A stretch of 64,000 nucleotides of DNA, taken from IMG/VR virus record IMGVR_UViG_3300042868_011620, positions 32,001-96,000 of that record. The stretch is one strand, 5' to 3'. Positions 1 to 64,000 of this stretch are shown in pieces. A program made the translations under genes and the position numbers. The stretch comes from a virus. Every line of letters starts with the position of its first letter. Position 1 is the stretch's first letter. Below the pieces are notes generated by a model that was not told the origin of the DNA, did not search any database, and saw only the letters and a program-made list of their open reading frames with translations.

Positions 1-22
1 GCAAAGGAATTGAGGTTAAATA

Positions 23-2713
23 CTAAAAAGTAGACAAGAAAACTCTTCCCCATCCACTTCCAGCAGTGCCAGTACAAATGTAAAGACCAGATCCGCTAAC
101 TGCCATTTCTCCAAATTTTCCAGTTTGACTAGATAACCCAGCAAAAGCTGGCAGGCTGAAATAAGTTCCAGCTGCGAAGTCTAATGTACAAGCATTTGCG
201 GCTCTTGATAAGTGTACTCTATTATCGCCATCAGCTATTACTGTAGATCCACTATGAGAAGCTGGAATTGAAGCTCTTCTTCCTCCTAAAATACTTGAAA
301 AATCTCCACTGGTAATATGTTTAGTGCCTCCCACAATAGTTGTGTACCTGCCACTAGAGGTATTTTCTTGACCTCCACCAATGAATGAATTTTCTCCGCT
401 AGTGATTACATTAACCCATCCTCCTCCAATAGTTGAATATTGACCGCTAGAAGTATTCTCTCTTCCTCCTGCTATAACACTATTAATTCCAGACTTAATC
501 TGATTGCCAGATCCGCCAACAATAACTGAATACTCGCCAGTAACATAGTTTGCGCCACCACCCCCAATAAATAATTTATTACCTCCGCAAACATTAGCTG
601 ATCCACCTACTATAGAATTATGATTTCCAGTTGTAATTGCATTAACCTCTCCTCCACCAAGAACTGAATAATTTGCAGATGTGGTATTTTCAGATCCTCC
701 ACCAATAGATGTATAAGATCCAGAAAGTATATTGTTTTCTCCTCCATTAATATTTGATATATCTGAATTGATTTCATTACCAAGTCCACCATTAATGCAT
801 GAATTTGCACCAAAAGCGTTAATTGTATTATTATTTCCTCCATTAATATTTGAATTACTACCGTAAACTTTGTTTCCTTGTCCACCACCAATGAATGAAT
901 AACCTCCAAGAATAATTTCATTACTATATCCGCCTAACACTGCCGAATTACTTCCACTACAAGTATTGTATTGACCTCCACCTACGATGCTATAATTTCC
1001 ACTTTTAATAACATTATTATTTCCAGCACCAATAAATGAATGCGTTCCGCTGTTTTTATTGTAAGTCCCCGCTCCAATTAATGAAAAATCTCCTTTAATA
1101 TCATTAACTGCTCCTCCCATTATAGCGCTATAATCTCCACTTGTAATAGTATTATTACTGCCAGCAACAATTGCTGTGGCTAATCCACTTGAACTATTAG
1201 CTTCTCCACCACCAATGAATGAATAGTCTCCATTAATAATTATATTTGTGTATCCCCCACCAACAAATGAATAATTTGCATTTGCTGTATTAGATAGTCC
1301 CGCAGCAATAGATGAAGATACTCCACTTGCCGAATTAGCCTTGCCAGCACCAATAAAAGCACCGCTTCCGCGTGCTATATTATCTTCCCCGCCGCCAATG
1401 AATGAAAATCCTCCATTGGATCGATTATTTTCGCCACCACAAATTGTGGAGTTTATACCACTAGTTTTATTAAAAGCCCCGCCTCCTATAAATGATAAAG
1501 TTCCACTAATAAAATTACCGCCACCCGCCATGATAGCGCTATAGTCTCCAATTACAATAGTATTATTGCTTCCAGCAACAATTGCCGCTCCTGATGCATT
1601 TACAGAATTAGCTTCTCCCCCCCCAATAAATGAATGAATTCCGCTTGTGATTGTATTACCTCCTCCTCCTCCAATAAATGCAAAGTTTCCATTTGCCATA
1701 TTACCAAATCCCGCAACAACAGATGAAGATGCTCCACTTGTAGAGTTAAATTGTCCAGCTCCAATAAAAGCATCACTTCCAATTGCTATATTATGTTCTC
1801 CACCACCAATAAAATTAAAAGCTCCATTTGATCGATTATCCTCGCCGCCACATATAGTAGAGTTTGTCCCGCTAGTAATGTTGAGTTCTCCTCCTCCAAT
1901 AAAAGAGTATTGGTCATTTATTCTATTTCCAGAACCCCCAACAATTGATGAATAGTTTGCTATTGTAGTATTTCTAAGTCCTCCCCCAATAAATGAATTA
2001 GCTCCACTGTTAATTCCACTAACTCCTCCAACTATACTAGCATATAATCCGCTATTGAAATTCCCAGATCCTCCACCAATAAAACTATAATCTTTTATAT
2101 TTATATTACCAGATCCTGCGCCAATAAATGAATTTTTTCCGCTTACTCTATTATTTTCTCCATTAACAATTGTGGAATATTCACCATGCGTAGTATTTAA
2201 ATATCCACCACCAATAAAAGAATTTGCTCCACTTGTTGTATTAAATCCTCCTGCTGCCACATACGATCCCGCGCCAACTTGAGAGTTGGAATTTGCAGTA
2301 TTTTTAATTTGATTTTGAAATGTTTTAAATCCTGATATATTTTGAGTTCCACTTGTAACTACAACATTAAGCGGATTAACTGCAATCGCATCAGATGAAA
2401 CTGTAATTCCATAACCAGTTCCAATATTTAATGTAATATCTCCAACTAATTGCCCACCCCCCACTAGTCCACTTCCAGCAATTACTAGTCTATCTGCGCG
2501 AAGTGCATGTTGAGTCGAGTTTGCTTGAGTAATTAAAAAAACTGGATTATTAAAATATTTCTCTCCAGTAATAAATTGATTTCCAGTTTTAGCAACAACT
2601 CCCCCCGCGTCCCAATTAACTGATCCGTTATTTCCCAGAGTAATTGGATTAGCTCCACTTTGATTTAAAACAAATGGATATGTTACGCTTACTTGTGTTG
2701 GACCTAAGTTCAT
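23..2713 (-). CDS. Gly/Asn-rich repeat tail fibre or adhesin-like protein
   Basis: 896 aa with dozens of ~14-15 aa 'SFIGGGxxN' repeats (beta-helix-like), at the end of the tail module. Confidence 0.7.
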   Translation of the reverse strand: MNLGPTQVSVTYPFVLNQSGANPITLGNNGSVNWDAGGVVAKTGNQFITGEKYFNNPVFLITQANSTQHALRADRLVIAGSGLVGGGQLVGDITLNIGTGYGITVSSDAIAVNPLNVVVTSGTQNISGFKTFQNQIKNTANSNSQVGAGSYVAAGGFNTTSGANSFIGGGYLNTTHGEYSTIVNGENNRVSGKNSFIGAGSGNINIKDYSFIGGGSGNFNSGLYASIVGGVSGINSGANSFIGGGLRNTTIANYSSIVGGSGNRINDQYSFIGGGELNITSGTNSTICGGEDNRSNGAFNFIGGGEHNIAIGSDAFIGAGQFNSTSGASSSVVAGFGNMANGNFAFIGGGGGNTITSGIHSFIGGGEANSVNASGAAIVAGSNNTIVIGDYSAIMAGGGNFISGTLSFIGGGAFNKTSGINSTICGGENNRSNGGFSFIGGGEDNIARGSGAFIGAGKANSASGVSSSIAAGLSNTANANYSFVGGGYTNIIINGDYSFIGGGEANSSSGLATAIVAGSNNTITSGDYSAIMGGAVNDIKGDFSLIGAGTYNKNSGTHSFIGAGNNNVIKSGNYSIVGGGQYNTCSGSNSAVLGGYSNEIILGGYSFIGGGQGNKVYGSNSNINGGNNNTINAFGANSCINGGLGNEINSDISNINGGENNILSGSYTSIGGGSENTTSANYSVLGGGEVNAITTGNHNSIVGGSANVCGGNKLFIGGGGANYVTGEYSVIVGGSGNQIKSGINSVIAGGRENTSSGQYSTIGGGWVNVITSGENSFIGGGQENTSSGRYTTIVGGTKHITSGDFSSILGGRRASIPASHSGSTVIADGDNRVHLSRAANACTLDFAAGTYFSLPAFAGLSSQTGKFGEMAVSGSGLYICTGTAGSGWGRVFLSTF

Positions 2714-2729
2714 ACTAATTTTTACACAT

Positions 2730-3920
2730 TTATTCTAAAGATTGCCAATTAACATTAATTGAACTCCATAAATTAGGTATTGTGTCCCACAGGGTTGGTT
2801 TTACTATTCTATCAATATAAAATCCTTTAGAATCATTCGTTTCTACTGAAAACTGCGCTGTAAAATTTAAAATATTATTAACAGCTATTGAATAATTAAA
2901 ATTATCGAGTTTAGCATTTGTTATACTGTAAAATCCAGTAGCAAATTTTGTTGGCTCTGAAAATAATATATCAAAATTATAACCACTTTCATTGTATAAC
3001 ATTCCACTTAAAAATCCACTTGAGAATCCAGAAACTTGAGCGGATAAACTTACTGATCCATTGATTGGATACTCTAACTTTCTGTTATAAACGTAATTAC
3101 TTCCTAGTCCATAAAGTGGAGTTCTTGGCAAATTAAAATTTAAGGATAAATTTTGCAATATAGGTTTAGATTGACTTGATAAAGCAACTCCTCCAACCTG
3201 TAAATTCTGTAAAGAGAATGTGCAATAAGATGGAACAGCTACTGGTTGATTATATTCTGTTTTGCCATTTGTTAGTCCCGTAACAAAATTTCCAGTTAAT
3301 GAAGAGTAAAGTCCAGATAAATTTAACGAACCAGCATTAATAGAATTTCCGCTGATGCTATTAATGGCTGGAATAGTGATTGAGTTTCCAGTTAAAACAT
3401 CAAATTTCATATTAGAAGCTTCAAATCCAACTGAAACTTTAGGTATTTGATTTAAACTAAAATCAACACTATACTTATTTAAATAGCAATTTCCAAAAGA
3501 TAAAACATTAAATCCACTATAGCTAGTGCTTGTGATACTTGGATTTTTAGGCTGATCAAACGCATCTCTAAGATCTTCTGGATCAACAACAATATAAAAA
3601 TTGTTGTTGTTGTTTTTCATATTAACAAATGCGCCAATATTAGCAGCACTTTTCTTCTGAAAATTCATTGCTAATTCGTTACTAATATAAGGCGATAAAT
3701 AATAATCAAAAGATAATTCTATATTTGGCGCTCTAACAAGATCATTAACAGAGTAGTCTTGACTTCCGATTTGTTTTAATTTTTGCCTCTCATTAGTAAC
3801 TGAAAAATTACAGTTTTGAACCAACGGAAATAATCGTGCAGAATCATTACCAGTCGTCCATGATGGAGACTGACCAATAGCTACAAATGCTGAATTGCTT
3901 TTTAAAATGGTTCTATTCAT
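2730..3920 (-). CDS. tail tube-like protein, paralogue of the major tail protein
   Basis: VQNCNFSVTNERQ...PNIELSFDYYL and RTPLYGLGS align by eye with 18262..19416 (VQSANYSFTINRQ...PTVNLDFTYYL, RTPIQRLGS). Confidence 0.65.
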   Translation of the reverse strand: MNRTILKSNSAFVAIGQSPSWTTGNDSARLFPLVQNCNFSVTNERQKLKQIGSQDYSVNDLVRAPNIELSFDYYLSPYISNELAMNFQKKSAANIGAFVNMKNNNNNFYIVVDPEDLRDAFDQPKNPSITSTSYSGFNVLSFGNCYLNKYSVDFSLNQIPKVSVGFEASNMKFDVLTGNSITIPAINSISGNSINAGSLNLSGLYSSLTGNFVTGLTNGKTEYNQPVAVPSYCTFSLQNLQVGGVALSSQSKPILQNLSLNFNLPRTPLYGLGSNYVYNRKLEYPINGSVSLSAQVSGFSSGFLSGMLYNESGYNFDILFSEPTKFATGFYSITNAKLDNFNYSIAVNNILNFTAQFSVETNDSKGFYIDRIVKPTLWDTIPNLWSSINVNWQSLE

Positions 3921-4858
3921 GAGCCTGTTGGTACTATTCCTAGCGGATCTTCAATTAATGACACTTCTAAATCATGAGAATTACTATAATTCCAAGTGTG
4001 ACTCCAAGATGGAGAGTAGAATACTTTCAATCTATTATACACTGATGGAGGATCACTATAGAATCTGCGATATCCACCTTTGTTTTCTAAGAAATGTAAA
4101 ATAGCTTTAGCTTTTTTGCTAGAAGCTTTGTCAAATTTATAAGAAAAATCTGTTGTGGCTATGTTTGTTCTTGTTTTCATTCTTTGAACAAATGAATTTT
4201 TAAATTCAATCTTATCAACCTTTAAAGCTACGCTATTCTGCATAGCAACATCTGGTTCAAAAAAGAAATATTGAGACCACTTTGTTTGACTTCCAGTTGG
4301 TCCATCAACAGCAGGATCTAAACCAGTATGATCTCCCGAACAATAATAATAGTTATCAAGCTTATTGGAGCTAGTTGGAAAATAAGCTATATCATATTTC
4401 TCATAAATTCTATTAGCTTCCCAAGCTTCAAGGGGAGCATTTATAAAAGTCATTCCAGACCAGTTTAATAAATTCGGAGCCTCATCAACTTGTAGAGATA
4501 AGTCAATCTCATAATGATTTTTATTAACATGATTGATAGAATAGTTATCAATTACTCCAGAAATTGTTTTATAAAAATCAGATGCATCTGAGAAAGGAAG
4601 CAAAGTGGTTCCATTTTTGTTCTCAACATAATTTATTAATTTTTGTGCGTTGAGTTCATTTAGCTCAAATTTTAATTGATACTCTGCGGTTAAGCTATTA
4701 ACTGATAATGGAATAAAATTATAATATCCATTATGAGTTTCGTAAGAATAATAAGTGCTTTTGAAATTTATTTTTGATCCATATGATGGAGTAAAAGTTA
4801 AATCTGTAATAGGAACAATTCCACTAATATTAGAATCTCTATTGTAAAAAGCGCTCAT
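3917..4858 (-). CDS. minor tail (distal tail-like) protein
   Basis: Downstream of the tape measure gene; two internally similar halves. Confidence 0.5.
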   Translation of the reverse strand: MSAFYNRDSNISGIVPITDLTFTPSYGSKINFKSTYYSYETHNGYYNFIPLSVNSLTAEYQLKFELNELNAQKLINYVENKNGTTLLPFSDASDFYKTISGVIDNYSINHVNKNHYEIDLSLQVDEAPNLLNWSGMTFINAPLEAWEANRIYEKYDIAYFPTSSNKLDNYYYCSGDHTGLDPAVDGPTGSQTKWSQYFFFEPDVAMQNSVALKVDKIEFKNSFVQRMKTRTNIATTDFSYKFDKASSKKAKAILHFLENKGGYRRFYSDPPSVYNRLKVFYSPSWSHTWNYSNSHDLEVSLIEDPLGIVPTGS

Positions 4859-5643
4859 GAGTGACCAATAAAGTTTAATGTTAATCTTACACCACCATCA
4901 GCACTACTAGAAAGGCGTTCAGATACTAAAGATGCATTTGGTATACTTATAGCTTGAAGAGTATTAGTTAATGTTTTATCTTTTATAGAAAACTCAACTG
5001 TTTTGTATTGGCGAATTGTTAAAAATTCAAAAGAATTTTGAAGAAAAGCGTCATCAACATCAATTTGCACAGATGCTGAATATTGCGTGGGAGCAACTGT
5101 AACTACTTCGTAAGGATTTTTATCTCCAACAACGTAGATTGCTTTTTTGCTAATCTTAATTGCATAATCAAATCCAACAACTCTGTTAGTTGAAGAGTAG
5201 TCGCAAACTAAAGATATACTTCCTTGATTAGGAATATAAATAGAGGGAGGTGGAACAGTTTGCGATGGAAGATCTTTAGTTACAATCTCATCGAATATAA
5301 CAAAATTAGTAGAAACTTTAGGTATTGATCCTATAGCACAATTAACCATATACTCAGTTAAATATCCATTAGAGAATCCGCACGATTTATCATTATACAC
5401 TAGGCCAGCCTCTACTACTCTTCCATCTACATAAGAATAAATTGGATCTGCATAAATTAAATTTCTAGAAACTGACAGCTGTTGAGAAGCTGCGCCTCCA
5501 ATTGATGTAAACGAGGAATTTCTTCCCAGCATGTTAGAAATAACTGCTGAATTAGTGTAGGATAAATCAAGACTTTCAATTCCTAATATTTCCTGATCAA
5601 GAATGAATAATCGATTATCGTAGATATTAGTAGAATCAAACAT
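4855..5643 (-). CDS. tail protein (tube-fold-like)
   Basis: Immediately after the TMP; FSNGYLTEYMVNCAIGSIPKVS resembles FGNCYLNKYSVDFSLNQIPKVS of 2730..3920. Confidence 0.55.
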   Translation of the reverse strand: MFDSTNIYDNRLFILDQEILGIESLDLSYTNSAVISNMLGRNSSFTSIGGAASQQLSVSRNLIYADPIYSYVDGRVVEAGLVYNDKSCGFSNGYLTEYMVNCAIGSIPKVSTNFVIFDEIVTKDLPSQTVPPPSIYIPNQGSISLVCDYSSTNRVVGFDYAIKISKKAIYVVGDKNPYEVVTVAPTQYSASVQIDVDDAFLQNSFEFLTIRQYKTVEFSIKDKTLTNTLQAISIPNASLVSERLSSSADGGVRLTLNFIGHS

Positions 5644-5644
5644 A

Positions 5645-8600
5645 TTACATTCCTCTTCTTAATTGACCTCCAAGGCGTTTTTCCTCTTGAATAACTTTTA
5701 AAACAGCATCTCTAATTTGACGCGAGAGTTGCTGGCCCGATTGTTGAGTTTGTCCAGTTGAAGCTTCTGAGCTTTTACCAGTAGATCCATCCACATTGAT
5801 TGTGATTGAGCCTGTTGATTTTTCAGTTGTGCCAATGAGTTCATCAAATTTAGAAATTAATTTATCATTTAAATCTCTAGAAGCTTTTTCGTCAACTGGT
5901 TTAGAAGCTCCAGCATTCATAGCTTGCAAGTTTCCTGTTCCAATGTTTTCAGCAGCAGCTTTGTTCATGATAAACTCGCCGCCAGAAAGCATTGTTGGGA
6001 TTGTGTCTATTCCTGCCGTTTGAGAAATTGATCCTCCAGTAGCTCTCTTTGCTGGAGTATATTTTTCAAGAAAACCTGGTGGAAATAATCCTCCATCATC
6101 AAATCCTCCTCCATATGGAAGAGCTAATCCATTTGCATTGGATTGATTTGAATTGATATTGTTACCAGCATTAACTTTTTGAGATTCTTGAATTGGTCCT
6201 ATAAAATCTTTGCCATAAGTTGATTGAATGTATTTAGAAGCATCAGTAATGCCACCTCTCTTTGAAAACATATTAAGGATTCCGCCATAATTATTTCCTT
6301 GTAATCCATCTACTCCTCCTCCCGTCACCATTCCTCCGAGTCCTGACATTGCATTTTTTGCAAATGTTCCGCCTGCAAGTTTTGATGTTGAGAAAGCATT
6401 TTTGAATCCACTCATTGCGCCACCCACTAATGCTGATCCAGCTATAGAAACTCCTGCCATAATCAAAGCATTTTTAAAAGCTTTTTTTCTAGCTTTCTTT
6501 TCTTCCTCTTCTTGTTTCTTAAGCTCAGCAGCTTTTCTCATTTCGTCAATATAAATGCCAAACATTTGCTTTCTAACATCTTTAGCTCTTTGAGCTTGCG
6601 GACTATTTCTTCTTCCAAAATTAGTTAATCTCACACTTTCTGGCTCTAAAGAGACTGATGCAAATCCATTTCCAGAACTAATTTTATCTTTGCTTCCGCT
6701 AGTATATTCTTGAGTTGCAAAAGCTAATAAATCATCATCAGTAGTCATTTGTTTCACTCCATAAGTTCCAGGAGTAAAATAATCTTTTACTTTTCCGCCT
6801 TTGGCGTATCCGTCTAAACTTCCAGAGTTGATAGCTTCTAAAAACGCTGGTCCATATTTATTAACTGATTTTTTATTAATAACATACTCACCGCCCATGA
6901 GCATTGCTGGAACGTCATCCTTGCTTCCGCTTCCTCCACGAATGTACCCTCCAGCAGCCGCACCCTGCGGAGCGCCAAAGCCTGGAAGAAAATTCCCCAA
7001 ACCTTGCGTAAATAAATCAGCCATATTAGAAATAGACTTGCTAGATATAGCTTTTAAAAAGCTAGTAGCAGCATCCATTAAAGACTCTTTTAATGATTTG
7101 GTTCCATCAAGAGCGCCTTCAATTGCAGATGCTAGACCATTAGAAAACAATTGAGGAATTTCTGTGCCAAATTTATATTGGAAATTGTTGGTTTGTTTAT
7201 TTAATTCTATAAATCCGCTACTTAATCCAGATTTGAAAGTTCCTTCTTGTTTATTTTTTTCTAACTCATCTTGAGTCTTACGTTCTTTATTTTGAGCTTT
7301 TATTTTTGCATTAGAAGCTTGTATTCTAGAGACTTGTTCAGTTAAATTTGTGGCATACTGAGTAATTTGATCTTGACTTCCATCTATAGTCTGTGCGATT
7401 GCATTAATCGCATCTGATAATTGAGAAGAGTCTAAAGTTTGATTTGCAAGTTTGTTTACAAGATCATTTGCCCTTGCAATAATTGCATCTGAGCTATTCA
7501 CATCTTTATATGCATTAACGCCATACGCTCCTAATGAACTATTAGGAGTTAGATTATTACTATTAGATATATTTTCTTGAGTTGGCGCTGAAACTGCAAG
7601 CCCATTAGTCTTCGTCGCTCTCTCTCCTCTCATTACTGCCCAGTATTTTGATAATCCTTGATATCCATCATTTTTATTTCCTCCAGCAATTGCCCCGCCA
7701 CTCTCCTCAATCATTTGTTTCATGATTTCAGCGGCAATCATTGCATTTTGTTGAGGATCTAATAAGTCTTCTTGCGTAATACTTGGTTTATTATTTTTTT
7801 CTCTCCATTTATTTACTGATTCAGTAGACATCTGAAATAAGCCAGTGCTTATAACATTTTTCCCTTGGTTGTCTTTAATTTTCTTTTCTTCGTATGTTTT
7901 TTTTGGATCAAACCCACTTTCTTCAGAAGCTATATTAGTTAAAAGTTTTTTCCAATCGCCTGGACCTGGAACATCTTTCCCAAAAAATTGTTGAGATTGC
8001 TCTTTATTAACTACCGTTGATTGTATACCAGAATATAGTACAGCTTTACTTATAGCCGCATCTATATTAGATGGAGTATTTGGAATATTACTTGAATTAA
8101 CCTGATTAGAAATCAATTGTGGATCTACAGGAGTAGAATCTTTTATCTGTTGTATTTGCTGTTGCAATTGATCGATTAATTTTCCTAATGTGTCTGTATT
8201 AGCATTTAAAGCAGAGATATTATCTTGCGTTAATAATTTTTTAGCTAAATCAATTGAAGCTTGACGATCTTCAATTTCTCTTTCTAATTGCACTCTTCTA
8301 TCAAAGGACTCTTTTTCAATTTGTTGTGTTTTTTCAATTCTGCCAGCTTCTGTTCTGATGCCTGAAAATGTATTAGGATTTGATAAAACATCATTTTTTC
8401 TCATTTCATCTATTTTGATAGATGATTCGGCAGCTATGTTTTGAATGCTTCTAGAGTTTAAAATTGTGTCTAATGAATTTGAATATTTCTGAAAATCTCT
8501 GTTAATTTGCTCAGTTGCTTTTTGTCTTTGTAAATCAATTAATAAAATTTCTTTATTTTTTAATGTTGTAGTTGAGAGATCTTTATTTGCATCTTTTATT

Positions 8601-11600
8601 GACTCCCCAATTTTGATAAATGACAAAGATAAAGCCTTTGCTGCTTCTTGAGAGTCATCTCCTTCAACTCCTAATTGTTTAAGAATATTTAAGCTTTGAG
8701 CTAATACTGATTGTGTATCAGTAGCTCCAGCTATATCTGTAAATAAATTAGGATTATTTTTTAATAAACTTGGTATGCCCTGAGTAATTGATTGCTTAGC
8801 TGGTGCGGTAACGCCTGTACCACTAAATCCTTCTTCTAGTAATGATTTCGCAGAAGTTAAAACGCTTAATTCTTGCGCAACTAAACCTGCTCTTTCTTCA
8901 TATTTTAAATTTATTAAACTTTCAATTTTTGATCTATCTTCGGCTGATACTGTTAAGCTATTAGACAAGGCTGAGAGTTCTCTTTGTTTTGCAATCTCAG
9001 CATTTGCGGAAATTTGAGCAAAGCTAGCTATTTTATTTTTATAGATAGACTCTGCTCCTAGCTCTCTAACATATTTTTCGAGAGCAATGTTTCTTGTTTC
9101 AACTGCCTCTTTCTCTTCTCTGCTTGTTGCTTGCAATTGCTCGCGAGTTTTCTTAACTATATTAATAGCAAAAGTTTTACCTATGCCTTGATCTTTAATT
9201 AAATCTGATATTAAATTTTCAGATTCTATAATCTTAGTTAATTCTCCAACGCTTTTACCAGCAATTAATGATTTTACTTTTATAGGATCATTTGTACTTT
9301 TATTGAGTAAAGATTCTACTTTTTTACCAATAAAATCTGAATTAATCGCTGTATAGTCTGGAGTTGCGGCTGCGGCTGCGGCTGCTTCGTTTTTTAGCTG
9401 TAATTCACTTTTCTTAGATGGGGTGCTCTCCCTATACATTCCACCCTTACCACCCATCATACCGTCTGTTAGTTGAACGGGCTTTAACTGAACTTCTCTG
9501 ATGGATGATTTTAAAAAGTCATCCATTTCTTGTTTTGTAACAGATCCAGCCTGTAACATTTCAAAAGCTTTAATAAGCTGCTCTTTCATTGGATCATCAA
9601 TAGATAGCCCAGCTCTCATTGACGTTTTCTCTCCACTTGCACTCTCAAATTGATAAGTCCCTTTTGTTAATTGAGCTACATATTCTTCCGCCTGTTTTTT
9701 AATAGAAGTTTGTTCCGTTGGATTATAATCTTGAAGATTAGCCGCAGCATTTTTTGCAGCATCAGCCAAAGAATTAGCAGCTTTTGCAGCCCTTTCATTT
9801 GCTCCAGAAAACTCGTAATATAGTTCTTTACCGCCTTTAAATACTTCGTATGCAATACCCAAAGCAGCTCCAACTTGTCCTAGTTTACCAAAAGCAGCTG
9901 TTAATTTATTACTAGATGATGCAATGCTAGAAAATCCACTCATTGCAAAAGCGGCAGTGCTCACATTAGATAAAGAATCAGCTACTATACTGGTATATTT
10001 TCCAATTTGAGAAGCGCTATCTTTAAAAGCGCCACTTAATAAAGATAATCCTCCTTGAACTGCAAAAATTGTGCCAAGCATTTTTTCACTAGACATTCCA
10101 GATTTTGGAGGTTCTGGTGGAGCTGCATTTATTTGAGCATTTGGTCTAGCTGGAGTTGGAAGTGGAAGTTTAGCGGGAGCGGCAGCAGCAGCGGGAGCCG
10201 AAGCAGACATCGCTTTTGTAACAGCAGCAGCAATTGATGCGGCAATTGCATTTGTTGCAGCAGTCACCGCTGCTGATTGATTTACTGGCGGTTGAGTATT
10301 AGAGGTGGAGTTTCCTGGTGTTTGAAATGACCCCATGGTAGCATAGTTTGGCACGAATCCATTAGCAGCACCATAAGTCATTGGATTGGCTCCCTCTTTA
10401 CGCGCTCTAGCAATGCCCTGAGAGCCTCCCATTGGTTCGTCAATACGATTAGCCACCATGAGTCCATTGGGATTCATGGCATTCTTTAATGATGCGTTCT
10501 GATCAATGTAAATTTGAGAAGCTGGAACGCCAGCACTCATTTCTCTTCCAATAGCAGCTTGAACTGGATCAGCAAAGTTTGGCAAAAATCCTTTAGCTCC
10601 AGATTTAGTAGTAGCTTTAACAAGAAGTTTAGCTAATTTATCTTGAAGAGTTTTGCTAACTTTTAAACCATAACTCTCAGCACTTTGAACAAACTTTACT
10701 GCATTTGGGCCAGCAAAAGATGCTGAATACATTGCGCTATCTTTAATGGTTTTAAAGATGCCCTCAGTCTCTAATCCATGACCAGCATCTCCTAAAACTA
10801 AATCTGCAAAAAATTTCTCTGGAAGAACCTTGAATAAATTACCAATGGTGCCAGTGGCGCTTCTATATTTTTGAGCTTTGGCGGATCTTTCTCTCTGTCT
10901 TCTTGCGTACTCTGGATCTTTTCCTAGTGCTACTGTAGTGTTTGCAAAGTTTGGAATGAATCCTCTAGCAGATCTTTCAGTAGTATTTCCTTTGGCAGCT
11001 TCTTTTAAACGAAAGGCGCTAATTTTTTGAGCCATGCTGCTTAAATTTGGATCGCTTAAATCATTTTTAAAATCAGCAGCTAGCATCTCTGGATTTATAT
11101 TGCCAGCGATAGAAGCTTTTAATATTCCGCCTCTTTCCATAGACCCAACAAATGAATTTAACTTGGTTCTACTTGGCAAATCAAATGTTTGACCAATATT
11201 TGGCGGCACTTCCATAGCCGACTGAAATACGCTTTCAAAAACTGTTCCAAAAGCAGCTTCAATAGTTCCAGGATTTAAATTACTTTTTATTCCTGCTGCA
11301 AATCTCTCTTCTTGTATGATATCAGGATTAAATCCTAAATTTTTAGCATAGTTCATTCCAGCATTAATAATTCCCTTTTCAACTTCAGGGTACAAGTCAT
11401 CTGATGGTTTTCCAATAATTGGAATACCCTTTACAACTTCTCTTTGATTTCCAACTAAAAATGATGAGACTTTTCCTTTTGAATTTGATGGATAAATCAT
11501 TCCAAATTCAGCTACAGCCCCAGTTGTATCTGCGCGTCTTGCAGTTACACCCTCTTGTTTATTAGATTTATAATCGTCTCTAATTTGAATAGCATTTTGT

Positions 11601-14203
11601 GCTATATGAAGATCAAGTGCTTTTGATATTTCAATAGCTTTTGTTTTATTAGGACTAGTTCCACTTTGTGCGCTAGCAGTTTTTATAAAATCAAATGTTT
11701 TACCATTTTTCAATGGGCTATCCCAAGCATTATAAGCAGCTTCTCTTTGGCTAATTGCAAAATTTGGAATAAAACCGTTAGCAGAAATGGGAATTTTAGT
11801 TCCAATTTGTTCTCTAGGAATATTTTTATATTTTTCAATGATCCGCCTAGCTTCACCAAATAATGAATTATGACTTATTCCAGTATTGCGATTTATTTCT
11901 GCTTTTTTATTTTTTTCTAATCTTTGATCATATTCTTTAGAAGAAGTACTTGGTAAAACTAAACGATTCCCTTTACCACCCATAAGTTCTGGAATTCCAA
12001 AACTAGGATCTTCATACGCTGCTTTTCCTGATAATTTAGCTTCTGCTATTTTGAAATTTCCTTTTTTAATATCCGCTTCTTGTTTGTTTTCTTGTATATC
12101 AATATACTTTAACCCCTGAAGGCGAGACTCAAATATTCTTCCAGCTAAAACATATGGAGCTGTTTTTTGATCTCCATTTTTCTCTGATTCAGATTCTACA
12201 ATATATCTATCAAAATTATATTTAAGATCTTTCCCCTGCAAACCTCCGATTCCAAATAACTGCTTATTTTTAGTATTTATATTTTCAATAGCTTTTTTAG
12301 CATAATTTGGTATAAAACCTTCGGCAGAATTAATTTTTTGCGCCCCACTAGGCATTCCCATTTTTCTCACCATGTCTCTATTAAAGATGGCGCTTCCGCT
12401 GCCTCCATTAAAGTTTGGAACAATGTGCTCACCAGAGTTTGCCACCATGGTTCCGCGTTTTCCGCCACCAAAGTTGAAATTTGGAATGACTACTGGCTTA
12501 TCTGAAGCTTTAGCTCCACCCACTCCACGTTTCACGCTAGAAGCTTCCTCTGCAACTGCTGGCATATATCCATCAGCAGCTTTTGGCACGCGCAAGCCTT
12601 GTCCTGTTGATCTAACGCCACTGCCGTATAAACCAGGAGCAATTGCAGCAGATGTGCTAGCAATTCTTCTAAGCATAGCCTCCTGATTAATAATCTCAGC
12701 GCTAATAATTTTTAATTGAGCTGCGCGATTTCCCTCAAGACCCAACAATCTCTGTTGTAAAGAAACATTTGTAGACAGTGCTTGAGCAACAGACTTTTCA
12801 ACATCTGCAATTTGTTTAGCAGCTTGACCAATGCCAAAAAAACTTTTTAAACTAGAAAATCCAAACTGAACAAGATCCCTGGACAACTTGAGAATGATAG
12901 CTCCAAACAGTGCTAGTCCTGGCCCAGAGATTACTGCTCCAATTCCTTTAGCGAGTCCTTTAAAAAATGTGCCAACAGCACTATCTTCTCTTAATAAATT
13001 TTGAACACTATCCAAAAGACCACCAAAGAAATTAAGAATATTTTTTAAATTATCAGTAACGCCAAGTTCGCCAAGAGTCGCGCCAAGTTGCTGAGCACTA
13101 ATAAGTGTTTTATTAATGATAGCTTCTAAAGTTTGATTTAAAGCTGCGTTTTTCTTATAAGCCTCGTCACTCACTTTAGCTGAGACTTCAATTGCTTTTC
13201 TATAAACTGACTGAGCGCTAGATAAATCTTGCACAGCAGCTAATAAATTGTTTAATTGATAAATTCCGCCTAATTTTTGAGAAATATCAGACTGATCTAA
13301 TGCAGAAAAAGATTCAAATTGTGCTGCTAAATTTTCTAATAATTTAGATGCTGGTAATAGTTTTCCTTGCAAGTCTGTAACTTGAATTCCAATATCTTTT
13401 AAATATGAAATTGTGCTAGTATTTTGAAGTCCTGCAAAAATCGTTTTGAATGACTGACCAATGACTGCGCCACCTCTAGAAGTCTTTTCTTGAACAGCAG
13501 TAATTAAACCAGCAAGTTCATCAAAAGAAACTCCAGCTTGTTTAGCAGTAGAGCCAGATCTCTTGATACCTTCAATAAGATCTCGCTCAGAAACAGCGTA
13601 TTCCTGAGAAACTGCAACAAGTTTATTTAAAATTTGAGCAGTTGTTATTCCAGTTTCTTTAAAAGAGTTGAATGCTGCTGTTAAACCAGAAACAGCATCT
13701 TCTGAACTCAAACCAGATAGTCTAGTTAAAATAAGAGCGTCGCTCAAGCGCTTTAAAACTTCTTCAGCTCCTAATCCTTGGCGAGATAACTCTAATGCTC
13801 CATTAGCAACATCCTTAAAGGTTTGAGATGTATTTTTAGCAATATTAAATAATCCATCTCCAAATTTTTGAAGTCCAGCGCCACTTTCATTTAAAGCAGT
13901 GTTAATACTAGCTAAAGAACTTTCAACTTCAATTGTATTTTGAACAACGCTCTTAAGAGCTTGACTAACGCTATTAATAATTCCAACAGATGCTCCGAAT
14001 GCAAAGACGCGAGCATTCGCAGCTTCCATTGATTTTGTGAATTGATCAGCTTGACCAGTGATTCTTCCCAGCGGTTGAGATAGCGAAGAGATTTGTTTGG
14101 CGCTAGTGCCCAAATTAATTACAGCACTTTTACCAGCGCTTTTCATTGCTGCTTGGATGCTTGCTTCTAAACCTGTTTGTACTACTGGAAGTTGTAATGC
14201 CAT
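5645..14203 (-). CDS. tail tape measure protein with lytic transglycosylase (SLT-like) domain
   Basis: 2852 aa; N-terminal TP901-type TMP region; IASEESGFDP...GLFQM...LLDPQQNA SLT motifs; C-terminal DDVPAMLMGGEYV motifs. Confidence 0.9.
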   Translation of the reverse strand: MALQLPVVQTGLEASIQAAMKSAGKSAVINLGTSAKQISSLSQPLGRITGQADQFTKSMEAANARVFAFGASVGIINSVSQALKSVVQNTIEVESSLASINTALNESGAGLQKFGDGLFNIAKNTSQTFKDVANGALELSRQGLGAEEVLKRLSDALILTRLSGLSSEDAVSGLTAAFNSFKETGITTAQILNKLVAVSQEYAVSERDLIEGIKRSGSTAKQAGVSFDELAGLITAVQEKTSRGGAVIGQSFKTIFAGLQNTSTISYLKDIGIQVTDLQGKLLPASKLLENLAAQFESFSALDQSDISQKLGGIYQLNNLLAAVQDLSSAQSVYRKAIEVSAKVSDEAYKKNAALNQTLEAIINKTLISAQQLGATLGELGVTDNLKNILNFFGGLLDSVQNLLREDSAVGTFFKGLAKGIGAVISGPGLALFGAIILKLSRDLVQFGFSSLKSFFGIGQAAKQIADVEKSVAQALSTNVSLQQRLLGLEGNRAAQLKIISAEIINQEAMLRRIASTSAAIAPGLYGSGVRSTGQGLRVPKAADGYMPAVAEEASSVKRGVGGAKASDKPVVIPNFNFGGGKRGTMVANSGEHIVPNFNGGSGSAIFNRDMVRKMGMPSGAQKINSAEGFIPNYAKKAIENINTKNKQLFGIGGLQGKDLKYNFDRYIVESESEKNGDQKTAPYVLAGRIFESRLQGLKYIDIQENKQEADIKKGNFKIAEAKLSGKAAYEDPSFGIPELMGGKGNRLVLPSTSSKEYDQRLEKNKKAEINRNTGISHNSLFGEARRIIEKYKNIPREQIGTKIPISANGFIPNFAISQREAAYNAWDSPLKNGKTFDFIKTASAQSGTSPNKTKAIEISKALDLHIAQNAIQIRDDYKSNKQEGVTARRADTTGAVAEFGMIYPSNSKGKVSSFLVGNQREVVKGIPIIGKPSDDLYPEVEKGIINAGMNYAKNLGFNPDIIQEERFAAGIKSNLNPGTIEAAFGTVFESVFQSAMEVPPNIGQTFDLPSRTKLNSFVGSMERGGILKASIAGNINPEMLAADFKNDLSDPNLSSMAQKISAFRLKEAAKGNTTERSARGFIPNFANTTVALGKDPEYARRQRERSAKAQKYRSATGTIGNLFKVLPEKFFADLVLGDAGHGLETEGIFKTIKDSAMYSASFAGPNAVKFVQSAESYGLKVSKTLQDKLAKLLVKATTKSGAKGFLPNFADPVQAAIGREMSAGVPASQIYIDQNASLKNAMNPNGLMVANRIDEPMGGSQGIARARKEGANPMTYGAANGFVPNYATMGSFQTPGNSTSNTQPPVNQSAAVTAATNAIAASIAAAVTKAMSASAPAAAAAPAKLPLPTPARPNAQINAAPPEPPKSGMSSEKMLGTIFAVQGGLSLLSGAFKDSASQIGKYTSIVADSLSNVSTAAFAMSGFSSIASSSNKLTAAFGKLGQVGAALGIAYEVFKGGKELYYEFSGANERAAKAANSLADAAKNAAANLQDYNPTEQTSIKKQAEEYVAQLTKGTYQFESASGEKTSMRAGLSIDDPMKEQLIKAFEMLQAGSVTKQEMDDFLKSSIREVQLKPVQLTDGMMGGKGGMYRESTPSKKSELQLKNEAAAAAAATPDYTAINSDFIGKKVESLLNKSTNDPIKVKSLIAGKSVGELTKIIESENLISDLIKDQGIGKTFAINIVKKTREQLQATSREEKEAVETRNIALEKYVRELGAESIYKNKIASFAQISANAEIAKQRELSALSNSLTVSAEDRSKIESLINLKYEERAGLVAQELSVLTSAKSLLEEGFSGTGVTAPAKQSITQGIPSLLKNNPNLFTDIAGATDTQSVLAQSLNILKQLGVEGDDSQEAAKALSLSFIKIGESIKDANKDLSTTTLKNKEILLIDLQRQKATEQINRDFQKYSNSLDTILNSRSIQNIAAESSIKIDEMRKNDVLSNPNTFSGIRTEAGRIEKTQQIEKESFDRRVQLEREIEDRQASIDLAKKLLTQDNISALNANTDTLGKLIDQLQQQIQQIKDSTPVDPQLISNQVNSSNIPNTPSNIDAAISKAVLYSGIQSTVVNKEQSQQFFGKDVPGPGDWKKLLTNIASEESGFDPKKTYEEKKIKDNQGKNVISTGLFQMSTESVNKWREKNNKPSITQEDLLDPQQNAMIAAEIMKQMIEESGGAIAGGNKNDGYQGLSKYWAVMRGERATKTNGLAVSAPTQENISNSNNLTPNSSLGAYGVNAYKDVNSSDAIIARANDLVNKLANQTLDSSQLSDAINAIAQTIDGSQDQITQYATNLTEQVSRIQASNAKIKAQNKERKTQDELEKNKQEGTFKSGLSSGFIELNKQTNNFQYKFGTEIPQLFSNGLASAIEGALDGTKSLKESLMDAATSFLKAISSKSISNMADLFTQGLGNFLPGFGAPQGAAAGGYIRGGSGSKDDVPAMLMGGEYVINKKSVNKYGPAFLEAINSGSLDGYAKGGKVKDYFTPGTYGVKQMTTDDDLLAFATQEYTSGSKDKISSGNGFASVSLEPESVRLTNFGRRNSPQAQRAKDVRKQMFGIYIDEMRKAAELKKQEEEEKKARKKAFKNALIMAGVSIAGSALVGGAMSGFKNAFSTSKLAGGTFAKNAMSGLGGMVTGGGVDGLQGNNYGGILNMFSKRGGITDASKYIQSTYGKDFIGPIQESQKVNAGNNINSNQSNANGLALPYGGGFDDGGLFPPGFLEKYTPAKRATGGSISQTAGIDTIPTMLSGGEFIMNKAAAENIGTGNLQAMNAGASKPVDEKASRDLNDKLISKFDELIGTTEKSTGSITINVDGSTGKSSEASTGQTQQSGQQLSRQIRDAVLKVIQEEKRLGGQLRRGM

Positions 14204-14240
14204 TGTCCTTGCTCCTTTAAGAACTTTACACTAAAAAATC

Positions 14241-15218
14241 CTAACCATCCATCAATTTCATCATTTGTTCCATATTAAGACTTCCGCCATTTTGCCTAAC
14301 AGCATCTTCTAAAGAAATAGTTCGAGCATTAGGATCTATTTGCTTCAAATCTTCTTTTGTAGCTCCAAAAACTACTGTTGATTCAGAGTCCCTAGACTGT
14401 CTTTGAGATGACTGCTTGCCAGTCTTTTTGCTTTCAGAGAATCTTAAAATTGCAGATGGATCTTTTTTAATATTGTCTGGAAGATCTTCGTTATATTGAA
14501 ATATATTAAAAAATACTCTAGCATACAAAGCTAGTTTTAATTGAAAGATTGATAATTGAATAATTGGCTTACCATAAAATGCTGACAAGTGCTCTGTTTG
14601 AGAAAGATACATGTTAAAGAAATCTCTCAAAACACAATGTTGAATATTGTCTTCGCTCAGTCTAGCATTAGAAGTTGAATAAATTTTAACTAAATAATTT
14701 ATATTATAATCTTCCAAATCGTCAAACTCTTCTTGCGAAAATAAATGTTCCTTGAGAGTTTCGTCTTTGAATAAAATATATCTTATAAACTCTTCATTTG
14801 TTCTGGTAGAAGCGTAAGACTCTGCTGTATTACCAGAAATTTCTTTTTTAGCGGACAGCAATTTGCTTAATTCATAATTCTTCTCAAGAATAGTTTTATT
14901 AAAATTACTTTTTTGAGATGGTAAGTAAGCTGCTTTTTGAGACTCTTTTAATTTAGTAATTTCAAACTCTAAATTAGCAATATTTAAATCATCAGAGTCG
15001 CTCCACAAGTCGTCATTTTTTAGTCTAACTAAAATTTCTTTTTCACTTGGTATTCCCTTTTGTAAAGCAATGTTTTTATATTTATCATAATAGCGATGAA
15101 TATATCTCTGATCTCTAATTGAGAAATGCTTCAAGTACGCTGGTCTTCCAGCGTACTCGAATTCTGTATAGCCATCAAATATTTCTCCAACTATAGAAAT
15201 ATACTCTTCTTCGCTCAC
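14241..15218 (-). CDS. hypothetical protein, possible tail assembly chaperone
   Basis: 325-aa ORF directly upstream of the TMP. Confidence 0.5.
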   Translation of the reverse strand: MSEEEYISIVGEIFDGYTEFEYAGRPAYLKHFSIRDQRYIHRYYDKYKNIALQKGIPSEKEILVRLKNDDLWSDSDDLNIANLEFEITKLKESQKAAYLPSQKSNFNKTILEKNYELSKLLSAKKEISGNTAESYASTRTNEEFIRYILFKDETLKEHLFSQEEFDDLEDYNINYLVKIYSTSNARLSEDNIQHCVLRDFFNMYLSQTEHLSAFYGKPIIQLSIFQLKLALYARVFFNIFQYNEDLPDNIKKDPSAILRFSESKKTGKQSSQRQSRDSESTVVFGATKEDLKQIDPNARTISLEDAVRQNGGSLNMEQMMKLMDG

Positions 15219-15970
15219 AATTCATTAGTTTCGAGTCGTTTCATCAATCCATCAAAAGAGTCTTTGTCAGATGTTTGGTTGAAGAACCAAAATGCTAAAA
15301 TTGTTGCAGCCTTTTTAGTAATCAAAAAGTACAAAGGATCTTCGCCCTCTTCTCTCTTGTAGTACTCTTCCATCTTGTCTTCAAAAGATCCCTTGCCAAA
15401 AAATGGCTTTGGATTTTCATCACCCTCTTCTTGAACATGAGTGAGCATAATAACATACCAGAGAATGAGTCGATTCTGCGCTCTAACATCTGCTGTATGA
15501 TCAAACAAAGATTGATAGTTGCTTTCAAACTCTACAATTTGGCGGCGAACTTTAACAAGATCAGTAGAAATTTCCTCTACTCTTTCTTTTTGTTTGTCAG
15601 TTTTATTTTGAACAATTTCTAGACGAGAGTATTCATTTTGTAAATCAAAAATCTTTTTGTAAGAATCCACTAAGGACTGAGCATCATCTTCACTCATTAA
15701 GCCGCCAGTATCGCTGTACTTTTTGGCTAACATAGCTTTTGTCAAAATGCCTTTCTTGACACATCGACTCATCTCAACACTAAACTCTAACTCAGCCTCT
15801 TCAAGCTCTCTGCGCGAGGGGCGTTTTAGTTTAATAACTACTGGCACCTTTTCTTTAACTGTTTTTTTAGTGATAGTTTCTTCACCAGTTTTCTTATCTT
15901 TCTTAGAAGACTCGATTACTTTTTCCACTTCTTTATCTACTGTAAAATTGTATAGTTCTTTAAATTCCAT
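15215..15970 (-). CDS. hypothetical protein, possible tail assembly chaperone
   Basis: 251-aa charged helical ORF whose stop overlaps the next start. Confidence 0.5.
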   Translation of the reverse strand: MEFKELYNFTVDKEVEKVIESSKKDKKTGEETITKKTVKEKVPVVIKLKRPSRRELEEAELEFSVEMSRCVKKGILTKAMLAKKYSDTGGLMSEDDAQSLVDSYKKIFDLQNEYSRLEIVQNKTDKQKERVEEISTDLVKVRRQIVEFESNYQSLFDHTADVRAQNRLILWYVIMLTHVQEEGDENPKPFFGKGSFEDKMEEYYKREEGEDPLYFLITKKAATILAFWFFNQTSDKDSFDGLMKRLETNEL

Positions 15971-15985
15971 ATGCCTTAATATATT

Positions 15986-16276
15986 TTAATTTTTAAATAC
16001 AAAAGTTACAGTATATTTTTCAAATTCATCAGAAAAATCTCTGATAGCTTCATTTCCAATGTCTAAAATTCGTTTTCTCAATCTAACTGACTTTTCATCT
16101 GTTAAATAATTTGCTGCATAAATTAAGTTATGATGCTCAGTTGGTAAAACATCTAAAATTTTCCTAAATTGAGAGTCATGTTCAAACTTTAAATCCTCAA
16201 TGATAACTAGCATATCCTTAAATAAGCTAGACATTGACCGTTTACACCTTTCTTCTAAAGAATTTTTAGCATTCAT
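15986..16276 (-). CDS. hypothetical protein
   Basis: 96-aa ORF in the same operon. Confidence 0.6.
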   Translation of the reverse strand: MNAKNSLEERCKRSMSSLFKDMLVIIEDLKFEHDSQFRKILDVLPTEHHNLIYAANYLTDEKSVRLRKRILDIGNEAIRDFSDEFEKYTVTFVFKN

Positions 16277-16321
16277 CCGTATACCTTTATATATAATACT
16301 TTTTAAAGTGTAAATTTCAAT

Positions 16322-16771
16322 ATGGCTAGTTTACTTAACGCATCAAAACAAACAGCAATCAATAGTATTTATGTTAATCTTCATGATACTTTTTCAAGAG
16401 CAATTGTTGTTTATAAAAATGCTCAAAAATCAGTGTCAACATCTAACGCTAAATTTAATGGCATTTATGGCAACGCTGGTAAAACTACTAGCATTGTAAA
16501 TCAGGAAGTTAGTCAAACCATTCAAGCAAGAATTTACTATACCAATTTAAAAGAAGAAATCTTATCAGATTCCAACGCTCCAGCTAGTAAAATTATACTG
16601 CCACAAGGCTCTGTTAAAATTATTGTAGATTTTGCAGGCGCTGAATTTATAAGAGAAGCTCGTCGAGTAGAATTCGATGGTAAAATATTTGCTATTAAAA
16701 GCGAATGGACTCCAATTTGTTTGTTTGATAATTTATATTATGAGTTTTACTTGAGTCCAATTGATTCTTGA
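16322..16771 (+). CDS. putative head-closure/neck protein
   Basis: 149 aa, beta-rich; first gene of the inverted neck-tail block. Confidence 0.5.
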   Translation: MASLLNASKQTAINSIYVNLHDTFSRAIVVYKNAQKSVSTSNAKFNGIYGNAGKTTSIVNQEVSQTIQARIYYTNLKEEILSDSNAPASKIILPQGSVKIIVDFAGAEFIREARRVEFDGKIFAIKSEWTPICLFDNLYYEFYLSPIDS

Positions 16772-17349
16772 TTATGAAACTTCCCAAAGACGTACAGAGC
16801 ATTATAGATGCTCAAACTCCAAAACTTTTACGAGTTCCTTTTGAGCAAGCTCTTCAAAAAAGATTTGAAACTTTAAAAAATCAAATGATTAATGAGTTTT
16901 TGAATCACCCAGTTTCTCAAGAAATTTCAGGTGGTCCAGAAGCATCAAATTCGAGCGGTTCTCTTGGGGGATATGGAAATTTATTTTCATTCATTGGATT
17001 TGAAGAGGATGATGAACCTCTCAAACCAATTTTAGAACAGCTACAAGCAACAAACTTTATATACTCTGGAGAGATTGCTTCTGGAGTTAAATTCTCAATA
17101 CTACTTCCAACAGCTAAGGAGATTTTTGAGGTTACTCCCATGCCATGGGCCTCTGGTAGAAGTTGGGCCAAAGGAATCGAAAGTGGAATCTCTGGACTAG
17201 GATTTTATTTAAAATTAAAAAGTAAAAATAGTAGATCTGGCGAAGGAATACAAACTAGTGTAAAAGCTAATACTAGAAGATTTAAAAATCAACAATACAT
17301 TTCTCTTTTGATTAATAAATACACTAACTTATTCGCTCAATTAAAATGA
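16768..17349 (+). CDS. putative neck/tail completion protein
   Basis: 193 aa; position between head-closure-like and terminator-like genes. Confidence 0.45.
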   Translation: MIMKLPKDVQSIIDAQTPKLLRVPFEQALQKRFETLKNQMINEFLNHPVSQEISGGPEASNSSGSLGGYGNLFSFIGFEEDDEPLKPILEQLQATNFIYSGEIASGVKFSILLPTAKEIFEVTPMPWASGRSWAKGIESGISGLGFYLKLKSKNSRSGEGIQTSVKANTRRFKNQQYISLLINKYTNLFAQLK

Positions 17350-18194
17350 TAGAACAATTCCAACACAGAGCCACGACTTCTTTTTTACTATGGTTTGACA
17401 ATTTCTTGTTACGCAAAGGAGAAGCATTTTCCAATCAAACTGGAAAGTTTTTTAATTATACTGATGATCGCTTAGATTCTAGATATAAACCATATGGTAG
17501 CGCTTACAAGCAGTGGGTCACAGATTCTTCTATAGCTAATGCTGTGGTTCCTAGTGGGGTTCATATCAGCGGATCTTTCGTTCCAAGAAGCAATTCTTTA
17601 ATCATTGATTTTGAAAATGGAAGAGTTTTAGCTAGCGGAGTTGCTGCATCCGCTCCAATTACAGGATCATTCTCCGTAAAAGATTTTAATGTTTATTTTA
17701 CTAATGACTCTGAGGATGATTTGATTGTGGAGAGAAAGTATATTCAAAACTCTCGAATCTCTAGTCCTGATGAAAGCTATATTTCACCATATGATCAAGT
17801 AGTGCCTGCTATTTTCTTGTCTAGTGATTCTATGAAGAATGATGGATTTGCATTTGGCGGCATGGATACTACTAAAATTAATATGAAAGCTGTAATTTTA
17901 GCTGAAAATGCTTATCAGTTAGATGGAGTTCTATCTATTTTTGCAGATTCATATAATGAGAATATTTGCAACGTTCCCTTTTCTGGTCACCCTCAAACAG
18001 AGTATGGAGATTTAAAAAATGGATCTTATTCTTATGCAAATTTAAAGTCAACTTACGCTTCTAATACTTCATTTTTTATTAACAGCGTAAATGCTTCCAA
18101 ATTAACCGATAAGGCTAGAACAACTTTAACAGATAACTTGTATGTTGGATTTTTAGACTTTGAAATACACCAACAAAGATATTCAAGACAATAA
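17346..18194 (+). CDS. putative tail terminator/structural protein
   Basis: 282 aa immediately upstream of the major tail protein. Confidence 0.45.
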   Translation: MIEQFQHRATTSFLLWFDNFLLRKGEAFSNQTGKFFNYTDDRLDSRYKPYGSAYKQWVTDSSIANAVVPSGVHISGSFVPRSNSLIIDFENGRVLASGVAASAPITGSFSVKDFNVYFTNDSEDDLIVERKYIQNSRISSPDESYISPYDQVVPAIFLSSDSMKNDGFAFGGMDTTKINMKAVILAENAYQLDGVLSIFADSYNENICNVPFSGHPQTEYGDLKNGSYSYANLKSTYASNTSFFINSVNASKLTDKARTTLTDNLYVGFLDFEIHQQRYSRQ

Positions 18195-18261
18195 AAAAAA
18201 TTCTCTTTAATAGGGAAAAACTGTAAATAAAACGAACCCCAACTAAACCTATTTAACTACC

Positions 18262-19416
18262 ATGGCTAGAAATCGAGTAATTTATCAATCAGACGCATTA
18301 TACGTCAGCAAAAATATCACTGGATCTGTGAGCGGCGCTCACGTTCAACTTGATCGCGTTCAAAGCGCAAACTACAGTTTCACTATCAATCGTCAAGACA
18401 TCAATCAATTTGGTGAACTTGGACGCATTGGATATGTGACTCTTGAGCCGCCAACTGTTAATCTTGACTTTACTTATTATTTAACAGATGGAGCTAATGA
18501 AAGAGCTATGAATTTCCACGTTAGAAATGGTGGAGTTGGAATGACTGGAGAAAGAACATTTCTTTCTGGACACATGATTGCAGACTTTAGTGGACAAAAT
18601 TTCTACATCTTAACATCTACAGAAGGAAATGATGTTAATAATACTACTGGAGATGTGACTGGAGCTGGAAACTACATTAAAAATGCTGTTGGCATTGGTA
18701 ATGCTTATATTACTAATTATAGTCTTGATGCATCAGTTGGTAACCTCCCAACAGTATCAGTTTCATTTGAAGGTGCCAATATGAATGCTGTTACTGGAGT
18801 AACCCCACTTTCTGGTGGTTGGAGTGGATTGCAAAATGCAGCTGTTCAACCAGAAAGTGGAATTTCATTCTCTGGAACTGGAGTTCTTCTTCCAAGTGGC
18901 AAAAGCTCCTTGGGAATAGCTGGAATCACCGCTCTTCGCCCTGGAGACATCACATTAAACTTATCACTTTTTGATGATGTTGGAAGTGGAGTTTTCTCTA
19001 AAGTAAGTGGAACAGACGCTATTCATATTCAGAGTGCTGCGTTAGCTATTCCTCTCTCTAGAACTCCAATTCAGCGCCTTGGAAGTAGATTTGCATTCAG
19101 CAGACCATTAGACTTGCCAGCAAGTGCTACGCTTTCAGTTTCCGCTATCGTTAATGAAATGACTGCTGAAAATCTTGCCGCAGTTCTTGATTTAACTTAT
19201 GAAAAAGATATTACCCTTACTATTAACGCCCCAACTGGTGGTGCAGCAGTAATTTATACTCTTAAAAAATGCCGCTTAGACAGCGAATCATTCTCTAGTA
19301 GCATTGGCGCAAATAAAACTGTTGATCTTGTTTTCTCTACTCAGTACAGCAGCTTGAATGATACTACGCGAGGAGTTTTCATGAGTGGTATTTCCACTGG
19401 AACAATCTTCGCTTAA
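18262..19416 (+). CDS. major tail tube protein
   Basis: 384 aa, S/T/G-rich beta protein with its own promoter motif and a strong terminator. Confidence 0.7.
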   Translation: MARNRVIYQSDALYVSKNITGSVSGAHVQLDRVQSANYSFTINRQDINQFGELGRIGYVTLEPPTVNLDFTYYLTDGANERAMNFHVRNGGVGMTGERTFLSGHMIADFSGQNFYILTSTEGNDVNNTTGDVTGAGNYIKNAVGIGNAYITNYSLDASVGNLPTVSVSFEGANMNAVTGVTPLSGGWSGLQNAAVQPESGISFSGTGVLLPSGKSSLGIAGITALRPGDITLNLSLFDDVGSGVFSKVSGTDAIHIQSAALAIPLSRTPIQRLGSRFAFSRPLDLPASATLSVSAIVNEMTAENLAAVLDLTYEKDITLTINAPTGGAAVIYTLKKCRLDSESFSSSIGANKTVDLVFSTQYSSLNDTTRGVFMSGISTGTIFA

Positions 19417-19426
19417 CCGCTTAAAT

Positions 19427-19461
19427 AAAAAAGGAGCATGGGAAACCATGCTCCTTTTTTT
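19427..19461. terminator. bidirectional intrinsic terminator
   Basis: AAAAAA-GGAGCATGG-GAAA-CCATGCTCC-TTTTTTT between convergent genes. Confidence 0.9.
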
Positions 19462-19483
19462 ATATTATCACAGCTGAAAAATT

Positions 19484-19933
19484 TTAGTTTATATCTGTTT
19501 CAATTCCGCCTAATTGAAGTGGCTCAGATTGATACATGTTATATTTGTGACTCATAGAATCAATTTTAGCTTGGCAATCTGTTGCCATGGACTTGTAGAC
19601 TTTTGCTACTTCGTTTTTATTAGTGAATGATACTGAGCTATTGCCATCTCGTAAACTCAAAACATCTCCTCCATTAGATGCTGAAAGTATGCCTCTGAGA
19701 GCATTACGAGATTGTTTATTGTAATAACTACAGAGATACATCTCTTTATAAATGGCGCTAGACTCTAAATCCAAGAGCGCTCCGCTACCACTATACGATG
19801 TATTAATAAGTGTATTTAATTGTCCAAGATTCTCATTTAGCCAAGAGGTGATGTAAGACTCTGGAACAATGCCAGAATCTCCATCAAATTCAGTTTGAAA
19901 AATGCCAGAACTTAAATCACTAATAGCGCTCAT
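19484..19933 (-). CDS. putative head-tail adaptor
   Basis: 149-aa helical ORF downstream of the capsid genes. Confidence 0.45.
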   Translation of the reverse strand: MSAISDLSSGIFQTEFDGDSGIVPESYITSWLNENLGQLNTLINTSYSGSGALLDLESSAIYKEMYLCSYYNKQSRNALRGILSASNGGDVLSLRDGNSSVSFTNKNEVAKVYKSMATDCQAKIDSMSHKYNMYQSEPLQLGGIETDIN

Positions 19934-19947
19934 ATAAACATTTTACA

Positions 19948-20394
19948 CTAAATGTCATTGATAATTTTCATTAAGTGTTTATGTTCAGGATTATTAGGGT
20001 CCATTACAAAGCTATTCATAGAAGTTGGCATGATGTTTCTGCGGCTATTGCGCGTGGAAGCAGAGAATTCTTTTAATAAGTTTTTCTTTAGAGTGGGATA
20101 ATCGTGAAAAGGATTGAGTCCAACTTTTTGAGCAAGTTTTTGAATTTCTGATAAGCTCATGCCAGCCAAGGACTCTTGAAATACTTCTAGTTCATTAGTT
20201 CCGAATGGGCTAATCTGAGATACTCCTAATAGGATTTCTAACTCTCTCATTTTAGCTACAAATTCTGGAGTGTTTGTGGAATTTGAAGCTCTCATTTCGT
20301 TGATTTCTTCAATCAGTGTGCGGCTGGAATGTGGATTAGATTCATAACTAGAGGTTACTCCGTTGGCAGTTTCCATTTGATTTGTGTTGCTCAT
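19948..20394 (-). CDS. hypothetical protein
   Basis: 148-aa ORF. Confidence 0.6.
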   Translation of the reverse strand: MSNTNQMETANGVTSSYESNPHSSRTLIEEINEMRASNSTNTPEFVAKMRELEILLGVSQISPFGTNELEVFQESLAGMSLSEIQKLAQKVGLNPFHDYPTLKKNLLKEFSASTRNSRRNIMPTSMNSFVMDPNNPEHKHLMKIINDI

Positions 20395-20428
20395 ACTATA
20401 TTATAAATTAAATATAGCGTTTTTAAAT

Positions 20429-20457
20429 AAAAAGAGCCGCCCCTTTCAGGGCGGCTC
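20429..20457 (-). terminator. intrinsic terminator after the capsid gene
   Basis: GAGCCGCCC hairpin plus U tract on the minus strand. Confidence 0.85.
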
Positions 20458-20475
20458 AGTTTAAGAAAGACTAGC

Positions 20476-21618
20476 TTATGCTAATCCAGAGACGATCTTA
20501 CCAACAAGGGCGCGAGTGTCAAGCACCATGCGACCTTCTTCAAGGCTACCAAAGTATCCAATCTTGTTCTGACGGATTGAGTACTGGTCATCAGCGATGA
20601 GGCTGAACTCAGAGCCTGTATCAGAGTCTGTAGCAACTGCGCGAATGAGAGACTCGCGACCACGATCAATACCGATGATGATTTCGTCATTAGCGCCATC
20701 AAATGCTCCGCTGATTGTGCTAGAAGCATTAAAGAAGCTTGTGGCTCCAGCAACGTTATCAAAGATGGTGTTAAAGCGCTGATTACGGCCAAGCTCATTA
20801 ATTTCCATGATTGAAACTCCATAAAACTCTGGAATACCAGCGCTGTTATAGATTGCTGTTCTCATGTCATCTGGAGCAGTAATGCCATCAGTAGGGGTTC
20901 CGCCAGCAGGACTTCCTTTTGTGTTGATAGGATTGTAAGCCATTGCGCGAAGCTCTTGAACAACTTCTGGGGAAACAATGATGTCGGTGATGCCACGGCC
21001 ACTGCGGCTCTCTGGAGTGCCTTTGAGCCATGATGTGTTGATTCTCTTGGCGAGAGTGAAGAGTTCGTTGAGGTCAGCCAAGAGGAAGCGCCCATTGCTT
21101 GTAGCGCGTTGAACGTGACGTTTACCGTTGGTTGTTGCTCCAGCCAAAGCTGCGAGAAGCAAGTTGGCAGAGGTTTTCTCTTGTTTGAAGAGAATTTCTT
21201 GAGCCATGCGAGTGAAGGTTTTGCTAATCACATCCATGCGACTCTTAGATGCATAACGCTTATCAAAGCTGAGTGCAGAGTCGAGGGAATAGGTAGCAAT
21301 TTTCATTTCGCTCACAGTTGGGAGCACTTGGTTCTGGGGAAGACCACCAGCAACGCTCTGACTGTAAACAGTGATATAATCTTCAGCAGAGATATCATAG
21401 TAGAGGTCGAGAGGAATGCTAGGATTATCATCCTTGTTGAACTGGAACACTGTAAACAAGTTACTAAGTGTTGGAGCGTTGTTGATAACTTCAGCTAAAA
21501 CTGGACCAATAAATTCAGCGAGAGCTGTTTGTGCTTCTGATGCAACAGCGCGGTTTTTTGAGGCCATAGCCTTGATTAACTCGATTTGCTCAGGAGTTCT
21601 TTTGAGTGTAATTTTCAT
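20476..21618 (-). CDS. major capsid protein
   Basis: 380 aa; portal-protease/scaffold-decoration-MCP gene order, biased codon usage, downstream terminator. Confidence 0.8.
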   Translation of the reverse strand: MKITLKRTPEQIELIKAMASKNRAVASEAQTALAEFIGPVLAEVINNAPTLSNLFTVFQFNKDDNPSIPLDLYYDISAEDYITVYSQSVAGGLPQNQVLPTVSEMKIATYSLDSALSFDKRYASKSRMDVISKTFTRMAQEILFKQEKTSANLLLAALAGATTNGKRHVQRATSNGRFLLADLNELFTLAKRINTSWLKGTPESRSGRGITDIIVSPEVVQELRAMAYNPINTKGSPAGGTPTDGITAPDDMRTAIYNSAGIPEFYGVSIMEINELGRNQRFNTIFDNVAGATSFFNASSTISGAFDGANDEIIIGIDRGRESLIRAVATDSDTGSEFSLIADDQYSIRQNKIGYFGSLEEGRMVLDTRALVGKIVSGLA

Positions 21619-21639
21619 TATATTTTAAAAGGGTTAAGA

Positions 21640-22275
21640 TTAGATTCCGAGAGCAATGATAGCGTATGCGCTAGTTCCTGTTCCTGCGAATTGATCGGGA
21701 ATTGATGTTGAAGGTGTACGAGATCCTGTTGCCATGACAAATGCCACGCGAGTAGGATCGGTGATTGCACAACCAGTGAGTTTTCCACTAACTCCACTAG
21801 GAAGCTTTAATCCACTACCAATACCAATAGCGCCAACATAAGCGGCATCAGTGATAGTGAAAAATCCTTTGCAAGCAACTGGAACAGCTTGTCCTGGAAG
21901 AACAGCTTGTAACTCAGCAGCTTTCTGAGGATAATAGAGAAGTTTTTCTCCATTTTCATCAGTTTTAGCAGTCTGATTAAGAGTGAGTCCAAGAAGAGAG
22001 TCTCCAGATGTTGCTGGTTTAACAGAGAGAGTGACTCTTGGATAGGAATTACTTCCAACAAAAGCATAGTCTGTTTTACCTAAATACGATGCATAAGTGT
22101 TATCAAATGTGATAGTATCAAGGTTTAAATTGCCAGAACTCATAGTAACGAAAACGCCAGCGTCTCCGTTAGTAGTTCCAGTTGTGCTTTCGCCAACATA
22201 TGCTGCATCAAGTGCAAACATGTTAATAACGTTAGATTCGTGATATTGTCTAAATGGTAAGATTCGGAGTGCCAT
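21640..22275 (-). CDS. capsid decoration/cement protein
   Basis: 211-aa small-residue-rich ORF between scaffold and MCP. Confidence 0.6.
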   Translation of the reverse strand: MALRILPFRQYHESNVINMFALDAAYVGESTTGTTNGDAGVFVTMSSGNLNLDTITFDNTYASYLGKTDYAFVGSNSYPRVTLSVKPATSGDSLLGLTLNQTAKTDENGEKLLYYPQKAAELQAVLPGQAVPVACKGFFTITDAAYVGAIGIGSGLKLPSGVSGKLTGCAITDPTRVAFVMATGSRTPSTSIPDQFAGTGTSAYAIIALGI

Positions 22276-22287
22276 ATATTTTTTTAA

Positions 22288-23871
22288 TTAGGAAATGATA
22301 ATGTTGTTACGGTTAAAAGCTGCTGCGAATTTATCGCGCAGAGATGGTTCGGAACGAGAAGATGTTTCATTTGAGCTAGAAATGCCAGCTTCAGAAGCTT
22401 CAGCATTTTCAATAGCATCAGGAATTGAATCAGACTCTTCTGGTTCTTTTTCAGCTTCTTTTTCTTCAGAAGCTTTTGATAATTTGAGTTTAGCGATTTT
22501 CTTTTCAACTTCAGCATCAATTTTGTCTTGAATGCTCTTGTCAATAGAAGCTTTAGCTTCTTTATTTTTGTGTTTCCACACAACTGCTAATTTGCCTTGG
22601 AATGAAGCGAAGCTCTCTTCTGTTTCATCCAAAGACTTGAGTTCTTGAACTAAAAATTGTCGATCTTCAGCATCTAATTCGTAGCTTTGATCAACAGTGT
22701 CCATGCGAGAATTGAATCGGGCTAAGCCCTCTTCAATTTTCTTAAAAGCTTCAAATTCAGCAAGCTTTTGACTGGAAACTTCAAGCTGTTCACGAATTTC
22801 AGCCATGGAAGCTTTGAGAGCTTCACGCTCAGCGGCCAATGCTTCTTTTTCTTTTGAAGCGGCAACCAAAGACTCTTTGTATTCAGCATCTTTCTGCTTG
22901 ATAGCATCAGCGAATGTGTTAGTCATATTAGCCACGGCTTCTTCGGAAAATTTCTTTTCCAAAAGAACATCTTTTAACTCTAAGAGAATTTTTTCTACTT
23001 CCATAGTCTTTATTTTTGTGTTATTTACAGCAAGAATTTTATCTTGTGAAATTTTAGATTTATTTTTTTCATTGAAGAGCGGATGCTTCATATTGAAAAT
23101 TGATTTTTTTTCTTGAACTGGAAACGCATTGAATTCGGATTGATCTGAGAACAAACCTTTGACATCTGCTGCTGGATTTGTTGTGAATCCAATTCCTAGT
23201 GGGAAAACTTCTCCTTTTAAAATGCGATAAACTTTAGAACCGTCACTCAATCTGCCAGGTCCGCCATAAGCTTTGAGTTTAGCTTTCATTTCTTCAAAGT
23301 GTTTTGGATTAGTGATTAATTCACAATCTGCGAAGTCCTCACCACCAACTGCAATTGTAAAATCATTAAAACCAATCTCCCAACTAGTAGAAATGTGTTG
23401 ATACATAGTATCAGTTGGATCTACTGATCTTTGAATCATGCTAGCAAAATCTTTGTTAGCATATTTATAAACAACAGCTCCCAAAGAAATGTTAAAAGCA
23501 TCTGTTCTAGATGCTACAGTGTCTAAGGAGATTAAAGCGCTGTCTTGACCATATTCGCTAAAGCCAGCAGAAACAATGTGTCCAACAATTTGACTCTTAT
23601 CATGCTCAATGTTCGTTGGTTTGTGAATAAAGTTTTTAACAACTTGAGATGCTGTAACAGCATCCATTCCATCGTCATTTTTATTAAATTTATTAACAAC
23701 AGCAGCATTAAATGCTACTCCCAACAAATCAATATTCTCAGAAAAATTAATTTCTTGAGGAATAAGAGGTTTTAAATTTTCAAGTGAAGCTTTAGAAATA
23801 AACGACTCGTCGCCCAATGCGCAAAAGCGAATTGGCGATGAAAATGAACTCGTATATTTATATTGCTTCAT
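22288..23871 (-). CDS. prohead protease-scaffold fusion
   Basis: N-terminal globular domain (NKNDDG, NIEHD, STSWE) plus long acidic coiled-coil C-terminus. Confidence 0.7.
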   Translation of the reverse strand: MKQYKYTSSFSSPIRFCALGDESFISKASLENLKPLIPQEINFSENIDLLGVAFNAAVVNKFNKNDDGMDAVTASQVVKNFIHKPTNIEHDKSQIVGHIVSAGFSEYGQDSALISLDTVASRTDAFNISLGAVVYKYANKDFASMIQRSVDPTDTMYQHISTSWEIGFNDFTIAVGGEDFADCELITNPKHFEEMKAKLKAYGGPGRLSDGSKVYRILKGEVFPLGIGFTTNPAADVKGLFSDQSEFNAFPVQEKKSIFNMKHPLFNEKNKSKISQDKILAVNNTKIKTMEVEKILLELKDVLLEKKFSEEAVANMTNTFADAIKQKDAEYKESLVAASKEKEALAAEREALKASMAEIREQLEVSSQKLAEFEAFKKIEEGLARFNSRMDTVDQSYELDAEDRQFLVQELKSLDETEESFASFQGKLAVVWKHKNKEAKASIDKSIQDKIDAEVEKKIAKLKLSKASEEKEAEKEPEESDSIPDAIENAEASEAGISSSNETSSRSEPSLRDKFAAAFNRNNIIIS

Positions 23872-23877
23872 TAATGA

Positions 23878-24270
23878 TTACTTTCCTTCTTCTGTTTTTT
23901 CCATTTCGTCACTCTCTTCATTTTCATGCTCATCAGAGTCATCTGGACTGTCCATTTTTTTCAAAATAGCTTTTTGAAGTGCAGGAGGAAGTTTCTTTTG
24001 GCCTGGAGTGAGTTCTCCAGAAGTGCTCTTTTCCATCATCATCTTTTTCATCTTGTCGAATTGCATAGCGCATGTAGACATGGTAGCCTCTTTGCTCATT
24101 CCAGCAGTGTTCACAAGATCTTCTTCATTTGCAGCGCAAAGACTCATAAAGCTCTTGTAAAGATACTCTTGCTTTGGTTTCATTTTAGAAAGAGAAATTT
24201 CATATTCTCCATTTTTAAATTCAACAGTTTTTTCTAATGGAACTTTGATGTCGCCTAAGTTAATTTTCAT
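23878..24270 (-). CDS. hypothetical head-module protein
   Basis: 130-aa ORF overlapping the portal stop. Confidence 0.6.
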   Translation of the reverse strand: MKINLGDIKVPLEKTVEFKNGEYEISLSKMKPKQEYLYKSFMSLCAANEEDLVNTAGMSKEATMSTCAMQFDKMKKMMMEKSTSGELTPGQKKLPPALQKAILKKMDSPDDSDEHENEESDEMEKTEEGK

Positions 24271-26245
24271 TGATTTGGTTTGAGTGGTAAAGGATTGCTG
24301 CGGATAAGTCGTCTTCTAGTTGATGCTCCGCCAAAATGGATAAGATTTCCTCTTTTGGTTGCAAAAGAGAAATTTGTTCAAAGTCGTTTACACAAGAACT
24401 AGCACAAGATGCCCAATTTTCTGCATCTTTAGAAACAATAACTTTCTCGCACAGTTGATCTAGGATGTTAGACTGCTGTTCTGAAAGAGTTTTAATTTTA
24501 AATTTCTTTTTGAGAGAGGCATCTGCCAAAGCTCTCATTTGCTCCATTTTTTTAATGGTAGAGTGAATGTTTTTAACAGAGTATTCAGCTTTAACAATGG
24601 GAATGCCAGTTGTTCCCTGTGGTCGTCCAGGCACTTTGTTAGTAGCATTGATTTTGCCGCCTTCTGGAGTTGGAGGAGCGATGAAAGGAATACCACCAAC
24701 GATAGGATTGTAGTATCCATCTTTTCTCTCGTTGATATAAGCAGACTGAGCTGGAGCAATGTCTTCTGGTTTTGGAAATTTGCCAGTTTGGAACATTTCC
24801 ATGCCTTGTTGAGGAGTGAGAATGCCAAGCTCCATTAAACGACTAGAAACTCTCATGAGTTGAGTTTGATCTCTAATGTCAATGTCTCTGAAGTGTGCTG
24901 TGGGATAAGATCTAAAGCCAAGATTTTTAGCTATGCGTTTAATCTCAACTTGCAAAAAGTCGTTCAAGAAAGCGTTGCGAGATTCTTTTAAACGATCAAC
25001 AAAAATCTGAGCTTTAACTTCTGTGGCACTATATTTTTCCTCGCCAACAATGATGTTTTGCAACCCTTGCTTAATGTCTTCATTTAACACTTTGTATTTT
25101 TCAGAACCAAGAACTTTGTTTAGATCTGGAAGAATAAAATCCGCTTTTGTAGTATAGTCTGAAACTAAAACTCTGCCAACACTCTCATTTCTAAACAAGC
25201 CTTGCATAGCTTGCAAATTATTAGCATTAATGCCGCCCTTGTCTGGATCTGTACCCATTGTAATGAGCAGAATAACATTCTCGACAGTGCGAGTAATTGC
25301 TTGATCCATTTTCTTCAACTCTAATTTAGCGTTGATGTCTTCTAACACTGAAAATCCAAATGGAACTGCAAACGGTTCGTAGTCTTGCTTTTTATAGAAT
25401 GAATAACTTAATTTAGATGGATCAAGTTCAATTTTCAAGCCATCCGTAAAGTAAGTTCCTATTTTAATCTGCTCTCTCACCTTTGGTGGTAGACCATTTA
25501 AAATATCTCTGTCCTCTTCAGTAACAGGAGTTTGAAGGCGAGAGAGTTCGTACTCTGAAAGAATTTTTTCGTAGAGTCCAACTGCAAAACTAGAGCTTCT
25601 CTTGGCAACAACGTCAAAAGGATTGAGTAAAATATATTTAACAGGAATAGAATTGTTAATTTTGGACACTTCGCCAAGTTGCTTTACTAAAAGAGCAAAA
25701 TCATCAGCTTTAAATTTGCCATCAACTCTGTACAAGAAAATATTTCCTCCTCTGTAATACTCTCTAAAGTACTGATCTTTCAAGTTCCAAATTTTAATGC
25801 GTTTAAACCACTCAGTGAAAAAATCACGACTCTTTTTATTTCCACCCTCTAAGTAAATTTCAGTATTGGCAAACTCAGACATAACGTCAATAGCATTGCG
25901 AAAAACAGAAACGTTAGCGTAAGCTTTTTGACACAATTCGATTGCTTCTCTAACATTAACTCCATCGATAGCATAATCATAAGGCAGCAATCCGTTGCGA
26001 ATGCTGCCGTAACGATCTAGTGTTGGAGCAAAGGCTGAAGCGTTCTTTCTGCTGCTAGTTACAGATGCTGCTTTGCGAGAGTAAGCTGCGTTGGATGAAG
26101 ATTTAAAAGAAGACTGTGAAACATAAAAAGGATCACCAGATAATTCTGGAGAAAAATTGCCCATTTGTGGTGGAATTGCCTCTACAGATGGTTTAGTAAA
26201 ATTAGACCAGTAATCAGACTTTTTAGTATATGCTCTTTTTTCCAT
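24260..26245 (-). CDS. portal protein
   Basis: 661 aa directly after TerL. Confidence 0.75.
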   Translation of the reverse strand: MEKRAYTKKSDYWSNFTKPSVEAIPPQMGNFSPELSGDPFYVSQSSFKSSSNAAYSRKAASVTSSRKNASAFAPTLDRYGSIRNGLLPYDYAIDGVNVREAIELCQKAYANVSVFRNAIDVMSEFANTEIYLEGGNKKSRDFFTEWFKRIKIWNLKDQYFREYYRGGNIFLYRVDGKFKADDFALLVKQLGEVSKINNSIPVKYILLNPFDVVAKRSSSFAVGLYEKILSEYELSRLQTPVTEEDRDILNGLPPKVREQIKIGTYFTDGLKIELDPSKLSYSFYKKQDYEPFAVPFGFSVLEDINAKLELKKMDQAITRTVENVILLITMGTDPDKGGINANNLQAMQGLFRNESVGRVLVSDYTTKADFILPDLNKVLGSEKYKVLNEDIKQGLQNIIVGEEKYSATEVKAQIFVDRLKESRNAFLNDFLQVEIKRIAKNLGFRSYPTAHFRDIDIRDQTQLMRVSSRLMELGILTPQQGMEMFQTGKFPKPEDIAPAQSAYINERKDGYYNPIVGGIPFIAPPTPEGGKINATNKVPGRPQGTTGIPIVKAEYSVKNIHSTIKKMEQMRALADASLKKKFKIKTLSEQQSNILDQLCEKVIVSKDAENWASCASSCVNDFEQISLLQPKEEILSILAEHQLEDDLSAAILYHSNQINEN

Positions 26246-26299
26246 ATTTTCATTTGGATTTACACTAAAATAGTAAAAGTCAACTTTAAAAGTTTAAAG

Positions 26300-29200
26300 T
26301 CAACAAATAAACATTGGTGTGAATCCAATTGGAGCAGCAGCAGCTTCTACTGCCATCATGTCATAATACATGTGCATCATCCAGTTACCCAACACTAAAG
26401 CAGAGTAAGAATCCTTTCGCGCTCTGTTTGCGCCTTTTTGTTTTTTTAGATTTGAGGGTAAATCAAAACTTTGAGTTCCTTGAGTAGAGGTTGTTACTTG
26501 CACAAGAGCGCATTGAACTTTGATTAGTTCAATCATGTCTTTCTGATGCTCAATAAAATCAATCAACTTAGCCCCAGACGATAAGTCCTCTTCAATTTTG
26601 CTATACTTGATATCATCAATGCTAATCTTAGCAGTTTTTTGCCTAGAATAGTCATCATCAATTGCCATGCCCGCGAACCAAATTCTTCTATGATCAAAAG
26701 AACCCTGAAGCAATTCATTAGCATATCTAATCCAAAAAGAACTAGGCTTTCTCAAGTGAACTATCCTTTTGGTTGTTAAATTGTATTGACTTCTAGCCTC
26801 GCGCAAAGATTTGTCGTAATCTGCTATATTGTCAAAATCAAAATCAAAAGTGTCTAGTTTTAAACCGTCTCTTTTAAAAACTTCGCTCTCATTACATGCG
26901 CTCAAAAATTGAACGCCTCCATTGTAGTCTCCCACAACAGCTATAATATTAAAATTACTTAATAAATAGTGAAAATACTCGATGTGCTTTTTCAAGTTGG
27001 TTCCTGCCATAGCATAAGAGTGAACCACGGTTCCTCCTTTTTTAGATGGATTTAATTTGATTAATTGAATGGCAAAATCATCTGATCCATCACTCTCTGA
27101 CCATGAAGGGTCAAAACTAGCAATGTATTCAGCTTTGGATTCTCCCATAATTTCTACACTTTGCCCCTCTCCATCAACTACTGTGCATAAAGCCATTTTA
27201 CTAACTTTAAAATACCCCGAACTGTCGTCTGTAAACACACTGCCAAATTCTCGCTCAAATTGAGACTGACTCATTGTGGCTTTTGCTTGGCTGAGCAAGT
27301 TTTGATCATACAATTGTTGAGGAGCGCAGTCGTAACTAAAATGCATGATCACTCTGTGAGCGCCATCTTGTCGATCTGGATGCATAATGAGTCTTTCGTA
27401 CTCTTGATACAACTTATATAAGTATTCAAACTTGTAGCTTGCTGATGACAAACCAATAATCTTATTGCTTGGCCAGCGATAGCGATCTTCTTCTATCATT
27501 TCTCCCTTGGCTATTAATTTGCTCTCTAAATCGTGAAGCTGCTGTCTTTCTGTGGGATTTTCCACCACAGATAAGAATGGAAGAATAACTTCATTCAAAA
27601 TCTTTTCGGGCATCAAAAGAAGCTCATCAATAATCATTCTTTGAAAGCGAAAACCTCTTAATTTTTCACCATCTCCCAGTGGCAAAGCAGTGATTCTGCT
27701 TCTTCCAATTTCAATAATCCATTCATCATTTGTTTTGGAAATTCTAGTGATGCATTGAGCTAAAAATCCAGCTTTTGGACTTCGAGAGATTTCTTCAATT
27801 TTTCTAAAAATCATTTTCGACTGACGAAATGATTTACTAATAATTCCAATGTGAACTCCTTGATTTAACGTCGCATCTAAGATGGCAAACACTGCTGTAG
27901 AGAAGCTTTTACTCATGCCGCGTGAATTATGATGCACAATGCCGTTGCCCACGTAATTCTCTTCGGAATCAACTGTAATGTCTACTGTGGAAGTTTCGAT
28001 GGAAGTTATAGTTTCAATTTTTGAAAAATAAATATTTTCATTTTTTAAAACTAAAAGAGCCTGTCTATCTTTTTCATCTAAAAATTTTGCTGATAAGGCA
28101 GAGTCTAAACACATGTCTTTTCCAAAGTTTCCTCTCTCTCCAAATAATTTTTGCCACGTTTTATATTTTTTCTTTAGATAAGTTCCTAAATTTGGTACTA
28201 AATTTATTTGATATTTTCTACTTGGAAGATTTAAAACTTCTAATAAATTATCTTGTTTATGATCTGAAATGAATCCAATTCTATCGCTAAATTTTTGATG
28301 TCCACTTTTAGGTATTTTTAAATCATAGTATGGAACATCTTTATGAGATCCGCTATATCTAATAGAAGATTCTACTCCAAAATTATTAAGGAGCATTTTC
28401 ACCTGCCTCAACAATTCAATAGATGTATTCTTTAATCCTAATTTAACTGTTTTTGAATTAGAGTATCTCTTGTCTTTTAAAATGCTGCAATATCCATCTG
28501 CACTAAAAATTCCGCTAATTAAAGCTGCCATTTTTTGCTCATTAATTTGCAAGATAGAATCTGGTATAATTTTATTTTTTGCTTTTAAGGATCTGTCGAA
28601 TCCAATAGATTTTAACCAATCAATTAAGTCTTTACTAGAAATTCCCATTTCTAAAAATCCATTATCAGCTCTTGAGCGGCAAATAATTTTATTTTTAGGA
28701 AAATACTCTTTAGCTTTAGCTATTGTCATGTCAATAACTTTAGAATCTTCGGAGCACCAATGCATAGTATAGTCATCAAAATATCCATCTCCAATCATGT
28801 ATCCTAATAAAAAATACCAATAATCACAATCTTCAATGTTCATCTTTGGAGAGTTCTCCACTAATTGAGCGTCTCCCCAACAGTTCATGCCAAGTTTAAT
28901 TGGTAAGAAATCTTCAGTACTTAAAGTTTCAATCTCTTTAAATTCTAAATCTAAAGTTAAACTATTATAAATTAAAGTTTTATGACCAAGCTTTGCCTTA
29001 AAAGAATCGCCAGAAAATGTTTTAATATATAATCCTTTTTCATTTGGAGCATTGAATTTTTTATCAGTAACTAGATTTAATTTATTTCTAGATCTTACTC
29101 GTTCTCCAACATTCACATCTTTAATTTTCTTGAAACCACTTTCTGTTAAAACGTATTCGTTTTCATCTAGACACCAAATGCCCAAAAAGTAATCAGAGTC

Positions 29201-29407
29201 CATCATCGCTTTAATAGCCATGTGTTGAAAAGGAAACAAAGAGACTCCTGTCATGAATTCGGAAGTGAACGAGGGATTTTCTTTTAAAAATTTATATAAT
29301 AAAATTTTAGATTTTCTCTCGTCAATAAATCCTTTGGTATTTAGAATTTCTTCATTAATTCCTCTGAATTTATTGTGTAGTTTTTGATGTCCAGCTTCCC
29401 AACTCAT
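26300..29407 (-). CDS. terL: terminase large subunit containing an intein
   Basis: Walker A-like SRGMSKS, LRGFRF..IIDE Walker B, C-terminal RNase H-like FDP..SDDFA..KDSYSA. Confidence 0.9.
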   Translation of the reverse strand: MSWEAGHQKLHNKFRGINEEILNTKGFIDERKSKILLYKFLKENPSFTSEFMTGVSLFPFQHMAIKAMMDSDYFLGIWCLDENEYVLTESGFKKIKDVNVGERVRSRNKLNLVTDKKFNAPNEKGLYIKTFSGDSFKAKLGHKTLIYNSLTLDLEFKEIETLSTEDFLPIKLGMNCWGDAQLVENSPKMNIEDCDYWYFLLGYMIGDGYFDDYTMHWCSEDSKVIDMTIAKAKEYFPKNKIICRSRADNGFLEMGISSKDLIDWLKSIGFDRSLKAKNKIIPDSILQINEQKMAALISGIFSADGYCSILKDKRYSNSKTVKLGLKNTSIELLRQVKMLLNNFGVESSIRYSGSHKDVPYYDLKIPKSGHQKFSDRIGFISDHKQDNLLEVLNLPSRKYQINLVPNLGTYLKKKYKTWQKLFGERGNFGKDMCLDSALSAKFLDEKDRQALLVLKNENIYFSKIETITSIETSTVDITVDSEENYVGNGIVHHNSRGMSKSFSTAVFAILDATLNQGVHIGIISKSFRQSKMIFRKIEEISRSPKAGFLAQCITRISKTNDEWIIEIGRSRITALPLGDGEKLRGFRFQRMIIDELLLMPEKILNEVILPFLSVVENPTERQQLHDLESKLIAKGEMIEEDRYRWPSNKIIGLSSASYKFEYLYKLYQEYERLIMHPDRQDGAHRVIMHFSYDCAPQQLYDQNLLSQAKATMSQSQFEREFGSVFTDDSSGYFKVSKMALCTVVDGEGQSVEIMGESKAEYIASFDPSWSESDGSDDFAIQLIKLNPSKKGGTVVHSYAMAGTNLKKHIEYFHYLLSNFNIIAVVGDYNGGVQFLSACNESEVFKRDGLKLDTFDFDFDNIADYDKSLREARSQYNLTTKRIVHLRKPSSFWIRYANELLQGSFDHRRIWFAGMAIDDDYSRQKTAKISIDDIKYSKIEEDLSSGAKLIDFIEHQKDMIELIKVQCALVQVTTSTQGTQSFDLPSNLKKQKGANRARKDSYSALVLGNWMMHMYYDMMAVEAAAAPIGFTPMFIC
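27926..29173 (-). mobile_element. intein with LAGLIDADG homing endonuclease (416 aa)
   Basis: Starts CLDENEYV, ends GIVHHN followed by Ser; LLGYMIGDG and ISGIFSADG motifs. Confidence 0.92.
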
Positions 29408-29413
29408 AATATT

Positions 29414-30340
29414 TTAATAATCTAATAGTCCAACGTTCAAATAATATTGAACATCAACATTTTTCATCACATCTCCTAAAACTAACAGTTTAGGAATTAA
29501 AAATTCGCTGCGTTTTCTACTGCCGCTAAAAACGAACTGACAGCAGTCGCCATACTCTTGCTGAACATCTCTAAGAGCGTGTAAAATAAATTTTAAATTT
29601 ATTTGTCTGCGTTTAAAGATGGTTAAGCTTTCTAATTTGTACAAATCTTCTTCAATCACGATGAACAAGAAACATCCTGCGCTTCTACAGCGCTCAAGTT
29701 CTTTTCTAAAGCGAGCATTTCCAGAAGATAAGGTTCCTGCCAAGTCTTCAATAGATTTTCGGTCTACATAGCAATATTTATAATAATCTCCAGAAACAGC
29801 ATAGTCTCCAGTGTCTAATTTTAACTTTTCAGAATTTTTAAACTCTAGCGGTTTCTGTTCTCTAGTGTCTATAAAAATTTTGACGCTTGAGAAATCATTA
29901 TGAAAACTGCGTGTAATTGAACTCGCGAACATAGGCTTAACGCCGCATTTTTCACATGCAGCAGAATAGCTTCCAAAATGTTTTTTATATAAACTAACAG
30001 GTGGGAGATTGGCAGAATATAATTCAATAGTACTTGGTCCATATTTTAATTCTTTTTTATCTATTCTATTCTTTAAAAGAGACAATATATATTCTGATAC
30101 GATTTCTGGAGGGGAAATTTCGCACCACTTTAATAATTGCTCATAATTGGAAAAATCTTTTTCAAAATATTCACTATAATTTTTAAAAGGAATAAGTTCG
30201 CCAGTTAATTTATTTTTGCGCCTATAGTGCTTGACATAATAATCTCCCAAAAGCATGTTGTGCTTTTTAACGTGAGCGTGCAAGCTTTTTAAAGCATCAA
30301 ACTCTGAATTGCATTCTTGACATTTAAAGCACATCTTCAA
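29414..30340 (-). CDS. C2H2 zinc finger plus ERCC4/XPF-like nuclease
   Basis: CQEC..HVKKH; IDTREQ, GDY, VDRKS..DL motifs. Confidence 0.8.
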   Translation of the reverse strand: MKMCFKCQECNSEFDALKSLHAHVKKHNMLLGDYYVKHYRRKNKLTGELIPFKNYSEYFEKDFSNYEQLLKWCEISPPEIVSEYILSLLKNRIDKKELKYGPSTIELYSANLPPVSLYKKHFGSYSAACEKCGVKPMFASSITRSFHNDFSSVKIFIDTREQKPLEFKNSEKLKLDTGDYAVSGDYYKYCYVDRKSIEDLAGTLSSGNARFRKELERCRSAGCFLFIVIEEDLYKLESLTIFKRRQINLKFILHALRDVQQEYGDCCQFVFSGSRKRSEFLIPKLLVLGDVMKNVDVQYYLNVGLLDY

Positions 30341-31376
30341 TTGAAATTCCTAAAACTCTAGCTTTCCAGTCAGCCATTCCTTCAATCTTTTCAGCCTCAT
30401 CTTTTACTAGTTGCCGCTGCATTTCAGCAATGCGAACCATGTTGACTCTCTCTTCCTCATCTTGAAAAAATTGAACCAGTGATAATATAGAAGAATTCTC
30501 TTTGTGGCGACTCTTCATTCGCTCAGATCGATCTCCTTGCAGTTTTTTTGTTAAGTTTTCAATGCGACTTTCGCATTGATGATATTCTGAGCTTTTAGCT
30601 TTGATGATTTCTGCTAGTCGAACAGTGATTTCGTCATTATCGCTGGCAAGATCAAAAGCGTCGTTTAGTTTGTTCAAATGCTTGCTAACAATTTCTAAGC
30701 TAATGATTTCTTTGCACACGTTCATGTACAAGTTTAGTTCATCAGATGTTAAATCTGGCTTGTCCCATGTTAAGCGAACAAATTCTTCTTCAAACAACAC
30801 TCTGTCTTCTTTGGAAGTGTAGTTATTAACAATTGTTAAAAAACGCGAATTGTTCAAGTTGATTCCCAAGCGATCTATGCAGATTTTGTGCTGTCGGTTG
30901 AGTTTTTCATCTTCTAGTGCGCTGCCAGTAGCATCGTTGATTTTTTTAACAATTCTTCCTGGTGATTTTGGCGCAATGTAGTTGCTTAGGGGAGTGTCAA
31001 CGTCAGAGCTGGGAGTGAAGTCTGGATTCTCTTCTCTAATCACATCTAGCACTCCTCTCTGCTCAATAGACAGTGCTCCCACATCTCGCAGTGGAAAGAT
31101 TAAGCGAGCAATTGCTAAGGAAGATAAGCCAGCGTTAGCATTTGCTAAGATAAACTTTCTTTGCTCTGGAGAAAAATCTAAAGGATCAGCTTTGTCTCGC
31201 TTTGTTGTTTTAAATTTGACTTTGCTGTTGATGAGATAAGATCTAACTAGTCTGCCCTCTTTGCTTCTGCCATCAAGACTGGGACTGTCGAATGCGAAAC
31301 GCACAATCTCATTCAAATCAGTGGTTGATTTGAGAATTTCTAAAATTCTAGCTTCTTGTTCGGGTAGTAGAGTCAT
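30324..31376 (-). CDS. hypothetical protein (possible terminase small subunit/DNA-binding)
   Basis: 350 aa with coiled-coil C-terminus, upstream of TerL. Confidence 0.5.
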   Translation of the reverse strand: MTLLPEQEARILEILKSTTDLNEIVRFAFDSPSLDGRSKEGRLVRSYLINSKVKFKTTKRDKADPLDFSPEQRKFILANANAGLSSLAIARLIFPLRDVGALSIEQRGVLDVIREENPDFTPSSDVDTPLSNYIAPKSPGRIVKKINDATGSALEDEKLNRQHKICIDRLGINLNNSRFLTIVNNYTSKEDRVLFEEEFVRLTWDKPDLTSDELNLYMNVCKEIISLEIVSKHLNKLNDAFDLASDNDEITVRLAEIIKAKSSEYHQCESRIENLTKKLQGDRSERMKSRHKENSSILSLVQFFQDEEERVNMVRIAEMQRQLVKDEAEKIEGMADWKARVLGISIEDVL

Positions 31377-32056
31377 TTGATGATGTCGTTTTGATAAATG
31401 ATTTCTTTCGCCTTGTTTTTGAGCATGTTCTTTAAATTTTTGATTTGCTTGTAGCCAGCTTTGCGGTTTTTTTCGTTAGTTTTATAACCCATGAAATTTG
31501 CCACATCTTCTTCTGATTTTTTTTCTAAAAAAAGCATCACATACACTGTGTAATGCTCTGCTGACAAAGCGTTTTTCATCATCTTGTTCAACTCTTCTAG
31601 TGATGAATCAAAATGAATGTAAGAGTCTTGCTTTTGGTCAACTTCTACGAGATGATTCTCAATAGAGAGAGGCATTTTTATTCCGTAGCCAATTTTTTTT
31701 AATTTTGACCATTTAGCATAGTCACTGCAAGATTCTTCTTGATTGCCAGATGAATTTTTAGCACACAGTGTGCCGCCCATGTTGAATTCGCAGTTCATGC
31801 AGGGACGCACATAGTTTGTGTAGTTGTTTCGGATAATATTTTTGATTTGATTGCTAGTGATTCGCGCAATCCATGGTTCAAGGGGTTTTGTTTCATCCCA
31901 CATGTGCCACTTTTTATAAATGTGCAATTTGACCATTTGAGATACATCCTCAAAATCAAACCAAGCAATAGCTTTTAGCTGCCATTTTTTTTGGAACTTG
32001 CTGACTACCGCATCAATTGTTGCATAGTGTTCAGTGTAGGAGTTGTTATTGGACAC
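31373..32056 (-). CDS. sigma70/ECF-like phage sigma factor
   Basis: DFEDVSQ..LHIYKKWHMWD...WIARI..NQIKN (region 2-like) and C-terminal HTH; GTG start at 32056 preferred over 32131. Confidence 0.7.
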   Translation of the reverse strand: MSNNNSYTEHYATIDAVVSKFQKKWQLKAIAWFDFEDVSQMVKLHIYKKWHMWDETKPLEPWIARITSNQIKNIIRNNYTNYVRPCMNCEFNMGGTLCAKNSSGNQEESCSDYAKWSKLKKIGYGIKMPLSIENHLVEVDQKQDSYIHFDSSLEELNKMMKNALSAEHYTVYVMLFLEKKSEEDVANFMGYKTNEKNRKAGYKQIKNLKNMLKNKAKEIIYQNDIIK

Positions 32057-32420
32057 GCTTTTTTTCAATAAAATCTTCAAAGTTTTGGGTGGACTTTTTG
32101 CGTCTAGGAGACTCGTTAGAATTTGACCCAAATAAAGATCCTAGTTTAAAGCTAGAAATTCCCTCGTAGTCAGACTCTACATCTACTGCGAGACTGCGAA
32201 GCTTGGGAACGCGCATTGAATCTGAAAAATCAGAGGAATCATAGTCGTCATCATCCTCATCGATAACATCATCGTCATCAAAAGCCTCTTTGCTAGGAGG
32301 AGTTTTTTTGGGGGGATTTTTAACAGCGCCAAATGCTGATCCGCACCCTGAGCAGAATTTTGGTTTCGAGTAAGTGTAAGAGTGTTTGTTTCCACACTCA
32401 AAACAAAAAATATTATTCAT
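32046..32420 (-). CDS. zinc-ribbon protein
   Basis: CFECG...FCSGCG followed by an acidic tract. Confidence 0.7.
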   Translation of the reverse strand: MNNIFCFECGNKHSYTYSKPKFCSGCGSAFGAVKNPPKKTPPSKEAFDDDDVIDEDDDDYDSSDFSDSMRVPKLRSLAVDVESDYEGISSFKLGSLFGSNSNESPRRKKSTQNFEDFIEKKRVQ

Positions 32421-32467
32421 ATACACTTATTATAAGTGTATAAAATTATAATTCTAATTTTTTTAAA

Positions 32468-32530
32468 TGGGGGCTCGCTGCCTTTTTCGTTACTTCAGCC
32501 TACACGGCTCAGTGTTGCAGCGGCCCCCAC
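32468..32530 (-). ncRNA. candidate structured small RNA
   Basis: GGGGGCCGCTGC...GCAGCGAGCCCCC closing stem with inner AGCC/GGCT hairpin, downstream of an AGTGTAAA motif. Confidence 0.35.
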
Positions 32531-32536
32531 TTTCTT

Positions 32537-33268
32537 TTACACTTTTGTTTGGCGAGTTTCTAACTTAGAAACTAAAAACTTGAGAATTTCGCTTCTCACA
32601 ATGTCAGAGTTGTCAAAGCCAAAACACTGAACTCCTCGCTCGCGGCTAACTTCATCATTGAACATTTCAAACATTTCGCGAAAGCCAGAGCGAGAGCCAA
32701 TGTCGCTCTGCATATAATCGCCGCAAATCATGAGTTTAGAACCTTCGGCAATTCGAGTGATTACAGTGGTGAGTTCTTTGAAGGTGAAGTTTTGAGCTTC
32801 ATCCACAACAATAACTTTGTTGCTCCAGTTTGCTCCTCGCAAAAAGTTGACTGGAATAGCTGCGATTTTTTCTTGACCTTTTAACCAAATGATGTCTGGA
32901 GTTTCAACCATCTCTTCTAGCTTGTCGTATAGTGGCATGAGAAATGGATCAAACTTTTCAGCCATGTCTCCTGGCAAACTGCCAAGTCCTTTGTCAGCGC
33001 TTTCAATGATGCTGCGCACGTAGAGTAGTTGTTTGTCTCTGTCTGCCATTAAAAGCTGCAAAGCAACGTAGATGCTAGAATAACTTTTGGCGGAACCTGC
33101 TGGTCCAGCTACAAAAATGATGGAGTTTTGCGGTTCAAGGGCAAGTTCTAAGAATTTTCGCTGCTTGTCTGTGAATTTGAATTTTCTTGGTTTGAATCGA
33201 ATAGAATGCTCAATTTGTGAGTGGATTTGTAATTGAGCGACGGGTTTTTCAATTTTTTTCTTTGACAT
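32537..33268 (-). CDS. phoH: PhoH-family ATPase
   Basis: GPAGSAKS, LGSLPGD, FLRG, DEAQN, GDYMQSD, DIVRS. Confidence 0.93.
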   Translation of the reverse strand: MSKKKIEKPVAQLQIHSQIEHSIRFKPRKFKFTDKQRKFLELALEPQNSIIFVAGPAGSAKSYSSIYVALQLLMADRDKQLLYVRSIIESADKGLGSLPGDMAEKFDPFLMPLYDKLEEMVETPDIIWLKGQEKIAAIPVNFLRGANWSNKVIVVDEAQNFTFKELTTVITRIAEGSKLMICGDYMQSDIGSRSGFREMFEMFNDEVSRERGVQCFGFDNSDIVRSEILKFLVSKLETRQTKV

Positions 33269-33284
33269 CTAAAATGAATTACAC

Positions 33285-34205
33285 TTACAAAATTATTTCG
33301 CGCAAAGTAACTTGACCCCCAAGCACATCTCCAGCATTTATTGATAAGTTTTGTGAAATGATTCTAGCATTATGCGAGAAAAATAGTGGCGGCTCTAATG
33401 GAATTTGATTTGGGGTTCTCAAGCTCACTGTTATTAATGATTCTTTGTTTGGATTGTCTGCTGAACCACTATAATTAATGAATTGATTAACATTGTCGGA
33501 CTTGATGGAAATTTCTTTGCTCACTGCATCTAAAAAACAGTTGGTGGCATCAATGCTTCCTATAGTGTAAACTGGAGAACGATTGCAGGATACTTTGTAC
33601 GACAAAGTTTCTCTAGTATTGGTTAAAAGATTTCCTCCAGTGATGACAACATTGTGACCATAGTACATGCCATTTTCGGGCAAGGCTGAACTGCCATTTA
33701 AATAAACTAAAACATCTTCGCCATACATGGACAAAAGATTTTGATAGTAAATAGCGTCGCCAGGAGGAAGAGTTGTTGGATCTGCTGATTTAATAGCTCC
33801 AAGACTGTCGCTGTCAAAATTTGTGCTTAAACAAATGAAATCTGCGCTCATCATTGTTGGCATGAAAGGCGCAATTTCCATGGAGAGATTTTCCAAATAG
33901 CAGTTGGGAACGACTGTTGATCCAATTTTAATATCACTGCGCACATCTCCTGTTAAAATTGATAAGATTTGCTGCGTGGCAGTGTAATTAACTCCTGAGA
34001 AAAGAGAAGTTGCGGCAAAAAAGTTGAGACTCACTTTTACATCTAAATTGCCGCCAATTTTAAAATGTTGATTCGGGGCGAGAGAGAGATTTTTGTTTTC
34101 TTCTAGTTTTGGGGAGAGAGAAACGCTAGCGCTGGTGGATGCACAAAAGTGCTCCACTCCAGTAACGAAAATGCTAACGGGTAAATTGCTGTAAAGAGTG
34201 GCCAT
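33285..34205 (-). CDS. probable structural (tube-like) protein
   Basis: NCYLENLSMEI and NRSPVYTIGS resemble the tail-tube paralogues; late motif upstream. Confidence 0.45.
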   Translation of the reverse strand: MATLYSNLPVSIFVTGVEHFCASTSASVSLSPKLEENKNLSLAPNQHFKIGGNLDVKVSLNFFAATSLFSGVNYTATQQILSILTGDVRSDIKIGSTVVPNCYLENLSMEIAPFMPTMMSADFICLSTNFDSDSLGAIKSADPTTLPPGDAIYYQNLLSMYGEDVLVYLNGSSALPENGMYYGHNVVITGGNLLTNTRETLSYKVSCNRSPVYTIGSIDATNCFLDAVSKEISIKSDNVNQFINYSGSADNPNKESLITVSLRTPNQIPLEPPLFFSHNARIISQNLSINAGDVLGGQVTLREIIL

Positions 34206-34463
34206 GCTTTTCTTTACACTCTATGGGAATTTGGGGATTGGGGTTTGGTTTTTTTTCTGTTTTTCAATCGAGTTGTTCCAGTAATTTTTGGTTTGGTTTT
34301 TGTGATTTGGGGGGGGGTTGAGGGATGGGAGATTGGTGTGGTCGGCAATTGAGGAGAATGTCCCCCCCGCGTTATGTTAGAGTTGACCTCTAACATCTTT
34401 TTGAGAAATGGGGGGGGGTATAACAAAAATGCCCACCCTTTCGGGTGGGCTAGCTTGCTAGTG

Positions 34464-34745
34464 TTAGCCAAGCTCAAGTTCTGCTAGCGTATCCTTTGCG
34501 ACCTTTACCTGACGTTGAAGGCAATCGCAATAGAGTTCGCCATCTCTGTCGCATGAGAAGCAAGTCACTTCATGCACTTCGATCAAGTCTAGCAATACGC
34601 GCAATTGGATTTCCATTTTTTTGGCAACGCTAGAGGGAACCCATCCCTCTGGCAAGTAATTCCGTTCGCAGATGATTTCATCGTTTGCTGTCTCTGCATC
34701 GGTGATTGGTGATAGTGATAGGGTTTTGATTTGAGTGTTGTTCAT
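34464..34745 (-). CDS. hypothetical protein with Cys cluster
   Basis: MNNTQIK start; ends at TAAC-terminator repeat. Confidence 0.6.
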   Translation of the reverse strand: MNNTQIKTLSLSPITDAETANDEIICERNYLPEGWVPSSVAKKMEIQLRVLLDLIEVHEVTCFSCDRDGELYCDCLQRQVKVAKDTLAELELG

Positions 34746-34800
34746 AGTGTTTTTTTTCTGTTGAGGTTGAGATGCCCACCCTTTCGGGTGGGCTGTTTGG

Positions 34801-34959
34801 TTAGTGTGCGCCGTGGTATTTTGCATCGTCCCATGCAGCTTCTTGCGCATCCCGTTCATGTTCTAACGCATCGGCCATGTCATCGTAACCGTCCAACTGT
34901 TTTTCCCATGCGATGATTTTTGCGATTGCCAGTTTCTGTGCTTCGGTGATTTCGTTCAT
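34801..34959 (-). CDS. hypothetical acidic 52-aa protein
   Basis: MNEITEAQKL...YHGAH, read manually; preceded by TTGCGC-N16-TATAGT. Confidence 0.65.
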   Translation of the reverse strand: MNEITEAQKLAIAKIIAWEKQLDGYDDMADALEHERDAQEAAWDDAKYHGAH

Positions 34960-35061
34960 GTGATTACTATACCCCATGGCGAGGAAAGCGCAAACTCTTT
35001 TTTCTTCTTTTAGAAACTTTTTTCAGCCCCAAAAAAAACTCCTAAAAGCTCAAAATAAAAG

Positions 35062-35089
35062 TTGCGTTCTCCCATTCCTCGCCTATAGT
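35062..35089 (+). promoter_or_regulatory. early sigma70-like promoter (representative)
   Basis: TTGCGT-N16-TATAGT with A-rich UP tract, ATG 8 nt downstream; similar copies near 35518, 36049, 36878, 37336, 37548, 38187, 38642, 39202, 40098, 41161, 42169, 43165, 44301. Confidence 0.8.
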
Positions 35090-35097
35090 AGGGAATC

Positions 35098-35292
35098 ATG
35101 AACGAACAAGAAATGACAGACGCAGGCTACGAAAATCTCGGCTTCTCCAACGGTTGGAGTGATGAGTTCCACGCGCAAGTGATGGCGCTATGGTTCAAAC
35201 ACGGTGGACGCCCCGTGGCCCGCTACAAGGGAGCAAGGCAAGATGTCTTTGCTGTAGACGGTGCCAAAATCTTCTGGACCACAAGCCTCTAA
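35098..35292 (+). CDS. hypothetical early protein
   Basis: Promoter-ORF-terminator cassette. Confidence 0.7.
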   Translation: MNEQEMTDAGYENLGFSNGWSDEFHAQVMALWFKHGGRPVARYKGARQDVFAVDGAKIFWTTSL

Positions 35293-35305
35293 CACTAGCA
35301 AGACA

Positions 35306-35331
35306 ACCCACCCGAAAGGGTGGGCTTTTTT
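35306..35331 (+). terminator. repeated intrinsic terminator (representative)
   Basis: CCCACCC-GAAA-GGGTGGG-C-TTTTTT; copies near 35837, 36813, 37122, 38021, 38476, 38969, 39894, 41957, 43008 and, on the minus strand, 34431. Confidence 0.88.
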
Positions 35332-35351
35332 GTGTTAGAGAGGCGGGAGTC

Positions 35352-35426
35352 ATAAGTCGTTGATTATCAACGCCCTAACAATTTTTGCCCCCCGCTCGCG
35401 TAAGTCGTTGACTTTCAACGAGTTAC
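35352..35426. repeat. double 27-bp palindrome element (representative of 12)
   Basis: GTAACTCGTTGA-NNN-TCAACGAGTTAC twice, starts 48 bp apart. Confidence 0.9.
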
Positions 35427-35553
35427 GATGACGCTCTTGCCTATAACATATAGCGTTCGCGCCATTGTCAAGCGCAAAGTTTCAGGAAAGAAAAAGCCTA
35501 AAAGATCAAAATAAAACTTGCGTTCTTTCCTTCCTCGCGTATACTAAGGAATC

Positions 35554-35823
35554 ATGTTCACCACTACTCATCCCGCCTTCAAGCTCGCTCGTAAAGCCAC
35601 CACCCTCGAACTGCAAATGCAGTTCGACGATCAACTCATCAAGGTTATGATCAAGATCGGAGCCAAGCACACCTACAAAGCCCTTCATGAAGAAACCCTT
35701 AAGCAGGGCAAGCTGCCACTAGCATACCGCCTAGTGATCACTCCCTTCCATCAGAAAGCCATCTGGTTCCAAGTGGAGAAGGGAACACGGTTCGATATGT
35801 ACCTCATGACTGCCAACCTCTAA
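35554..35823 (+). CDS. hypothetical early protein, paralogue of 37371..37526
   Basis: LQMQFDDQLIKV..ALHEETLK vs LQIHFDSLVVKV..AVHKETVK. Confidence 0.7.
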   Translation: MFTTTHPAFKLARKATTLELQMQFDDQLIKVMIKIGAKHTYKALHEETLKQGKLPLAYRLVITPFHQKAIWFQVEKGTRFDMYLMTANL

Positions 35824-36084
35824 CACTAGCAAGATGACCCACCCTTCGGGGTGGGCTTTTTTATGTTAGCAAAAGGAGAGTTATAAGTCGTTGACTGTCA
35901 ACGAGTTACGAAGTTGCACCCCGCGCCCGCGTAACTCGTTGATTATCAACGAGTTATCAATTCCCACTCGCCTATAACATATATGACTTGTGCCATTGTC
36001 AAGCGCAAAGTTTCAGGAAAAAAAATCTTTTAAATCAATAAAAATGTCTTGCACCTTTCCCCTGATCAGGTATAGTAGGGGATC

Positions 36085-36219
36085 ATGAACGACACCACTA
36101 CATTCCACGACCTGTTCACTAACTTCTCCCCGCACTGGCCCTCTGACGCTGGCGAGGTGGCAGAATACGATGCCTTCCTTGCTGAGTTCCACGCTCAAGT
36201 GGAGGATCAAGAAGCCTAA
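36085..36219 (+). CDS. hypothetical 44-aa acidic protein
   Basis: MNDTTTFHDL...EDQEA, read manually between promoter and hairpin. Confidence 0.6.
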   Translation: MNDTTTFHDLFTNFSPHWPSDAGEVAEYDAFLAEFHAQVEDQEA

Positions 36220-36268
36220 CAACTTAGCCCACCCTTCGGGGTGGGCACACCACACCCTATAACACATT

Positions 36269-36520
36269 ATGATTGAAACCCTCGACACTGACCTGATGGC
36301 TCTCATGTTCCGCAAGATGGCAACTAAGCTATACATGGGATTGACCGTGAGCGAATCGCACAGTTTGATACATAACCTTTCTGTGCTGAGCACTCTCACA
36401 ACAGGTTTATCGCCATGTGAAGATAATACAATGCTGGCTGAATTGCTAGAGAATCAGGCGACTCATGCTGTGAATCGGCACATGGCTGAATTAATCAATG
36501 TGCTGATGCAAGATGGCTAA
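36269..36520 (+). CDS. hypothetical protein
   Basis: 83-aa ORF. Confidence 0.55.
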   Translation: MIETLDTDLMALMFRKMATKLYMGLTVSESHSLIHNLSVLSTLTTGLSPCEDNTMLAELLENQATHAVNRHMAELINVLMQDG

Positions 36521-36542
36521 CACAATATAGAATCAAATCAAA

Positions 36543-36800
36543 ATGACAAACACTGACAAATATCATCAAGCAATCGTCAAGCGCGATGAAGCTTGGCAAA
36601 CGTGGAATGAATTTCATGCAGCTTGCCGCGAAGCTTACGTTGCCGCCACTAACGCACCTGATTTCACTTACGGTGAAACCCTGTGCTGGGAAAAATACGA
36701 GGCAACTTGTAAAAAGCGCGAGGACGCTTATGTTGAAGCGGTTGATGCTGATGAAGATGTTTGGAGAGCAAAAAACTGGGCAAACAATTACGGCGCATAA
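36543..36800 (+). CDS. hypothetical helical protein
   Basis: 85 aa ending at TAAC-terminator repeat. Confidence 0.7.
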   Translation: MTNTDKYHQAIVKRDEAWQTWNEFHAACREAYVAATNAPDFTYGETLCWEKYEATCKKREDAYVEAVDADEDVWRAKNWANNYGA

Positions 36801-36912
36801 CACTAGCAAGACAGCCCACCCTTCGGGGTGGGCTTTTTTGTGCCTTGAAAAAGTTCTCAAAAGAAGAAAAAAAAACTTGCGCTCTCTCCTTCCTCATGTA
36901 TACTAGGGAATC

Positions 36913-37116
36913 ATGAACAAACCACTTAAAGCTAGTGACGCCGAGGACTATCGCCGTATAATCGAAGTGCTAAAAAAACTTGTAGCTTTCGATGATCTTA
37001 TGAATGACCCCACATGGGAGGATTCAGGAACTTACATGGGCGCTTATCATGCCTACTATAAGGGGAATTTTGAAGTATGGAAAGAAGCTAGATCATTTCT
37101 ACCCCAAGAAGCCTAG
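36913..37116 (+). CDS. hypothetical early protein
   Basis: Own promoter and terminator. Confidence 0.7.
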   Translation: MNKPLKASDAEDYRRIIEVLKKLVAFDDLMNDPTWEDSGTYMGAYHAYYKGNFEVWKEARSFLPQEA

Positions 37117-37370
37117 CAATTAGCCCACCCTTCGGGGTGGGCTTTTTTGTGTTAGAGAAAGGGGAGTCATAAGTCGTTGACTGTCAACGACTTACGAGGC
37201 TGCGCCCCGCGTTTGCGTAACTCGTTGATTTTCAACGTGCTATCAATTCACCCCTCTCTATAACAACTCTCTGTCTCGCGATTGTCAAGCGAGAATTTCA
37301 GAAAAAGAAAATACCTAAAAACTCAAAAAACATCTTGCGTTCATCTCATCATGAGGTATACTAAGGAACA

Positions 37371-37526
37371 ATGAAGCAAGCTTCCTCCCACGTTACTCTC
37401 CAGATTCACTTCGACTCTCTTGTTGTCAAGGTCAAGGTCAAGCGCAACGATGCCGCTATCAATTCCGCCGTTCACAAGGAAACTGTCAAGCGCAAAAATC
37501 TTCCAAACTTCTACACCTTTGCTTGA
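37371..37526 (+). CDS. hypothetical 51-aa protein, paralogue of 35554..35823
   Basis: MKQASSHVTLQIHFD..., read manually after promoter at 37336. Confidence 0.65.
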   Translation: MKQASSHVTLQIHFDSLVVKVKVKRNDAAINSAVHKETVKRKNLPNFYTFA

Positions 37527-37584
37527 ATTTAAAGTCTTAAAAAACACTTGCATCTCTCCCATCACCTGCTACACTAAAAACATC

Positions 37585-38007
37585 ATGAAACTGATCCTTC
37601 CTCTTTGCTCCTTCCTCGCCGTTGCCGCTTGCGTCTACACCCTGGACTTTCCCGCTACTAGCATCTTTTACGCTTTGTTAGTTCTCTGGGCAGTGACTGG
37701 CATTGCCCTGTCCATCATGATTCTAAACGCTCGCCTTCGCCGCAAGGCTAAGCAAGCAAAAATGTATGCCCACCTTGAAAAGCTGATTGTTGCTAGCAAA
37801 GGCAAATTCTTCTCTCTGAGCTTCACCTTGCCCAACGGCAAAAAACAAGTTATCAATGGCAAAAATTTCTACTACTCTCTGCTGCGCCTCAACGAGCCTG
37901 TGCGCTACAAATTTGTTGATAGGAACCGCAAAGCTTTCACGCAGCTTAAAAGAGCCTCAAACGTTCGGTTCATCTGCGGCAAAGTGAACACTATGGTCGG
38001 CCACTAA
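37585..38007 (+). CDS. membrane-anchored SH3/Sm-like (WYL_2-like) protein
   Basis: Two hydrophobic helices plus KGKFFSLSFT..NG...INGKN, paralogous to 42205..42480. Confidence 0.6.
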   Translation: MKLILPLCSFLAVAACVYTLDFPATSIFYALLVLWAVTGIALSIMILNARLRRKAKQAKMYAHLEKLIVASKGKFFSLSFTLPNGKKQVINGKNFYYSLLRLNEPVRYKFVDRNRKAFTQLKRASNVRFICGKVNTMVGH

Positions 38008-38222
38008 CACTAGCAAGACTAGCCCACCCTTCGGGGTGGGCTTTTTTGTGTTAGCAAAGCGGGAGTCATAAGTCGTTGATTATCAACGAGTTACGAAGTT
38101 GCACCGCGCAGCCGCGTAAGTCGTTGATAATCAACGTGCTATCAATCTTTAAAAAGCATTTTAATTCTAAAAGAGTGAAAAAAAACTTGCACTCTGCCGC
38201 TTCTGCTGTATAGTGGTGGATC

Positions 38223-38459
38223 ATGAAGTCCTCCCATTCTTCCCCTCCCGTCTATCGTCAACTCGTTCGCTTTGCGCAGCACTTCTACTGTAGCAGCGAT
38301 AAAACTGAAGTGTCCTCTTATCGGCAATATAGCAATGGTGATGTTGAACTCGAAGTTGTCCATTGTTCTGGCAGGCTATCACTCTACGATTCGGTTGCTT
38401 GGACTAATGACATCCTTGGGGTACTGGATGAACATGGCGAATCAGCACTCTGCTGGTAG
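38223..38459 (+). CDS. hypothetical early protein
   Basis: Promoter-ORF-terminator cassette. Confidence 0.65.
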   Translation: MKSSHSSPPVYRQLVRFAQHFYCSSDKTEVSSYRQYSNGDVELEVVHCSGRLSLYDSVAWTNDILGVLDEHGESALCW

Positions 38460-38677
38460 CTAACACTAGCAAGATAGCCCACCCTTTGGGGTGGGCTTTT
38501 TTGTGGTCGTGAATAGACTTGCGTAACTCGTTGAGTATCAACGAGTTACGAGGTTGCACCGCGCAGCCGCGTAAGTCGTTGATAATCAACGTGCTATCAA
38601 TCTTTAAAAAGCATTTTAATTCCAAAAGAGTAAAAAAAAACTTGCACTCTGCCGCTTCTGACGTATAGTAATGGATC

Positions 38678-38962
38678 ATGAAGTCTCTCTCTTCTCTCTC
38701 TCCTACTCAAGCCATTATCATCCGCTTTCTCTGCAATCTGTGGAAGCGTAATCACGCTCAAGTCAAACTTGCCAGAATCAACTCAGTCAAGGCCCATTCT
38801 GGTCTTGCCACAAATCGCCTCTTAGATATGTTAGACGCTGAACTGACAGCGGCAGAAACTCGCCGCAACATTGCCTTTCATGAATTGATGAATTTTGTCG
38901 ATGAAATCGGATTGGACGATTCGGAAGTTGTTGACTTGTTAGACCCTAAACTGAGTCGCTAA
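38678..38962 (+). CDS. hypothetical early protein
   Basis: Promoter-ORF-terminator cassette. Confidence 0.7.
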   Translation: MKSLSSLSPTQAIIIRFLCNLWKRNHAQVKLARINSVKAHSGLATNRLLDMLDAELTAAETRRNIAFHELMNFVDEIGLDDSEVVDLLDPKLSR

Positions 38963-39140
38963 CAACTTAGCTCACTCGAAAGAGTGGGCTTTTTTGTGGT
39001 CGCGAATAGACATGCGTAACTCGTTGATTATCAACAGGTTACGAGGTTGCACCGCGCAGCGCCGTAACTCGTTGATTATCAACAACTTATGAACGCCCTC
39101 TTCTCATCCATCGATCCCAGACTCTCTATTTAGCACTTTG

Positions 39141-39197
39141 CTATTTGCAACTCTCCTATTTGCAACTCTCCTATTTGCAACTCTTTCACTTGCAACT
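39141..39197. repeat. 15-bp tandem repeat CTATTTGCAACTCTC
   Basis: Three copies plus one degenerate copy; related cluster at 44760-44862. Confidence 0.85.
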
Positions 39198-39238
39198 CCT
39201 CTTGACAAGAGAAAAATTCTCGCGTAAGATGAAGTCCT

Positions 39239-39436
39239 ATGAACCAAATAGAACAAGCCCTCTTTTATCGCGACGGACTGTCTGTAGCCGAAGCGGAATT
39301 CTTTGTTAGAGAAGCTCGCGCCCGCGTATGGGATGGCGAAAGTCCTGAAAAAATTCTACAAGACGAATTCTTTCTTGAACCAGAATATGCTATCGACTTG
39401 ATCGGCTCCCAATCTTTTACCGCAATTGATGAATAA
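39239..39436 (+). CDS. hypothetical protein
   Basis: 65 aa after a TTGACA...TAAGAT promoter. Confidence 0.7.
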   Translation: MNQIEQALFYRDGLSVAEAEFFVREARARVWDGESPEKILQDEFFLEPEYAIDLIGSQSFTAIDE

Positions 39437-39487
39437 TCTCTTGACTCTCGCCCAAAATAATGTATTTTAAATCTCCACTACACCTTA

Positions 39488-39663
39488 TGAAAAAACTCCT
39501 CTTCCTTCTCAACAAAACCTTTTTCCCCGCATCTAAAGAAATCGAAGAATGGTTTCGCGCTGGGGATCAACCAGTCTATGGCGCGAAAGTCTTTTCTCAA
39601 AAATCTTGGATGGAAAAACAAATCGAAGAATCGATGCGCAAAAAATCCCTTGGACTTCACTAA
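39488..39663 (+). CDS. hypothetical protein
   Basis: MKKLLF start. Confidence 0.5.
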
Positions 39664-39689
39664 TCTCACCTTTGAACAATACAAATCAA

Positions 39690-39878
39690 ATGGACAAACC
39701 TTCAAACGAAATCATGGCAATCATTTGTAGCTTAGCCGCCAATGCTTTGCAGCAAAACAAAAATTGGGAAGATGCGATTGAAACGCACGGCTACATGGCA
39801 GAAATGGAATACTGCAACAAAGAAAAGGAGAGCCTCAAGCTTCTTGACGAATGGATCGACCAAGTCGAAGCTGAATAA
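39690..39878 (+). CDS. hypothetical protein
   Basis: MDKPSNE start; ends before terminator. Confidence 0.6.
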   Translation: MDKPSNEIMAIICSLAANALQQNKNWEDAIETHGYMAEMEYCNKEKESLKLLDEWIDQVEAE

Positions 39879-40170
39879 GATCCTAACGCTACTAGCCCAC
39901 TCTTCGGAGTGGGCTTTTTACTGCTCATCGCTAAACTGTTGATTATCAAGGACTTACAGCGCTGCGTGGCCCGCCCGCGTAACTCGTTGATAATCAACGA
40001 GTTATCAATTCACACCATCTTATAACAATTGTTGCGCCCGCCATTGTCAACCGCGAATTCAAGAAAAAAAATAATCACATCAAATTCAAAATAAAAGTTG
40101 CGTTCTCCAGTTCCTCGCCTATAGTCTTTTTAGCTGCACGTTGCAGTTCTTCACACTAACTAACTACACT

Positions 40171-40929
40171 ATGTCCCTCCTCCTTGCCAAAAACGTCGTT
40201 TCCCGCGAAGCTCTGTCCCGCGTCCCCACTCCTGATGCGGTGGATCGTTTTCATCCCATTGCCCATGGTGAACTTGCTGATGCAACTCGCCTTGCCATTT
40301 CCAACGCTGGTTTGGAAATCCTCGAAGAGGAACACGCTCTTGCTCGCGGCGGCTTGCGCTACTTTGGCGGGTTCGCTTTGCGCGGTGCTGGAATTGATAG
40401 CGCTGACCGCAACATCGTGCTGGGCCTCCGCAACGCTCACGATAAAACGTTTGCCGCCAGCATCTGCGTTGGCAACCGCATGATCGTTTGTGACAACCTG
40501 TGCTTTGCTAGCGACATCAAGCTGGCCCGCCGTCACACCACCAACATCATGAACGACATTCCTCGCGTTCTTGCTAGTGCAGTGTCCCGCGTGGTGAGTC
40601 ACTGGAACGACATGGGCAAGCGCATCAAAGCCTATCAAGAAACCGTGATCGGTGACGCCACCGCTTCGGACCTGCTGGTGAAGCTGGTGGATAGCAAAGC
40701 CTTCCCCGCCCGCGACATTTACAACGCGATTCTGGAGTTCCGCGCTCCCCGCCATCCTGAGTTTGCTGGCAACTCTCTGTGGAGCCTTTACAACTCTGTG
40801 ACCGAGAATCTCAAGAACGGAGACTTGACCAAGCTCCCCGCCCGCACCATGGTGATGCAAAGCGTGTTTGACCGCGTGGCGCATCATGAAAGCATCATCG
40901 AAATCGATGCTGAAATCCTCGTCGCCTAA
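40171..40929 (+). CDS. DUF932-like protein
   Basis: HPIAH, GLRNAHDK, G.R.IVCDNL, RRHT, SLWSLYNSVTE motifs. Confidence 0.7.
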   Translation: MSLLLAKNVVSREALSRVPTPDAVDRFHPIAHGELADATRLAISNAGLEILEEEHALARGGLRYFGGFALRGAGIDSADRNIVLGLRNAHDKTFAASICVGNRMIVCDNLCFASDIKLARRHTTNIMNDIPRVLASAVSRVVSHWNDMGKRIKAYQETVIGDATASDLLVKLVDSKAFPARDIYNAILEFRAPRHPEFAGNSLWSLYNSVTENLKNGDLTKLPARTMVMQSVFDRVAHHESIIEIDAEILVA

Positions 40930-41194
40930 CCGCTAGCGCAAGCCCCGCAATCCTAACCGATTGCGGGGTTTTTTGCGTCTACTCTCAGAGCTTCATAACT
41001 CGTTGAGTATCAACGAGTTACGGGGCTGCGCCCCGCGTTCGCGTAACTCGTTGATTATCAACGACTTACGACTGCGCCTCTCTTTATAACAACAACTCGT
41101 TCCGCCTTTGTCAACCGCGTTTTTCAAGAAAAATAAAATGCTTTAAAATGATTTAAAATGTTGCAATCCTTTTTCCCCGTGCTATAGTTTGGCC

Positions 41195-41881
41195 ATGCAG
41201 CTACTCTCTAAAAACAATACGAAGATCATCAAGGGGCAAAAACTCAAGGTGATGACATGGGGACTCTCTCTGGTCCCTAACACAATGAACGGCAAGATCA
41301 ACCTTTGCCCCTTTGCTAGTGATGGGTGCATTTTTGGTTGCTTGGAAACCGCTGGTCGCGGCGTCTTTGAAAACGTAAGGGCAGCGCGAATGAAACGCAC
41401 AATGCTGTTTGTTGACCACCAAAAAACTTTCTTGATTCAATTGGAGTCGGAAATTAATGCTGCGCAGAAAAGCGCCAAGCGGGCAGGAATGAAGTGTGCC
41501 ATTCGGCTGAATGTGCTTTCCGATGTGGGATGGCACAAATTGCTAGACTTTTCCAAGTGGCCCGACATCCAGTTCTACGACTACACCCCTAACACTAACA
41601 GAATGGTGCAGTACCTCCAAGGCAAACTCCCTAGCAATTACCACCTCACCTTCAGCCGCAAGGAAAACAACCAGACTGCTGTGGAGTTGATCGCGGCCAT
41701 GGGCGGCAACATCGCCGTCGTGTTCGATGAACTCCCTAACACTTACCTTGGCAAAACTGTTGTCAACGGTGATGACACCGACGTTCGCTTTCTGGACGGT
41801 CAAAACGTTATCGTGGGACTGAAAGCCAAGGGTCGCGCCAGAAAAGATTCCTCTGGGTTTGTGGTCAAAGCACTAGCATAA
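41195..41881 (+). CDS. GP88-family protein
   Basis: CPFAS.GC...CL..AGRG, IRLNVLSD, FYDYT, YHLTFS, GDDTDVRFLD, VGLKAKG. Confidence 0.75.
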   Translation: MQLLSKNNTKIIKGQKLKVMTWGLSLVPNTMNGKINLCPFASDGCIFGCLETAGRGVFENVRAARMKRTMLFVDHQKTFLIQLESEINAAQKSAKRAGMKCAIRLNVLSDVGWHKLLDFSKWPDIQFYDYTPNTNRMVQYLQGKLPSNYHLTFSRKENNQTAVELIAAMGGNIAVVFDELPNTYLGKTVVNGDDTDVRFLDGQNVIVGLKAKGRARKDSSGFVVKALA

Positions 41882-42204
41882 ATTATGATCACCACCCTTT
41901 CCATCATGCTGATCCTCACCTTAATATCCCTAACCAAAAAGAAAGCCTAGCAAACTAGCCCACCCTTCGGGGTGGGCCTTTTTGTGTTAGCGAAGGGGGA
42001 GTCATAAGTCGTTGAGTATCAACGAGTTACGCGGCTGCGCCCCGCGCCCGCGTAACCCCTTGAAAATCAACGAGTTACGAGGTTCCATGCGCCTATAACA
42101 ATTTCTTTTCCTACGCTTGTCAACCGAGAATGTGGAGGAAAATAATTGCTTTAAAATCAAAAGAAATGTTGCACTCTGCCAAGGATGGGCTACTATAGTG
42201 AACT

Positions 42205-42480
42205 ATGAACAACCAACTTGACGATCTCATTGCTGCCACTAAAGGCAAGTTCTTCAGTATCACCTTCACTAAGAAGGACGGCACCTCCCGCACCATCAAT
42301 GGCAAGAACCGATATGATCGGTTAGTGAAGGGCGTTGGCTCTCCCGCAACCGTCGCTTTGAAAGAAGGCGGTTACACTAGCTTTGTGAACCGTAACCGTG
42401 ATGGCTGGGTTTCTGCACACAAGGAAAACGTGCTGACTTTCAAGTGTGGCAAGATTCGAGAAACTTTCGTGATGATCTGA
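42205..42480 (+). CDS. SH3/Sm-like beta-barrel (WYL_2-like) protein
   Basis: GKFFSITFTKKDGTSRTING. Confidence 0.65.
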   Translation: MNNQLDDLIAATKGKFFSITFTKKDGTSRTINGKNRYDRLVKGVGSPATVALKEGGYTSFVNRNRDGWVSAHKENVLTFKCGKIRETFVMI

Positions 42481-42512
42481 GACAGTCTCTTTAACCCATA
42501 CCTCATAACAAT

Positions 42513-42716
42513 ATGACCGTTTATCAAATGTTGATTCGCAAAGCTCATCTTTCAGATGGATACAGGGCCGCTGCTGCCTTGAATAAAGAATCTTACAGGC
42601 GTCTTCGCGAAGCAAAGCTTCTTTATGGCCACAACACTCTCAAAAGCCATAAGCACTTTGAGAAAGTCAAGATGCAAATGGCAAGAGAAGCTACAGCAGT
42701 TATTCGCTCCCTTTAA
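42513..42716 (+). CDS. hypothetical protein, paralogue of the next gene
   Basis: MTVYQMLIRKAHL...REATAVIRSL. Confidence 0.7.
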   Translation: MTVYQMLIRKAHLSDGYRAAAALNKESYRRLREAKLLYGHNTLKSHKHFEKVKMQMAREATAVIRSL

Positions 42717-42734
42717 CCCACAACCAACAACAAC

Positions 42735-43001
42735 ATGACCACCTATCAATTCCTGATTAAAAAAGCTCACCTCAACGATTGTGAGGAAGACTCTAATTCC
42801 ATCGTGGCAGAAAAACATTGGGATATCGCGACAGATGAGCGCAACCATCGCATTCAAACTGGTATGGCAATTTTCTGCTATCTTTCTCATGGTGGCAGTG
42901 AAATGTTGCAATCGCCTGCTGCTATCAACTTCAAGCGGAAAATCGAACGCGACCTGAACAGGGAAGCTGCCGAAGCGATTCGCGCTCTGTATCAAGAATA
43001 A
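42735..43001 (+). CDS. hypothetical protein, paralogue of the previous gene
   Basis: MTTYQFLIKKAHL...REAAEAIRAL. Confidence 0.7.
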   Translation: MTTYQFLIKKAHLNDCEEDSNSIVAEKHWDIATDERNHRIQTGMAIFCYLSHGGSEMLQSPAAINFKRKIERDLNREAAEAIRALYQE

Positions 43002-43199
43002 CTAATCAGCCCACCCTTCGGGGTGGGCTTTTTTGTGTTAGCGAAGAGGGAGTTGTAACTCGTTGAGTTTCAACGACTTATGGCGCTGCACGGCGCAGCC
43101 GCGTAACCACTTGATAATCAACGTGCTATCAATGTTTAAAAAAGCATTTTAATTGAAAAAAAGTGTTGCACATCCTCCGTTCTACTGTATAATATTCCC

Positions 43200-43547
43200 A
43201 TGGACACTCGCTGTTACTTCAACCTACATAAGAGAAAGATTTCTGTTCAGAAAAAAATCAATGGAGTTTGGAAGGTGGTTCGCCATGCTGACTCTGTCGC
43301 TTTGGACAACGCTACCTTTCAAGTGTCCCAAGCTGGACGGGAGCGCGTCTTGCAACAGAAGCGCAAAAATGTTCATGCTTACATCTGTGGCACTGAATCA
43401 GGAAGTTTCGACTACTACAAGAAGCTCCGACAAGTCAACTACAATCCCTATCTCTTCGGTTACTTTTTCGAGAAGGAGTCTGGAGATCCAGTGTACAAAG
43501 CCCCCTCTGTTTTAATCTGCGGAAAAAAAATCATCATCACCCACTAA
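43200..43547 (+). CDS. conserved phage hypothetical protein
   Basis: YFNLHK...VSQAGRERVL..KRKNVHA...YNPY motif recalled from phage proteins. Confidence 0.7.
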   Translation: MDTRCYFNLHKRKISVQKKINGVWKVVRHADSVALDNATFQVSQAGRERVLQQKRKNVHAYICGTESGSFDYYKKLRQVNYNPYLFGYFFEKESGDPVYKAPSVLICGKKIIITH

Positions 43548-43663
43548 TATGTCAGCCAAAAAAAACAAAATGCCCAACCCGTTCATCTTTCTGCTGGTAT
43601 ACACTTTGTCAGTGGGCAGCATCCTGATGATTCTTATGAAACTCTTTCCTCGCGGCCTTTAAT

Positions 43664-43897
43664 ATGACTAGTTCCAACATCATCGTCACTGCTTTAAATA
43701 CCACTGTCGATCCCATTCTTGACAAGATCATCATGGACGCGGCAGATTTAGAGAATAGTTTTAATTCTTATCAACAAGCTGTAGAGTTTTCCTCTACAAG
43801 ATGCACATACGAGCAAGCAATGATTCTTTCCATCGCTTATAAAAGGCTCGCCCAAACCATGGAAGACATTGCCTCACACATCAAACCAAAAATATGA
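43664..43897 (+). CDS. hypothetical protein
   Basis: 77-aa ORF overlapping the next start. Confidence 0.55.
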   Translation: MTSSNIIVTALNTTVDPILDKIIMDAADLENSFNSYQQAVEFSSTRCTYEQAMILSIAYKRLAQTMEDIASHIKPKI

Positions 43898-44193
43898 GTC
43901 TCGACAAAGCAATCCAATACGGCAAAGAAAAGCGCGTACAGTATCGCCGCAGCTTAGCCTTTGACCGCAGTTGCCGCAACCATGGCAACTGCGGTTACTG
44001 TGAGAGTAACCGAACGATTCAATCTCAGAAAGAATTGCGTCGAATCGAATCACAAGAGCATGACCTTGATGATCCATGCTATCTTGATGATTTAATCAAT
44101 GGGGAAATCACTGTTGAAGAATGGAATAAAAGAGTTGACGCTCACGATGATTTACACCATGACTGGAGCGCTTATGTGCAATACATTAGGTAA
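43894..44193 (+). CDS. conserved phage hypothetical (Cys/His) protein
   Basis: DRSCRNHGNCGYCESNR. Confidence 0.7.
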   Translation: MSLDKAIQYGKEKRVQYRRSLAFDRSCRNHGNCGYCESNRTIQSQKELRRIESQEHDLDDPCYLDDLINGEITVEEWNKRVDAHDDLHHDWSAYVQYIR

Positions 44194-44336
44194 CTCGTTG
44201 AATATCAACGAGTTACGAGGCTGCGCCCCGCGTTCGCGTAAGTCGTTGAATATCAACAGGTTACGAGGATTTAAAAAAGAATTTAAATTCAAAAAAACTC
44301 TTGCATCTTGCTCGCCCTGCACTATAGTCTTTTATT

Positions 44337-44618
44337 ATGATTAAACTTGCTGTACACGATGGAACCCTGCATCTCTATTCTGAAGACTTCAATGGCGACG
44401 ACCTTGGCGACTTTTTTGGAACTGAAGAATTTGTGGAGCTACTTACTAACGATACCTGCGCCAGTGTCACGTATGACAAAGGAGTGTTTGATAAACAGAT
44501 GTTAGCAGGCATCCTTTACGATTACATCGAATGTGGTTGGATGAAAAATGTTAGGGAGGTGGAGCTGCCAGATGGTCGCACGTTCCATATTGAATTCAAC
44601 CTTGAATTCTCTGCGTAA
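44337..44618 (+). CDS. acidic hypothetical protein
   Basis: Own promoter; flanked by double palindromes. Confidence 0.7.
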   Translation: MIKLAVHDGTLHLYSEDFNGDDLGDFFGTEEFVELLTNDTCASVTYDKGVFDKQMLAGILYDYIECGWMKNVREVELPDGRTFHIEFNLEFSA

Positions 44619-44874
44619 CAAGAGACGCCCTTGTAACCCGTTGAATATCAACGAGTTACGAGAGCGGGGGGCGCAGCCGCGTAACCCCTTGATTATCAAC
44701 GAGTTACGACTGGCACTGTGCTGGATTTTATGTTAGCATCACTCTTATTAAGGGGTCGCTTATTTGCAACTTTCTCGTTTGCAAGTCTTTATTAAGAGTT
44801 CCCTTATTTGCAAGTTTCTCGTTTGCAAGCTCTTATTTGTGTTAGTCTTATTTGCAAGTTTCTCGATTGTAAGT

Positions 44875-44993
44875 GTCCGATTGATGGCTTTGAACCACCT
44901 TCTCCAAAATTACTTGCTCCCTCTAGTTATTCACATTGCGCGTCCGCACGAAGGGTAATTGTGGCGCTTTAGACCAAAAATAAGCTAATCGGA
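44875..44993 (-). ncRNA. tRNA-like RNA with enlarged anticodon arm
   Basis: TCCGATT/AATCGGA acceptor stem, GCTT/AAGC D-arm, GGTGG-TTCAAAG-CCATC T-arm, ~60-nt branched anticodon arm. Confidence 0.6.
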
Positions 44994-45003
44994 AATTGTT
45001 TTG

Positions 45004-45597
45004 TTAATCATCCCAAGGGCAGATCTGCCATCCTTCCAGTTTGAAGGAGGTTCCAGTCGGTGGGCTGGAGCGCACCCACTCTTCCATTTTTTCCTTAACA
45101 TGTTCTGGGATAGAGTCGCAGTCTCCTTGGAAACCCCATTCATCGTAGTTGTCTCCAGGGGGATGGTCGCTCCATCCTGCCTCATCTTGAATGTAAGTTT
45201 CTACCCATGCTCCTTGTTCGTTGCGGATGAGAAAGCCGCGATACTCACGGTTGTTTTTTTGATCTTCGCGAGCCAAGTCTGCCGCATTGTCCAGAGTGTT
45301 TTGAATGTTAATCAAAGTCTCCTCGTCCGTTTCTCCACGACGCGCTAACAACTCTGTGGTGCCAGGAGTATCAAAGTCATCAGTGACTGAAACTGCACAC
45401 ACAAACGACTGTCCAGTGCAAATGATGCGCGAAGTGAGAAGTTCTTTCTTGCAAGCTCCCCAGTCAGTATCAAAAGGCAGTCCAGAAGCGATTGCCTGCA
45501 TAATTTCCTCGCGTTTATCGTCATAAAAATCGGATGCGCCCCACTTGGTCATGTCGCCCTTGTTGAACTGACTAGAGAATTCAAAATCTTCGTTCAT
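45004..45597 (-). CDS. acidic hypothetical protein
   Basis: 197-aa ORF. Confidence 0.7.
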   Translation of the reverse strand: MNEDFEFSSQFNKGDMTKWGASDFYDDKREEIMQAIASGLPFDTDWGACKKELLTSRIICTGQSFVCAVSVTDDFDTPGTTELLARRGETDEETLINIQNTLDNAADLAREDQKNNREYRGFLIRNEQGAWVETYIQDEAGWSDHPPGDNYDEWGFQGDCDSIPEHVKEKMEEWVRSSPPTGTSFKLEGWQICPWDD

Positions 45598-45632
45598 AGC
45601 TTTATTGGTGTTGGTGTTTTGTTTTAATGAGA

Positions 45633-46100
45633 TTATGCAGGAATGATCTGGAGTTTGCCAAGAGTCTCTTTACGCTTGCCAGTAACAAAGCGCAAGCCAA
45701 CTTCTCTGTGCCACTTGGGCAAGCGGTGATAAGAGCCAAGCTTTTCTCCACTCTCAGAGTTGATCATGTAATACTTGGGCTTGACGCGCACTGCCTCGCT
45801 AGTCATGTACTGCTTAGGCTCAGCACCAATCTGCACACAGATGTCTCTCCAGATTTTGCCGTGACCAACCTCGCCATGTTTGAGGTAAGCAAGAGCGTGA
45901 GCAATCTCATGCAGGATGGTATCGTGAACTTGAGCAACGCTGTTGCACTCGGTCAAGACAGAGGAGAGGTGAATTTCTTTGAGCTTGAAATAACAAGTTC
46001 CGAACACGCGCTTTTTACGAGTGAACTGGAAAGTCCAATCGGACAAACCATAGTGGTTCATGAGATACAAGGCGTGATTTTTGGCAAGTGCTGCGTTCAT
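45633..46100 (-). CDS. SprT-like zinc metalloprotease
   Basis: FGTC, TILHEIAHAL, GHGKIWR. Confidence 0.85.
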   Translation of the reverse strand: MNAALAKNHALYLMNHYGLSDWTFQFTRKKRVFGTCYFKLKEIHLSSVLTECNSVAQVHDTILHEIAHALAYLKHGEVGHGKIWRDICVQIGAEPKQYMTSEAVRVKPKYYMINSESGEKLGSYHRLPKWHREVGLRFVTGKRKETLGKLQIIPA

Positions 46101-46152
46101 GTAGGTACAGTAGCAGAGGAGTTGAGGATGTCAAATAAAAATGACTAAAAAT

Positions 46153-46227
46153 TGGTGGATCTACTTGGAATCGAACCAAGATTAAAAGCTTAGAAGGCTC
46201 TTGTCTTATCCATTAGACGATAGATCC
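46153..46227 (-). tRNA. tRNA-Arg(TCT)
   Basis: Cloverleaf, anticodon loop CTTCTAA, encoded CCA. Confidence 0.9.
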
Positions 46228-46382
46228 AAAGGTTTATTTGCGTTTAAATACAGATGGTCTCTGCATAGCAATGATAGTCAAGATGAGAAGATTTACAAGC
46301 AGAATATAAGGTTGGTCCATATTATTTTTTGGTTTGGGGCAGAGAGCCACTACACTCCCTGCCCCGTTATGTACCACTACTC

Positions 46383-47288
46383 CTACAGACTAGCAAGCAC
46401 ATTCAAGCCCTTGCTAGTAATTTTTCTAGTCACATCAATTCTAATGAAGTTTTTCTTCAGCAAGAAACTTTCAACATCGCGTTGCAAAGTACTGCGACTC
46501 AAACCAGTAACTGCACTAAGCATAGTCAAGGTGCAATCGCCTCTTTCTTTCAAGATGTTTAACACTTCGATTTCAGAATTGCTCAAACCATTCTTTTCAA
46601 TGTTCACCAAGCTGCAAAGATCTTCCCAAGAACTAGAGTCAAAGAAACTCTGATTGTTTTTATTACAGTACCGCAAGATTTCATTTGCTCTGAGAACTGC
46701 ACTGCGAGCATTGCCCCGAACGCTATCAGCAATGGTTTCGAGAACATCATCGCGAAACTCTACCCAGGAAGTTGCCACTTTGATGATCTGCGCCATCTCC
46801 CCACTACTGTATGGTTTAAAATCAATGATTGTGAATCGATCCTTCAATGGGGCGAACACTTTCTCTTGATCAGTAGTAGCAAACAAATAAGTTTGTTTGT
46901 CAAAGTTGAACTCTGCAATCTCATCATTAAAGCTGAACTCTCTCACTGCTGGGCCTTGAGTGTTAAACACAGTGAGGAAAGTCATCATTAAACTTTTGGG
47001 CAAAGCATGACACTCATCAAACAAAACTGTAACAGCTTTATTCATAATGTGCGGCACAAAGATTTGCTCGAAGAACTGATTAGAGTCTTTGATGGTGGAA
47101 CAGTTAATTTCCATCATTGGTTTCTTCAGCGCCTTGGCAAAGCCTCGGCAGAATTCAGTCTTGCCCGAACCCTTCGCGCCATTCATCATGATGAAAGGAA
47201 TGCGAGTGTTGGAGGTTTGACTGTCCAGATAAAAACCAAGTTGTCGTTTAATGTGATCCTGCCCAATGAGAGAAGAGAAGTTTTCCAT
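46383..47288 (-). CDS. ruvB: RuvB-like Holliday junction branch migration AAA+ ATPase
   Basis: LIGQDHIK, GAKGSGKT, FDECH, ATT, PLKDRF, RGNAR and C-terminal winged helix (VESFLLK..FI). Confidence 0.8.
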   Translation of the reverse strand: MENFSSLIGQDHIKRQLGFYLDSQTSNTRIPFIMMNGAKGSGKTEFCRGFAKALKKPMMEINCSTIKDSNQFFEQIFVPHIMNKAVTVLFDECHALPKSLMMTFLTVFNTQGPAVREFSFNDEIAEFNFDKQTYLFATTDQEKVFAPLKDRFTIIDFKPYSSGEMAQIIKVATSWVEFRDDVLETIADSVRGNARSAVLRANEILRYCNKNNQSFFDSSSWEDLCSLVNIEKNGLSNSEIEVLNILKERGDCTLTMLSAVTGLSRSTLQRDVESFLLKKNFIRIDVTRKITSKGLNVLASL

Positions 47289-47338
47289 TGTAGTGTAGTG
47301 TATAGTGGAAAGGAAGGTAGCCGCACTGCGGAGGGTTG

Positions 47339-47599
47339 TCAAGCGTTTTCTAGTGGCGCATACTCATCAAAGTTTGTCACGCTAAAAGAAATCTTGCTTT
47401 CTGGTTCTTCAGACTCAACAACAGTTTTAACGAGGTTTACTTTTTGTTCAATGCTGATGTGATTTTCGCGCAACCACATGGTAGAAACTTTCACCACTGC
47501 ATTCTCTCCAACCATAGAGATTAAGTCTTGCAGTTTAATTTTGGCAAAGCTGTTGCTACCAGGAGGACGACCACGACGTTTAGGGGATTCAGTGTTCAT
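47339..47599 (-). CDS. small AT-hook-containing protein
   Basis: PKRRGRPPGS. Confidence 0.65.
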   Translation of the reverse strand: MNTESPKRRGRPPGSNSFAKIKLQDLISMVGENAVVKVSTMWLRENHISIEQKVNLVKTVVESEEPESKISFSVTNFDEYAPLENA

Positions 47600-47843
47600 A
47601 GAGTATATATAGTATAGTAGTTTGATGTTTGTCAAGAACAGAGTGTTCGAGAAGGGAAAGTACAGCATACATGCCGCGAGTCAAGGATTTTTTTCACATT
47701 TAAATCTTTTTTTAAAAGCAAGGAGTTTTTTAGTGTAAACTCTTTTTCGGCGCGAAAAGCTGTGGGTTTGCAGACTTCTTTTATTTGACAAAAAGTCGTT
47801 CGTAATTAGACCCTGTTTATTTGGCAAAAAGTCGTTCGTAATT

Positions 47844-47919
47844 TGGTACATCATGTCGGACTCGAACCGACACTAGACAGATTTTAAGTCTGTTGCCTCT
47901 GCCATTGGGCTAATGATGC
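47844..47919 (-). tRNA. tRNA-Leu(TAA), short variable loop
   Basis: Cloverleaf, loop CTTAAAA, CCA, 76 nt. Confidence 0.88.
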
Positions 47920-47992
47920 ATAGTGTATACTAAAGAGAGTTCAGCTCTTGTCAATGGGATTTTGTTTATTTGTCCCACTCTCTTTCGTAATT

Positions 47993-48068
47993 TGGTGGAC
48001 GCACAGGGGCTCGAACCCTGGACCAAGAAATTATGAGTTTCACGCTCTAACCGCTGAGCTATACGTCC
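47993..48068 (-). tRNA. tRNA-CAT (probably Ile2; Met not excluded)
   Basis: Cloverleaf, loop CTCATAA, CCA; G1-C72 paired so not initiator. Confidence 0.88.
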
Positions 48069-48210
48069 AAAGTGCTTAAAAAAGTTCTTGTTCTCTATCC
48101 TGCAAGTATTGTGTAGCGTTGAGGACTTGGTTAGTGTTAAAAAATGTTTGGATCTTCTTTAGAAGTTTTGCCATACACTATTTTACACTGGGTGGGAGAG
48201 TTGTCCACCT

Positions 48211-48417
48211 TTACCATGTGTCATTTTTGACACACTCTATTGCGCCAAACGTTTCTGGCTCAGTTATTTTTAATTCATAAATTAAATTCTCCATCATTTT
48301 AAACGTTTCCATTCTAGTCTCGGCGCATCCTGAAAGCAAGTGCTCATCAAGCAACTCAAAAATGCGGTGAGTAAAGTTTTTTCCGCCAATTGCGCTGTAG
48401 ATGTTGTGCTTTTTCAT
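48211..48417 (-). CDS. hypothetical protein
   Basis: 68-aa ORF. Confidence 0.55.
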   Translation of the reverse strand: MKKHNIYSAIGGKNFTHRIFELLDEHLLSGCAETRMETFKMMENLIYELKITEPETFGAIECVKNDTW

Positions 48418-48523
48418 GAGCTTATAATACTATATAGTATATATTACAAGCGTCAAGGAGTTTTGTGATGTTTTTTCAGGTATAGTTGTATTTAGCCTAG
48501 AGAAAAAAAACACTTTTGGCTAT

Positions 48524-48731
48524 AAAGTTGTATTTTAGGGGGGTAAAAAGCATACAAAACGTACTTTATGGTTCCAAACTGGTACTTTAAAGGCGAAAAG
48601 TATATGTTAGAAGCGCTAAGTCTGGCGTGAGATGGGACGAATGTCAGATTAGTATTAGTTTTTCTTATTTTAGGGGGGTAAAAACAATACTAAACCATTA
48701 AAAGTTGTATTTTAGGGGGTAAAAAGTATAC
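48524..48731. repeat. three copies of TATTTTA-G5/6-TAAAAA (iteron-like)
   Basis: Copies at about 48524-48555, 48666-48690 and 48701-48731. Confidence 0.8.
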
Positions 48732-48732
48732 C

Positions 48733-48957
48733 TTAATTGTTTTTGGCCTTTTTTTCTAGTTCTTTTACATACTTTTCCCACACACCTAACTCCTCTTCTG
48801 GCTCTTTTGCCGCTGGCTTTTTGGTCAACGCCTCTACCGTTCCATTGACGAAACCCACTATGCTCATGAAAAATGTTATCGTTGCTATACCCAAAGCTAC
48901 TAGGGGAGAGATAATAATGGCGATTGTTAGCGTTAAGAATTTAAAAAAGATGTTCAT
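48733..48957 (-). CDS. small membrane protein
   Basis: Hydrophobic N-terminus, charged tail. Confidence 0.6.
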   Translation of the reverse strand: MNIFFKFLTLTIAIIISPLVALGIATITFFMSIVGFVNGTVEALTKKPAAKEPEEELGVWEKYVKELEKKAKNN

Positions 48958-49499
48958 AAAGTATAAAAGTGCGACAAAATGTCCCAAAGTGTTGCAAAAT
49001 GCGAGAAAAAGTGCTCAAAAAGGCTCATCCTAACAAGAAATGGGTTAAAAAGAGTTTTAATTCGCAGACTTCTCCTTCTCCCCTTAATATATCACCTTTT
49101 CCTCACCTCCTCAACTCTTTTCTCTTCTCTCTTTCTCCTATATTATACTATAAGAAAGGATTGTTTCTTCTTATAAAAGAGAGGTTTTTGTTTTGTTCTT
49201 GTAGTAGGGGGTAGTTCTAAGGGAGAGGGGGATATTTTGGGGGGTTAAATTAGGGGAGAAAAGGGGTTGAGAAAGATAACGTGAGACGCCATAAAATCAT
49301 CCATAAAATTGAGCATTGAAGCAATAGTTTTAGAGGCGAATTTTTAGTATAAAAAAGAGTAGTTTTGAGGCTGAGAATTGCTCTCTAGTAATAATTGTAT
49401 AATAATCACTGTTTAAGCTCTAGGAATCTTTCTTGAGTACTTGCAAAAAGCTATTAATATAATTAAAAACAACTCTCTTGCCCCGAAAACTATTTGTAA

Positions 49500-49736
49500 T
49501 TACACTTTTGCTTCTTTTTCGCTATTAGTAATTTCAAAATCGTTGAAAATGTAGTCAAACAAGAATCCTTGATCTTTGTCCACCACCAAGCTAGTATTTT
49601 GAAAGCCTAATTGTTTTTCTATTAGCTCTTTGTACAGATGGTCTTGCATTTCGCTTAATTTGTAAATGATTTTTTTGCAATCATTGATTTGCATCATTTC
49701 TTCGTCAGAGTATTTGCGGTTACCAATTTGTTTCAT
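49500..49736 (-). CDS. hypothetical protein
   Basis: 78-aa ORF. Confidence 0.6.
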   Translation of the reverse strand: MKQIGNRKYSDEEMMQINDCKKIIYKLSEMQDHLYKELIEKQLGFQNTSLVVDKDQGFLFDYIFNDFEITNSEKEAKV

Positions 49737-49739
49737 AAG

Positions 49740-50231
49740 TTATTTATTTTTTTGTGGTTTAATGTAAAAGTTATACCCCTTACCATTGCAAGCTGAACAA
49801 CAAACTTCTGGATAGTCTTCTACTCCAGATCCATCGCAAATCGGACAGAAATTATTCATTTCCATTAGTTCCCGTTCATAAGCATCCAATTTTGATTGTT
49901 TAACTGCATCAGACAGGCACATAAAAACCTCTTCGCCGTCAACCAAAACTTCATCATAATGATCAGGCTCCCAACGTCCTCCATTGGACATTTTGATAGT
50001 AGATCGAATCCAAACTTGTTTATTAGTAGTCTTACTCAAGATGCCACGAACAGGAACTTCCATCATGACGGAATAATAGAAAAATTCCCTATCTGTATAA
50101 ACGCCTTCTTTTAATTTTAAATTCCAGTCAGAAACCTGCTGGGCGAGATTCAAGTCTGCGTCTGTAGCAGCAAGAAACTCTTCTAATTCGCAAGATAATT
50201 GGGGCGTGTCAATGGTTTTGATTTTGATCAT
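49740..50231 (-). CDS. hypothetical protein with DnaJ-type zinc finger
   Basis: CPICDGSG...CSACNGKG. Confidence 0.7.
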   Translation of the reverse strand: MIKIKTIDTPQLSCELEEFLAATDADLNLAQQVSDWNLKLKEGVYTDREFFYYSVMMEVPVRGILSKTTNKQVWIRSTIKMSNGGRWEPDHYDEVLVDGEEVFMCLSDAVKQSKLDAYERELMEMNNFCPICDGSGVEDYPEVCCSACNGKGYNFYIKPQKNK

Positions 50232-50382
50232 GACTTAGATTACTGCAATTTGCGCGAGAATCAAGGGATTTTTTCTATTTTTTAAAAAACTAAATATTAA
50301 TCTTCTGCTATTTGATCATCTAGTTCATCATCACTATCAGTTTCATACACTTCATCTGTGTCATCTTCGATTTCGTAAGTTA

Positions 50383-50583
50383 TCAATTTGTTTTTCTAGA
50401 ATTCCAAGAGTCAAGTGCAGCTTGAAGATTGTGATGCCAAGGACCATTGCAAGCGCATTCTTCACACTCTACTCTGTATCCTCCTGGATAAGTGTGAAGC
50501 GAGATGGCTGGAGTTTCCTCGTCATTGATTTTGTCTTGATCAGTTATCCCGCAGAATGGACAGTGTTGTAATTTTTGACTCAT
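50383..50583 (-). CDS. Lar-like (restriction alleviation) zinc-finger protein
   Basis: LQHCPFCG...VECEEC..NGP...A...WNSR. Confidence 0.65.
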   Translation of the reverse strand: MSQKLQHCPFCGITDQDKINDEETPAISLHTYPGGYRVECEECACNGPWHHNLQAALDSWNSRKTN

Positions 50584-50586
50584 AAA

Positions 50587-50787
50587 TTATTCATTTTGTT
50601 TAAAGTAATCTATTGTAACATCCTCTACAAAATCGGCTACAGAATAATATACAGAATTCCTTACAGAATCATCTACAGAATCCACTACAAAACTCCATGC
50701 AGAATTCCATCCAGAAAATTTTATACAAGTATGTATACTATTTCTTAAAGAATCCCTTAAATCGTCGATGGCAGTATCATGTATCAT
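50587..50787 (-). CDS. array microprotein
   Basis: SVxxSV repeats, ends DYFKQNE. Confidence 0.75.
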   Translation of the reverse strand: MIHDTAIDDLRDSLRNSIHTCIKFSGWNSAWSFVVDSVDDSVRNSVYYSVADFVEDVTIDYFKQNE

Positions 50788-50969
50788 TTTGTTTTAAAGT
50801 AATCTTTTACAGAACTCCTTACAACATCCCATACAGAATACCTTACAGAATCCAATATAGAATCCGATACAGAAGCCTGTACGGAACATCTCACAGGCCA
50901 ATTTACAGAATAATATAAAGAATTCCTTACAGAACTCAATACGGCTTTATTAATGCTGGAGTTAATCAT
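50784..50969 (-). CDS. array microprotein
   Basis: Ends DYFKTK. Confidence 0.75.
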   Translation of the reverse strand: MINSSINKAVLSSVRNSLYYSVNWPVRCSVQASVSDSILDSVRYSVWDVVRSSVKDYFKTK

Positions 50970-50973
50970 TGCT

Positions 50974-51252
50974 TTATTTTATCAGAGTTCGCAATCTATG
51001 CAACAAGTATTTTATTGGTGAAATTGGTTTTGGTTCTTCGATTGCTGGACGAGCTAAGGCATAGCCGCCAATGCGTATCAGCAATAGCATATCATTGTGG
51101 TATTCCGCTGGAATGCCCGTAAAATCAAATGTTGCAGTTACTCCATAACCATGTGCGGTCACATAGTTTTTTATTTTTAGAATTGGCGGGATGTCCACAG
51201 TGAATGATGGATTAGAGTCGTATATCGATATGTTTTCGGCAGTTTCAGTCAT
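50974..51252 (-). CDS. unrelated hypothetical protein inserted in the array
   Basis: 92 aa, no SVxxSV or DYFK motif. Confidence 0.65.
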   Translation of the reverse strand: MTETAENISIYDSNPSFTVDIPPILKIKNYVTAHGYGVTATFDFTGIPAEYHNDMLLLIRIGGYALARPAIEEPKPISPIKYLLHRLRTLIK

Positions 51253-51437
51253 AATTTTTGTTTAAAGTAATCATTTACAGAAGCTTTTACAGAATCCGAT
51301 ACAGAATTCTTTACAGAATTCTTTACAGAATTATATACAAAAATCCTTACGGTCTCCCTCGCAGCTTTCATTACAGAATGCCATACAGCTTTCCTTACAG
51401 AATCCCATACAGCTTGACTAACGATAGAATCATTCAT
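51249..51437 (-). CDS. array microprotein
   Basis: Ends DYFKQKL. Confidence 0.75.
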   Translation of the reverse strand: MNDSIVSQAVWDSVRKAVWHSVMKAARETVRIFVYNSVKNSVKNSVSDSVKASVNDYFKQKL

Positions 51438-51645
51438 TTTGTTTAAAGTAATCTCTTATAGAGTCTCTTACAGTAGCTTTTATAAAATCGTTTACAGCGC
51501 TCTCTACAGAACGTACTACAGAATTATATACAGGACACCGTACAAACCCCTCTATATAATGCCATGCAGAGTCCCTTGCAGAATTTTCTACAGAATCCAT
51601 TACAGACTCCAATGTATTTTCATAAACGATAGAATAATTCATCAC
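51430..51645 (-). CDS. array microprotein
   Basis: Ends DYFKQNE. Confidence 0.75.
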   Translation of the reverse strand: MMNYSIVYENTLESVMDSVENSARDSAWHYIEGFVRCPVYNSVVRSVESAVNDFIKATVRDSIRDYFKQNE

Positions 51646-51710
51646 TTTATTTTATCAGAGTTCGTTTGAAGTAATTTTTTATCATTTTTAATTACTGAGT
51701 AGGATTGTAT

Positions 51711-51965
51711 CTATAGTAGCTCAAGGTCTTGTGTTGTCAAGGAGTTTTGTTCAAAGTAATCTCTTGCAGAACCCCACACATCATGCCTTAGAGAGGTCTC
51801 TACATCTTCCTCTATACAATCCCATCCAAAGTCCCATACAGATCTGTCTATGATCCTTGCAGAACGTACTATAGAATTATATACAGATTCTCCTATAGCA
51901 TCATAGGCAAATTTCCATACGTAATCATCGATATTAAAATTTTTAGTGTTGTTTTTATTATTCAT
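51711..51965 (-). CDS. array microprotein
   Basis: DYFEQN plus extension. Confidence 0.75.
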   Translation of the reverse strand: MNNKNNTKNFNIDDYVWKFAYDAIGESVYNSIVRSARIIDRSVWDFGWDCIEEDVETSLRHDVWGSARDYFEQNSLTTQDLELL

Positions 51966-52149
51966 TTTGTTTAAAGTGATCTACTACAAAATCATATACA
52001 GAATCTTTTATATTAGTCCAAACAGGATCTCCTACAGCACTCCTTGCATGAATCCTCGCAGGCAGCTGTATATTCTCTTTTATACAATTCCACACAGAAG
52101 CTTCTACATGATCATTCTTTATAGAGCACCAATATCTTATACTATTCAT
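51958..52149 (-). CDS. array microprotein
   Basis: Ends DHFKQNE. Confidence 0.75.
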   Translation of the reverse strand: MNSIRYWCSIKNDHVEASVWNCIKENIQLPARIHARSAVGDPVWTNIKDSVYDFVVDHFKQNE

Positions 52150-52375
52150 TTTTTAAGCGTTTTTGTTTGAAGTACTCTACTGTAGTGTCTCTTACAGAAC
52201 TCTCTACAGACCTTCCTATAGTTCGCCATACAGAATGCTCTACAGGATGCTCTACAGAATAGCTGACAGCATCCGCTATAGCATCCTCTACATAATCCTT
52301 TATCCCATCGTTTACAGAATTTCCTACAGAATGATATATAGAATACCACACGGCAATGCTTGTATTATTATTCAT
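52142..52375 (-). CDS. array microprotein
   Basis: EYFKQK. Confidence 0.75.
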   Translation of the reverse strand: MNNNTSIAVWYSIYHSVGNSVNDGIKDYVEDAIADAVSYSVEHPVEHSVWRTIGRSVESSVRDTTVEYFKQKRLKNE

Positions 52376-52556
52376 TTTGTTTAAAGTAATCTATTGTAGA
52401 ATCTATCACATAAATCTCTACCCAATTTACGACAGAAAACTTTGTAATATTCCATGCAGAAAGTACTATAGGGCCTCTTACAGAACTCCATATAGAACAC
52501 CATGCAGAATCTTCTACAGAAATCCACGCAGCTTTATAAACAGAGAAGTTATTCAT
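52368..52556 (-). CDS. array microprotein
   Basis: MNNFSV start, ends DYFKQNE. Confidence 0.72.
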   Translation of the reverse strand: MNNFSVYKAAWISVEDSAWCSIWSSVRGPIVLSAWNITKFSVVNWVEIYVIDSTIDYFKQNE

Positions 52557-52563
52557 TGCTTTA

Positions 52564-52779
52564 TTAATTTTCAAAGTAATCTCTTGCAGTACCGCTTGCA
52601 GCATCCCTTATTGAAACCTTTACGGAATTACCAATAACAATCCATATAGACTCATGTACAGAAACTCTTGCAGGATTTGTTACAAAATCGAATACAGACC
52701 TCCATACTAATCTTCTTACAGAATATGTAATGCTATAACCTATATCATCTTTTATAATATGCATTACTTTATTGTTCAT
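52564..52779 (-). CDS. array microprotein
   Basis: MNNKVM start, ends DYFEN. Confidence 0.72.
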   Translation of the reverse strand: MNNKVMHIIKDDIGYSITYSVRRLVWRSVFDFVTNPARVSVHESIWIVIGNSVKVSIRDAASGTARDYFEN

Positions 52780-52990
52780 TTTGTTTGAAGTAATCTCTCG
52801 TAGCATTTGCTATATCAAACCATACAGAAGCTCTTGCTTTAAAATCTCTTCCAGTAGTAAATCTTACAGTATAACTAGTAGAATTAAACAAAGAGTCCCA
52901 CATAGAAGCTCTAAAACTATTCCATATCGAAATTTCTACAGAATCCTGTACTTTTTTAGTGATAAAAAAATCATTCATTGGTTTATCCAA
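52769..52990 (-). CDS. array microprotein
   Basis: Ends DYFKQNEQ. Confidence 0.75.
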   Translation of the reverse strand: MDKPMNDFFITKKVQDSVEISIWNSFRASMWDSLFNSTSYTVRFTTGRDFKARASVWFDIANATRDYFKQNEQ

Positions 52991-53205
52991 TTTTGATTGA
53001 AGTAATTAATTGTACAGTTTGCTATAGGAATCTCTATAGACGGTTTTACCGTGTCCCACACAGCGTTCCTGATGTATTGACCAGCACCATTCCATACTCC
53101 ATCTCCTACAGATTCTTCTATAGTATCCACTATAGGATATGCCAAGGAATCAGATATTAATTTTGACGGACAATATCTCACATTCTCTCTTATAGTTTTA
53201 TTCAT
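52975..53205 (-). CDS. array microprotein
   Basis: NYFNQN. Confidence 0.75.
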   Translation of the reverse strand: MNKTIRENVRYCPSKLISDSLAYPIVDTIEESVGDGVWNGAGQYIRNAVWDTVKPSIEIPIANCTINYFNQNWINQ

Positions 53206-53395
53206 TTTTAAAGTAATCTTTAGTAGCCTCTCTTGTAAAATCCTGCATAAGAGAACCTATAGGGTCTTCCGAACCGTGTCCAATAGGATAAATTACAGTG
53301 AGCAACACACATACATGTACAACCTCTTCTACAGCGTGCCACACTTTAACTCTTAAACTTCGTTCTACAGTTTCGCTAATGGTAGAATCATTCAT
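53198..53395 (-). CDS. array microprotein
   Basis: Ends DYFKNE. Confidence 0.75.
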   Translation of the reverse strand: MNDSTISETVERSLRVKVWHAVEEVVHVCVLLTVIYPIGHGSEDPIGSLMQDFTREATKDYFKNE

Positions 53396-53600
53396 TTTGT
53401 TTAAAGCAATCTCTTGCAGAGTCTCTTACAGCCTTAAATACAGAATTAATTATTACGCTTCTTGTGCAATTATATACAGGCTTGTTTACAGAAACTCCTA
53501 CAGCCCTCCATATAGGATTTTGTATAGAACTTCTTATAGAACTCTCTACAGGAACTCTACAGAGATCATTCACAGCTTTATAAATAGTAGAATGATTCAT
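53388..53600 (-). CDS. array microprotein
   Basis: Ends DCFKQNE. Confidence 0.75.
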   Translation of the reverse strand: MNHSTIYKAVNDLCRVPVESSIRSSIQNPIWRAVGVSVNKPVYNCTRSVIINSVFKAVRDSARDCFKQNE

Positions 53601-53800
53601 TGTTTAAAGTAATTTTTTGCAGAACGATGTATAAAAATTGTAAAATGCTCTGTACAATTCTGCGTAAAACTACGCCACGCTGATTGTACAGCATCATTTC
53701 GCACAGAAGTAAACAAACAATGTCTCAGTGGTTTCCATATGTCGCTAATTACAGCTTGCTGCACAGAATCTCTTACAGAGGCTTTGATATTAGTATTCAT
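53597..53800 (-). CDS. array microprotein
   Basis: MNTNIK start, ends NYFKQ. Confidence 0.72.
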   Translation of the reverse strand: MNTNIKASVRDSVQQAVISDIWKPLRHCLFTSVRNDAVQSAWRSFTQNCTEHFTIFIHRSAKNYFKQ

Positions 53801-54002
53801 TTTTAAAGTAATCACTGGCGGCATCCTCCACTGCAAAACCGATTGAACTCCATGAAACATACCTCATGGATTCTCTCACCACAGCTCTAACATCTCCCCA
53901 TACTTGATTCCATATAGAATATGTTATAAAATTTCTTGCAACCTCGCCCGTGCATTCTCGCACATTTTTTTGAACAGCTTGGTTAATAGTGGATTTGTTC
54001 AT
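53790..54002 (-). CDS. array microprotein
   Basis: Ends DYFKNEY. Confidence 0.75.
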   Translation of the reverse strand: MNKSTINQAVQKNVRECTGEVARNFITYSIWNQVWGDVRAVVRESMRYVSWSSIGFAVEDAASDYFKNEY

Positions 54003-54223
54003 TTTTGTTTAAAGTAATCTAGCGCAGCATCATCTATATCAGACCATACATCATCTATTACTAAACTCCTTACACGATCTATTGTCCAATCTCTTAGATT
54101 GCCCCGCACAGAAGTTCTAATGTATCTCCATGTAGGTTGTCTTAGTTCCCCTAGCTTATATCCAGAATTTAATATTGAATTTGCAACATAAATAGTTTTA
54201 GGTTCACTTATTCTATTATTCAT
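53999..54223 (-). CDS. array microprotein
   Basis: Ends DYFKQK. Confidence 0.75.
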   Translation of the reverse strand: MNNRISEPKTIYVANSILNSGYKLGELRQPTWRYIRTSVRGNLRDWTIDRVRSLVIDDVWSDIDDAALDYFKQK

Positions 54224-54441
54224 TTTTGTTTAAAGTAATTAAAAAGAGAATCCTCTATAAAATTCTCTATCTCCATTAGCGTAACAACTGTGGGAGAGGC
54301 CACTATAAGTACTCTACAAGATTCTGCAACAGAATTCTTTACAAAACGATGAACAATATCCTCTATGGAACCCCACATTAAACTTCCCGCAGCAATTCTT
54401 GTGGAGTATTTAATGCTGCCTGATGATATTTTATTTTTCAT
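54220..54441 (-). CDS. array microprotein
   Basis: Ends NYFKQK. Confidence 0.75.
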   Translation of the reverse strand: MKNKISSGSIKYSTRIAAGSLMWGSIEDIVHRFVKNSVAESCRVLIVASPTVVTLMEIENFIEDSLFNYFKQK

Positions 54442-54649
54442 TTTTAAAAAAATCTTCTACAGAGTATTCTATCGAAAGATTTGCATAAGTTCCTATAGTA
54501 GTCCATACAGGGAACCTTACAGAATTCCATACAGATTCTCTTAGAGTAAAATGTGTACACTCTACTACAGAGCTATATACAGCATAACCTACGCGCCTTG
54601 TAACTATACCAGCAGTAGAGTGCTGCGTTGCAATAATAATATCACTCAT
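54431..54649 (-). CDS. array microprotein
   Basis: Ends DFFKNEK. Confidence 0.75.
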   Translation of the reverse strand: MSDIIIATQHSTAGIVTRRVGYAVYSSVVECTHFTLRESVWNSVRFPVWTTIGTYANLSIEYSVEDFFKNEK

Positions 54650-54906
54650 TTTTTTGTTTTAAAATAATTAATTGATGCGCTCTCTATAATTGTTTGAATG
54701 GGGCGATTCAAGCCATCATCTATTAAACCACGAACTGATGAATGCCACACATTATACTTAACAGAATCGTGAACAATGTCCTCTACGGGACGCAATGTAC
54801 AACGATGAACACAAAAGTAAACAGAAAAATAAACACAATTCCAAACAGATTTTCTAGTCGATTTATTAGTGGGAACGTTTAGGGATTTTAATGATTTTTT
54901 ATTCAT
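54646..54906 (-). CDS. array microprotein
   Basis: Ends NYFKTKK. Confidence 0.75.
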   Translation of the reverse strand: MNKKSLKSLNVPTNKSTRKSVWNCVYFSVYFCVHRCTLRPVEDIVHDSVKYNVWHSSVRGLIDDGLNRPIQTIIESASINYFKTKK

Positions 54907-55130
54907 TGTTTAAAATAATTATGAATTTCCTCGCTTACACAATTACTTGTGGAATCTCTTACAGAGCGCCCTATAGAATAAAAAACATTAATCCTTAAAA
55001 AATCCCTCATAAAACTTGATGAAACTTCCAATACCAGTTCATCCACAGTCTTCTCTACATTATCCCATACAGCATAATATGCTGAATCTACTGCGCGAAT
55101 CACTACATCTTCATCGGTTTTATCGTTCAT
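54903..55130 (-). CDS. array microprotein
   Basis: Ends NYFKQ. Confidence 0.75.
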   Translation of the reverse strand: MNDKTDEDVVIRAVDSAYYAVWDNVEKTVDELVLEVSSSFMRDFLRINVFYSIGRSVRDSTSNCVSEEIHNYFKQ

Positions 55131-55362
55131 TTTGTTTAAAGTAATCTTTTACATGAGGATTGATGGGAAGCTCTATAGAACTCCATACAGAATCCCAATA
55201 AGATTTTCTTTCGGAAATTCTTATAGAATCGAGTATAGATTCCCTTAGAGAGTAACCCGCAGAGTTGCATACAGAATGGTAAACAACTCTTTGAGCAGAA
55301 TTCCACATAGCGTGCTCTACACAATCCCACACAATTCCAGCAATAGCAGAGTCGTCTTTCAT
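55120..55362 (-). CDS. array microprotein
   Basis: Ends DYFKQNER. Confidence 0.75.
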   Translation of the reverse strand: MKDDSAIAGIVWDCVEHAMWNSAQRVVYHSVCNSAGYSLRESILDSIRISERKSYWDSVWSSIELPINPHVKDYFKQNER

Positions 55363-55556
55363 TTTGTTTTAAAGTAATCCTCTACAGATCGCTATACAGG
55401 AATATATACAGAAATATTTACAGAAATCTTTACAGAACCTAATATAGAACCTAATACAGAACCCCTTACAGAACTCCATATCGAATCCCATACAGGACTC
55501 CTTAAAGAATCAAATACAGACTTCGTCACATATTCATAAAGGGTAGAGTCATTCAT
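55359..55556 (-). pseudogene. array unit with in-frame TAG
   Basis: MNDSTLYEYV...IPV*RSVEDYFKTK; TAG at 55392-55394. Confidence 0.75.
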
Positions 55557-55755
55557 TTTGTTTAAAGTAATCGTAAGAGGCTTGACTAATGCAATTTTTT
55601 ATAATTTGTTCTGAATGCCAAGTGCTGTCCCATACTGGATGCCATACAGAAGTTGATACTCTATTAACAACACATTTCCATACAGGATTATCTACTGATT
55701 TTGTCATAGACATTTGTATAGAAAAAGTAGTCGTGTCACTTAATTTATCAATCAT
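55549..55755 (-). CDS. array microprotein
   Basis: Ends DYFKQNE. Confidence 0.75.
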   Translation of the reverse strand: MIDKLSDTTTFSIQMSMTKSVDNPVWKCVVNRVSTSVWHPVWDSTWHSEQIIKNCISQASYDYFKQNE

Positions 55756-55945
55756 TTTGTTTAAAGTAATCTTGTGTACACTGCATCGCAGTATTTCGCG
55801 CAGAATGAATCGTGCGATTCTGTATGTAATGCCCGACAGTATTCCATAGATGAATCTTTATAGAACGCCAAACAATTCTTTGAACAGGATTTTGCGAAGA
55901 ACCCCATAAAATATTTCGTGTAGTTTTGTTTATTTCGTCAGTCAT
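55748..55945 (-). CDS. array microprotein
   Basis: MTDEIN start, ends DYFKQND. Confidence 0.72.
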   Translation of the reverse strand: MTDEINKTTRNILWGSSQNPVQRIVWRSIKIHLWNTVGHYIQNRTIHSARNTAMQCTQDYFKQND

Positions 55946-56396
55946 TTTTAAAGTAATCAATTACAGAATCATTTACAGGCCGCTTTATACGAGTCTGCAC
56001 ATAAAACACCACAGGATTTTCTACACCGTTCCATACTTCAAACCTTACAGAAAAATCCATAGAATCCCAGAAAGAATAATCTATCAATGTCTTTAGACAA
56101 TCCACTGTCTTTATAGAATCCACCGTTGACTGGTTCATTCCATATTTTATTTTATTTGTTTTTATTTTATTTGTTTCAAAGTAATCTTCTATAGAAGCTT
56201 TTATAGGTATCCATGGTATACCTCTTATATCGTAAAGAGAACAAATGGACCCATACGCAGGATCTCCCACTGCATCTTCATTTTCCACATATTCTGTTAT
56301 AATATCCTCGACAGAGTTCCATACGCAATCTCTTGCGAAAGCACATGAATAGTTTTCGATAGAAAATTCTATAAGTTTATTTAATTTATCGTTCAT
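55938..56396 (-). CDS. fusion of two array units
   Basis: Internal DYFETNK...MNQST and terminal DYFKND. Confidence 0.72.
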   Translation of the reverse strand: MNDKLNKLIEFSIENYSCAFARDCVWNSVEDIITEYVENEDAVGDPAYGSICSLYDIRGIPWIPIKASIEDYFETNKIKTNKIKYGMNQSTVDSIKTVDCLKTLIDYSFWDSMDFSVRFEVWNGVENPVVFYVQTRIKRPVNDSVIDYFKND

Positions 56397-56604
56397 TTTT
56401 TTGTTCAAAGTAATCAACAACAGCATCTCCCGCACTATACAACACTTTAAGACTTGCGGATTCTCCTGCGTAAAAATCCCATACAAAATTTCTCGCAGAA
56501 TATGCTACAGACTGAGTGATGGCTTTCCAAGCGGGATAATCTCTACCAGCATCTGTTACTGAATACCAAACGTCACGGTCTACGTATTTATTAATTGTAT
56601 TCAT
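56386..56604 (-). CDS. array microprotein
   Basis: Ends DYFEQKNER. Confidence 0.75.
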   Translation of the reverse strand: MNTINKYVDRDVWYSVTDAGRDYPAWKAITQSVAYSARNFVWDFYAGESASLKVLYSAGDAVVDYFEQKNER

Positions 56605-56783
56605 TTTTGTTTGAAGTAGTCAACGACAGAAGCTTGTACAGGATTACTCACAGTGCGACTGATGGATATGGAAATATCATCCCATGTAGCATAATCTACA
56701 TACTTCCATATGATATAACCTACATTCTTCCAAACAGTAAACTTCGCAGAATTTAAAATTTTTCTCACATCGCCGATATTCAT
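56601..56783 (-). CDS. array microprotein (first unit)
   Basis: Ends DYFKQK. Confidence 0.75.
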   Translation of the reverse strand: MNIGDVRKILNSAKFTVWKNVGYIIWKYVDYATWDDISISISRTVSNPVQASVVDYFKQK

Positions 56784-56793
56784 TTTATATAAT

Positions 56794-56831
56794 AAAAAAG
56801 GCCCCCTGAAGTTTGATGTCTTCAGAGGGCC
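56794..56831 (-). terminator. intrinsic terminator between the DUF6745-like operon and the array
   Basis: GGCCCTCTGAAG...CTTCAGGGGGCC-TTTTTT. Confidence 0.8.
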
Positions 56832-56844
56832 ACTGTTTTAGCGA

Positions 56845-57183
56845 TTAATCTGCCACGTTGCGTTTGGCTTGAGCAATGTAATCGTATTCTTGTTGAATGC
56901 CAATTACATAAGTGCCAGGCACAATGTCAATGGTAGTGTGACGCTCCGACATGACGCAGCTAATGTCAGTTGCTACAGTGCTGTTCATGTAGCGCTTGCC
57001 AGTCTTCTTAGAGTTCCAGAAGGTGACTCCAGGCTTATTAGCAATAACGTGATGGTTGCCAGTAACTTCGCTGTTGGCGACAATCACTACTTTACTAGTG
57101 TGATTCTCAGCAATAGCGTCATCAGGCAAGCCTGCGCACTGAGCCACAATGCATTCGCCGTGAAGGATGATTTTCTTTTTCAT
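56845..57183 (-). CDS. His-motif beta protein typically paired with DUF6745 genes
   Basis: HGE, SEVTGNHH, RH..I...PGTY....QQEYD....RNVAD; pairing recalled, not searched. Confidence 0.7.
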   Translation of the reverse strand: MKKKIILHGECIVAQCAGLPDDAIAENHTSKVVIVANSEVTGNHHVIANKPGVTFWNSKKTGKRYMNSTVATDISCVMSERHTTIDIVPGTYVIGIQQEYDYIAQAKRNVAD

Positions 57184-57205
57184 ATGTTTATTTATTGTTT
57201 AATTA

Positions 57206-58165
57206 TTAAGCGATACCAACGATTTCATGATCCGAGAGATCAATGTCTCCGAGACGCTCAGCAATTGCTTGCTGAAGGTTCTTACACTCTGGAGAGACAC
57301 TTTCGACATGCCACACTCCAACAGTTTGATTGAGCATCTTCAGGTGAGGAGCATAATCAATGCCTGGGTACAAAGCGGCCATGTCCCAGAGTTCATACTC
57401 ACTCTTAGTCCACCACTCTTCAGTAGGATAGTTTTCGTAAGAGTCAATCTTCTTGCCGAAAGAAAGCATTCTTTCAACTCCGAATTTGCGAACAAACTCC
57501 ATTTTGTGGTCTGCATTGTCCAGAGTATTGTACTGATCAAGAGTGAGTTCATTGCTTGGAGTAACTGCCAACCACTCAGGAACTCTCGTTCCGTTGAGGA
57601 TGAAGATGCTGTTCAATCCGTAACCATTGTAAGCAATGGCTGGACCACCGTCACAGTGAGTCACATTGTCTTCGTTGAGGTGAATCACAGTAGGCTTTTG
57701 ACTCACTACCACAGCAGTGGGCATAGGATAAATCTGTCCCAGTTTGTGAGTAGCGTGCCAAATCTCGTAGCACTCATTAGCCTCTTTGAAGTCGATGCCG
57801 ACTTCGTCGCGGAAGAAGTCGTAGAAGCTCCAGACATTCGCATCGAACGATCCGTTGAGGTAGGGAGTGGTGTAAGTTTCGATTGCCATTTTAACACCTT
57901 GAACAAAGTATTCTTCAAGCTTTGATGGAATGTCTGCTGCTTCTACTCCAGCTTTCAAGTAGTGACAAGCTACCCATGCTTCCACAGGATTGTTCACAAT
58001 GATTACTGGAGTAGGCTCAACCTTGAGCAAGTGAGTTTGCACTTTGTGAATGATGCTCACAGTCTCATCATAGTCGAGACGATCAGTATTAATGCCAATC
58101 TTCAGCCACTTCTCAGTGTACTCAGACATTTTGGCAGTTTGTTCGGGAGTGAGGGATTCGATCAT
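57206..58165 (-). CDS. DUF6745-like protein
   Basis: LTPEQ......KWL.IG, W.FYDFF, HCDGGPAIAY, NGTRVP motifs; family recalled from memory. Confidence 0.7.
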   Translation of the reverse strand: MIESLTPEQTAKMSEYTEKWLKIGINTDRLDYDETVSIIHKVQTHLLKVEPTPVIIVNNPVEAWVACHYLKAGVEAADIPSKLEEYFVQGVKMAIETYTTPYLNGSFDANVWSFYDFFRDEVGIDFKEANECYEIWHATHKLGQIYPMPTAVVVSQKPTVIHLNEDNVTHCDGGPAIAYNGYGLNSIFILNGTRVPEWLAVTPSNELTLDQYNTLDNADHKMEFVRKFGVERMLSFGKKIDSYENYPTEEWWTKSEYELWDMAALYPGIDYAPHLKMLNQTVGVWHVESVSPECKNLQQAIAERLGDIDLSDHEIVGIA

Positions 58166-58175
58166 TTTATTTAGT

Positions 58176-58466
58176 TTATTTTAGGTTGTTGTTGGTGGAT
58201 TCTTGAAACAGTTCAGTCATTTGTTTGAGCCTACTGTTTGCACTCTCAAGCTCTTTGTCAATGACAAAATCAGGTCGAACAGTAAATATTTTATCACATT
58301 CAAGCATTTCAATTTCAAGCTTGATTTTCTCAATCTCGTAATAATGTTGAGTGAGAGCGCCTCCTGCTACGGGAGGCTTATCTGCTGTAACAGTAGAAGC
58401 ATTGTTTCTTACGATAATTAATGTAAGTACTGTTACTACAGAGGTGGCGAGGAGAATTGCTTTCAT
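58176..58466 (-). CDS. secreted/membrane hypothetical protein
   Basis: MKAILLA start just after TTGACA-N16-TATTCT (58499-58472). Confidence 0.6.
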   Translation of the reverse strand: MKAILLATSVVTVLTLIIVRNNASTVTADKPPVAGGALTQHYYEIEKIKLEIEMLECDKIFTVRPDFVIDKELESANSRLKQMTELFQESTNNNLK

Positions 58467-58510
58467 TTTGGAGAATACTCTAGATTTTTCGATTGTCAAA
58501 GTTTTTTTCT

Positions 58511-58936
58511 CTAAAAATAAGATTCGCCAAGGGGAGCTTTATCGCACATCAAAGATTCAATGATTTTTGCAGCGTTGTCATGAAAGCTGGGATATTGAAG
58601 ATGAGAGAATTCTTGTCCATGTTTAGCGATCAAAGCATTCCAGTCAGCTAACGCTTCTGGAGAAATTTCCACTTTTACTGGTCGAGCCTCACTAGCTTCT
58701 CTGATAATTTGAATCAAAGATTCACTCTTGTCGCGAGCAGCAGCAGCAATTTCGGCGCGGCGAGGATAAATAGTACTACGCATGGAAATTCCTCCTTTGT
58801 CAGACACTTTTACCAACCACCAACCAGCAGAGAGTCCTTGATATGCCCAAGGATCATTGATTGGCACATATTTTTTCCCCTGCTTTTTGTAAACAATCTC
58901 TTCAGATCGATCTTGAATGTTTGAGTAAGCTGTCAT
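58511..58936 (-). CDS. hypothetical protein
   Basis: 141 aa after TTGACG-N16-TAAGAT. Confidence 0.7.
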   Translation of the reverse strand: MTAYSNIQDRSEEIVYKKQGKKYVPINDPWAYQGLSAGWWLVKVSDKGGISMRSTIYPRRAEIAAAARDKSESLIQIIREASEARPVKVEISPEALADWNALIAKHGQEFSHLQYPSFHDNAAKIIESLMCDKAPLGESYF

Positions 58937-58981
58937 GAGAGTATCTTACCACTCATTTAGACTGCGTCAAGCATTTTTCGA

Positions 58982-59395
58982 CTAATTTTTGGGAATTTTT
59001 CCAGCAGACTCTAATTTTTTCCGATTAGCTTGGTGCAAGTCTTTAATATTATTTTTATTTTCACCATTATATGGTACAGCATAGCCATCTCGAATGAGAC
59101 AAGTTGACACAGACTCTTGGTTCACTATAAAATCTCCTAAAATGCGACCGTATTTGTCATTTATAGTTGTTTGAACAACTTGAATGGATGAAATTGGCAA
59201 GAGTTCTGCTAGTCTTTTCTTGCTTAAAACGCCAAAAGATTTTTCAACGGGATCAGAGGTGCGACTCTCTGGAGAGTCGATGCCCAGCAGTCGAATCACC
59301 ACGTTGTTCATCCAAATATTAAACCCAACATCAACATCCACTTTCACAGTATCGCCATCAATGATTTCAATTATTTTGCATTTGTACTGATACAT
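58982..59395 (-). CDS. thermonuclease (SNase-like)
   Basis: IIDGDT, IRLLGIDSPE, DKYGRILG. Confidence 0.9.
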   Translation of the reverse strand: MYQYKCKIIEIIDGDTVKVDVDVGFNIWMNNVVIRLLGIDSPESRTSDPVEKSFGVLSKKRLAELLPISSIQVVQTTINDKYGRILGDFIVNQESVSTCLIRDGYAVPYNGENKNNIKDLHQANRKKLESAGKIPKN

Positions 59396-59396
59396 T

Positions 59397-59714
59397 TTAC
59401 TTTTTTAAGAATTTTAATGGATCAGCCGCGAATTTTATTCCAATTTTAACAATGCCATTAATGATTTCGGGAGATATCACTCCAATAATGCCATAAGTAA
59501 CAGCTTTATAAAGACTAGAAATGTCTGTTTGCTCTAAAACAAACCACGCAACACCACTGCTTATAGCAGCAGTGATGATGCGTTTGATTTGATTGAGTAC
59601 TGTTAAATTAGAGTCAGATGACAATAATCTTGCTAACATTGCGCCCGCCCCTATCAAAGGAACAATCCATCCTCCGTTCACGAATTCCTTTAATAATGAC
59701 TTTTCTGTTTCCAT
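59397..59714 (-). CDS. membrane protein, possible holin
   Basis: Three hydrophobic segments, basic C-terminus. Confidence 0.55.
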   Translation of the reverse strand: METEKSLLKEFVNGGWIVPLIGAGAMLARLLSSDSNLTVLNQIKRIITAAISSGVAWFVLEQTDISSLYKAVTYGIIGVISPEIINGIVKIGIKFAADPLKFLKK

Positions 59715-59779
59715 ATATACCTTTACAGTATATAACAAAAAATGAGGTTAAATACTAGCATTTTGTTCGTGATATTGCA

Positions 59780-60487
59780 TTAATATTCTACAATATTTAT
59801 CTTTTCAACTTGAGTTTCGCCCCACGCTTCTAAAGTGTGTTTAAAGGGAGAACCTTCAATGTTTTTAACCAGTTCGAGCATTTCTTGCGCTAATTCTCTG
59901 ATTTCTAATTGAGCGTGCTCACTGTTGCGCAAGTTTTGAAAATTAGCAAAACTTCTCATGTTGAAAGCGATGTCTGCTTGAATTTGAGAATTATAAGTCT
60001 TAAAAAAGCGAGCGCTTTCTTTAGCTCTTTTTCTGCCCAAGGTTGGTTCGAGGTCTTTAACACACTGATGATAAAGAGAGTTGCCCATTTTAGTATACTC
60101 TTCTAACAGACTTAACCATGAATTTTTAGTAAAACCGTAGGTATCATCTTGAGGGCCAATATCTTGGGATGGATACAACCCTTCCCAATCTTCAGGAAGA
60201 TAAAATTTGTCCTCTTTTAATTCTTTATATCTCGCCGATTCTGCATTCATTGATGAAATTCTGTGTTTAAGCAGATGGCAATGCGAAGCAATTTCGGTAT
60301 CTACTAAAAAATGCACCATGCCTTTTTCCCAAGGAGTGTGATGACCTTCTCGCCATAGTCTCTGAATCATTCTAGGAATGCGATTTCTTTTCTCTTCGCT
60401 TAAATCTCTAGAAGTTGAGGTCCACGCTGAGCAAGCAATGATTTCATCTGATCCGTAATATCCAATGAGTGATACTTTATTTTTCAT
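59780..60487 (-). CDS. thyX: FAD-dependent thymidylate synthase
   Basis: HHTPWE, LLKHRISSMNAESARY, NMRS, HAQLEIRELA. Confidence 0.92.
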   Translation of the reverse strand: MKNKVSLIGYYGSDEIIACSAWTSTSRDLSEEKRNRIPRMIQRLWREGHHTPWEKGMVHFLVDTEIASHCHLLKHRISSMNAESARYKELKEDKFYLPEDWEGLYPSQDIGPQDDTYGFTKNSWLSLLEEYTKMGNSLYHQCVKDLEPTLGRKRAKESARFFKTYNSQIQADIAFNMRSFANFQNLRNSEHAQLEIRELAQEMLELVKNIEGSPFKHTLEAWGETQVEKINIVEY

Positions 60488-61151
60488 AGTTTAGTTTATA
60501 GAGTTCAAGTTCAGCGCAAATGCGGCTTTTGCAACCGTTATTTTCTGCACGACAAACAGAGTGAAAGTGACCGCAAAAATGATATTTAGGCTGGCAAAGC
60601 TCAATTAGTGAAGAAACTCCTTTTCTCTCTTCGCAGCACTCTACCCAAAGAGTTGCATCGTCAACTTCCCAGCTACGAATTGGACCTTTAGTGGTTGGAC
60701 CGTTCCAAATTGGAGCGGAATGAGTGATGAGGATATCGCACTTTTGAGCTTTTTCAGGAATTAAAACGAATTTTTCTCCTCGCCACCAAGATACTCCTTC
60801 TTGTCTAGCTTGTCGGTCAATGGATATTGCTCCACCCACAAAGAAGAATTTAATTCCTTCGATTTCTCGAAACGAATAATCTTCCAAAAGCTCGAAATTA
60901 GAGAATTTAAAATTGCCATGAAAAAAATCTGGATTGCTATGATTGCCGCGAATGCTCAAGTATTGAATATTCCTGTTTAAGAATACACTATTTAAACGAT
61001 CATATAAATCAAAAGATTCATACTGATCATGAAATCCTTCTCCACCATCACCAACGTGAAGAATGTAAGAGTCTCGCAAGTTAAATTTACTAATAATGCT
61101 TAATAATTTAGTATACTGACCATGATTGTCGCCAAGAATATAAATGTCCAT
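60477..61151 (-). CDS. calcineurin-like metallophosphoesterase
   Basis: GDNHG, HVGD, RGNH, ITHSAP, CGHFH. Confidence 0.9.
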   Translation of the reverse strand: MDIYILGDNHGQYTKLLSIISKFNLRDSYILHVGDGGEGFHDQYESFDLYDRLNSVFLNRNIQYLSIRGNHSNPDFFHGNFKFSNFELLEDYSFREIEGIKFFFVGGAISIDRQARQEGVSWWRGEKFVLIPEKAQKCDILITHSAPIWNGPTTKGPIRSWEVDDATLWVECCEERKGVSSLIELCQPKYHFCGHFHSVCRAENNGCKSRICAELELYKLNYEK

Positions 61152-61158
61152 AGTGTTT

Positions 61159-61371
61159 TTATTCGTCAAAGTTAAAATTGTACTGTCTAGAATCATCAGA
61201 CTGAGCAATGATGTTTTTAATATTAACCACTTCTTGGATTAAAACAACGTCTTTGGGAAAAGCTTCGCGTATTGTTGCGTAACTCTCAAAAGCTTGCGTG
61301 CGACTTGCGGTGGACAAACTACTGATTGTATTGCCGCTGTGAATGATTTCGTATCTGGTTTGAGTGGTCAT
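61159..61371 (-). CDS. hypothetical protein
   Basis: 70-aa ORF. Confidence 0.6.
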   Translation of the reverse strand: MTTQTRYEIIHSGNTISSLSTASRTQAFESYATIREAFPKDVVLIQEVVNIKNIIAQSDDSRQYNFNFDE

Positions 61372-61377
61372 AAATGG

Positions 61378-61402
61378 AAAAGCAGCCCCAAACGGGGCTG
61401 CT
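61378..61402 (-). terminator. probable terminator
   Basis: AGCAGCCCC-GTTT-GGGGCTGCT-TTT. Confidence 0.6.
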
Positions 61403-61448
61403 AGATGGTTTGGTTTGGCAAGTATAGAGAGAATTTCTCAGTTGTCAA

Positions 61449-61658
61449 TTATTTTTTCAAGAGCGGATTGGAAACGCCAGTTTGTTTGGCTTTACCAATG
61501 TTGAGCGCTGCGAAATCAATAATTTTATATAATTTAGACCAGCGTGATCCTGGCGTAGGAGTTGGAGTGATTGCTGCAATTGCAGATGCAGTTGTAACGA
61601 TACTTGCCACTACTGGAAACCATGGCTGGGCTTTGAAGATTTGAATAAGAATGTCCAT
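61449..61658 (-). CDS. small membrane protein, possible holin
   Basis: Hydrophobic helix, TPTP, ALNIGKAK; next to the endolysin. Confidence 0.6.
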   Translation of the reverse strand: MDILIQIFKAQPWFPVVASIVTTASAIAAITPTPTPGSRWSKLYKIIDFAALNIGKAKQTGVSNPLLKK

Positions 61659-61681
61659 AGTACTATATATTACACTAGAAT

Positions 61682-62311
61682 TTATTCAAAAGTGCGAATT
61701 CTGCTGCGAATTTGTGAAATGTGACGTTTCTTTTGCAAAACAGAACCTCCTTCTCGACTGCCTGCACCGTCAGTATTACCCTCTATTGTTTGAATGTAAC
61801 CAGCAGAATCAATGCCTGAAATTGCTAATCCAATGTGCGAAAAAGTAAAGACTACAATGTCGCCAGGTTGAATGTCATTGTTGGGTGGTTTTTGCAGTTT
61901 GATAGAATCATTCTCTCCTCGCGCCCAATCTTCAAAACCCCATGCGCTAGCAGTTGTGGGTCTAGAAAAAGAGTGTTTAGAGTTTCTCATGCCCTCTTTG
62001 AATAACCAACAAATAAATGCAGCGCACCAAGGCCAGCTAGAGCGGGAATTTAAAGTTGTTGATGATTTGTATTCATTAACTCTAGGTCCGCAATTTGTTC
62101 CATTAATTTCTTCAACTCCAATTTCTTCCTTTGCTAATTCTACTAGTTTTTTTGCCAAAGAACCTGTTTTAGAGACTAAGATGCTTGGAGATTCTTTGGG
62201 CAGGGGAGCTAGTTCATCAACAATAGCTTTCCAAGTGGCTGGGCCAGCAACGCCATCCACTTCTAAGTTCAAAGAGGTTTGAATTCTTTTGATTAAAAAT
62301 TGAATGTCCAT
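61682..62311 (-). CDS. endolysin (peptidoglycan-binding plus CHAP domain)
   Basis: VDGVAGPAT; PWCAAF, SHIG, IEGNT. Confidence 0.85.
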   Translation of the reverse strand: MDIQFLIKRIQTSLNLEVDGVAGPATWKAIVDELAPLPKESPSILVSKTGSLAKKLVELAKEEIGVEEINGTNCGPRVNEYKSSTTLNSRSSWPWCAAFICWLFKEGMRNSKHSFSRPTTASAWGFEDWARGENDSIKLQKPPNNDIQPGDIVVFTFSHIGLAISGIDSAGYIQTIEGNTDGAGSREGGSVLQKKRHISQIRSRIRTFE

Positions 62312-62312
62312 G

Positions 62313-62765
62313 TTAAACTACTTCTAATGGCACTTCTGGGACGGTTTCCTCTGAGACAGTTTCCTCTGGAACGGTTTCCTCTGGAAGAACTTCTGCTGGA
62401 ACTTCTTCAGGAAGCTCTTCTGGAAGCACTTCTGGAACCACTTCAATGACTGGAGGTGGTTGAGGAGCGTTTTGAGCAGCGATCCACTCTCTCAATGGAA
62501 CGATGGCGTCAATGATTGCTTGATAAGCAATGCCCACTTCTGGAACGTCGTAAGCTGCTTGAAACAATTGATCTGTAGAAATGACTTCCAACCCTGACGA
62601 TGGTCCAATTTCTTGAACATCTGGATTGTATGGAAGCGCCTCAATATAAATTCGCCCAGAATTAACTGCTGGAGAATGAATATTAATGTTATAAAGCCAC
62701 AGATCAGAGAATGATTTTTCTGGAACTGCGGGAACGGTGGTTGGGTTTTGTGCTGGGATTGCCAT
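62313..62765 (-). CDS. hypothetical protein with PEE-repeat acidic tail
   Basis: 150 aa; (V/L)PEE repeats. Confidence 0.7.
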   Translation of the reverse strand: MAIPAQNPTTVPAVPEKSFSDLWLYNINIHSPAVNSGRIYIEALPYNPDVQEIGPSSGLEVISTDQLFQAAYDVPEVGIAYQAIIDAIVPLREWIAAQNAPQPPPVIEVVPEVLPEELPEEVPAEVLPEETVPEETVSEETVPEVPLEVV

Positions 62766-62772
62766 ATTTTTA

Positions 62773-63003
62773 TTAGTTTATATTTGGTAAGATGAATGAA
62801 GGGTTTGGTTCTGATGGTTCCGAAATTGGAATGTTAAAAAAGGCTTTTGCTTCTAGTTCACTATCAAACCAACTCCATCCATCAACTGGAAGAGTGTATT
62901 GTTCATGATTTTCGGCAATTAGCTCGTAGTTAGCATTTAATACGAAATTAGGTCCGTAAAAAAGCTCGTTGTTTGTGTATTTATAGAATCCTTGCGTGTT
63001 CAT
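62773..63003 (-). CDS. hypothetical protein (tail-fibre associated)
   Basis: MNTQGFYK...PVDGWSWFDSE. Confidence 0.6.
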   Translation of the reverse strand: MNTQGFYKYTNNELFYGPNFVLNANYELIAENHEQYTLPVDGWSWFDSELEAKAFFNIPISEPSEPNPSFILPNIN

Positions 63004-63011
63004 AAAATTGT

Positions 63012-64000
63012 TTAACCAGAAACTGTCCAAAATTTACCCGTTGCTATTGCTCTATTGCAGGTAGCAGCTCCAGGATTGCTTGCGATATTAATTGTTTGTG
63101 CGCCAGAAGCAGTTCCCAAACCTGAGAATATGTCATTAAGAGCGGCAGTTGAAAGTTTACAGTTGGCATAACTAATAGCTCTTCTTATTCCACTTGTACG
63201 ACCTGAGCATAAAGAGCGACAATTATCAAACATACTACTCGTGTCTGTTACAAGCGCAGTATTGAACTGTGGTATAGCTTGTAAAGATTGACAATTATTA
63301 AACATGCTGCTCATACTAGTTACTGCTGCTGTATTAAGAGAAGAAACGCTTTGCAAAGAATAACAATTACTAAACATGGCCCCCATAGTAGTCACTGATA
63401 CGGTATTGAAAGAAGGTGAGCTTTTTAAAGAATAACAACCATTAAACGTTGCCCCCATATTTGTTACTGTCGAAATAGGAAACAACGGGACGCTCTCAAG
63501 ACTGTGGCAATTATAAAACATTAAACTCATGTTTGTCAAAGCGCTTGTGACAAATAGTGGAACACTCTGAAGACTAAAACAAAAATAAAACATCTGACTC
63601 ATATTTGTTACGGCAGTTGTAATGAATAACGGAACACTCTGAAGATTATAACATTGCGTAAACATTAAGCTCATATTAGTTACAGATGAGGTATTAAATA
63701 GCGGGACACTTTTAAGAGAATAACATTGAGTAAACATTCCATTCATAGTCGCTACATTCACAGTATTAAATGAAGGAATGCTCTGCAAAGAAAAACACTG
63801 ATTAAACATAGAACTCATGCTAGTTACAGATAGAGTATTAAATAGCGGAACACTTTTTAAAGCGTGACAACTTTGAAACATTGCTAACATATCTGTAACA
63901 TTAGAAGTATTAAATAATGATACTGTTTGCAAAGAGTAGCATTGATAAAACATATTGCTCGTACTAGTGAGCGATTCTGAATTAAGCAGCGATACACTTT
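63012..64000 (-). CDS. BspA/DUF285-type 24-aa repeat surface protein (5' end beyond window)
   Basis: MFxxCxSLxSVPLFNTxxVTxM repeats; frame stays open to the window edge. Confidence 0.85.
   Translation of the reverse strand, partial: SVSLLNSESLTSTSNMFYQCYSLQTVSLFNTSNVTDMLAMFQSCHALKSVPLFNTLSVTSMSSMFNQCFSLQSIPSFNTVNVATMNGMFTQCYSLKSVPLFNTSSVTNMSLMFTQCYNLQSVPLFITTAVTNMSQMFYFCFSLQSVPLFVTSALTNMSLMFYNCHSLESVPLFPISTVTNMGATFNGCYSLKSSPSFNTVSVTTMGAMFSNCYSLQSVSSLNTAAVTSMSSMFNNCQSLQAIPQFNTALVTDTSSMFDNCRSLCSGRTSGIRRAISYANCKLSTAALNDIFSGLGTASGAQTINIASNPGAATCNRAIATGKFWTVSG

Follow-up and report, generated by a model that had tools for sequence, protein, structure and literature searches.

Twin palindromes between early-gene cassettes of a lake phage, candidate sites for an IHF-like host protein

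The early-gene region of an uncultured lake phage carries twelve pairs of a 27-bp palindrome whose conserved columns resemble a symmetric form of the IHF site. It is quite possible, though we stop short of calling it probable, that these are paired duplex sites for a homodimeric host protein of the IHF/HU type, which would shape and insulate the early promoter cassettes.

Twelve palindrome pairs between early cassettes

The window (the whole stretch of 64,000 nucleotides that was analysed) holds 24 copies of the palindrome at up to seven substitutions, all of them in pairs, with neither an unpaired palindrome nor a copy outside the array anywhere in the 64 kb. The pattern at up to three mismatches gave 19 matches, every one within 35400-44707, and none in 100 dinucleotide-preserving shuffles (chance expectation 0). 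Each pair is laid out as 27 + 21 + 27 bp. The original prediction of twelve pairs, for six of which a 48-bp distance had been counted, is borne out, since the start-to-start distance is exactly 48 bp in 12/12; its start positions were right except for 39932, which is actually 39931. As had also been noticed, the centre triplet is variable and the 21-bp spacers are GC-rich (mean 80% G+C vs 46% across 34801-45000). The pairs are as follows.

35352..35426, copies 35352/35400: pair 1, left copy with a degenerate right outer arm
35883..35957, copies 35883/35931: pair 2
37169..37243, copies 37169/37217: pair 3
38068..38142, copies 38068/38116: pair 4, short module with the forward -35 element 44 nt past the pair
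38523..38597, copies 38523/38571: pair 5, short module
39016..39090, copies 39016/39064: pair 6, 15-nt direct repeats begin 36 nt downstream
39931..40005, copies 39931/39979: pair 7, degenerate left copy, DUF932 gene downstream
40995..41069, copies 40995/41043: pair 8, GP88-family gene downstream
42004..42078, copies 42004/42052: pair 9
43055..43129, copies 43055/43103: pair 10, short module
44190..44264, copies 44190/44238: pair 11, no preceding terminator, first bases hold the stop codon of ORF 43894-44193
44633..44707, copies 44633/44681: pair 12, no forward promoter after it, 44-nt direct repeats next

Apart from pairs 11 and 12, each pair follows one small early cassette's terminator and precedes the promoter of the next. 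A scan found nine intrinsic-terminator-like hairpins with a T run preceding pairs, and 11 forward early promoter-like sites flank the small ORFs. At 6/12 window pairs only, a promoter-like element on the minus strand faces inward (TTGACA, 17 nt, TGTTAT, then 16 nt to the pair).

35307..35324, plus strand: terminator-like hairpin and T run before pair 1
35838-35855, 37122-37143, 38021-38042, 38476-38497: further terminator-like elements
38969-38990, 39894-39915, 41958-41977, 43008-43029: further terminator-like elements
35443..35471, minus strand: inward-facing promoter-like element
35974..36002, minus strand: inward-facing promoter-like element
37260..37288, minus strand: inward-facing promoter-like element
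40022..40050, minus strand: inward-facing promoter-like element
41086..41114, minus strand: inward-facing promoter-like element
42095..42123, minus strand: inward-facing promoter-like element
35518..35545, plus strand: forward early promoter-like site (TTGCGT, 16 nt, TATACT; ATG 8 nt further on)
36049-36076, 37335-37362, 38187-38214, 38642-38669, 39202-39230: equivalent forward sites
40098-40125, 41161-41188, 42169-42196, 43166-43193, 44301-44328: equivalent forward sites
39126..39200, plus strand: iteron-like direct repeats, 15-nt unit, four registered copies
44745..44876, plus strand: iteron-like direct repeats, 44-nt unit, three copies

One further module, at 36813-36912, has no palindrome pair.

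Likeness to the IHF consensus

In published descriptions, the IHF consensus WATCARnnnnTTR occupies one half of the footprint, the two kinks in the DNA are separated by 9 bp, and the middle T of TTR is 6 bp away from the kink closest to it. The best-kept columns of the palindrome are T16 C17 A18 A19 and T24 T25 A26 with their mirror images, these seven being conserved in 87-100% of copies. Columns 14-26 read N-(A 44-53%)-T-C-A-A-C-G-A-S-T-T-A, so that TCAA, four bases and TTA match the consensus. By geometric reasoning only, the kink register agrees as well: an A/R step and a second kink 9 bp away fall on the symmetric steps between columns 9 and 10 and between columns 18 and 19. Because this register puts the dyad on W, the dyad coincides with the palindrome centre (column 14), and the conserved columns, read from sequence, amount to a version of the IHF consensus with two-fold symmetry about the predicted protein dyad.

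The match comprises seven specified bases per half-site plus the register, and it is to an E. coli consensus, whereas the carrier bacteria are not Proteobacteria. In E. coli a heterodimer binds a site that has the consensus in one half and often an A-tract in the second; most copies here carry it in both halves, as would fit a homodimer. Conservation of the 'n' columns (C G A S) and the outermost G/C goes beyond what the E. coli consensus requires, and the centre is not always T-W-A. Some copies, such as right copies ending GTGCTAT and some single sites, retain one outer arm only.

Distribution in viruses and bacteria

At least 119 stretches in IMG/VR carry the twin element, most of them from relatives of the lake phage. 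Promoter-like TTGACW stands at discrete distances from the pairs (21-23, 29-33 or 39-42 nt) in 104/445 flanks, and promoter-like elements point inward in 133 flanks vs outward in 43. Pair spacing is constant inside one genome and varies among genomes from 42 to 58 bp, so the expected conservation of spacing in relatives holds within each genome and fails from one to another. The two sites had been placed on roughly opposite helix faces, which is right at 48 bp (about 206 degrees at 10.5 bp per turn); relatives, with spacings of 42, 49-53 and 58 bp, use every helical phase, and the face relation between the two sites is thus not conserved. In the 58-bp class the palindrome centre is GCG and the spacer holds a G+C hairpin of its own.

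The exact 25-bp core was also found in 26 stretches of bacterial assemblies, against about 0.1 expected by our own arithmetic, and the carriers are FCB/PVC taxa throughout, bar one array-bearing contig binned as Enterobacterales. Phage-like contigs were binned into Verrucomicrobiales, Flavobacteriaceae and 'Enterobacterales' MAGs, which is weak host evidence. Fibrobacter, Akkermansia and other FCB/PVC bacteria carry single copies, several per genome: five bacterial genomes had 11, 9, 8, 3 and 1 sites at up to three mismatches, and a reversed-pattern control gave none. Near-perfect sites (up to two mismatches) are patchy, in 5/121 sampled Verrucomicrobiota genomes. The genes adjoining the single sites are unrelated to each other. 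Sites lie 3-13 nt past tRNA genes in 5/26 stretches, adjoin iterons with a RepA gene in two (L164, L175), and are also found upstream of promoters; in some Bacteroidota a T run comes after the single copy. Iteron origins, tRNA ends and promoters are typical contexts of IHF sites, and the likeness thus extends to context, including tRNA/att-like positions.

A host IHF-like protein as candidate binder

In each of four lineages checked (Fibrobacter, a Verrucomicrobiales MAG, Akkermansia and a Cytophagaceae MAG) we found one HU-family paralogue that scores higher as IHF than as HU, with scores under the curated IHF cut-offs. IHF chains are the best solved match of the Fibrobacter (L181) and Akkermansia (L186) proteins in a PDB search, and the chain of Borrelia Hbb (2np2) is among the matches of the host proteins. 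HU-family genes occur in every bacterium, and their presence proves little. Searches of three related phage records, two of which are rated 100% complete, turned up no gene for HU/IHF, a resolvase, a tyrosine integrase or ParB_N. The bacterial copies, beside mutually unrelated genes in genomes without homologues of two phage proteins (the 660-aa structural protein and GP88), make a host origin of the candidate binder plausible. Among the binders originally listed the host factor fits best, while recombinase and partitioning protein find no gene in the three phage records. Hbb and TF1 of phage SPO1 both have the IHF/HU fold, form homodimers and sharply bend the DNA at sites they prefer. The sites of TF1 are close to early promoters of SPO1, but TF1 prefers modified DNA and is phage-encoded, whereas no HU-family gene was found in the three relatives of the lake phage.

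From the anatomy, the conservation pattern, the near-absent covariation and the distribution we infer both the binder and every functional effect that follows. Each palindrome would be a duplex site for one dimer of a DNA-bending IHF/HU-family protein. Its likeliest identity is the one IHF-like paralogue of the host, working as a homodimer, and the host is presumably a bacterium of the Fibrobacterota, Bacteroidota or Verrucomicrobiota-Lentisphaerae groups. Kinks are predicted between T9 and T10 and between A18 and A19, 9 bp apart. Two such sites would sit 48 bp apart on a stiff G+C-rich linker, with a terminator on one side and the promoter of the next cassette on the other. The two sharp bends would cover the start region of the inward promoter-like elements and hinder these, may fold upstream DNA back over the outward early promoter, and may split neighbouring, strongly transcribed cassettes into separate topological units. 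At the two pairs with adjoining iteron-like repeats, the sites may help to build a replication origin. An IHF-type protein does not account for everything: the spacing spans all helical phases, so that a single bend geometry is not conserved, and the pairing in phages vs single sites in bacteria and the consistently G+C-rich linker are left unexplained.

More tentatively, the palindrome may be the site of an uncharacterised, sequence-specific, homodimeric IHF-like protein common to Fibrobacterota, Bacteroidota and Verrucomicrobiota/Lentisphaerae, and a large family of uncultured lake and marine phages would have built a new type of regulatory cassette from twin copies of it. If so, two protein-induced U-turns on a rigid G+C linker would switch between inward and outward promoter and insulate each early gene, and the motif would be a sequence marker for assigning orphan phages to host lineages.

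Other readings of the element

The palindromes could instead be operators of a dedicated dimeric regulator (winged-helix, Rrf2/TetR-like or ribbon-helix-helix) whose gene would lie in the phage or in a mobile element; two dimers at each pair would shut off or time the early promoters, as do repressors of strong early or anti-defence operons. We regard this as unlikely, though well worth weighing. The promoter-like elements that fire into the pairs at discrete distances, and the excess of inward ones, are what one would expect where a repressor sits, and there is fair conservation in the 'n' columns. Conserved blocks, inner and outer, in a palindrome of 27 bp would likewise fit dimers of the two-domain or winged-helix type. 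The region 46383-47339 codes for a conserved AAA+ protein whose C-terminal part is a winged helix, and both relatives compared (G001, G003) encode it too. However, 24 early-region ORFs have no DNA-binding domain at E <=1 except one match, at 0.13, to the HrcA wing-helix model, and the widely shared early proteins are only GP88, DUF932, L5-gp82-like and WYL_2-like. Moreover, the Akkermansia and Fibrobacter sites lie beside unrelated genes in genomes without homologues of the phage proteins (a search of site-bearing bacterial genomes for the 660-aa structural protein and GP88 of the phage found none), and neither a regulon nor an autoregulated neighbour emerges.

It is improbable that the terminator-pair-promoter module is chiefly a substrate by which early genes are swapped, deleted or inverted through homologous recombination, with the palindromes as passengers or cruciform-cutting hot spots. 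Modules are shared, yet for most intervening early ORFs not even sister contigs have a relative. Two records (L104, L117) each show the spacer in both orientations, and genes for a RuvB-like ATPase and an ERCC4-domain protein are present in the phage. Contigs of other lake runs link 35920 to 37167, 39092 to 43051 and 42032 to 44233, and also 39970 to 41031 with the two sides on opposite strands. Every joint falls at a pair, but the sides of these joints are only 24-35 letters in de Bruijn contigs, and they may be assembly artefacts at repeats. Homologous recombination needs similarity only, which leaves unexplained both the conservation of the 27 bp among phages whose structural proteins are 30-55% identical and the palindromes in bacterial chromosomes, and the module lacking a pair works. 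A 3-bp centre is ill-suited to a 2-bp staggered cut. No site-specific recombinase was found: 0/3 related records match PF00239 or PF00589, and neither is among the best 25 of 36 window families listed.

The arrangement recalls the PeSL (promoter-early stem-loop) cassettes of T4-like phages, which are described as a terminator plus an early promoter (PMC2839356, PMC4122927). In the window, too, short terminator and early-promoter modules recur between small and variable genes, most of them orphans, of a plastic region, and both kinds of module are possible recombination points. Set against that description, the twin palindrome, the G+C-rich linker and the inward second promoter are additions in the lake phage. 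The phage itself is unrelated to T4-like myoviruses: its best terminase matches are 24-29% identical, cultured phages gave no nucleotide match, and most large ORFs of the window have no PHROG family.

It is very improbable that the element acts as a folded single strand, with either a pair of 12-bp hairpins or a single long one forming in RNA transcribed from the inward promoters or in DNA that is extruded or single-stranded. Such a structure might work as a hairpin promoter, stabilise the 5' end of an RNA, or be a small RNA or a mobile repeat of the REPIN kind. Single-stranded 75-mers give much better folds than their shuffles (z -3.0 to -9.5), a measure that is not diagnostic because any palindrome folds well. 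Inward promoter-like elements would put the pair at a transcript's 5' end, and the spacer hairpin of the 58-bp class and the T run in some Bacteroidota point the same way; but the window pairs sit behind strong terminators, with an inward promoter at half of them. Compensatory arm changes, claimed for some copies, are weakly present: arms pair in 84.3% of cells vs 82.6 +/- 0.5% when shuffled (150 copies), an excess of 1.7 points. Yet paired arm columns share no more than 0.06 bits of mutual information (234 distinct copies), position 5/23 is unpaired in 66/150 copies (44%) and position 8/20 in 33%, and G.T and A.C mismatches are about equal, neither strand being favoured. Pairing between left and right copies is not above permutation, with centres pairing below chance, and an Rfam search gave three chance-level matches only, all under gathering scores. 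This near-independent variation of the arms gives neither hairpin structure real covariation support. Neither compensatory change of the kind that marks an RNA or ssDNA hairpin element nor the two-hairpin alternative of the original prediction is supported.

At arm position 5/23 the counts are C-G 70, G-C 54, G-G 45 and C-C 41 (234 distinct copies), and this interchange of C and G fits minor-groove or shape readout by a putative protein. Together with the independent arms and the chromosomal single copies, it favours the other alternative originally offered, sites for two protein dimers.

A centromere-like or sink element that gathers a partition protein or titrates a host nucleoid protein during takeover is scarcely credible: the density of 24 strong sites in 9.4 kb and the single copies 6-40 nt from TGTTCCA-type repeats (Akkermansia, Fibrobacter, two viral contigs) speak for it, but that association is 12/367 core sites vs about 8 expected, 0/3 related records match PF02195 (ParB_N), the sites stand one-to-one with promoter cassettes rather than in a centromere-like cluster, and a sink would not require a fixed position relative to promoters.

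REP, BIME and REPIN elements are extragenic palindromes that stand behind genes as doublets with a fixed spacer, as the pairs do here, and an IHF site is present in some BIMEs. REPs need hairpins and the RAYT transposase to function, whereas the lake-phage palindromes are nearly without arm covariation and hold the IHF-like consensus inside the palindromes, not between them.

Palindrome pairs and the cassettes that carry them

The original prediction that 27-bp palindromes occur in pairs at a fixed 48-bp spacing holds for every pair in the window. At up to 3 mismatches the palindrome has 19 matches, and shuffled sequence has none. With up to 7 substitutions allowed the count rises to 24 copies, which make up 12 pairs spanning 35352-44707 with a start-to-start distance of exactly 48 bp in all 12, and at that tolerance the 64-kb window contains neither unpaired copies nor copies outside this interval. 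The 21-bp linkers are GC-rich as proposed, with a mean G+C of 80% against 46% in the surrounding region. The early region as a whole (~34-46 kb) has a G+C of 44-51%, versus 30-43% in the remaining window.

The window belongs to an uncultured tailed phage and codes for PhoH, ThyX, a CHAP lysin, three tRNAs and a 2852-aa ORF. Its 87 ORFs also include an ERCC4-domain protein, a staphylococcal-nuclease homologue, a Lar-like protein and a sigma-70 region-2 protein. Searches of 50,697 phage records (megablast with 35000-45000, blastn with one module and with one pair) found no similar DNA in cultured phages, with chance-level short matches at most, and the best matches of the terminase are 24-29% identical. 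DNA near-identical to the window is contained in 24 lake-water DNA runs, three of which are marked as possible sources of the window; no RNA run is listed among the 24. The related phage records G001 and G003 align to the terminase part of the large terminase subunit only, not to its intein.

Features of the window (coordinates; strand where assigned; description)
26300-29407; minus; large terminase subunit with intein (Intein_splicing and LAGLIDADG_3 homing-endonuclease domain, residues ~120-495)
36813-36912; module without a pair: usual terminator and forward promoter, neither palindrome pair nor inward element
39126-39200; iteron-like array 1: 15-nt unit, 4 registered copies, after pair 6
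44745-44876; iteron-like array 2: 44-nt unit, 3 copies, after pair 12
45633-46097; minus; SprT-like protein, just right of the palindrome array, beside tRNA-Arg
46383-47339; minus; RuvB-like AAA+ ATPase with C-terminal winged helix, conserved in G001 (36%) and G003 (55%)

Genes left of 34.9 kb lie on the minus strand, and about two dozen small plus-strand genes occupy 35.1-44.6 kb. The module order is gene end, G+C hairpin with a T run, palindrome pair, inward promoter-like element (in six modules), A-rich stretch, forward promoter-like site and ATG. A terminator scan detected nine of the terminator-like G+C hairpins with a T run among the modules; pair 11 lacks a preceding terminator and pair 12 a following promoter. 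The inward element (minus-strand TTGACA, 17 nt, TGTTAT) ends 16 nt short of the pair and stands back-to-back with the forward promoter, the two having the A/T-rich stretch in common. The forward site (plus-strand TTGCxx, 16 nt, TATAGT, TATACT or TATAAT) places the centre of the right palindrome copy near -139, -92 or -86 relative to the forward start. Because the ATG follows the second hexamer by just 6-9 nt in 10 of 11 forward sites (35545-44340; e.g. 35540-35556 and 43188-43202), the early messages are probably leaderless or nearly so. Shine-Dalgarno-like sequences are also absent before the internal genes of the small early operons.

Gene ends read CTAACAC...AGCAAGA and GTGTTAG follows the terminator (35289-35340 and equivalent module starts), so that a second, 7-bp inverted repeat encloses the terminator hairpin. 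In relatives of the 58-bp and 50-bp spacing classes (L063, L077, L097), CTAAC/GTTAG motifs are likewise common near pairs. The two iteron-like arrays have a TTTGCAA core in common and each begins 36-38 nt past a pair; the second is kept in the nearest relative (L028, 2336-2469). These arrays may be a replication origin.

Pairs and spacing in related viruses

The palindrome-pair element is much more widespread than the window alone could reveal. A 20-bp core pattern matched at least 119 IMG/VR stretches. At least two palindromes are present in 82 of those listed, and 68 of these 82 have at least one protein in common with the window. By sequence comparison, two whole records (109 kb and 148 kb) proved to be genuine relatives of the window phage: the structural module shows synteny at 30-55% identity, and identities reach 59-62% for DUF932 and 45-50% for GP88. 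Their palindromes occur solely in one or two short regions, which contain DUF932 and GP88 as well. No iterons clearly adjoin the pairs in G001 and G003.

Pairing is the rule among the matches listed, which hold 212 distinct viral pairs. The spacing in these was 50 bp (96 pairs), 48 (25), 42 (22), 58 (22), 51 (16), 52 (10) or 49 (8), with a few others. The expectation that spacing would be conserved in relatives was thus borne out mostly within genomes and not between them, where it differs from 42 to 58 bp: among listed stretches with at least 3 pairs, 31 of 40 have a single spacing and 35 of 40 stay within one base. Linker sequence differs between spacing classes and is G+C-rich in all main classes (0.65-0.89 versus 0.44 in the flanks), and both orientations of the linker occur inside L104 and L117. 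On these grounds spacing looks inherited together with each genome's repeat family. The relatives' spacing classes cover every helical phase, so phasing was rejected as a conserved constraint.

Copies in bacterial genomes

An exact 25-bp core recovered 26 stretches from a one-genome-per-species bacterial collection, where by our own arithmetic ~0.1 would be expected by chance. By record title they belong to Fibrobacter (7), Akkermansia (2, plus one further bin with the same flanks), Verrucomicrobiales (3), Victivallales (1), Lentisphaerae (1), Bacteroidota lineages (9) and 'Enterobacterales' (2, both on one bin contig). Four that carry arrays or pairs (L135, L140, L144, L146) look like phage contigs put into bins. 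The remaining stretches hold single sites, many within 40-320 kb contigs.

The proposed motif scan of candidate host genomes did find sites: at up to 3 mismatches, five of these bacterial genomes have 11, 9, 8, 3 and 1, whereas the reversed pattern has none in them, and all five lack a homologue of the phage 660-aa structural protein or of GP88. The distribution is patchy. At up to 2 mismatches, sites occur in just 5 of 121 sampled Verrucomicrobiota genomes, two of which carry 5-6 each and share sites.

The bacterial sites are mostly intergenic and stand beside unrelated genes: an M23 peptidase operon (same position in four Fibrobacter species), argS in Akkermansia, and genes for a TPR protein, FabD, RgpF, an integrase and a helicase. 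Twenty scanned neighbours revealed no common function that would indicate a host regulon. In 5 of the 26 stretches the site lies 3-13 nt past a tRNA gene, and two sites of one Verrucomicrobiales bin directly adjoin iteron arrays, with a RepA gene ~120 nt from one of them.

A candidate architectural protein

The best-kept columns of the palindrome (numbered 1-27, centre 14) are T2 A3 A4, T6 C7 and T9 T10 G11 A12, mirrored by T16 C17 A18 A19, G21 and T24 T25 A26; from the centre outward each arm reads (W)(A)TCAA, four bases, TTA. For E. coli IHF the consensus is described as WATCARnnnnTTR, located in one half of the footprint, with two kinks 9 bp apart held by prolines and the central T of TTR 6 bp from the nearest kink. 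This consensus and kink geometry, as described, would put the kink in the step between A and R and the protein dyad on W. As W is the central base of the palindrome, mirrored kinks would lie between columns 9 and 10 and between columns 18 and 19, 9 bp apart. Whereas the E. coli site is described as having the consensus in one half, the phage palindrome resembles that consensus as it would look carried by both halves, as expected for a homodimer.

Each of the four host lineages checked has a single HU-family paralogue with better scores against IHF models than against HU models, at scores below the curated IHF cut-offs, and IHF chains were the best match for the two paralogues searched against solved structures. 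The IHF-like genes of these lineages carry no palindrome indicative of autoregulation. Near Fibrobacter HU genes there are weak copies, one with 6 mismatches 118 nt behind one gene and one with 7 before another. No HU-family (PF00216) gene was found in three related phage records (G001-G003).

In Proteobacteria, tRNA ends, iteron origins and promoter-upstream positions are classic places of IHF sites. The contexts of the bacterial sites, and the window's iteron-like arrays after pairs 6 and 12, appear by analogy to match them. Our best reading of these sequence features, at just under even odds, is that the palindrome would be bound by an IHF/HU-type architectural protein. Literature searches on homodimeric IHF with palindromic sites found nothing relevant among the papers listed, and a full-text search for either 12-mer arm returned a single mitochondrial paper without relation to the element.

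It is possible, if rather unlikely, that a dedicated regulator binds the palindromes instead. Such a regulator has no candidate gene and would leave the bacterial chromosomal sites unexplained. Among the 25 listed of the 36 Pfam families matched by the 87 window ORFs there is no classical repressor, and at E <=1 the 24 early-region ORFs yielded just WYL_2 (0.0012) and an HrcA wing-helix model (0.13) as candidate binders.

Promoter-like elements facing the pairs

In 133 of 445 distinct flanks of pairs, an A/T-rich stretch with TTGACW behind it points towards the pair within 60 nt, and in 43 it points away. The TTGACW-to-pair distances are discrete: 21-23 nt (32 flanks), 29-33 (55) and 39-42 (17). 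Some pairs have an inward promoter-like element on both sides. The second hexamers of these inward elements are weak (TAnnnn types; TGTTAT in the window).

In our working model, an IHF/HU-type protein on the pair would cover about +1 to +80 of the inward promoter, and the bends at the pair would hinder that promoter while favouring the outward one and setting neighbouring cassettes apart. IHF is described as able to pin plectonemes, dividing DNA into topological domains (PMC9519438).

If this reading is correct, it would define the DNA specificity of an architectural protein in groups whose nucleoid proteins are almost unstudied, including Akkermansia and Fibrobacter, both culturable and open to direct testing. 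It would also show how a large uncultured phage family organizes host takeover, through many one-gene, apparently leaderless cassettes, each flanked by a terminator, a pair of bend sites and either one promoter or two. The motif would be a simple host clue for phages without a detected cultured relative, and could tie this large orphan family to its hosts.

Cassettes and possible recombination

The element is most aptly classed as a recurring promoter-terminator cassette with putative architectural-protein sites. The idea of mobile promoter-terminator cassettes, as in the promoter-early stem-loop (PeSL) cassettes of T4-like phages, would, if our reading is true, reach beyond those phages. Recombination of the PeSL kind is improbable as the primary function, and may well coexist with the architectural-site reading. 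Contig joints at pairs are suggestive of it but may be assembly artefacts. A site-specific recombination site is disfavoured, no recombinase gene having been found in three related phage records. In contigs of three other lake runs (depths 34, 4 and 5), 19 other letters replace the 77-aa gene at 43664-43897 (43662-43903), which looks like a population-level cassette difference not ending in a pair.

Half-sites more likely than hairpins

The original prediction also allowed for two-hairpin RNA or single-stranded DNA structures, and cited compensatory arm changes. Single-stranded 75-mers reach much better folds than their shuffles (z -3.0 to -9.5), a score that is undiagnostic, as any palindrome does so; covariation is the real test. 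Mutual information is at most 0.06 bits for each of the 12 arm pairs in 234 distinct copies. At position 5/23 of these copies C-G (70) and G-C (54) occur alongside G-G (45) and C-C (41), and G.T and A.C mismatches are about equally frequent in the arms.

When pairs were counted in 150 of 419 distinct copies (19 from the window, the others a random draw), 84.3% of cells were paired, where shuffles gave 82.6 +/- 0.5% and 1 of 500 attained the observed value; the covariation score was 0.137 against 0.114 (0 of 500), an excess that related sequences can produce without any structure. The compensatory changes therefore amount to an arm-pairing excess that is real but tiny. A long hairpin between left and right copies does not exceed permutation (arms 0.773 versus 0.778 and 0.788), and their centres pair more rarely than chance. 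Rfam gave no match to the element reaching gathering scores.

A folded RNA or single-stranded DNA element fails these covariation tests and is very unlikely. Because arm covariation is nearly absent, we conclude from the sequence alignments that it is each half-site, rather than pairing, that is under selection. Readout of the minor groove or of DNA shape would fit the interchangeability of C and G at one position. A role as centromere or sink is very improbable, as no ParB gene was found in three related phage records and TGTTCCA-type repeats, though present at some loci, show no overall enrichment near sites (12 of 367 versus ~8 expected).

Single sites in other contexts

Eight unrelated viral contigs (L005, L036, L071, L080, L105, L019, L065, L078; G+C 0.30-0.63), with no protein in common with the window, have single sites with the inner core and one outer arm inside conserved non-coding stretches. 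In the Bacteroidota stretches L141, L150, L156, L134 and L138 the single palindrome has a T run and AGGG after it; two are directly behind tRNA genes and two between integrase-family and helicase genes. Here the palindrome may also serve as a terminator, or else mark where an integrative element ends.

The Akkermansia argS region repeatedly contains a 16-bp palindrome, TGTTCCACATGGAACA, or halves of it. In that region, at two Fibrobacter loci and in two viral contigs, it is 6-40 nt away from single 27-bp palindromes, and it may be a partition-type site. Its recorded positions are L147 3097, 4949, 6337; L154 794, 2646; L050 18-33, where direct repeats follow as well; and L108 1259-1280.

Follow-up and report, generated by a model that had tools for sequence, protein, structure and literature searches.

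The window analysed here, 64,000 nt in length, belongs to an uncultured phage, and the 24 listed runs with this phage are lake-water metagenomes, none of them an RNA run. Pfam finds in it a terminase with an intein, PhoH, ThyX, a CHAP lysin and a minor tail protein, and ARAGORN at default settings calls only tRNA-Arg(TCT), tRNA-Leu(TAA) and tRNA-Met(CAT). In the longest-ORF map, minus-strand genes run from 45004 upwards and the stretch from about 35 to 44.7 kb is mostly plus strand; given this strand switch, the 119-nt element that we describe is the last feature of a minus-strand block that also holds tRNA-Met, tRNA-Leu and tRNA-Arg. The features of the locus are as follows.

44745 to 44876, no strand: three tandem 44-nt repeats, which begin at the 3' end of the element and are kept in relatives without it
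44875 to 44993, minus strand: whole element, putatively tRNA-derived, 119 nt from the 5' base of the acceptor stem to the discriminator C (sequence, fold, signature scan, covariance model R1)
44875 to 44882, minus strand: 3' strand of the acceptor stem, AATCGGA, with the discriminator C at 44875 (sequence)
44883 to 44899, minus strand: T arm, GGTGG / TTCAAAG / CCATC, 5 of 5 pairs, one of them G-T
44904 to 44964, minus strand: extended arm, 61 nt (fold and covariance-model alignment to T4 tRNAs)
44966 to 44985, minus strand: D arm, GCTT / ATTTTTGGTCTA / AAGC (sequence, fold and alignment to T4 tRNA-Thr)
44987 to 44993, minus strand: 5' strand of the acceptor stem, TCCGATT, partner of 44876-44882 (AATCGGA)
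45004 to 45597, minus strand: upstream 197-aa ORF with no assigned function, its stop codon 10 nt before the element
46153 to 46227, minus strand: canonical tRNA-Arg(TCT), in the same strand block as the element (ARAGORN, Rfam)
47844 to 48068, minus strand: canonical tRNA-Leu(TAA) and tRNA-Met(CAT) (ARAGORN, Rfam)

A pair of 29-nt palindromes also lies downstream, near the 44-nt repeats. The AlphaFold model of the 197-aa protein (pLDDT 91.9) has PprA as its sole match, a weak one (E 0.026, TM 0.33), and the predicted structure suggests no tRNA-related function. For this protein 17 relatives were found, at 89-33% identity, and none in IMG/VR.

Anatomy of the element and its likeness to tRNA

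Most of the anatomy proposed by the first-pass annotation holds up. The perfect 7-bp acceptor stem that it described forms 7 of 7 Watson-Crick pairs, both in the window copy and in that of a close relative, L001, and the T arm with its TTCAAAG loop is likewise present as annotated. In the D arm, the annotated GG does lie in the loop, which has 12 nt, but the stem is shifted by one base: it pairs GCTT with AAGC (44985-44982 with 44969-44966), and its linker to the acceptor stem is a single A (44986) instead of the two bases of a tRNA. In agreement, alignment to T4 tRNA-Thr needs a 1-nt insert at the junction of the acceptor stem and the 4-bp D stem. A G occupies the base-26 position, and the variable loop consists of 4 nt, AGAA.

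The long arm pairs CCACAATTAC (44964-44955) with GTAATTTTGG (44913-44904), in 9 of 10 pairs with one C.T mismatch. Its first five pairs, CCACA/TTTGG (one C.U mismatch), stand in the place of the anticodon stem of a tRNA; the arm continues with ATTAC/GTAAT, followed by a 5-nt bulge and by CCTTC/GAGGG (one G-T), and closes with a small multiloop bearing the hairpin TGCG-GACG-CGCA. Stretches of 13 nt and 5 nt within it are unpaired. Both the CCTTC/GAGGG extension and the terminal hairpin had been annotated from the start, and sequence and minimum-free-energy fold agree on them; the claim that the 7-nt anticodon loop is absent is equally borne out, 51 self-pairing nucleotides occupying its place. 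The absence of an encoded CCA is also correct, the discriminator C being followed by ACT. All three canonical tRNAs of the phage encode CCA, then AAT-T; the element has neither the CCA nor these flanks. The minimum-free-energy structure given by RNAfold is the cloverleaf-like shape with the long arm, yet the folding energy is unexceptional when taken alone (z of -0.73 in the window and of -2.9 in L001).

Standard tools pass the element by. In the window, Rfam at the gathering score returns the three canonical tRNAs only, and for positions 44600-45300 at E<=10 it reports no tRNA (RF00005), tmRNA (RF00023), intron or ribozyme family; the Rfam check proposed with the first annotation thus went against a tRNA match. 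The ARAGORN run with introns allowed, proposed alongside it, neither called the element nor added any tRNA in the window at default thresholds. With thresholds relaxed to 85%, ARAGORN does call the element, as 'tRNA-Thr(agt), 42-nt intron' with a score of 88.0; however, 177 calls of at least 88 arose in 40 shuffled windows, so this call is at chance level and worthless alone. By any test run here, the element is not a working tRNA.

It nonetheless exceeds chance by its acceptor-plus-T-arm signature. We scanned for 7 Watson-Crick acceptor pairs directly adjoining a 5-bp T stem with a TTCRA loop, a pattern defined post hoc, once the element had been seen. The window has two matches, tRNA-Arg and the element, against 14 matches in 1000 dinucleotide shuffles, or 0.014 expected per window. 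A reciprocal test, independent of this post-hoc scan, was made with a covariance model (R1) built from the two known copies, of the window and of L001, and run without filters on the T4 tRNA region. R1 gives its own sources 158.7 bits (window) and 161 bits (L001), and its best three matches in the T4 region are true tRNAs: Pro (25.2 bits), Thr (24.3 bits) and Gly (13.4 bits), with E of about 2e-5 to 3e-5 for tRNA-Pro and tRNA-Thr. In the alignment the first five pairs of the arm fall on the anticodon stems of the T4 tRNAs and 51 model positions face the 7-nt loop, while the element turns out to lack one base in the linker behind the acceptor stem and another in the variable loop. On the three tRNAs of the phage itself R1 scores 8-12 bits. 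Since the model finds true T4 tRNAs, the element appears to derive from a class-I tRNA gene, and we hold it probable that it is both tRNA-derived and non-decoding. The original label of 'tRNA-like' is thereby strengthened, by the matches to T4 tRNA-Pro and tRNA-Thr as well as by the position in a same-strand, tRNA-bearing gene block.

Strain variation and probable cassette exchange

Scanned by alignment, JGI metagenome contigs yielded 169 matching stretches, of which 84 encode a relative of the 197-aa protein; 80 loci were kept, and P0001-P0005 (70-89% identical relatives, a potential source of an outgroup state) are not among them. Three of the loci, L001, L002 and L003, come from close relatives, with 96-98% protein identity, and the element is present in one of the three, L001. 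There the flanks are 95-96% identical to the window in DNA, and the element differs by 3 substitutions in 119 nt, none of which breaks a pair. One of them, C to A at 44961, repairs the arm's C.U mismatch to A-U; the others, at 44929 and 44917, fall in unpaired stretches. Over the six helices, 35/35 pairs are intact in L001 and 34/35 in the window, or 69/70 cells over both copies, the commoner allele being the one with the C.U mismatch in the arm. By our estimate, the random chance that three substitutions break no pair is about 0.08. The proposed check of covariation yielded nothing in favour of the fold: 0 pairs are changed on both sides, with 2 distinct sequences only. Divergence inside the element (3/119), set against that of the flanks (about 4%), was judged to be no lower, and therefore no purifying selection is visible.

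In L002 and L003, the 5' 97 nt of the element are missing as a whole, and not merely the insert. About 26 nt stand there instead, from six bases past the stop codon to the first 44-nt repeat, and form a plain hairpin, AGATGG/TTCTATC/CCATCT, that resembles the T arm only. The flanks of these two loci are 96-97% identical to the window, whereas the short segment is far more divergent; therefore, the difference suggests exchange of a cassette and not merely a deletion, with the boundary of the swapped cassette falling within the 44-nt repeats. Being missing in two of three close relatives, the element is dispensable. Structural conservation in relatives, set beforehand as a test of the first-pass annotation, is thus found in part: the fold is kept in L001, but the element is absent from L002 and L003. 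Contigs of all four lake metagenome runs compared, from four studies, carry the element with 0 differences, against 12 variable places elsewhere in 1001 nt. We estimate the chance that none of the 12 falls in the element at about 0.2; with so few variants, this identity is no proof of constraint.

Another exchange has taken place in L001, at the canonical tRNA-Arg. The first ~40 nt of this gene are replaced by about 650 nt. These hold a variant tRNA-Arg(TCT) (37.5 bits for Rfam tRNA), its D arm almost lacking and its variable region enlarged by a 16-nt insert, together with an HNH endonuclease gene on the opposite strand (PF13391, E 5e-7); the 3' 35 nt of the old tRNA-Arg are left as a remnant. 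Thus, tRNA genes are replaced as cassettes in this phage group, apparently with the help of a homing endonuclease, and the element may be another product of this traffic.

In the databases searched, no homologue of the element was found beyond near-identical strains. Among INPHARED phages, neither megablast with 2.5 kb nor blastn with 401 nt gave a match, and a search with only the 119 nt, at E<=10, returned 6 short matches in capsid or homing-endonuclease genes or in unannotated DNA, which we take as chance. Exact patterns of the 3' part and the D arm had 0 matches in IMG/VR, as had 3' and 5' patterns in GTDB genome contigs; an 18-mer of the T arm matched IMG/VR once, in a coding region without a tRNA (L082), and was rejected. 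Over the window and the 80 loci, R1 at E<=0.01 recovers only its two source copies. The next matches, in L024 (18 bits, E 0.19) and at 25301-25367 of the window (13.1 bits, E 2.7), are taken as architecture-level or chance matches. A functional link between the element and the 197-aa protein was also considered and discarded: in the 77 more distant loci with this gene family R1 finds no copy, and ARAGORN no tRNA beside the family gene.

A proposed remodelled cassette and the readings set against it

The reading that we favour, with a probability of roughly 55%, takes the element for a tRNA cassette that has been remodelled so that it no longer decodes, that closes a tRNA-bearing transcription unit and that would be made and processed as RNA. 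A class-I tRNA gene would have had its 7-nt anticodon loop replaced by 51 self-pairing nucleotides, so that the anticodon stem runs on into a branched arm some 60 nt long. What a tRNA has in its upper half is all there, with a 12-bp stack of acceptor stem and T arm, a UUCAAAG T loop and a D loop with GG, while the codon-reading part is gone and two single-base shortenings, in linker and variable loop, make even the frame non-canonical. Between near-identical phages the whole behaves as a cassette that can be swapped. RNase P, the 3' processing enzymes and the CCA-adding enzyme all recognise the acceptor/T-arm half of tRNA, and for this reason we infer cuts at 44993 and near 44875. The element would be transcribed by read-through; RNase P would cut at its 5' end (44993), a cut that would double as the 3' end of the upstream mRNA, and trimming at the discriminator (near 44875) would then leave a stable non-decoding RNA of about 119 nt, comparable to T4 RNAC. 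Such an RNA may be of use, drawing off a tRNA-binding factor as a decoy or sponge, or it may be a decaying by-product of tRNA-gene turnover. In a more specific proposal, the RNase P-cut, 3'-trimmed and CCA-added RNA would be an anticodon-less 'top-half' decoy, not consumed in translation, that ties up either an enzyme of the host that binds tRNA or a defence factor directed against tRNA. We regard this as quite unlikely; if true, it would provide a first function for the T4 RNAC-type class and explain why the element is an accessory cassette in some strains.

The same anatomy could belong to a dead relic, a tRNA gene wrecked by insertion or recombination that persists in some strains as neutral DNA with no RNA role. 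This overlaps with the preferred reading and differs from it only in denying an RNA product or its use. A relic would account for dispensability (absence in two of three close relatives), for a divergence equal to that of the flanks, for the two one-base shortenings of the frame and the arm mismatch, and for the lack of the CCA and flanks common to the working tRNAs; in L001, moreover, the neighbouring tRNA-Arg has visibly been broken up by an HNH gene, with a 3' remnant left behind. Decay, however, fits poorly with six helices that retain 35/35 pairs in L001 and 34/35 in the window, with 51 inserted bases that stack on the anticodon stem instead of disrupting the fold, with three substitutions none of which breaks a pair (chance about 0.08 by our estimate), and with identity of the element in four independent runs. 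We consider the relic rather unlikely.

A further reading keeps the element as a working tRNA, interrupted over its own anticodon by a mini-intron of 42-44 nt that a nuclease and a ligase would excise to give a 75-nt tRNA. The arm does invite it. ATTAC and GTAAT being complementary, a well-formed AT-NNN-AT loop can result from four different excisions: AT|GTAAT (Tyr GTA), ATT|TAAT (an ochre suppressor, TTA), ATTA|AAT (Leu TAA) and ATTAC|AT (Val TAC). A-T comes after and before the 5-bp stem, and T33 and A37 are correctly placed in all four. The GTAAT at the 3' end of the insert pairs with ATTAC, the 5' part of the loop, and in known pre-tRNAs the intron pairs with the anticodon. A precedent among phages is offered by the Lak megaphage tRNAs with 'enigmatic introns', which are present or absent between relatives (PMC6784885).

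Yet all four excised forms score 94.2 in ARAGORN (98.8 with the repaired stem of L001) without a default call, against 118-119 for the real tRNAs of the phage, and of the best 15 scores that the 40 shuffled windows give with introns allowed, 8 reach 94.2, which makes about 0.2 per window. The fold lacks a bulge-helix-bulge, having one 5-nt bulge, on the 3' strand only; the insert, at 42-44 nt, is too small for a group I intron, and Rfam at E<=10 finds neither a group I intron nor a small ribozyme. The splice point is ambiguous, and the individual products raise difficulties of their own. In bacteria, the tRNAs for Tyr and Leu belong to class II, whose variable arm is long, whereas the variable loop of the element has 4 nt; the phage already has a tRNA-Leu(TAA); and a suppressor is not called for, since the long ORFs of the window are open under table 11. 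No intron-less allele occurs in the three close relatives, two of which lack the 97 nt that include the 5' exon, and the element has no CCA, unlike the three real tRNAs of the phage. Finally, Pfam run on 49 ORFs of the window (of 93 ORFs of at least 60 aa) detects no RNA ligase, RtcB, polynucleotide kinase or kinase-phosphatase, or splicing endonuclease. On balance, a spliced tRNA is improbable.

Least probable is a chance resemblance, or a site acting as DNA (for recombination, attachment or protein binding) rather than an RNA gene: the relaxed ARAGORN call (88.0) is at chance level, the region is rich in DNA repeats (3 x 44 nt directly downstream and the twin palindromes) and the swapped-cassette boundary lies within repeats, but the acceptor-plus-T-arm signature is expected only 0.014 times per window, R1 recognises true T4 tRNAs, no integrase was seen among the 49 ORFs scanned with Pfam, and the element has a whole cloverleaf frame, whereas attachment sites as a rule duplicate just the 3' part of a tRNA.

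Smaller candidates within the element were tried and rejected. A tag reading frame in the arm loses its stop in L001, where the frame's TAA is CAA (open), and the acceptor stem has no G3.U70. A tRNA-His, suggested by C73 and by an AUGUGAA stretch in the insert, has neither a flanking stem nor a G-1. A sigma-70-like promoter in the T arm (44894-44866, 9/12 matches) occurs at chance density, with 3 found and 2.6 expected.

Comparison with known tRNA-like RNAs

Against canonical class-I tRNAs (T4 tRNA-Thr and tRNA-Pro; RF00005), the acceptor stem, D arm, 5-bp anticodon stem and T arm of the element all align, and, in textbook numbering, G26, A44, G18-G19 and T54-A58 of the T loop are in place. 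The element departs from them in having 51 nt for the 7-nt loop and one base fewer in both linker and variable loop, as well as in lacking the CCA and any call by Rfam or default ARAGORN. With the tRNA-like domain of tmRNA it shares the acceptor stem and T arm and a long helix in the place of the anticodon arm, and a reduced tmRNA-like form occurs in the loci of distant relatives L050-L052 (Rfam tmRNA, 30-36 bits). Nevertheless, the element has C3-G70, not G3.U70, no match to RF00023 at E<=10, and no conserved reading frame (TAA becomes CAA in L001). The bacterial Y-RNA-like YrlA RNAs, reportedly described by Chen and colleagues in 2014, are said to be non-decoding RNAs that mimic the tRNA elbow. 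The ends of YrlA RNA lie within the stem that replaces the anticodon arm, whereas those of the element lie at the acceptor stem, and no Rfam family matches it at E<=10.

Closer parallels come from phages. The Lak megaphages carry oversized tRNAs with 'enigmatic introns' that standard tools leave unclassified, and Devoto et al. (2019, PMC6784885) describe inserts that are identical from one sample to the next and that occur in some related genomes but not in others. In that account the Lak exons are recognisable tRNAs and intron-less alleles define the insert (PMC6784885); the excised forms of the element, on the other hand, remain below threshold, and its polymorphism removes the 5' 97 nt.

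The precedent already named in the first-pass annotation is that of T4, where the tRNA cluster closes with rnaD (119 nt) and rnaC (139 nt), placed after tRNA-Arg and adjacent to the homing endonuclease segB. Like the element, the genes of T4 RNAC (species 1) and RNAD (species 2) are small RNA genes that stand last in a tRNA-bearing unit, which for the element is deduced from the layout of ORFs and tRNAs. In its fold, rnaC has a T arm (CCGGG/UUCGAAU/CCCGG) and long hairpins that replace the D and anticodon arms; its acceptor-like stem is imperfect, that of the element perfect. Layout and architecture therefore fit the precedent, but homology is not detectable: R1 gives 9.2 bits (E 0.54) on rnaC and does not match rnaD at E<=10. 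Rfam has no family for either T4 RNA. RNAC and RNAD are, moreover, expressed, whereas the element is known here from DNA sequence.

Non-decoding phage tRNA-like RNAs have been known since RNAC and RNAD, and, in the passages of the 2010 and 2022 papers that bear on these two RNAs, their function, and with it that of the class, is still given as unexplained (PMC3014915, PMC9697503). Standard tRNA finders and Rfam miss such RNAs, the element included. What it adds is a clean example, which retains the upper half of a tRNA, has other sequence in place of the anticodon loop and is swapped as a whole between 95-97% identical phages; this strain variability supplies natural pairs with and without the element, and L001 catches a homing-endonuclease-linked replacement of a tRNA gene in the act, in the same tRNA region. 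Should the RNA be stable and useful, it would bear on phage manipulation of host tRNA biology; should it be spliced, on a route of tRNA splicing not described for bacteria; and, should it be neither, it would be a record of phage tRNA gene decay. Judged from its sequence, the element is a real but modest finding, a further variant of a kind already known, the phage tRNA-like RNA or oversized pseudo-tRNA.

Protein gene and DNA repeats flanking the element

The 119-nt tRNA-derived element lies between a protein-coding gene and a set of DNA repeats and palindromes, the features of the window being:

45004-45597, minus strand: 197-aa protein of a conserved family, upstream of the element
44745-44876: three tandem 44-nt repeats, beginning at the element's 3' end
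44633-44709: paired 29-nt palindromes, 48 nt apart

The 197-aa protein matches neither Pfam nor PHROG; 84 relatives are encoded on JGI metagenome contigs, some of them longer by ~110 aa at the N terminus, and an alignment of 18 members shows DDFDT, PPGDNY, WG.Q, and further residues to be invariant or near-invariant. Its AlphaFold model has a pLDDT of 91.9, and the sole structural likeness, a weak one, is to Deinococcus PprA (Foldseek E 0.026, TM 0.33). On the other side, each 44-nt repeat holds two TTGCAA motifs (CTTGCAAACGAGAAASTTGCAAATAAG), and the repeats are retained in two close relatives of the phage (L002 and L003) that do not have the element. According to BLAST of the three close relatives (L001-L003) against the window, this paired-palindrome module of ~75 nt occurs in many scattered copies among small plus-strand ORFs, at about 35300-44700.

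Canonical tRNAs and a partly replaced tRNA-Arg

The window's three canonical tRNAs all encode their terminal CCA, with AAT-T after it (46153-46156, 47844-47847, and 47993-47996), and each is preceded by a T-rich leader; a promoter-like site of the TTGACA type stands immediately upstream of tRNA-Leu. In L001, the close relative that carries the element, the canonical tRNA-Arg(TCT) has ~650 nt in place of its 5' part (L001:1141-1827; counterpart, window 46188-46229), a region that comprises:

L001:1185-1259: variant tRNA-Arg(TCT), inside the insert (Rfam tRNA, 37.5 bits)
L001:1247-1747, antisense: HNH endonuclease ORF, in the same insert (PF13391)
L001:1793-1827: remnant of the old tRNA-Arg, its 3' 35 nt

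The variant tRNA, which ARAGORN does not call, has a nearly missing D arm and a 16-nt insert in the variable region. It shares the CACCAATTTTT end with the canonical tRNAs, and this end looks like a junction for cassette exchange. In the window, a LAGLIDADG endonuclease domain is carried by an intein that interrupts the large terminase subunit:

26300-29407, minus strand: large terminase subunit with intein (PF14528, PF14890, and PF03237)

Further tRNA-like candidates and possibly reduced tmRNA-like elements

The top non-self match of the covariance model built from the window and L001 copies (18 bits, E 0.19) is an element that neither ARAGORN nor Rfam calls, with a homologue of the 197-aa gene ~560 nt downstream; the scan that yielded this element also gave two further long candidates:

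L024:2345-2442: element of 98 nt; its acceptor stem pairs perfectly over 7 bp, a T arm is present, and an 11-bp arm carries a 10-nt loop
L064:1627-1749 and L079:388-529: further long candidates

Three other loci hold intergenic RNA-like elements of 133-139 nt:

L050:5265-5403
L051:5257-5393
L052:5257-5393

These carry a tRNA-like domain of the tmRNA type (GGGGUGG/CCACUCC with G3.U70, plus a T arm), and between L050 and L051 two T-stem pairs are changed on both sides. The Rfam tmRNA model scores them at 30-36 bits (E 1e-8 to 3e-11), under its gathering score of 47. Where tmRNA has ~300 nt they have just ~67, and they may represent a reduced phage tmRNA without the tag.

Follow-up and report, generated by a model that had tools for sequence, protein, structure and literature searches.

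Detached tetrad-repeat genes behind a repeat-less DUF6745 core protein in a lake-water phage

The array described here consists of small minus-strand genes that, as profile searches establish at the level of homology, are detached and diversified copies of the tetrad tract found inside DUF6745 (PF20530) proteins, and in this phage clade the tract has been lost from the DUF6745 gene itself. The array lies in a 64,000-nucleotide stretch of DNA, referred to as the window, from an uncultured lake-water phage. Taken as a whole, the arrangement is probably one constant core served by many exchangeable helices, with counter-defense as its probable role. Each unit gene would encode a single long amphipathic helix, a series of S-V/I-x-x tetrads closed by (D/N)YFKQ. 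Any of about 27 such helices, interchangeable with one another, could be fitted to the one constant core, so that a single complex would exist in many variants. Slippage by 12 nt, duplication, and recombination at the stop/start junction that the units share would supply new units. An earlier interpretation made from the letters of the DNA (the sequence-only reading) had proposed a recombination-driven library of small helical binders or decoys; it is partly upheld here, but it made no mention of the kinship with DUF6745 or of the repeat-less core and the partner gene that precede the array.

Organization of the Array and Its Junctions

ORF listing and stop-to-stop translation resolve the array into 27 consecutive ORF-equivalents holding 28 units (Table 1), which confirms the about 28 small minus-strand genes, with one fusion and one amber codon, originally described. 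Intact single units of 60–86 aa account for 25 of the 27 ORF-equivalents, the other two being a two-unit fusion and the amber unit. The MN leader, the four-residue-periodic core, and the (D/N)YFKQ end noted before are borne out as well: MN opens 21 of the 28 units, and the register S / V-I / x / x, common to the units together with their end motif, runs without a gap for 40 residues in an alignment anchored on the YF motif. The cores do differ at most positions, with column identity averaging 22%; the sole invariant residues are M1 and the F of YF. Over 73 units from three phages, the mean entropies of the four tetrad phases are 2.56, 2.11, 3.44, and 3.39 bits. At the DNA level, Tandem Repeats Finder reports periods of 12, 24, and 36 nt in the array and a 15-nt tandem repeat at 56145-56176, in the linker between fused units 3 and 4. 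The start contexts of the units are A-rich without a Shine-Dalgarno sequence, the same as those of the other genes of the phage. Of the 24 sequencing runs listed, none is RNA. After the remnant ORF come about 20 nt that recur at the 3' end of the inserted 92-aa gene.

At most junctions the stop of one unit overlaps the start of the next; overlaps of 4, 8, 11, or 14 nt make up 22 of 28 junctions in a list that counts the 92-aa insert. The 22-mer junction occurs in 10 copies within three mismatches, all inside the array, against 0.02 expected by chance, and a looser 12-nt core (GAYTAYTTYRAR) occurs 19 times, while the remaining junctions vary by small indels. The statement that most junctions share about 22 nt was thus somewhat overstated. 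The comparison with CRISPR arrays holds for layout, in that a short conserved element and variable segments of much the same length take turns, but the element here codes for the end of one protein, a stop, and the next start, and the segments are open frames that are periodic at the protein level. A CRISPR-like nucleic-acid array or a dedicated diversification machine such as a diversity-generating retroelement, which this layout alone would recommend, is therefore exceedingly improbable; moreover, a search for reverse transcriptase (PF00078) found none in either near-complete relative, whereas the control genomes were positive.

Table 1. Coordinates of the array, its units, and neighboring features in the window
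Feature	Coordinates	Strand	Remarks	Family match
DUF6745 core protein	57206..58165	-	319 aa, no repeat tract; heads array	Pfam PF20530 and phrog_31813
His-motif partner	56845..57183	-	112 aa; motifs SEVTGNHH and IQQEYDY..VAD	phrog_27831, weak, E 0.0024
Terminator-like hairpin	56800..56831	-	12-bp stem with 8 GC pairs, T run; lies after partner gene, before unit 1	
Whole array	50587..56783	-	28 tetrad-repeat units in 27 ORF-equivalents, one foreign gene	
Unit 1	56601..56783	-	60 aa	
Unit 2	56386..56604	-	72 aa	
Units 3+4	55938..56396	-	single-frame fusion; first ends EDYFETNKIKTNKIKYG, second begins MNQ at 56138	
Unit 5	55748..55945	-	65 aa	
Unit 6	55549..55755	-	68 aa; G001 ortholog, 91% over 54-aa core form, 85% over 68 codons	
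Unit 7	55359..55556	-	single in-frame TAG, codon 55, 55392-55394; most regular 12-nt periodicity	
Unit 8	55120..55362	-	80 aa; population-variant cluster	
Unit 9	54903..55130	-	75 aa	
Unit 10	54646..54906	-	86 aa	
Unit 11	54431..54649	-	72 aa	
Unit 12	54220..54441	-	73 aa	
Unit 13	53999..54223	-	74 aa; ortholog (61%) is first unit of G001 array	
Unit 14	53790..54002	-	70 aa	
Unit 15	53597..53800	-	67 aa	
Unit 16	53388..53600	-	70 aa; population-variant cluster	
Unit 17	53198..53395	-	65 aa	
Unit 18	52975..53205	-	76 aa; 63% to a G001 unit	
Unit 19	52769..52978	-	69 aa	
Unit 20	52564..52779	-	71 aa	
Unit 21	52368..52556	-	62 aa	
Unit 22	52142..52375	-	77 aa; 62% to a G001 unit	
Unit 23	51958..52149	-	63 aa	
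Unit 24	51711..51965	-	84 aa	
Remnant ORF	51647..51685	-	12 codons (MIKNYFKRTLIK)	
Unit 25	51430..51642	-	70 aa; 90% identity to a G001 unit	
Unit 26	51249..51437	-	62 aa; used for folding and docking	
Inserted 92-aa gene	50974..51252	-	unrelated to units; ATGA overlap couples it to array	
Unit 27	50784..50969	-	61 aa	
Unit 28	50587..50787	-	66 aa	
Lar-like restriction-alleviation gene	50383..50583	-	directly after array; context, not a unit	PF14354 E 2.3e-7; phrog_599 E 3.7e-12

Kinship with DUF6745 Proteins

The profile search that the sequence-only reading had suggested led to DUF6745 proteins with the tract in cis. A profile of 27 units, searched against 1.84 billion representatives, matched 1821 proteins at E ≤ 1e-3 and 296 at E ≤ 1e-10, the best matches being DUF6745 proteins of 400–570 aa. 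Among 10 of the top 12 matches scanned with Pfam, nine have DUF6745 at the C-terminus, behind an 'LTPEQ..W..IGL' N-domain and a long tract of the SVWDSVRDSV type, and the YF at the end of the units is the same motif that follows the tract in these proteins. The architecture recurs in Muribaculaceae, Mycobacterium, Planctomycetes, and Alpha- and Gammaproteobacteria loci with tracts of 76–252 aa, and the wide GC variation across these loci argues for selection on the tetrad at the protein level. In the homologs from cells and prophages the tract is highly regular (W/R/G, D/A) and varies greatly in length, which is not an obvious property of a surface for sequence-specific recognition. Examples are found in a Muribaculaceae MAG (L114), Mycobacterium parascrofulaceum (L106), a Granulosicoccaceae MAG (L103), and gene 38 of the Mycobacterium abscessus prophage prophiGD102-1. 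Their N-terminal domain, the YF after the tract, the DUF6745 domain, and the adjacent partner gene are all as here, but they carry one regular tract per gene, whereas the phage has a tract-less core and 28 diversified separate copies. The records of the cis proteins are all annotated 'hypothetical protein', a literature search on DUF6745 found no paper, and PADLOC and NCBIfam returned only off-target matches, on the repeat tracts of cis proteins.

The core protein of the window matches PF20530 at E 8.4e-6 with 25.7 bits, under the cut-off of 27, which its orthologs in two related phages, G001 (173 kb) and G002 (120 kb; one DUF6745 gene in each), exceed. Its N-terminal 'LTPEQ..W..IG' domain is joined to the DUF6745 domain by a short linker ending in EEYFVQG. 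The small partner is 93% identical in G001, with a dN/dS of 0.03, and a partner-like ORF adjoins DUF6745 in 14 of 34 loci of bacteria or archaea; one more match is ambiguous. Phage-type Pfam matches adjoin the module in three of five cellular loci inspected (terminase with SPP1 portal; lambda-type integrase arm-binding domain; HNH endonuclease). In a cultured phage, Microcystis phage Ma-LMM01 (and its MaMV relatives), the DUF6745-like gp174 likewise adjoins a GEVTGHxH...QQEY...VAD partner, gp175; the match of gp174 is distant (a cis DUF6745 query aligns over 38% of its length at 31% identity), its linker is not of the tetrad type, and no mini-gene array is annotated beside it. Family searches with the inserted 92-aa gene, which is 78% identical to a G001 gene at a dN/dS of 0.32, gave no match.

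A variable array directly downstream of a tract-less gene, with unit ends whose YF matches the YF following the tract in cis proteins, is also what silent donor cassettes might look like, from which gene conversion would copy units into the DUF6745 gene between N-domain and EEYF motif to yield cis-tract variants. The pilE/pilS and vlsE systems of antigenic variation are cassette systems of this kind, and like the array they have variable segments beside a constant gene into which these could be copied. The units here, however, have their own starts and stops, every one with an ATG in normal start context and most coupled by overlap, and the best 120 of 191 core homologs are all repeat-less at 283–354 aa, none with an inserted tract. 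In addition, contigs from four lake runs, which would drop rare variants, span the core gene without a core-unit joint, and there is no obvious shared 5' homology. We regard donor cassettes as very unlikely.

Modeled Docking of a Unit on the Core

Structure prediction supports the helical nature suggested earlier for the units: unit 26 is modeled as one helix over residues 2-61 (pLDDT 94.8). The AF2 model of the core (pLDDT 92.1) resembles no solved structure (Foldseek best E 0.07; VIA-align best Z 4.0), so that a passing docking score would not be the memory of a solved complex. In the complex model, unit 26 on the repeat-less core reached an ipSAE of 0.85, compared with 0.00 for the best of three controls, with at least 76% contact agreement between runs and a pLDDT of at least 81 for the binding partner; this covers one unit, and in five rows of the core alignment the tract was present in cis. 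Of 80 solved complexes 58 reach the mark applied, as do 2 of 110 mismatched pairs. In this model a unit docks in trans, held by the S/V stripe, which is conserved, and by the YF end. From position 5 to position 58, every one of the 28 residues in the S and V phases contacts the core, compared with 12 of 26 in the x phases, and the interface includes the invariant W20 of the core. By this model the third tetrad position would be about two-thirds contacted (9/13) and the fourth mostly exposed (3/13). A straight alpha-helix has 3.6 residues per turn; a strict period of four therefore requires supercoiling or wrapping if the S/V contact stripe is to be continuous.

The helices might instead act as free decoys that occupy and poison the tract-binding grooves of DUF6745 systems in resident prophages or co-infecting phages, or that bind other host targets, with the library covering target variants. 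Since DUF6745 and its partner are found in diverse bacteria within regions resembling prophages, hosts may well have systems of this kind; the units retain the conserved docking features; and free helices could compete if the long cis tracts (up to 252 aa) bind such grooves in trans. This is nevertheless unlikely, because the core and partner of the clade itself are under strong purifying selection beside every array seen, and the docking is modeled on the phage's own core with no signal in controls.

Selection, Turnover and Possible Role

The order core, partner, array is the same in G001, G002, and a further relative (L097), with about 12 to about 40 units per array. A comparison of unit content and order, proposed before as a check, found both changed: only about 6–7 of 25 window units have G001 orthologs at ≥48% identity, in different order, as expected of a diversified library that differs between relatives. 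DNA identity between the window and G001 is 78% in the flanking genes, whose dN/dS is 0.03–0.32. For the units dN/dS ranges from 0.46 to 3.4 over 14 pairs and is about 1 overall, not clearly above 1, and positive selection is not shown; this value is compatible with relaxed constraint as well as with diversifying selection. The suggested calculation per helix face gave 1.03 for S/V and 0.87 for x phases, about 1 in both, with no codon-level sign of tighter constraint on the docking face.

A dN/dS near 1 with frequent frameshifts had been named beforehand as a mark of neutral decay, but stops have been purged. The unit frame has no internal stop in 1817 codons, against 205 and 142 in 1792 codons each of the other two frames, a count over 25 window ORFs that leaves out the amber unit and is partly circular, the units having been picked as ORFs. 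The corresponding count is also zero in 1972 and 1470 codons of two other phages, and the joint probability that all seven ortholog pairs stay stop-free under random substitution at their observed divergence is about 1e-4. Selection has thus kept the unit ORFs open, and the array stands as an intact multigene family. Val is encoded by GTA in 61% of cases in the units (21% background) and Ser by TCT in 58% (36% background), and this bias together with the 12-nt periodicity points to amplification of a 12-nt unit.

Such amplification, the dN/dS near 1 overall and in both phases, the fast turnover of content, and the single amber unit, fusion, and 12-codon remnant would all suit a near-neutral, self-propagating expansion in which mini-ORFs, generated by slippage and unequal junction recombination, drift while being tolerated rather than used. 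We hold this to be rather improbable in view of the purged stops, the recurrence of arrays behind core and partner in three relatives, the tetrad register and YF end maintained over 73 units, and the confidently modeled docking.

Population variants cluster within single units. In unit 16, 15 codons are changed (4 synonymous, 10 missense, and one unreliable stop-codon change), and unit 8 has 7 nonsynonymous and 2 synonymous codon changes, whereas none of three variants in the inserted 92-aa gene is nonsynonymous. A low-depth contig joint (50972->51256) removes exactly this inserted gene. With the changed unit order and chimeric units, these variant clusters and the joint give hints of the recombination claimed as the driving force.

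On the reading of one core with many exchangeable helices, the complex may act in phage-host or phage-prophage conflict as a counter-defense, as analogy and context suggest. The closest functional analogue is gp54 of mycobacteriophage Tweety, which is not homologous to the core (no match to Pfam DUF6745 at E ≤ 0.01; hhalign probability 0.14% against the core alignment). As described in excerpts of PMC2884959, PMC9262239, and PMC8549241, gp54 belongs with Che8 gp57 and PMC gp51 to non-essential proteins with a central run of 15–48 tetrapeptide repeats, 40–48 in Tweety itself, in which positions 1-2 are fixed and small, the third is G/W/Q, and the pattern suggests selection for variation. Its repeat number, altered in defense-escape mutants, is reported in the same excerpts to tune counter-defense against the Phrann gp29/gp30 and MichelleMyBell prophage defenses. 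Gp54 thus resembles the units in being a tetrapeptide-repeat phage protein, but its AAxx repeats lie in cis and vary in copy number, without a library of separate genes. Bordetella phage BMP-1 bbp36 VR2, compared by description only (as cited in an excerpt of PMC2884959), is likewise a variable-copy short repeat in a non-essential phage gene, although its 24-bp element, in 9–20 copies, lies in cis.

Besides the dN/dS near 1, the strict period of four, and the regularity of the cis tracts, features that weigh against the proposed reading include the amber unit, the two fused units, and the terminator-like hairpin before unit 1, an equivalent of which was looked for in G001 and not found. As for context, a Lar-like anti-restriction gene follows the array, and phage-type genes lie next to three of five cellular DUF6745 modules inspected.

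Organization of the array and its junctions

Small minus-strand open reading frames (ORFs) tile the stretch between the partner gene and a Lar-like gene nearly gap-free, as seen in the ORF listing and in stop-to-stop translation. The sequence-only reading had described a tandem array of about 28 genes, and this description holds: 27 ORF-equivalents correspond to 28 units (small tetrad-repeat proteins, numbered along the array), including one two-unit fusion and one unit with an amber codon, and 25 units of 60-86 aa are single and intact. An unrelated 92-aa gene interrupts the array. The ~20 nt that follow a 12-codon unit remnant are a second copy of the 3' end of this gene (region 51647-51700), and the gene, the remnant, and the duplicated end together look like an insertion/deletion scar.

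Features of the array locus and its surroundings, in window coordinates
Feature	Position	Strand	Remark
DUF6745 core, 319 aa	58165..57206	-	
Partner, 112 aa	57183..56845	-	
Terminator-like hairpin, strong	56800-56831	-	between partner and unit 1, 17 nt before the unit-1 ATG
Array of units	56783..50587	-	
Two-unit fusion frame	55938..56396	-	linker with a 15-nt tandem repeat
Amber unit	55359..55556	-	single TAG, codon 55
12-codon unit remnant	51685..51647	-	NYFK end only
Unrelated 92-aa gene	50974..51252	-	inserted in the array and coupled to it
Lar-like restriction-alleviation gene	50383-50583	-	Pfam PF14354, E 2.3e-7; phrog_599; directly after the last unit
tRNA genes Arg-TCT, Leu-TAA, Met-CAT	46153-48068	-	tRNA search
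Large terminase, 1035 aa	26300-29407	-	

A repeat of about 22 nt had been proposed to join most of the units. The 22-mer is strongly enriched (10 occurrences with up to three mismatches vs. 0.02 expected), but it is limited to these 10 copies, and the more frequent element is a 12-nt junction core with 19 occurrences. Stop and start overlap by 4-14 nt at 22 of the 28 junctions, a count that includes the 92-aa insert. The alternation of repeat and variable segment recalls a CRISPR-like array, one of the rival explanations; here, the repeat spans a stop and the next start, and the variable segments are open reading frames. A Shine-Dalgarno sequence is absent and the leaders are A-rich, also for other genes of the phage, and in this respect the units begin as genes of this genome usually do. 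Matches to sigma-70-type promoters are not in excess (32 vs. 32.3 in shuffles), and promoters are therefore left unclaimed; no equivalent of the hairpin was found at the same place in the related phage G001. Programmed -1 frameshifting at the junction sequence TTTAAAC was considered and rejected since the heptamer is divided as TTT AAA C in the upstream-unit frame and does not fit the X_XXY_YYZ phasing.

Relationship of the units to DUF6745 proteins

A search with a profile of the units, an approach put forward with the sequence-only reading, gave mainly DUF6745 proteins with a tetrad tract among its best matches. The 27-unit profile matched 1821 of 1.84 billion representative proteins at E<=1e-3, and 296 of them also passed E<=1e-10. 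The best matches are proteins of 400-570 aa that align in several stretches, with top E values of 8e-44 to 1e-14, scores that periodic low-complexity sequence can inflate and for which synteny provides independent support. In these proteins, a domain with 'LTPEQ..W..IGL.T' at the N-terminus is followed by a long tract of the SVWDSVRDSV type, then by a YF-type motif, and finally by a DUF6745 domain, which Pfam placed at the C-terminus in nine of ten scanned matches chosen out of the top 12. The units share with these cis tracts (tetrad runs inside one DUF6745 protein) the profile similarity, the S-V-x-x register, and the C-terminal YF. A word-indexed search with a 72-unit profile returned 27 small proteins only, none with a name, a number that is no measure of rarity owing to the low sensitivity of this search on diverse short sequences.

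The units vary widely: alignment columns are 22% identical on average, and no residue except M1 and the F of YF is the same in all of them. Across 73 units of three phages, the S / V-I / x / x register runs gap-free for 40 residues from the YF anchor, with entropies of 2.56, 2.11, 3.44, and 3.39 bits at the successive tetrad phases. The cis tracts of cellular loci, 76-252 aa long, are very regular at high and low GC alike, which argues that the tetrad is a protein-level feature. Codon use in the units (GTA 61% of Val vs. 21%, TCT 58% of Ser vs. 36%, ATA 54% of Ile vs. 17%) suggests that they descend from a 12-nt unit that was amplified. The pI of the units ranges from 4.4 to 9.9, and 12 of 25 are net positive at pH 7. 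This mixed charge argues against DNA mimicry, which was rejected along with an anti-restriction role of the pentapeptide-repeat type, the period being 4 rather than 5 and the predicted structure a single alpha-helix rather than a beta-helix.

The core is a probable DUF6745 (PF20530) protein that scores 25.7 bits, just under the cut-off of 27 (E 8.4e-6), in its window copy; its orthologs in G001 and in a second related phage, G002, exceed the cut-off at 29.1 and 27.4 bits. Precomputed PF20530.4 assignments are present on most of the 120 core relatives listed, the best 120 of 191; these 120 are all 283-354 aa long. The core has the N-domain and the DUF6745 domain of the cis proteins and is devoid of the tetrad tract: ...HYLKAG is followed by a 13-residue linker and EEYFVQG. 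The partner adjoins the core and carries the motifs E(V/T)TGHxH and QxEY..V.D, which identify the pair as a two-gene module; it also adjoins the core in G001 and in the related loci L097, L100, and L101.

Using a profile of five phage copies, a partner-like ORF was found adjacent to DUF6745 in 14 of 34 bacterial and archaeal loci, with one more ambiguous, and many of the partner-negative loci are cut by contig ends. The cellular DUF6745 loci belong to Proteobacteria, Acidobacteria, Actinobacteria, Planctomycetes, Chloroflexi, Bacteroidota, CPR bacteria, and archaea. Phage-type neighbours of the module were identified by Pfam in three of the five cellular loci inspected: terminase and portal, a lambda-type integrase arm-binding domain, and an HNH endonuclease. 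In the Ma-LMM01 group of Microcystis phages, the module is made up of gp174, which lacks a tetrad tract, and gp175, which has the partner motifs. The M. abscessus prophage prophiGD102-1 also has it, with the tract in cis in its gene 38, and the copies in deposited phages and prophages are annotated as hypothetical. PADLOC and NCBIfam gave no match for the core, partner, unit, or 92-aa insert; for the cis proteins, they gave only repeat-driven off-target matches (REase_II at E 3e-5 and 5.6e-6, Ser-rich adhesin models far under cut-offs). In the ESM Atlas, the partner matched unnamed viral clusters only and the core matched nothing above 0.78.

The predicted fold of the core has a pLDDT of 92.1, and no usable solved fold like it was found (Foldseek PDB best E 0.07; VIA-align over 48,161 chains, best Z 4.0). 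Unit 26, modelled with 72 aligned units, is predicted to form a single unbroken helix over residues 2-61 (pLDDT 94.8). Since a straight alpha-helix does not keep to an exact period of 4, this helix would have to wrap or supercoil. Modelling of the core with unit 26, from author-built core and unit alignments in which five core rows carry the tract in cis, gave complex scores of 0.85, 0.85, and 0.86, with 0.00 for the best control. Among solved complexes, 58 of 80 reach the mark for this score, whereas only 2 of 110 mismatched pairs do; the runs share at least 76% of their contacts, and the partner-chain pLDDT was at least 81. These models support binding of the unit to the repeat-less core. 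In the modelled interface, all 28 S- and V-phase residues of unit positions 5-58 touch the core, as do 12 of the 26 x-phase residues (9 of 13 at the third tetrad position, 3 of 13 at the fourth), and the contacts include unit Y57 and F58 and the invariant core W20. This pattern matches the per-phase conservation, S and V being both conserved and contacting.

The reading best supported is a split system in which one constant core, with its partner, is served by a library of exchangeable helices in trans, that is, as separate proteins. A rival explanation holds that the units are free decoys, which would act apart from the core to which one of them, unit 26, is here predicted to dock.

Turnover of the units and selection

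The order of repeat-less core, partner, and array is common to several relatives. In G001, a 173-kb genome rated as complete, the profile matches 39 times and at least 28 units are clean; in the 120-kb G002, it matches 47 times, with other frames included, and at least 20 units are clean; L097 has ~12 units. In the distant loci, where the partner is 50% identical, L101 has one unit-like ORF after the core/partner pair, and L100 has at 10403-11157 three ORFs of 73-90 aa without the SV tetrad, ending in HFAP, DFFPK, and SFKIK, which may be highly diverged units. Variation among relatives had been anticipated by the sequence-only reading, and the arrays indeed differ in content, number, and order. 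The window and G001 share 78% DNA identity over core and partner, and the 92-aa gene is kept in G001 at 78% identity; orthologs at least 48% identical are present there for only 6-7 of 25 window units, in a different order. Array content changes much faster than the flanking genes, and chimeric and internally duplicated units occur. New units would arise through slippage, duplication, and recombination at the shared stop/start junction. A DGR-like origin of the diversity was rejected, as no reverse transcriptase (PF00078) was found in G001 (100% complete) or G002 (93%) by a search that was positive on control genomes.

Contigs of four other lake samples keep the unit order of the window, and their variants form dense clusters that do not extend beyond one unit. 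In unit 53388-53600, 10 of the codon changes are missense and 4 synonymous, and a further stop-codon change is unreliable; unit 55120-55362 has 7 nonsynonymous and 2 synonymous changes, and in the inserted 92-aa gene none of 3 changes is nonsynonymous. In one contig of low depth, from another lake sample, 50972 is joined to 51256, which removes exactly the inserted gene. Other contig joints (skips of 701, 357, and 66 nt and a 90-nt back-step) were not counted because of low depth and periodic sequence. In G001 (locus L093), the array end adjoins opposite-strand ORFs of 350 and 389 aa (2073-3125 and 5643-6812, plus strand), which by eye resemble homing endonucleases.

The dN/dS values (NG86) of 14 unit pairs range from 0.46 to 3.4, with 0.03 for the partner, 0.18 for a neighbouring 163-aa gene, and 0.32 for the 92-aa insert. 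Analysis by helix face, proposed with the sequence-only reading, did not separate the docking from the exposed face: dN/dS comes to 1.03 in the S/V phases and to 0.87 in the x phases. Given the unit values and this phase split, positive selection is not claimable. The joint probability that all seven ortholog pairs would stay open under random substitution at the observed divergence is ~1e-4, and stops in the other two frames amount to 8-11%. Stop codons are purged from the units. Near-neutral expansion, in which the units would multiply with little constraint, is a less likely rival explanation, with which the dN/dS range agrees better than the purging. Silent donor cassettes, from which units would be copied into the DUF6745 gene, are another unlikely one.

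Known systems and genomic context

Tetrapeptide-repeat proteins are common across phages and prophages. To our knowledge, gp54 of mycobacteriophage Tweety is the sole phage member that has been studied. As described in three reports, gp54 tunes counter-defence against prophage defences via its repeat number (PMC9262239, PMC8549241, PMC2884959). It is an analogue of the module and not a relative: homology of the flanking domains was not found, gp54 has no Pfam family match, and hhalign against the core alignment gave a probability of 0.14% (E 0.42). In the openly accessible literature searched, no paper was found that mentions DUF6745, PF20530, the repeat strings, or such arrays. Phage tetrapeptide-repeat and DUF6745 proteins were already known, and what is new is the detachment of the repeat into a large, fast-changing gene library.

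By analogy with gp54, and with the phage-type neighbours and the adjacent Lar-like gene as further basis, the module may have a counter-defence role; the array sits in a region of small genes beside the Lar-like gene. We tentatively propose, with more doubt than confidence, a combinatorial recognition system in which a conserved core and partner would combine in trans with any one out of dozens of single-helix modules that can replace each other. All of these would be expressed from the translationally coupled array and exchanged between phages at the stop/start junction, so that the virus would keep a ready set of proteins against defences that vary among hosts or prophages, and the cis version would be a gp54-like tunable tetrapeptide-repeat counter-defence. 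This clade has moved the repeat out of the protein into ~12 to ~40 separate fast-changing genes, a natural dissection of a constant part (core, partner, S/V stripe, YF end) from a variable one. It also provides a hypothesis of binding that can be put to a direct test, in a so far uncharacterised family with 1821 profile matches. If the core-plus-library reading is true, the locus would represent a new viral way to encode a repertoire of binding surfaces and a compact scaffold for helical-peptide display.

The window is of phage origin, as indicated by its large terminase, three tRNAs, and PHROG matches, and the phage is present in 24 lake-water metagenome runs, none of which is RNA. Among 50,697 phage records, no deposited relative was found by megablast of the array or tblastn of the core. 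The terminase is less than 30% identical to that of any deposited phage, which places the clade among the uncultured. Many relatives align with terminase residues 1-1034 within ~1850 nt, so the window copy carries a ~400-aa insertion, and residues 79-345 match PHROGs annotated as ribonucleotide reductase or helicase; the insertion resembles an intein or a mobile domain. The sequence (A/T)GTGTAAA lies ~10-25 nt upstream of several structural-gene starts (2713, 14203, 16322, 19933, 26245, 33268, and 34205) and may be a late-promoter or leader element.
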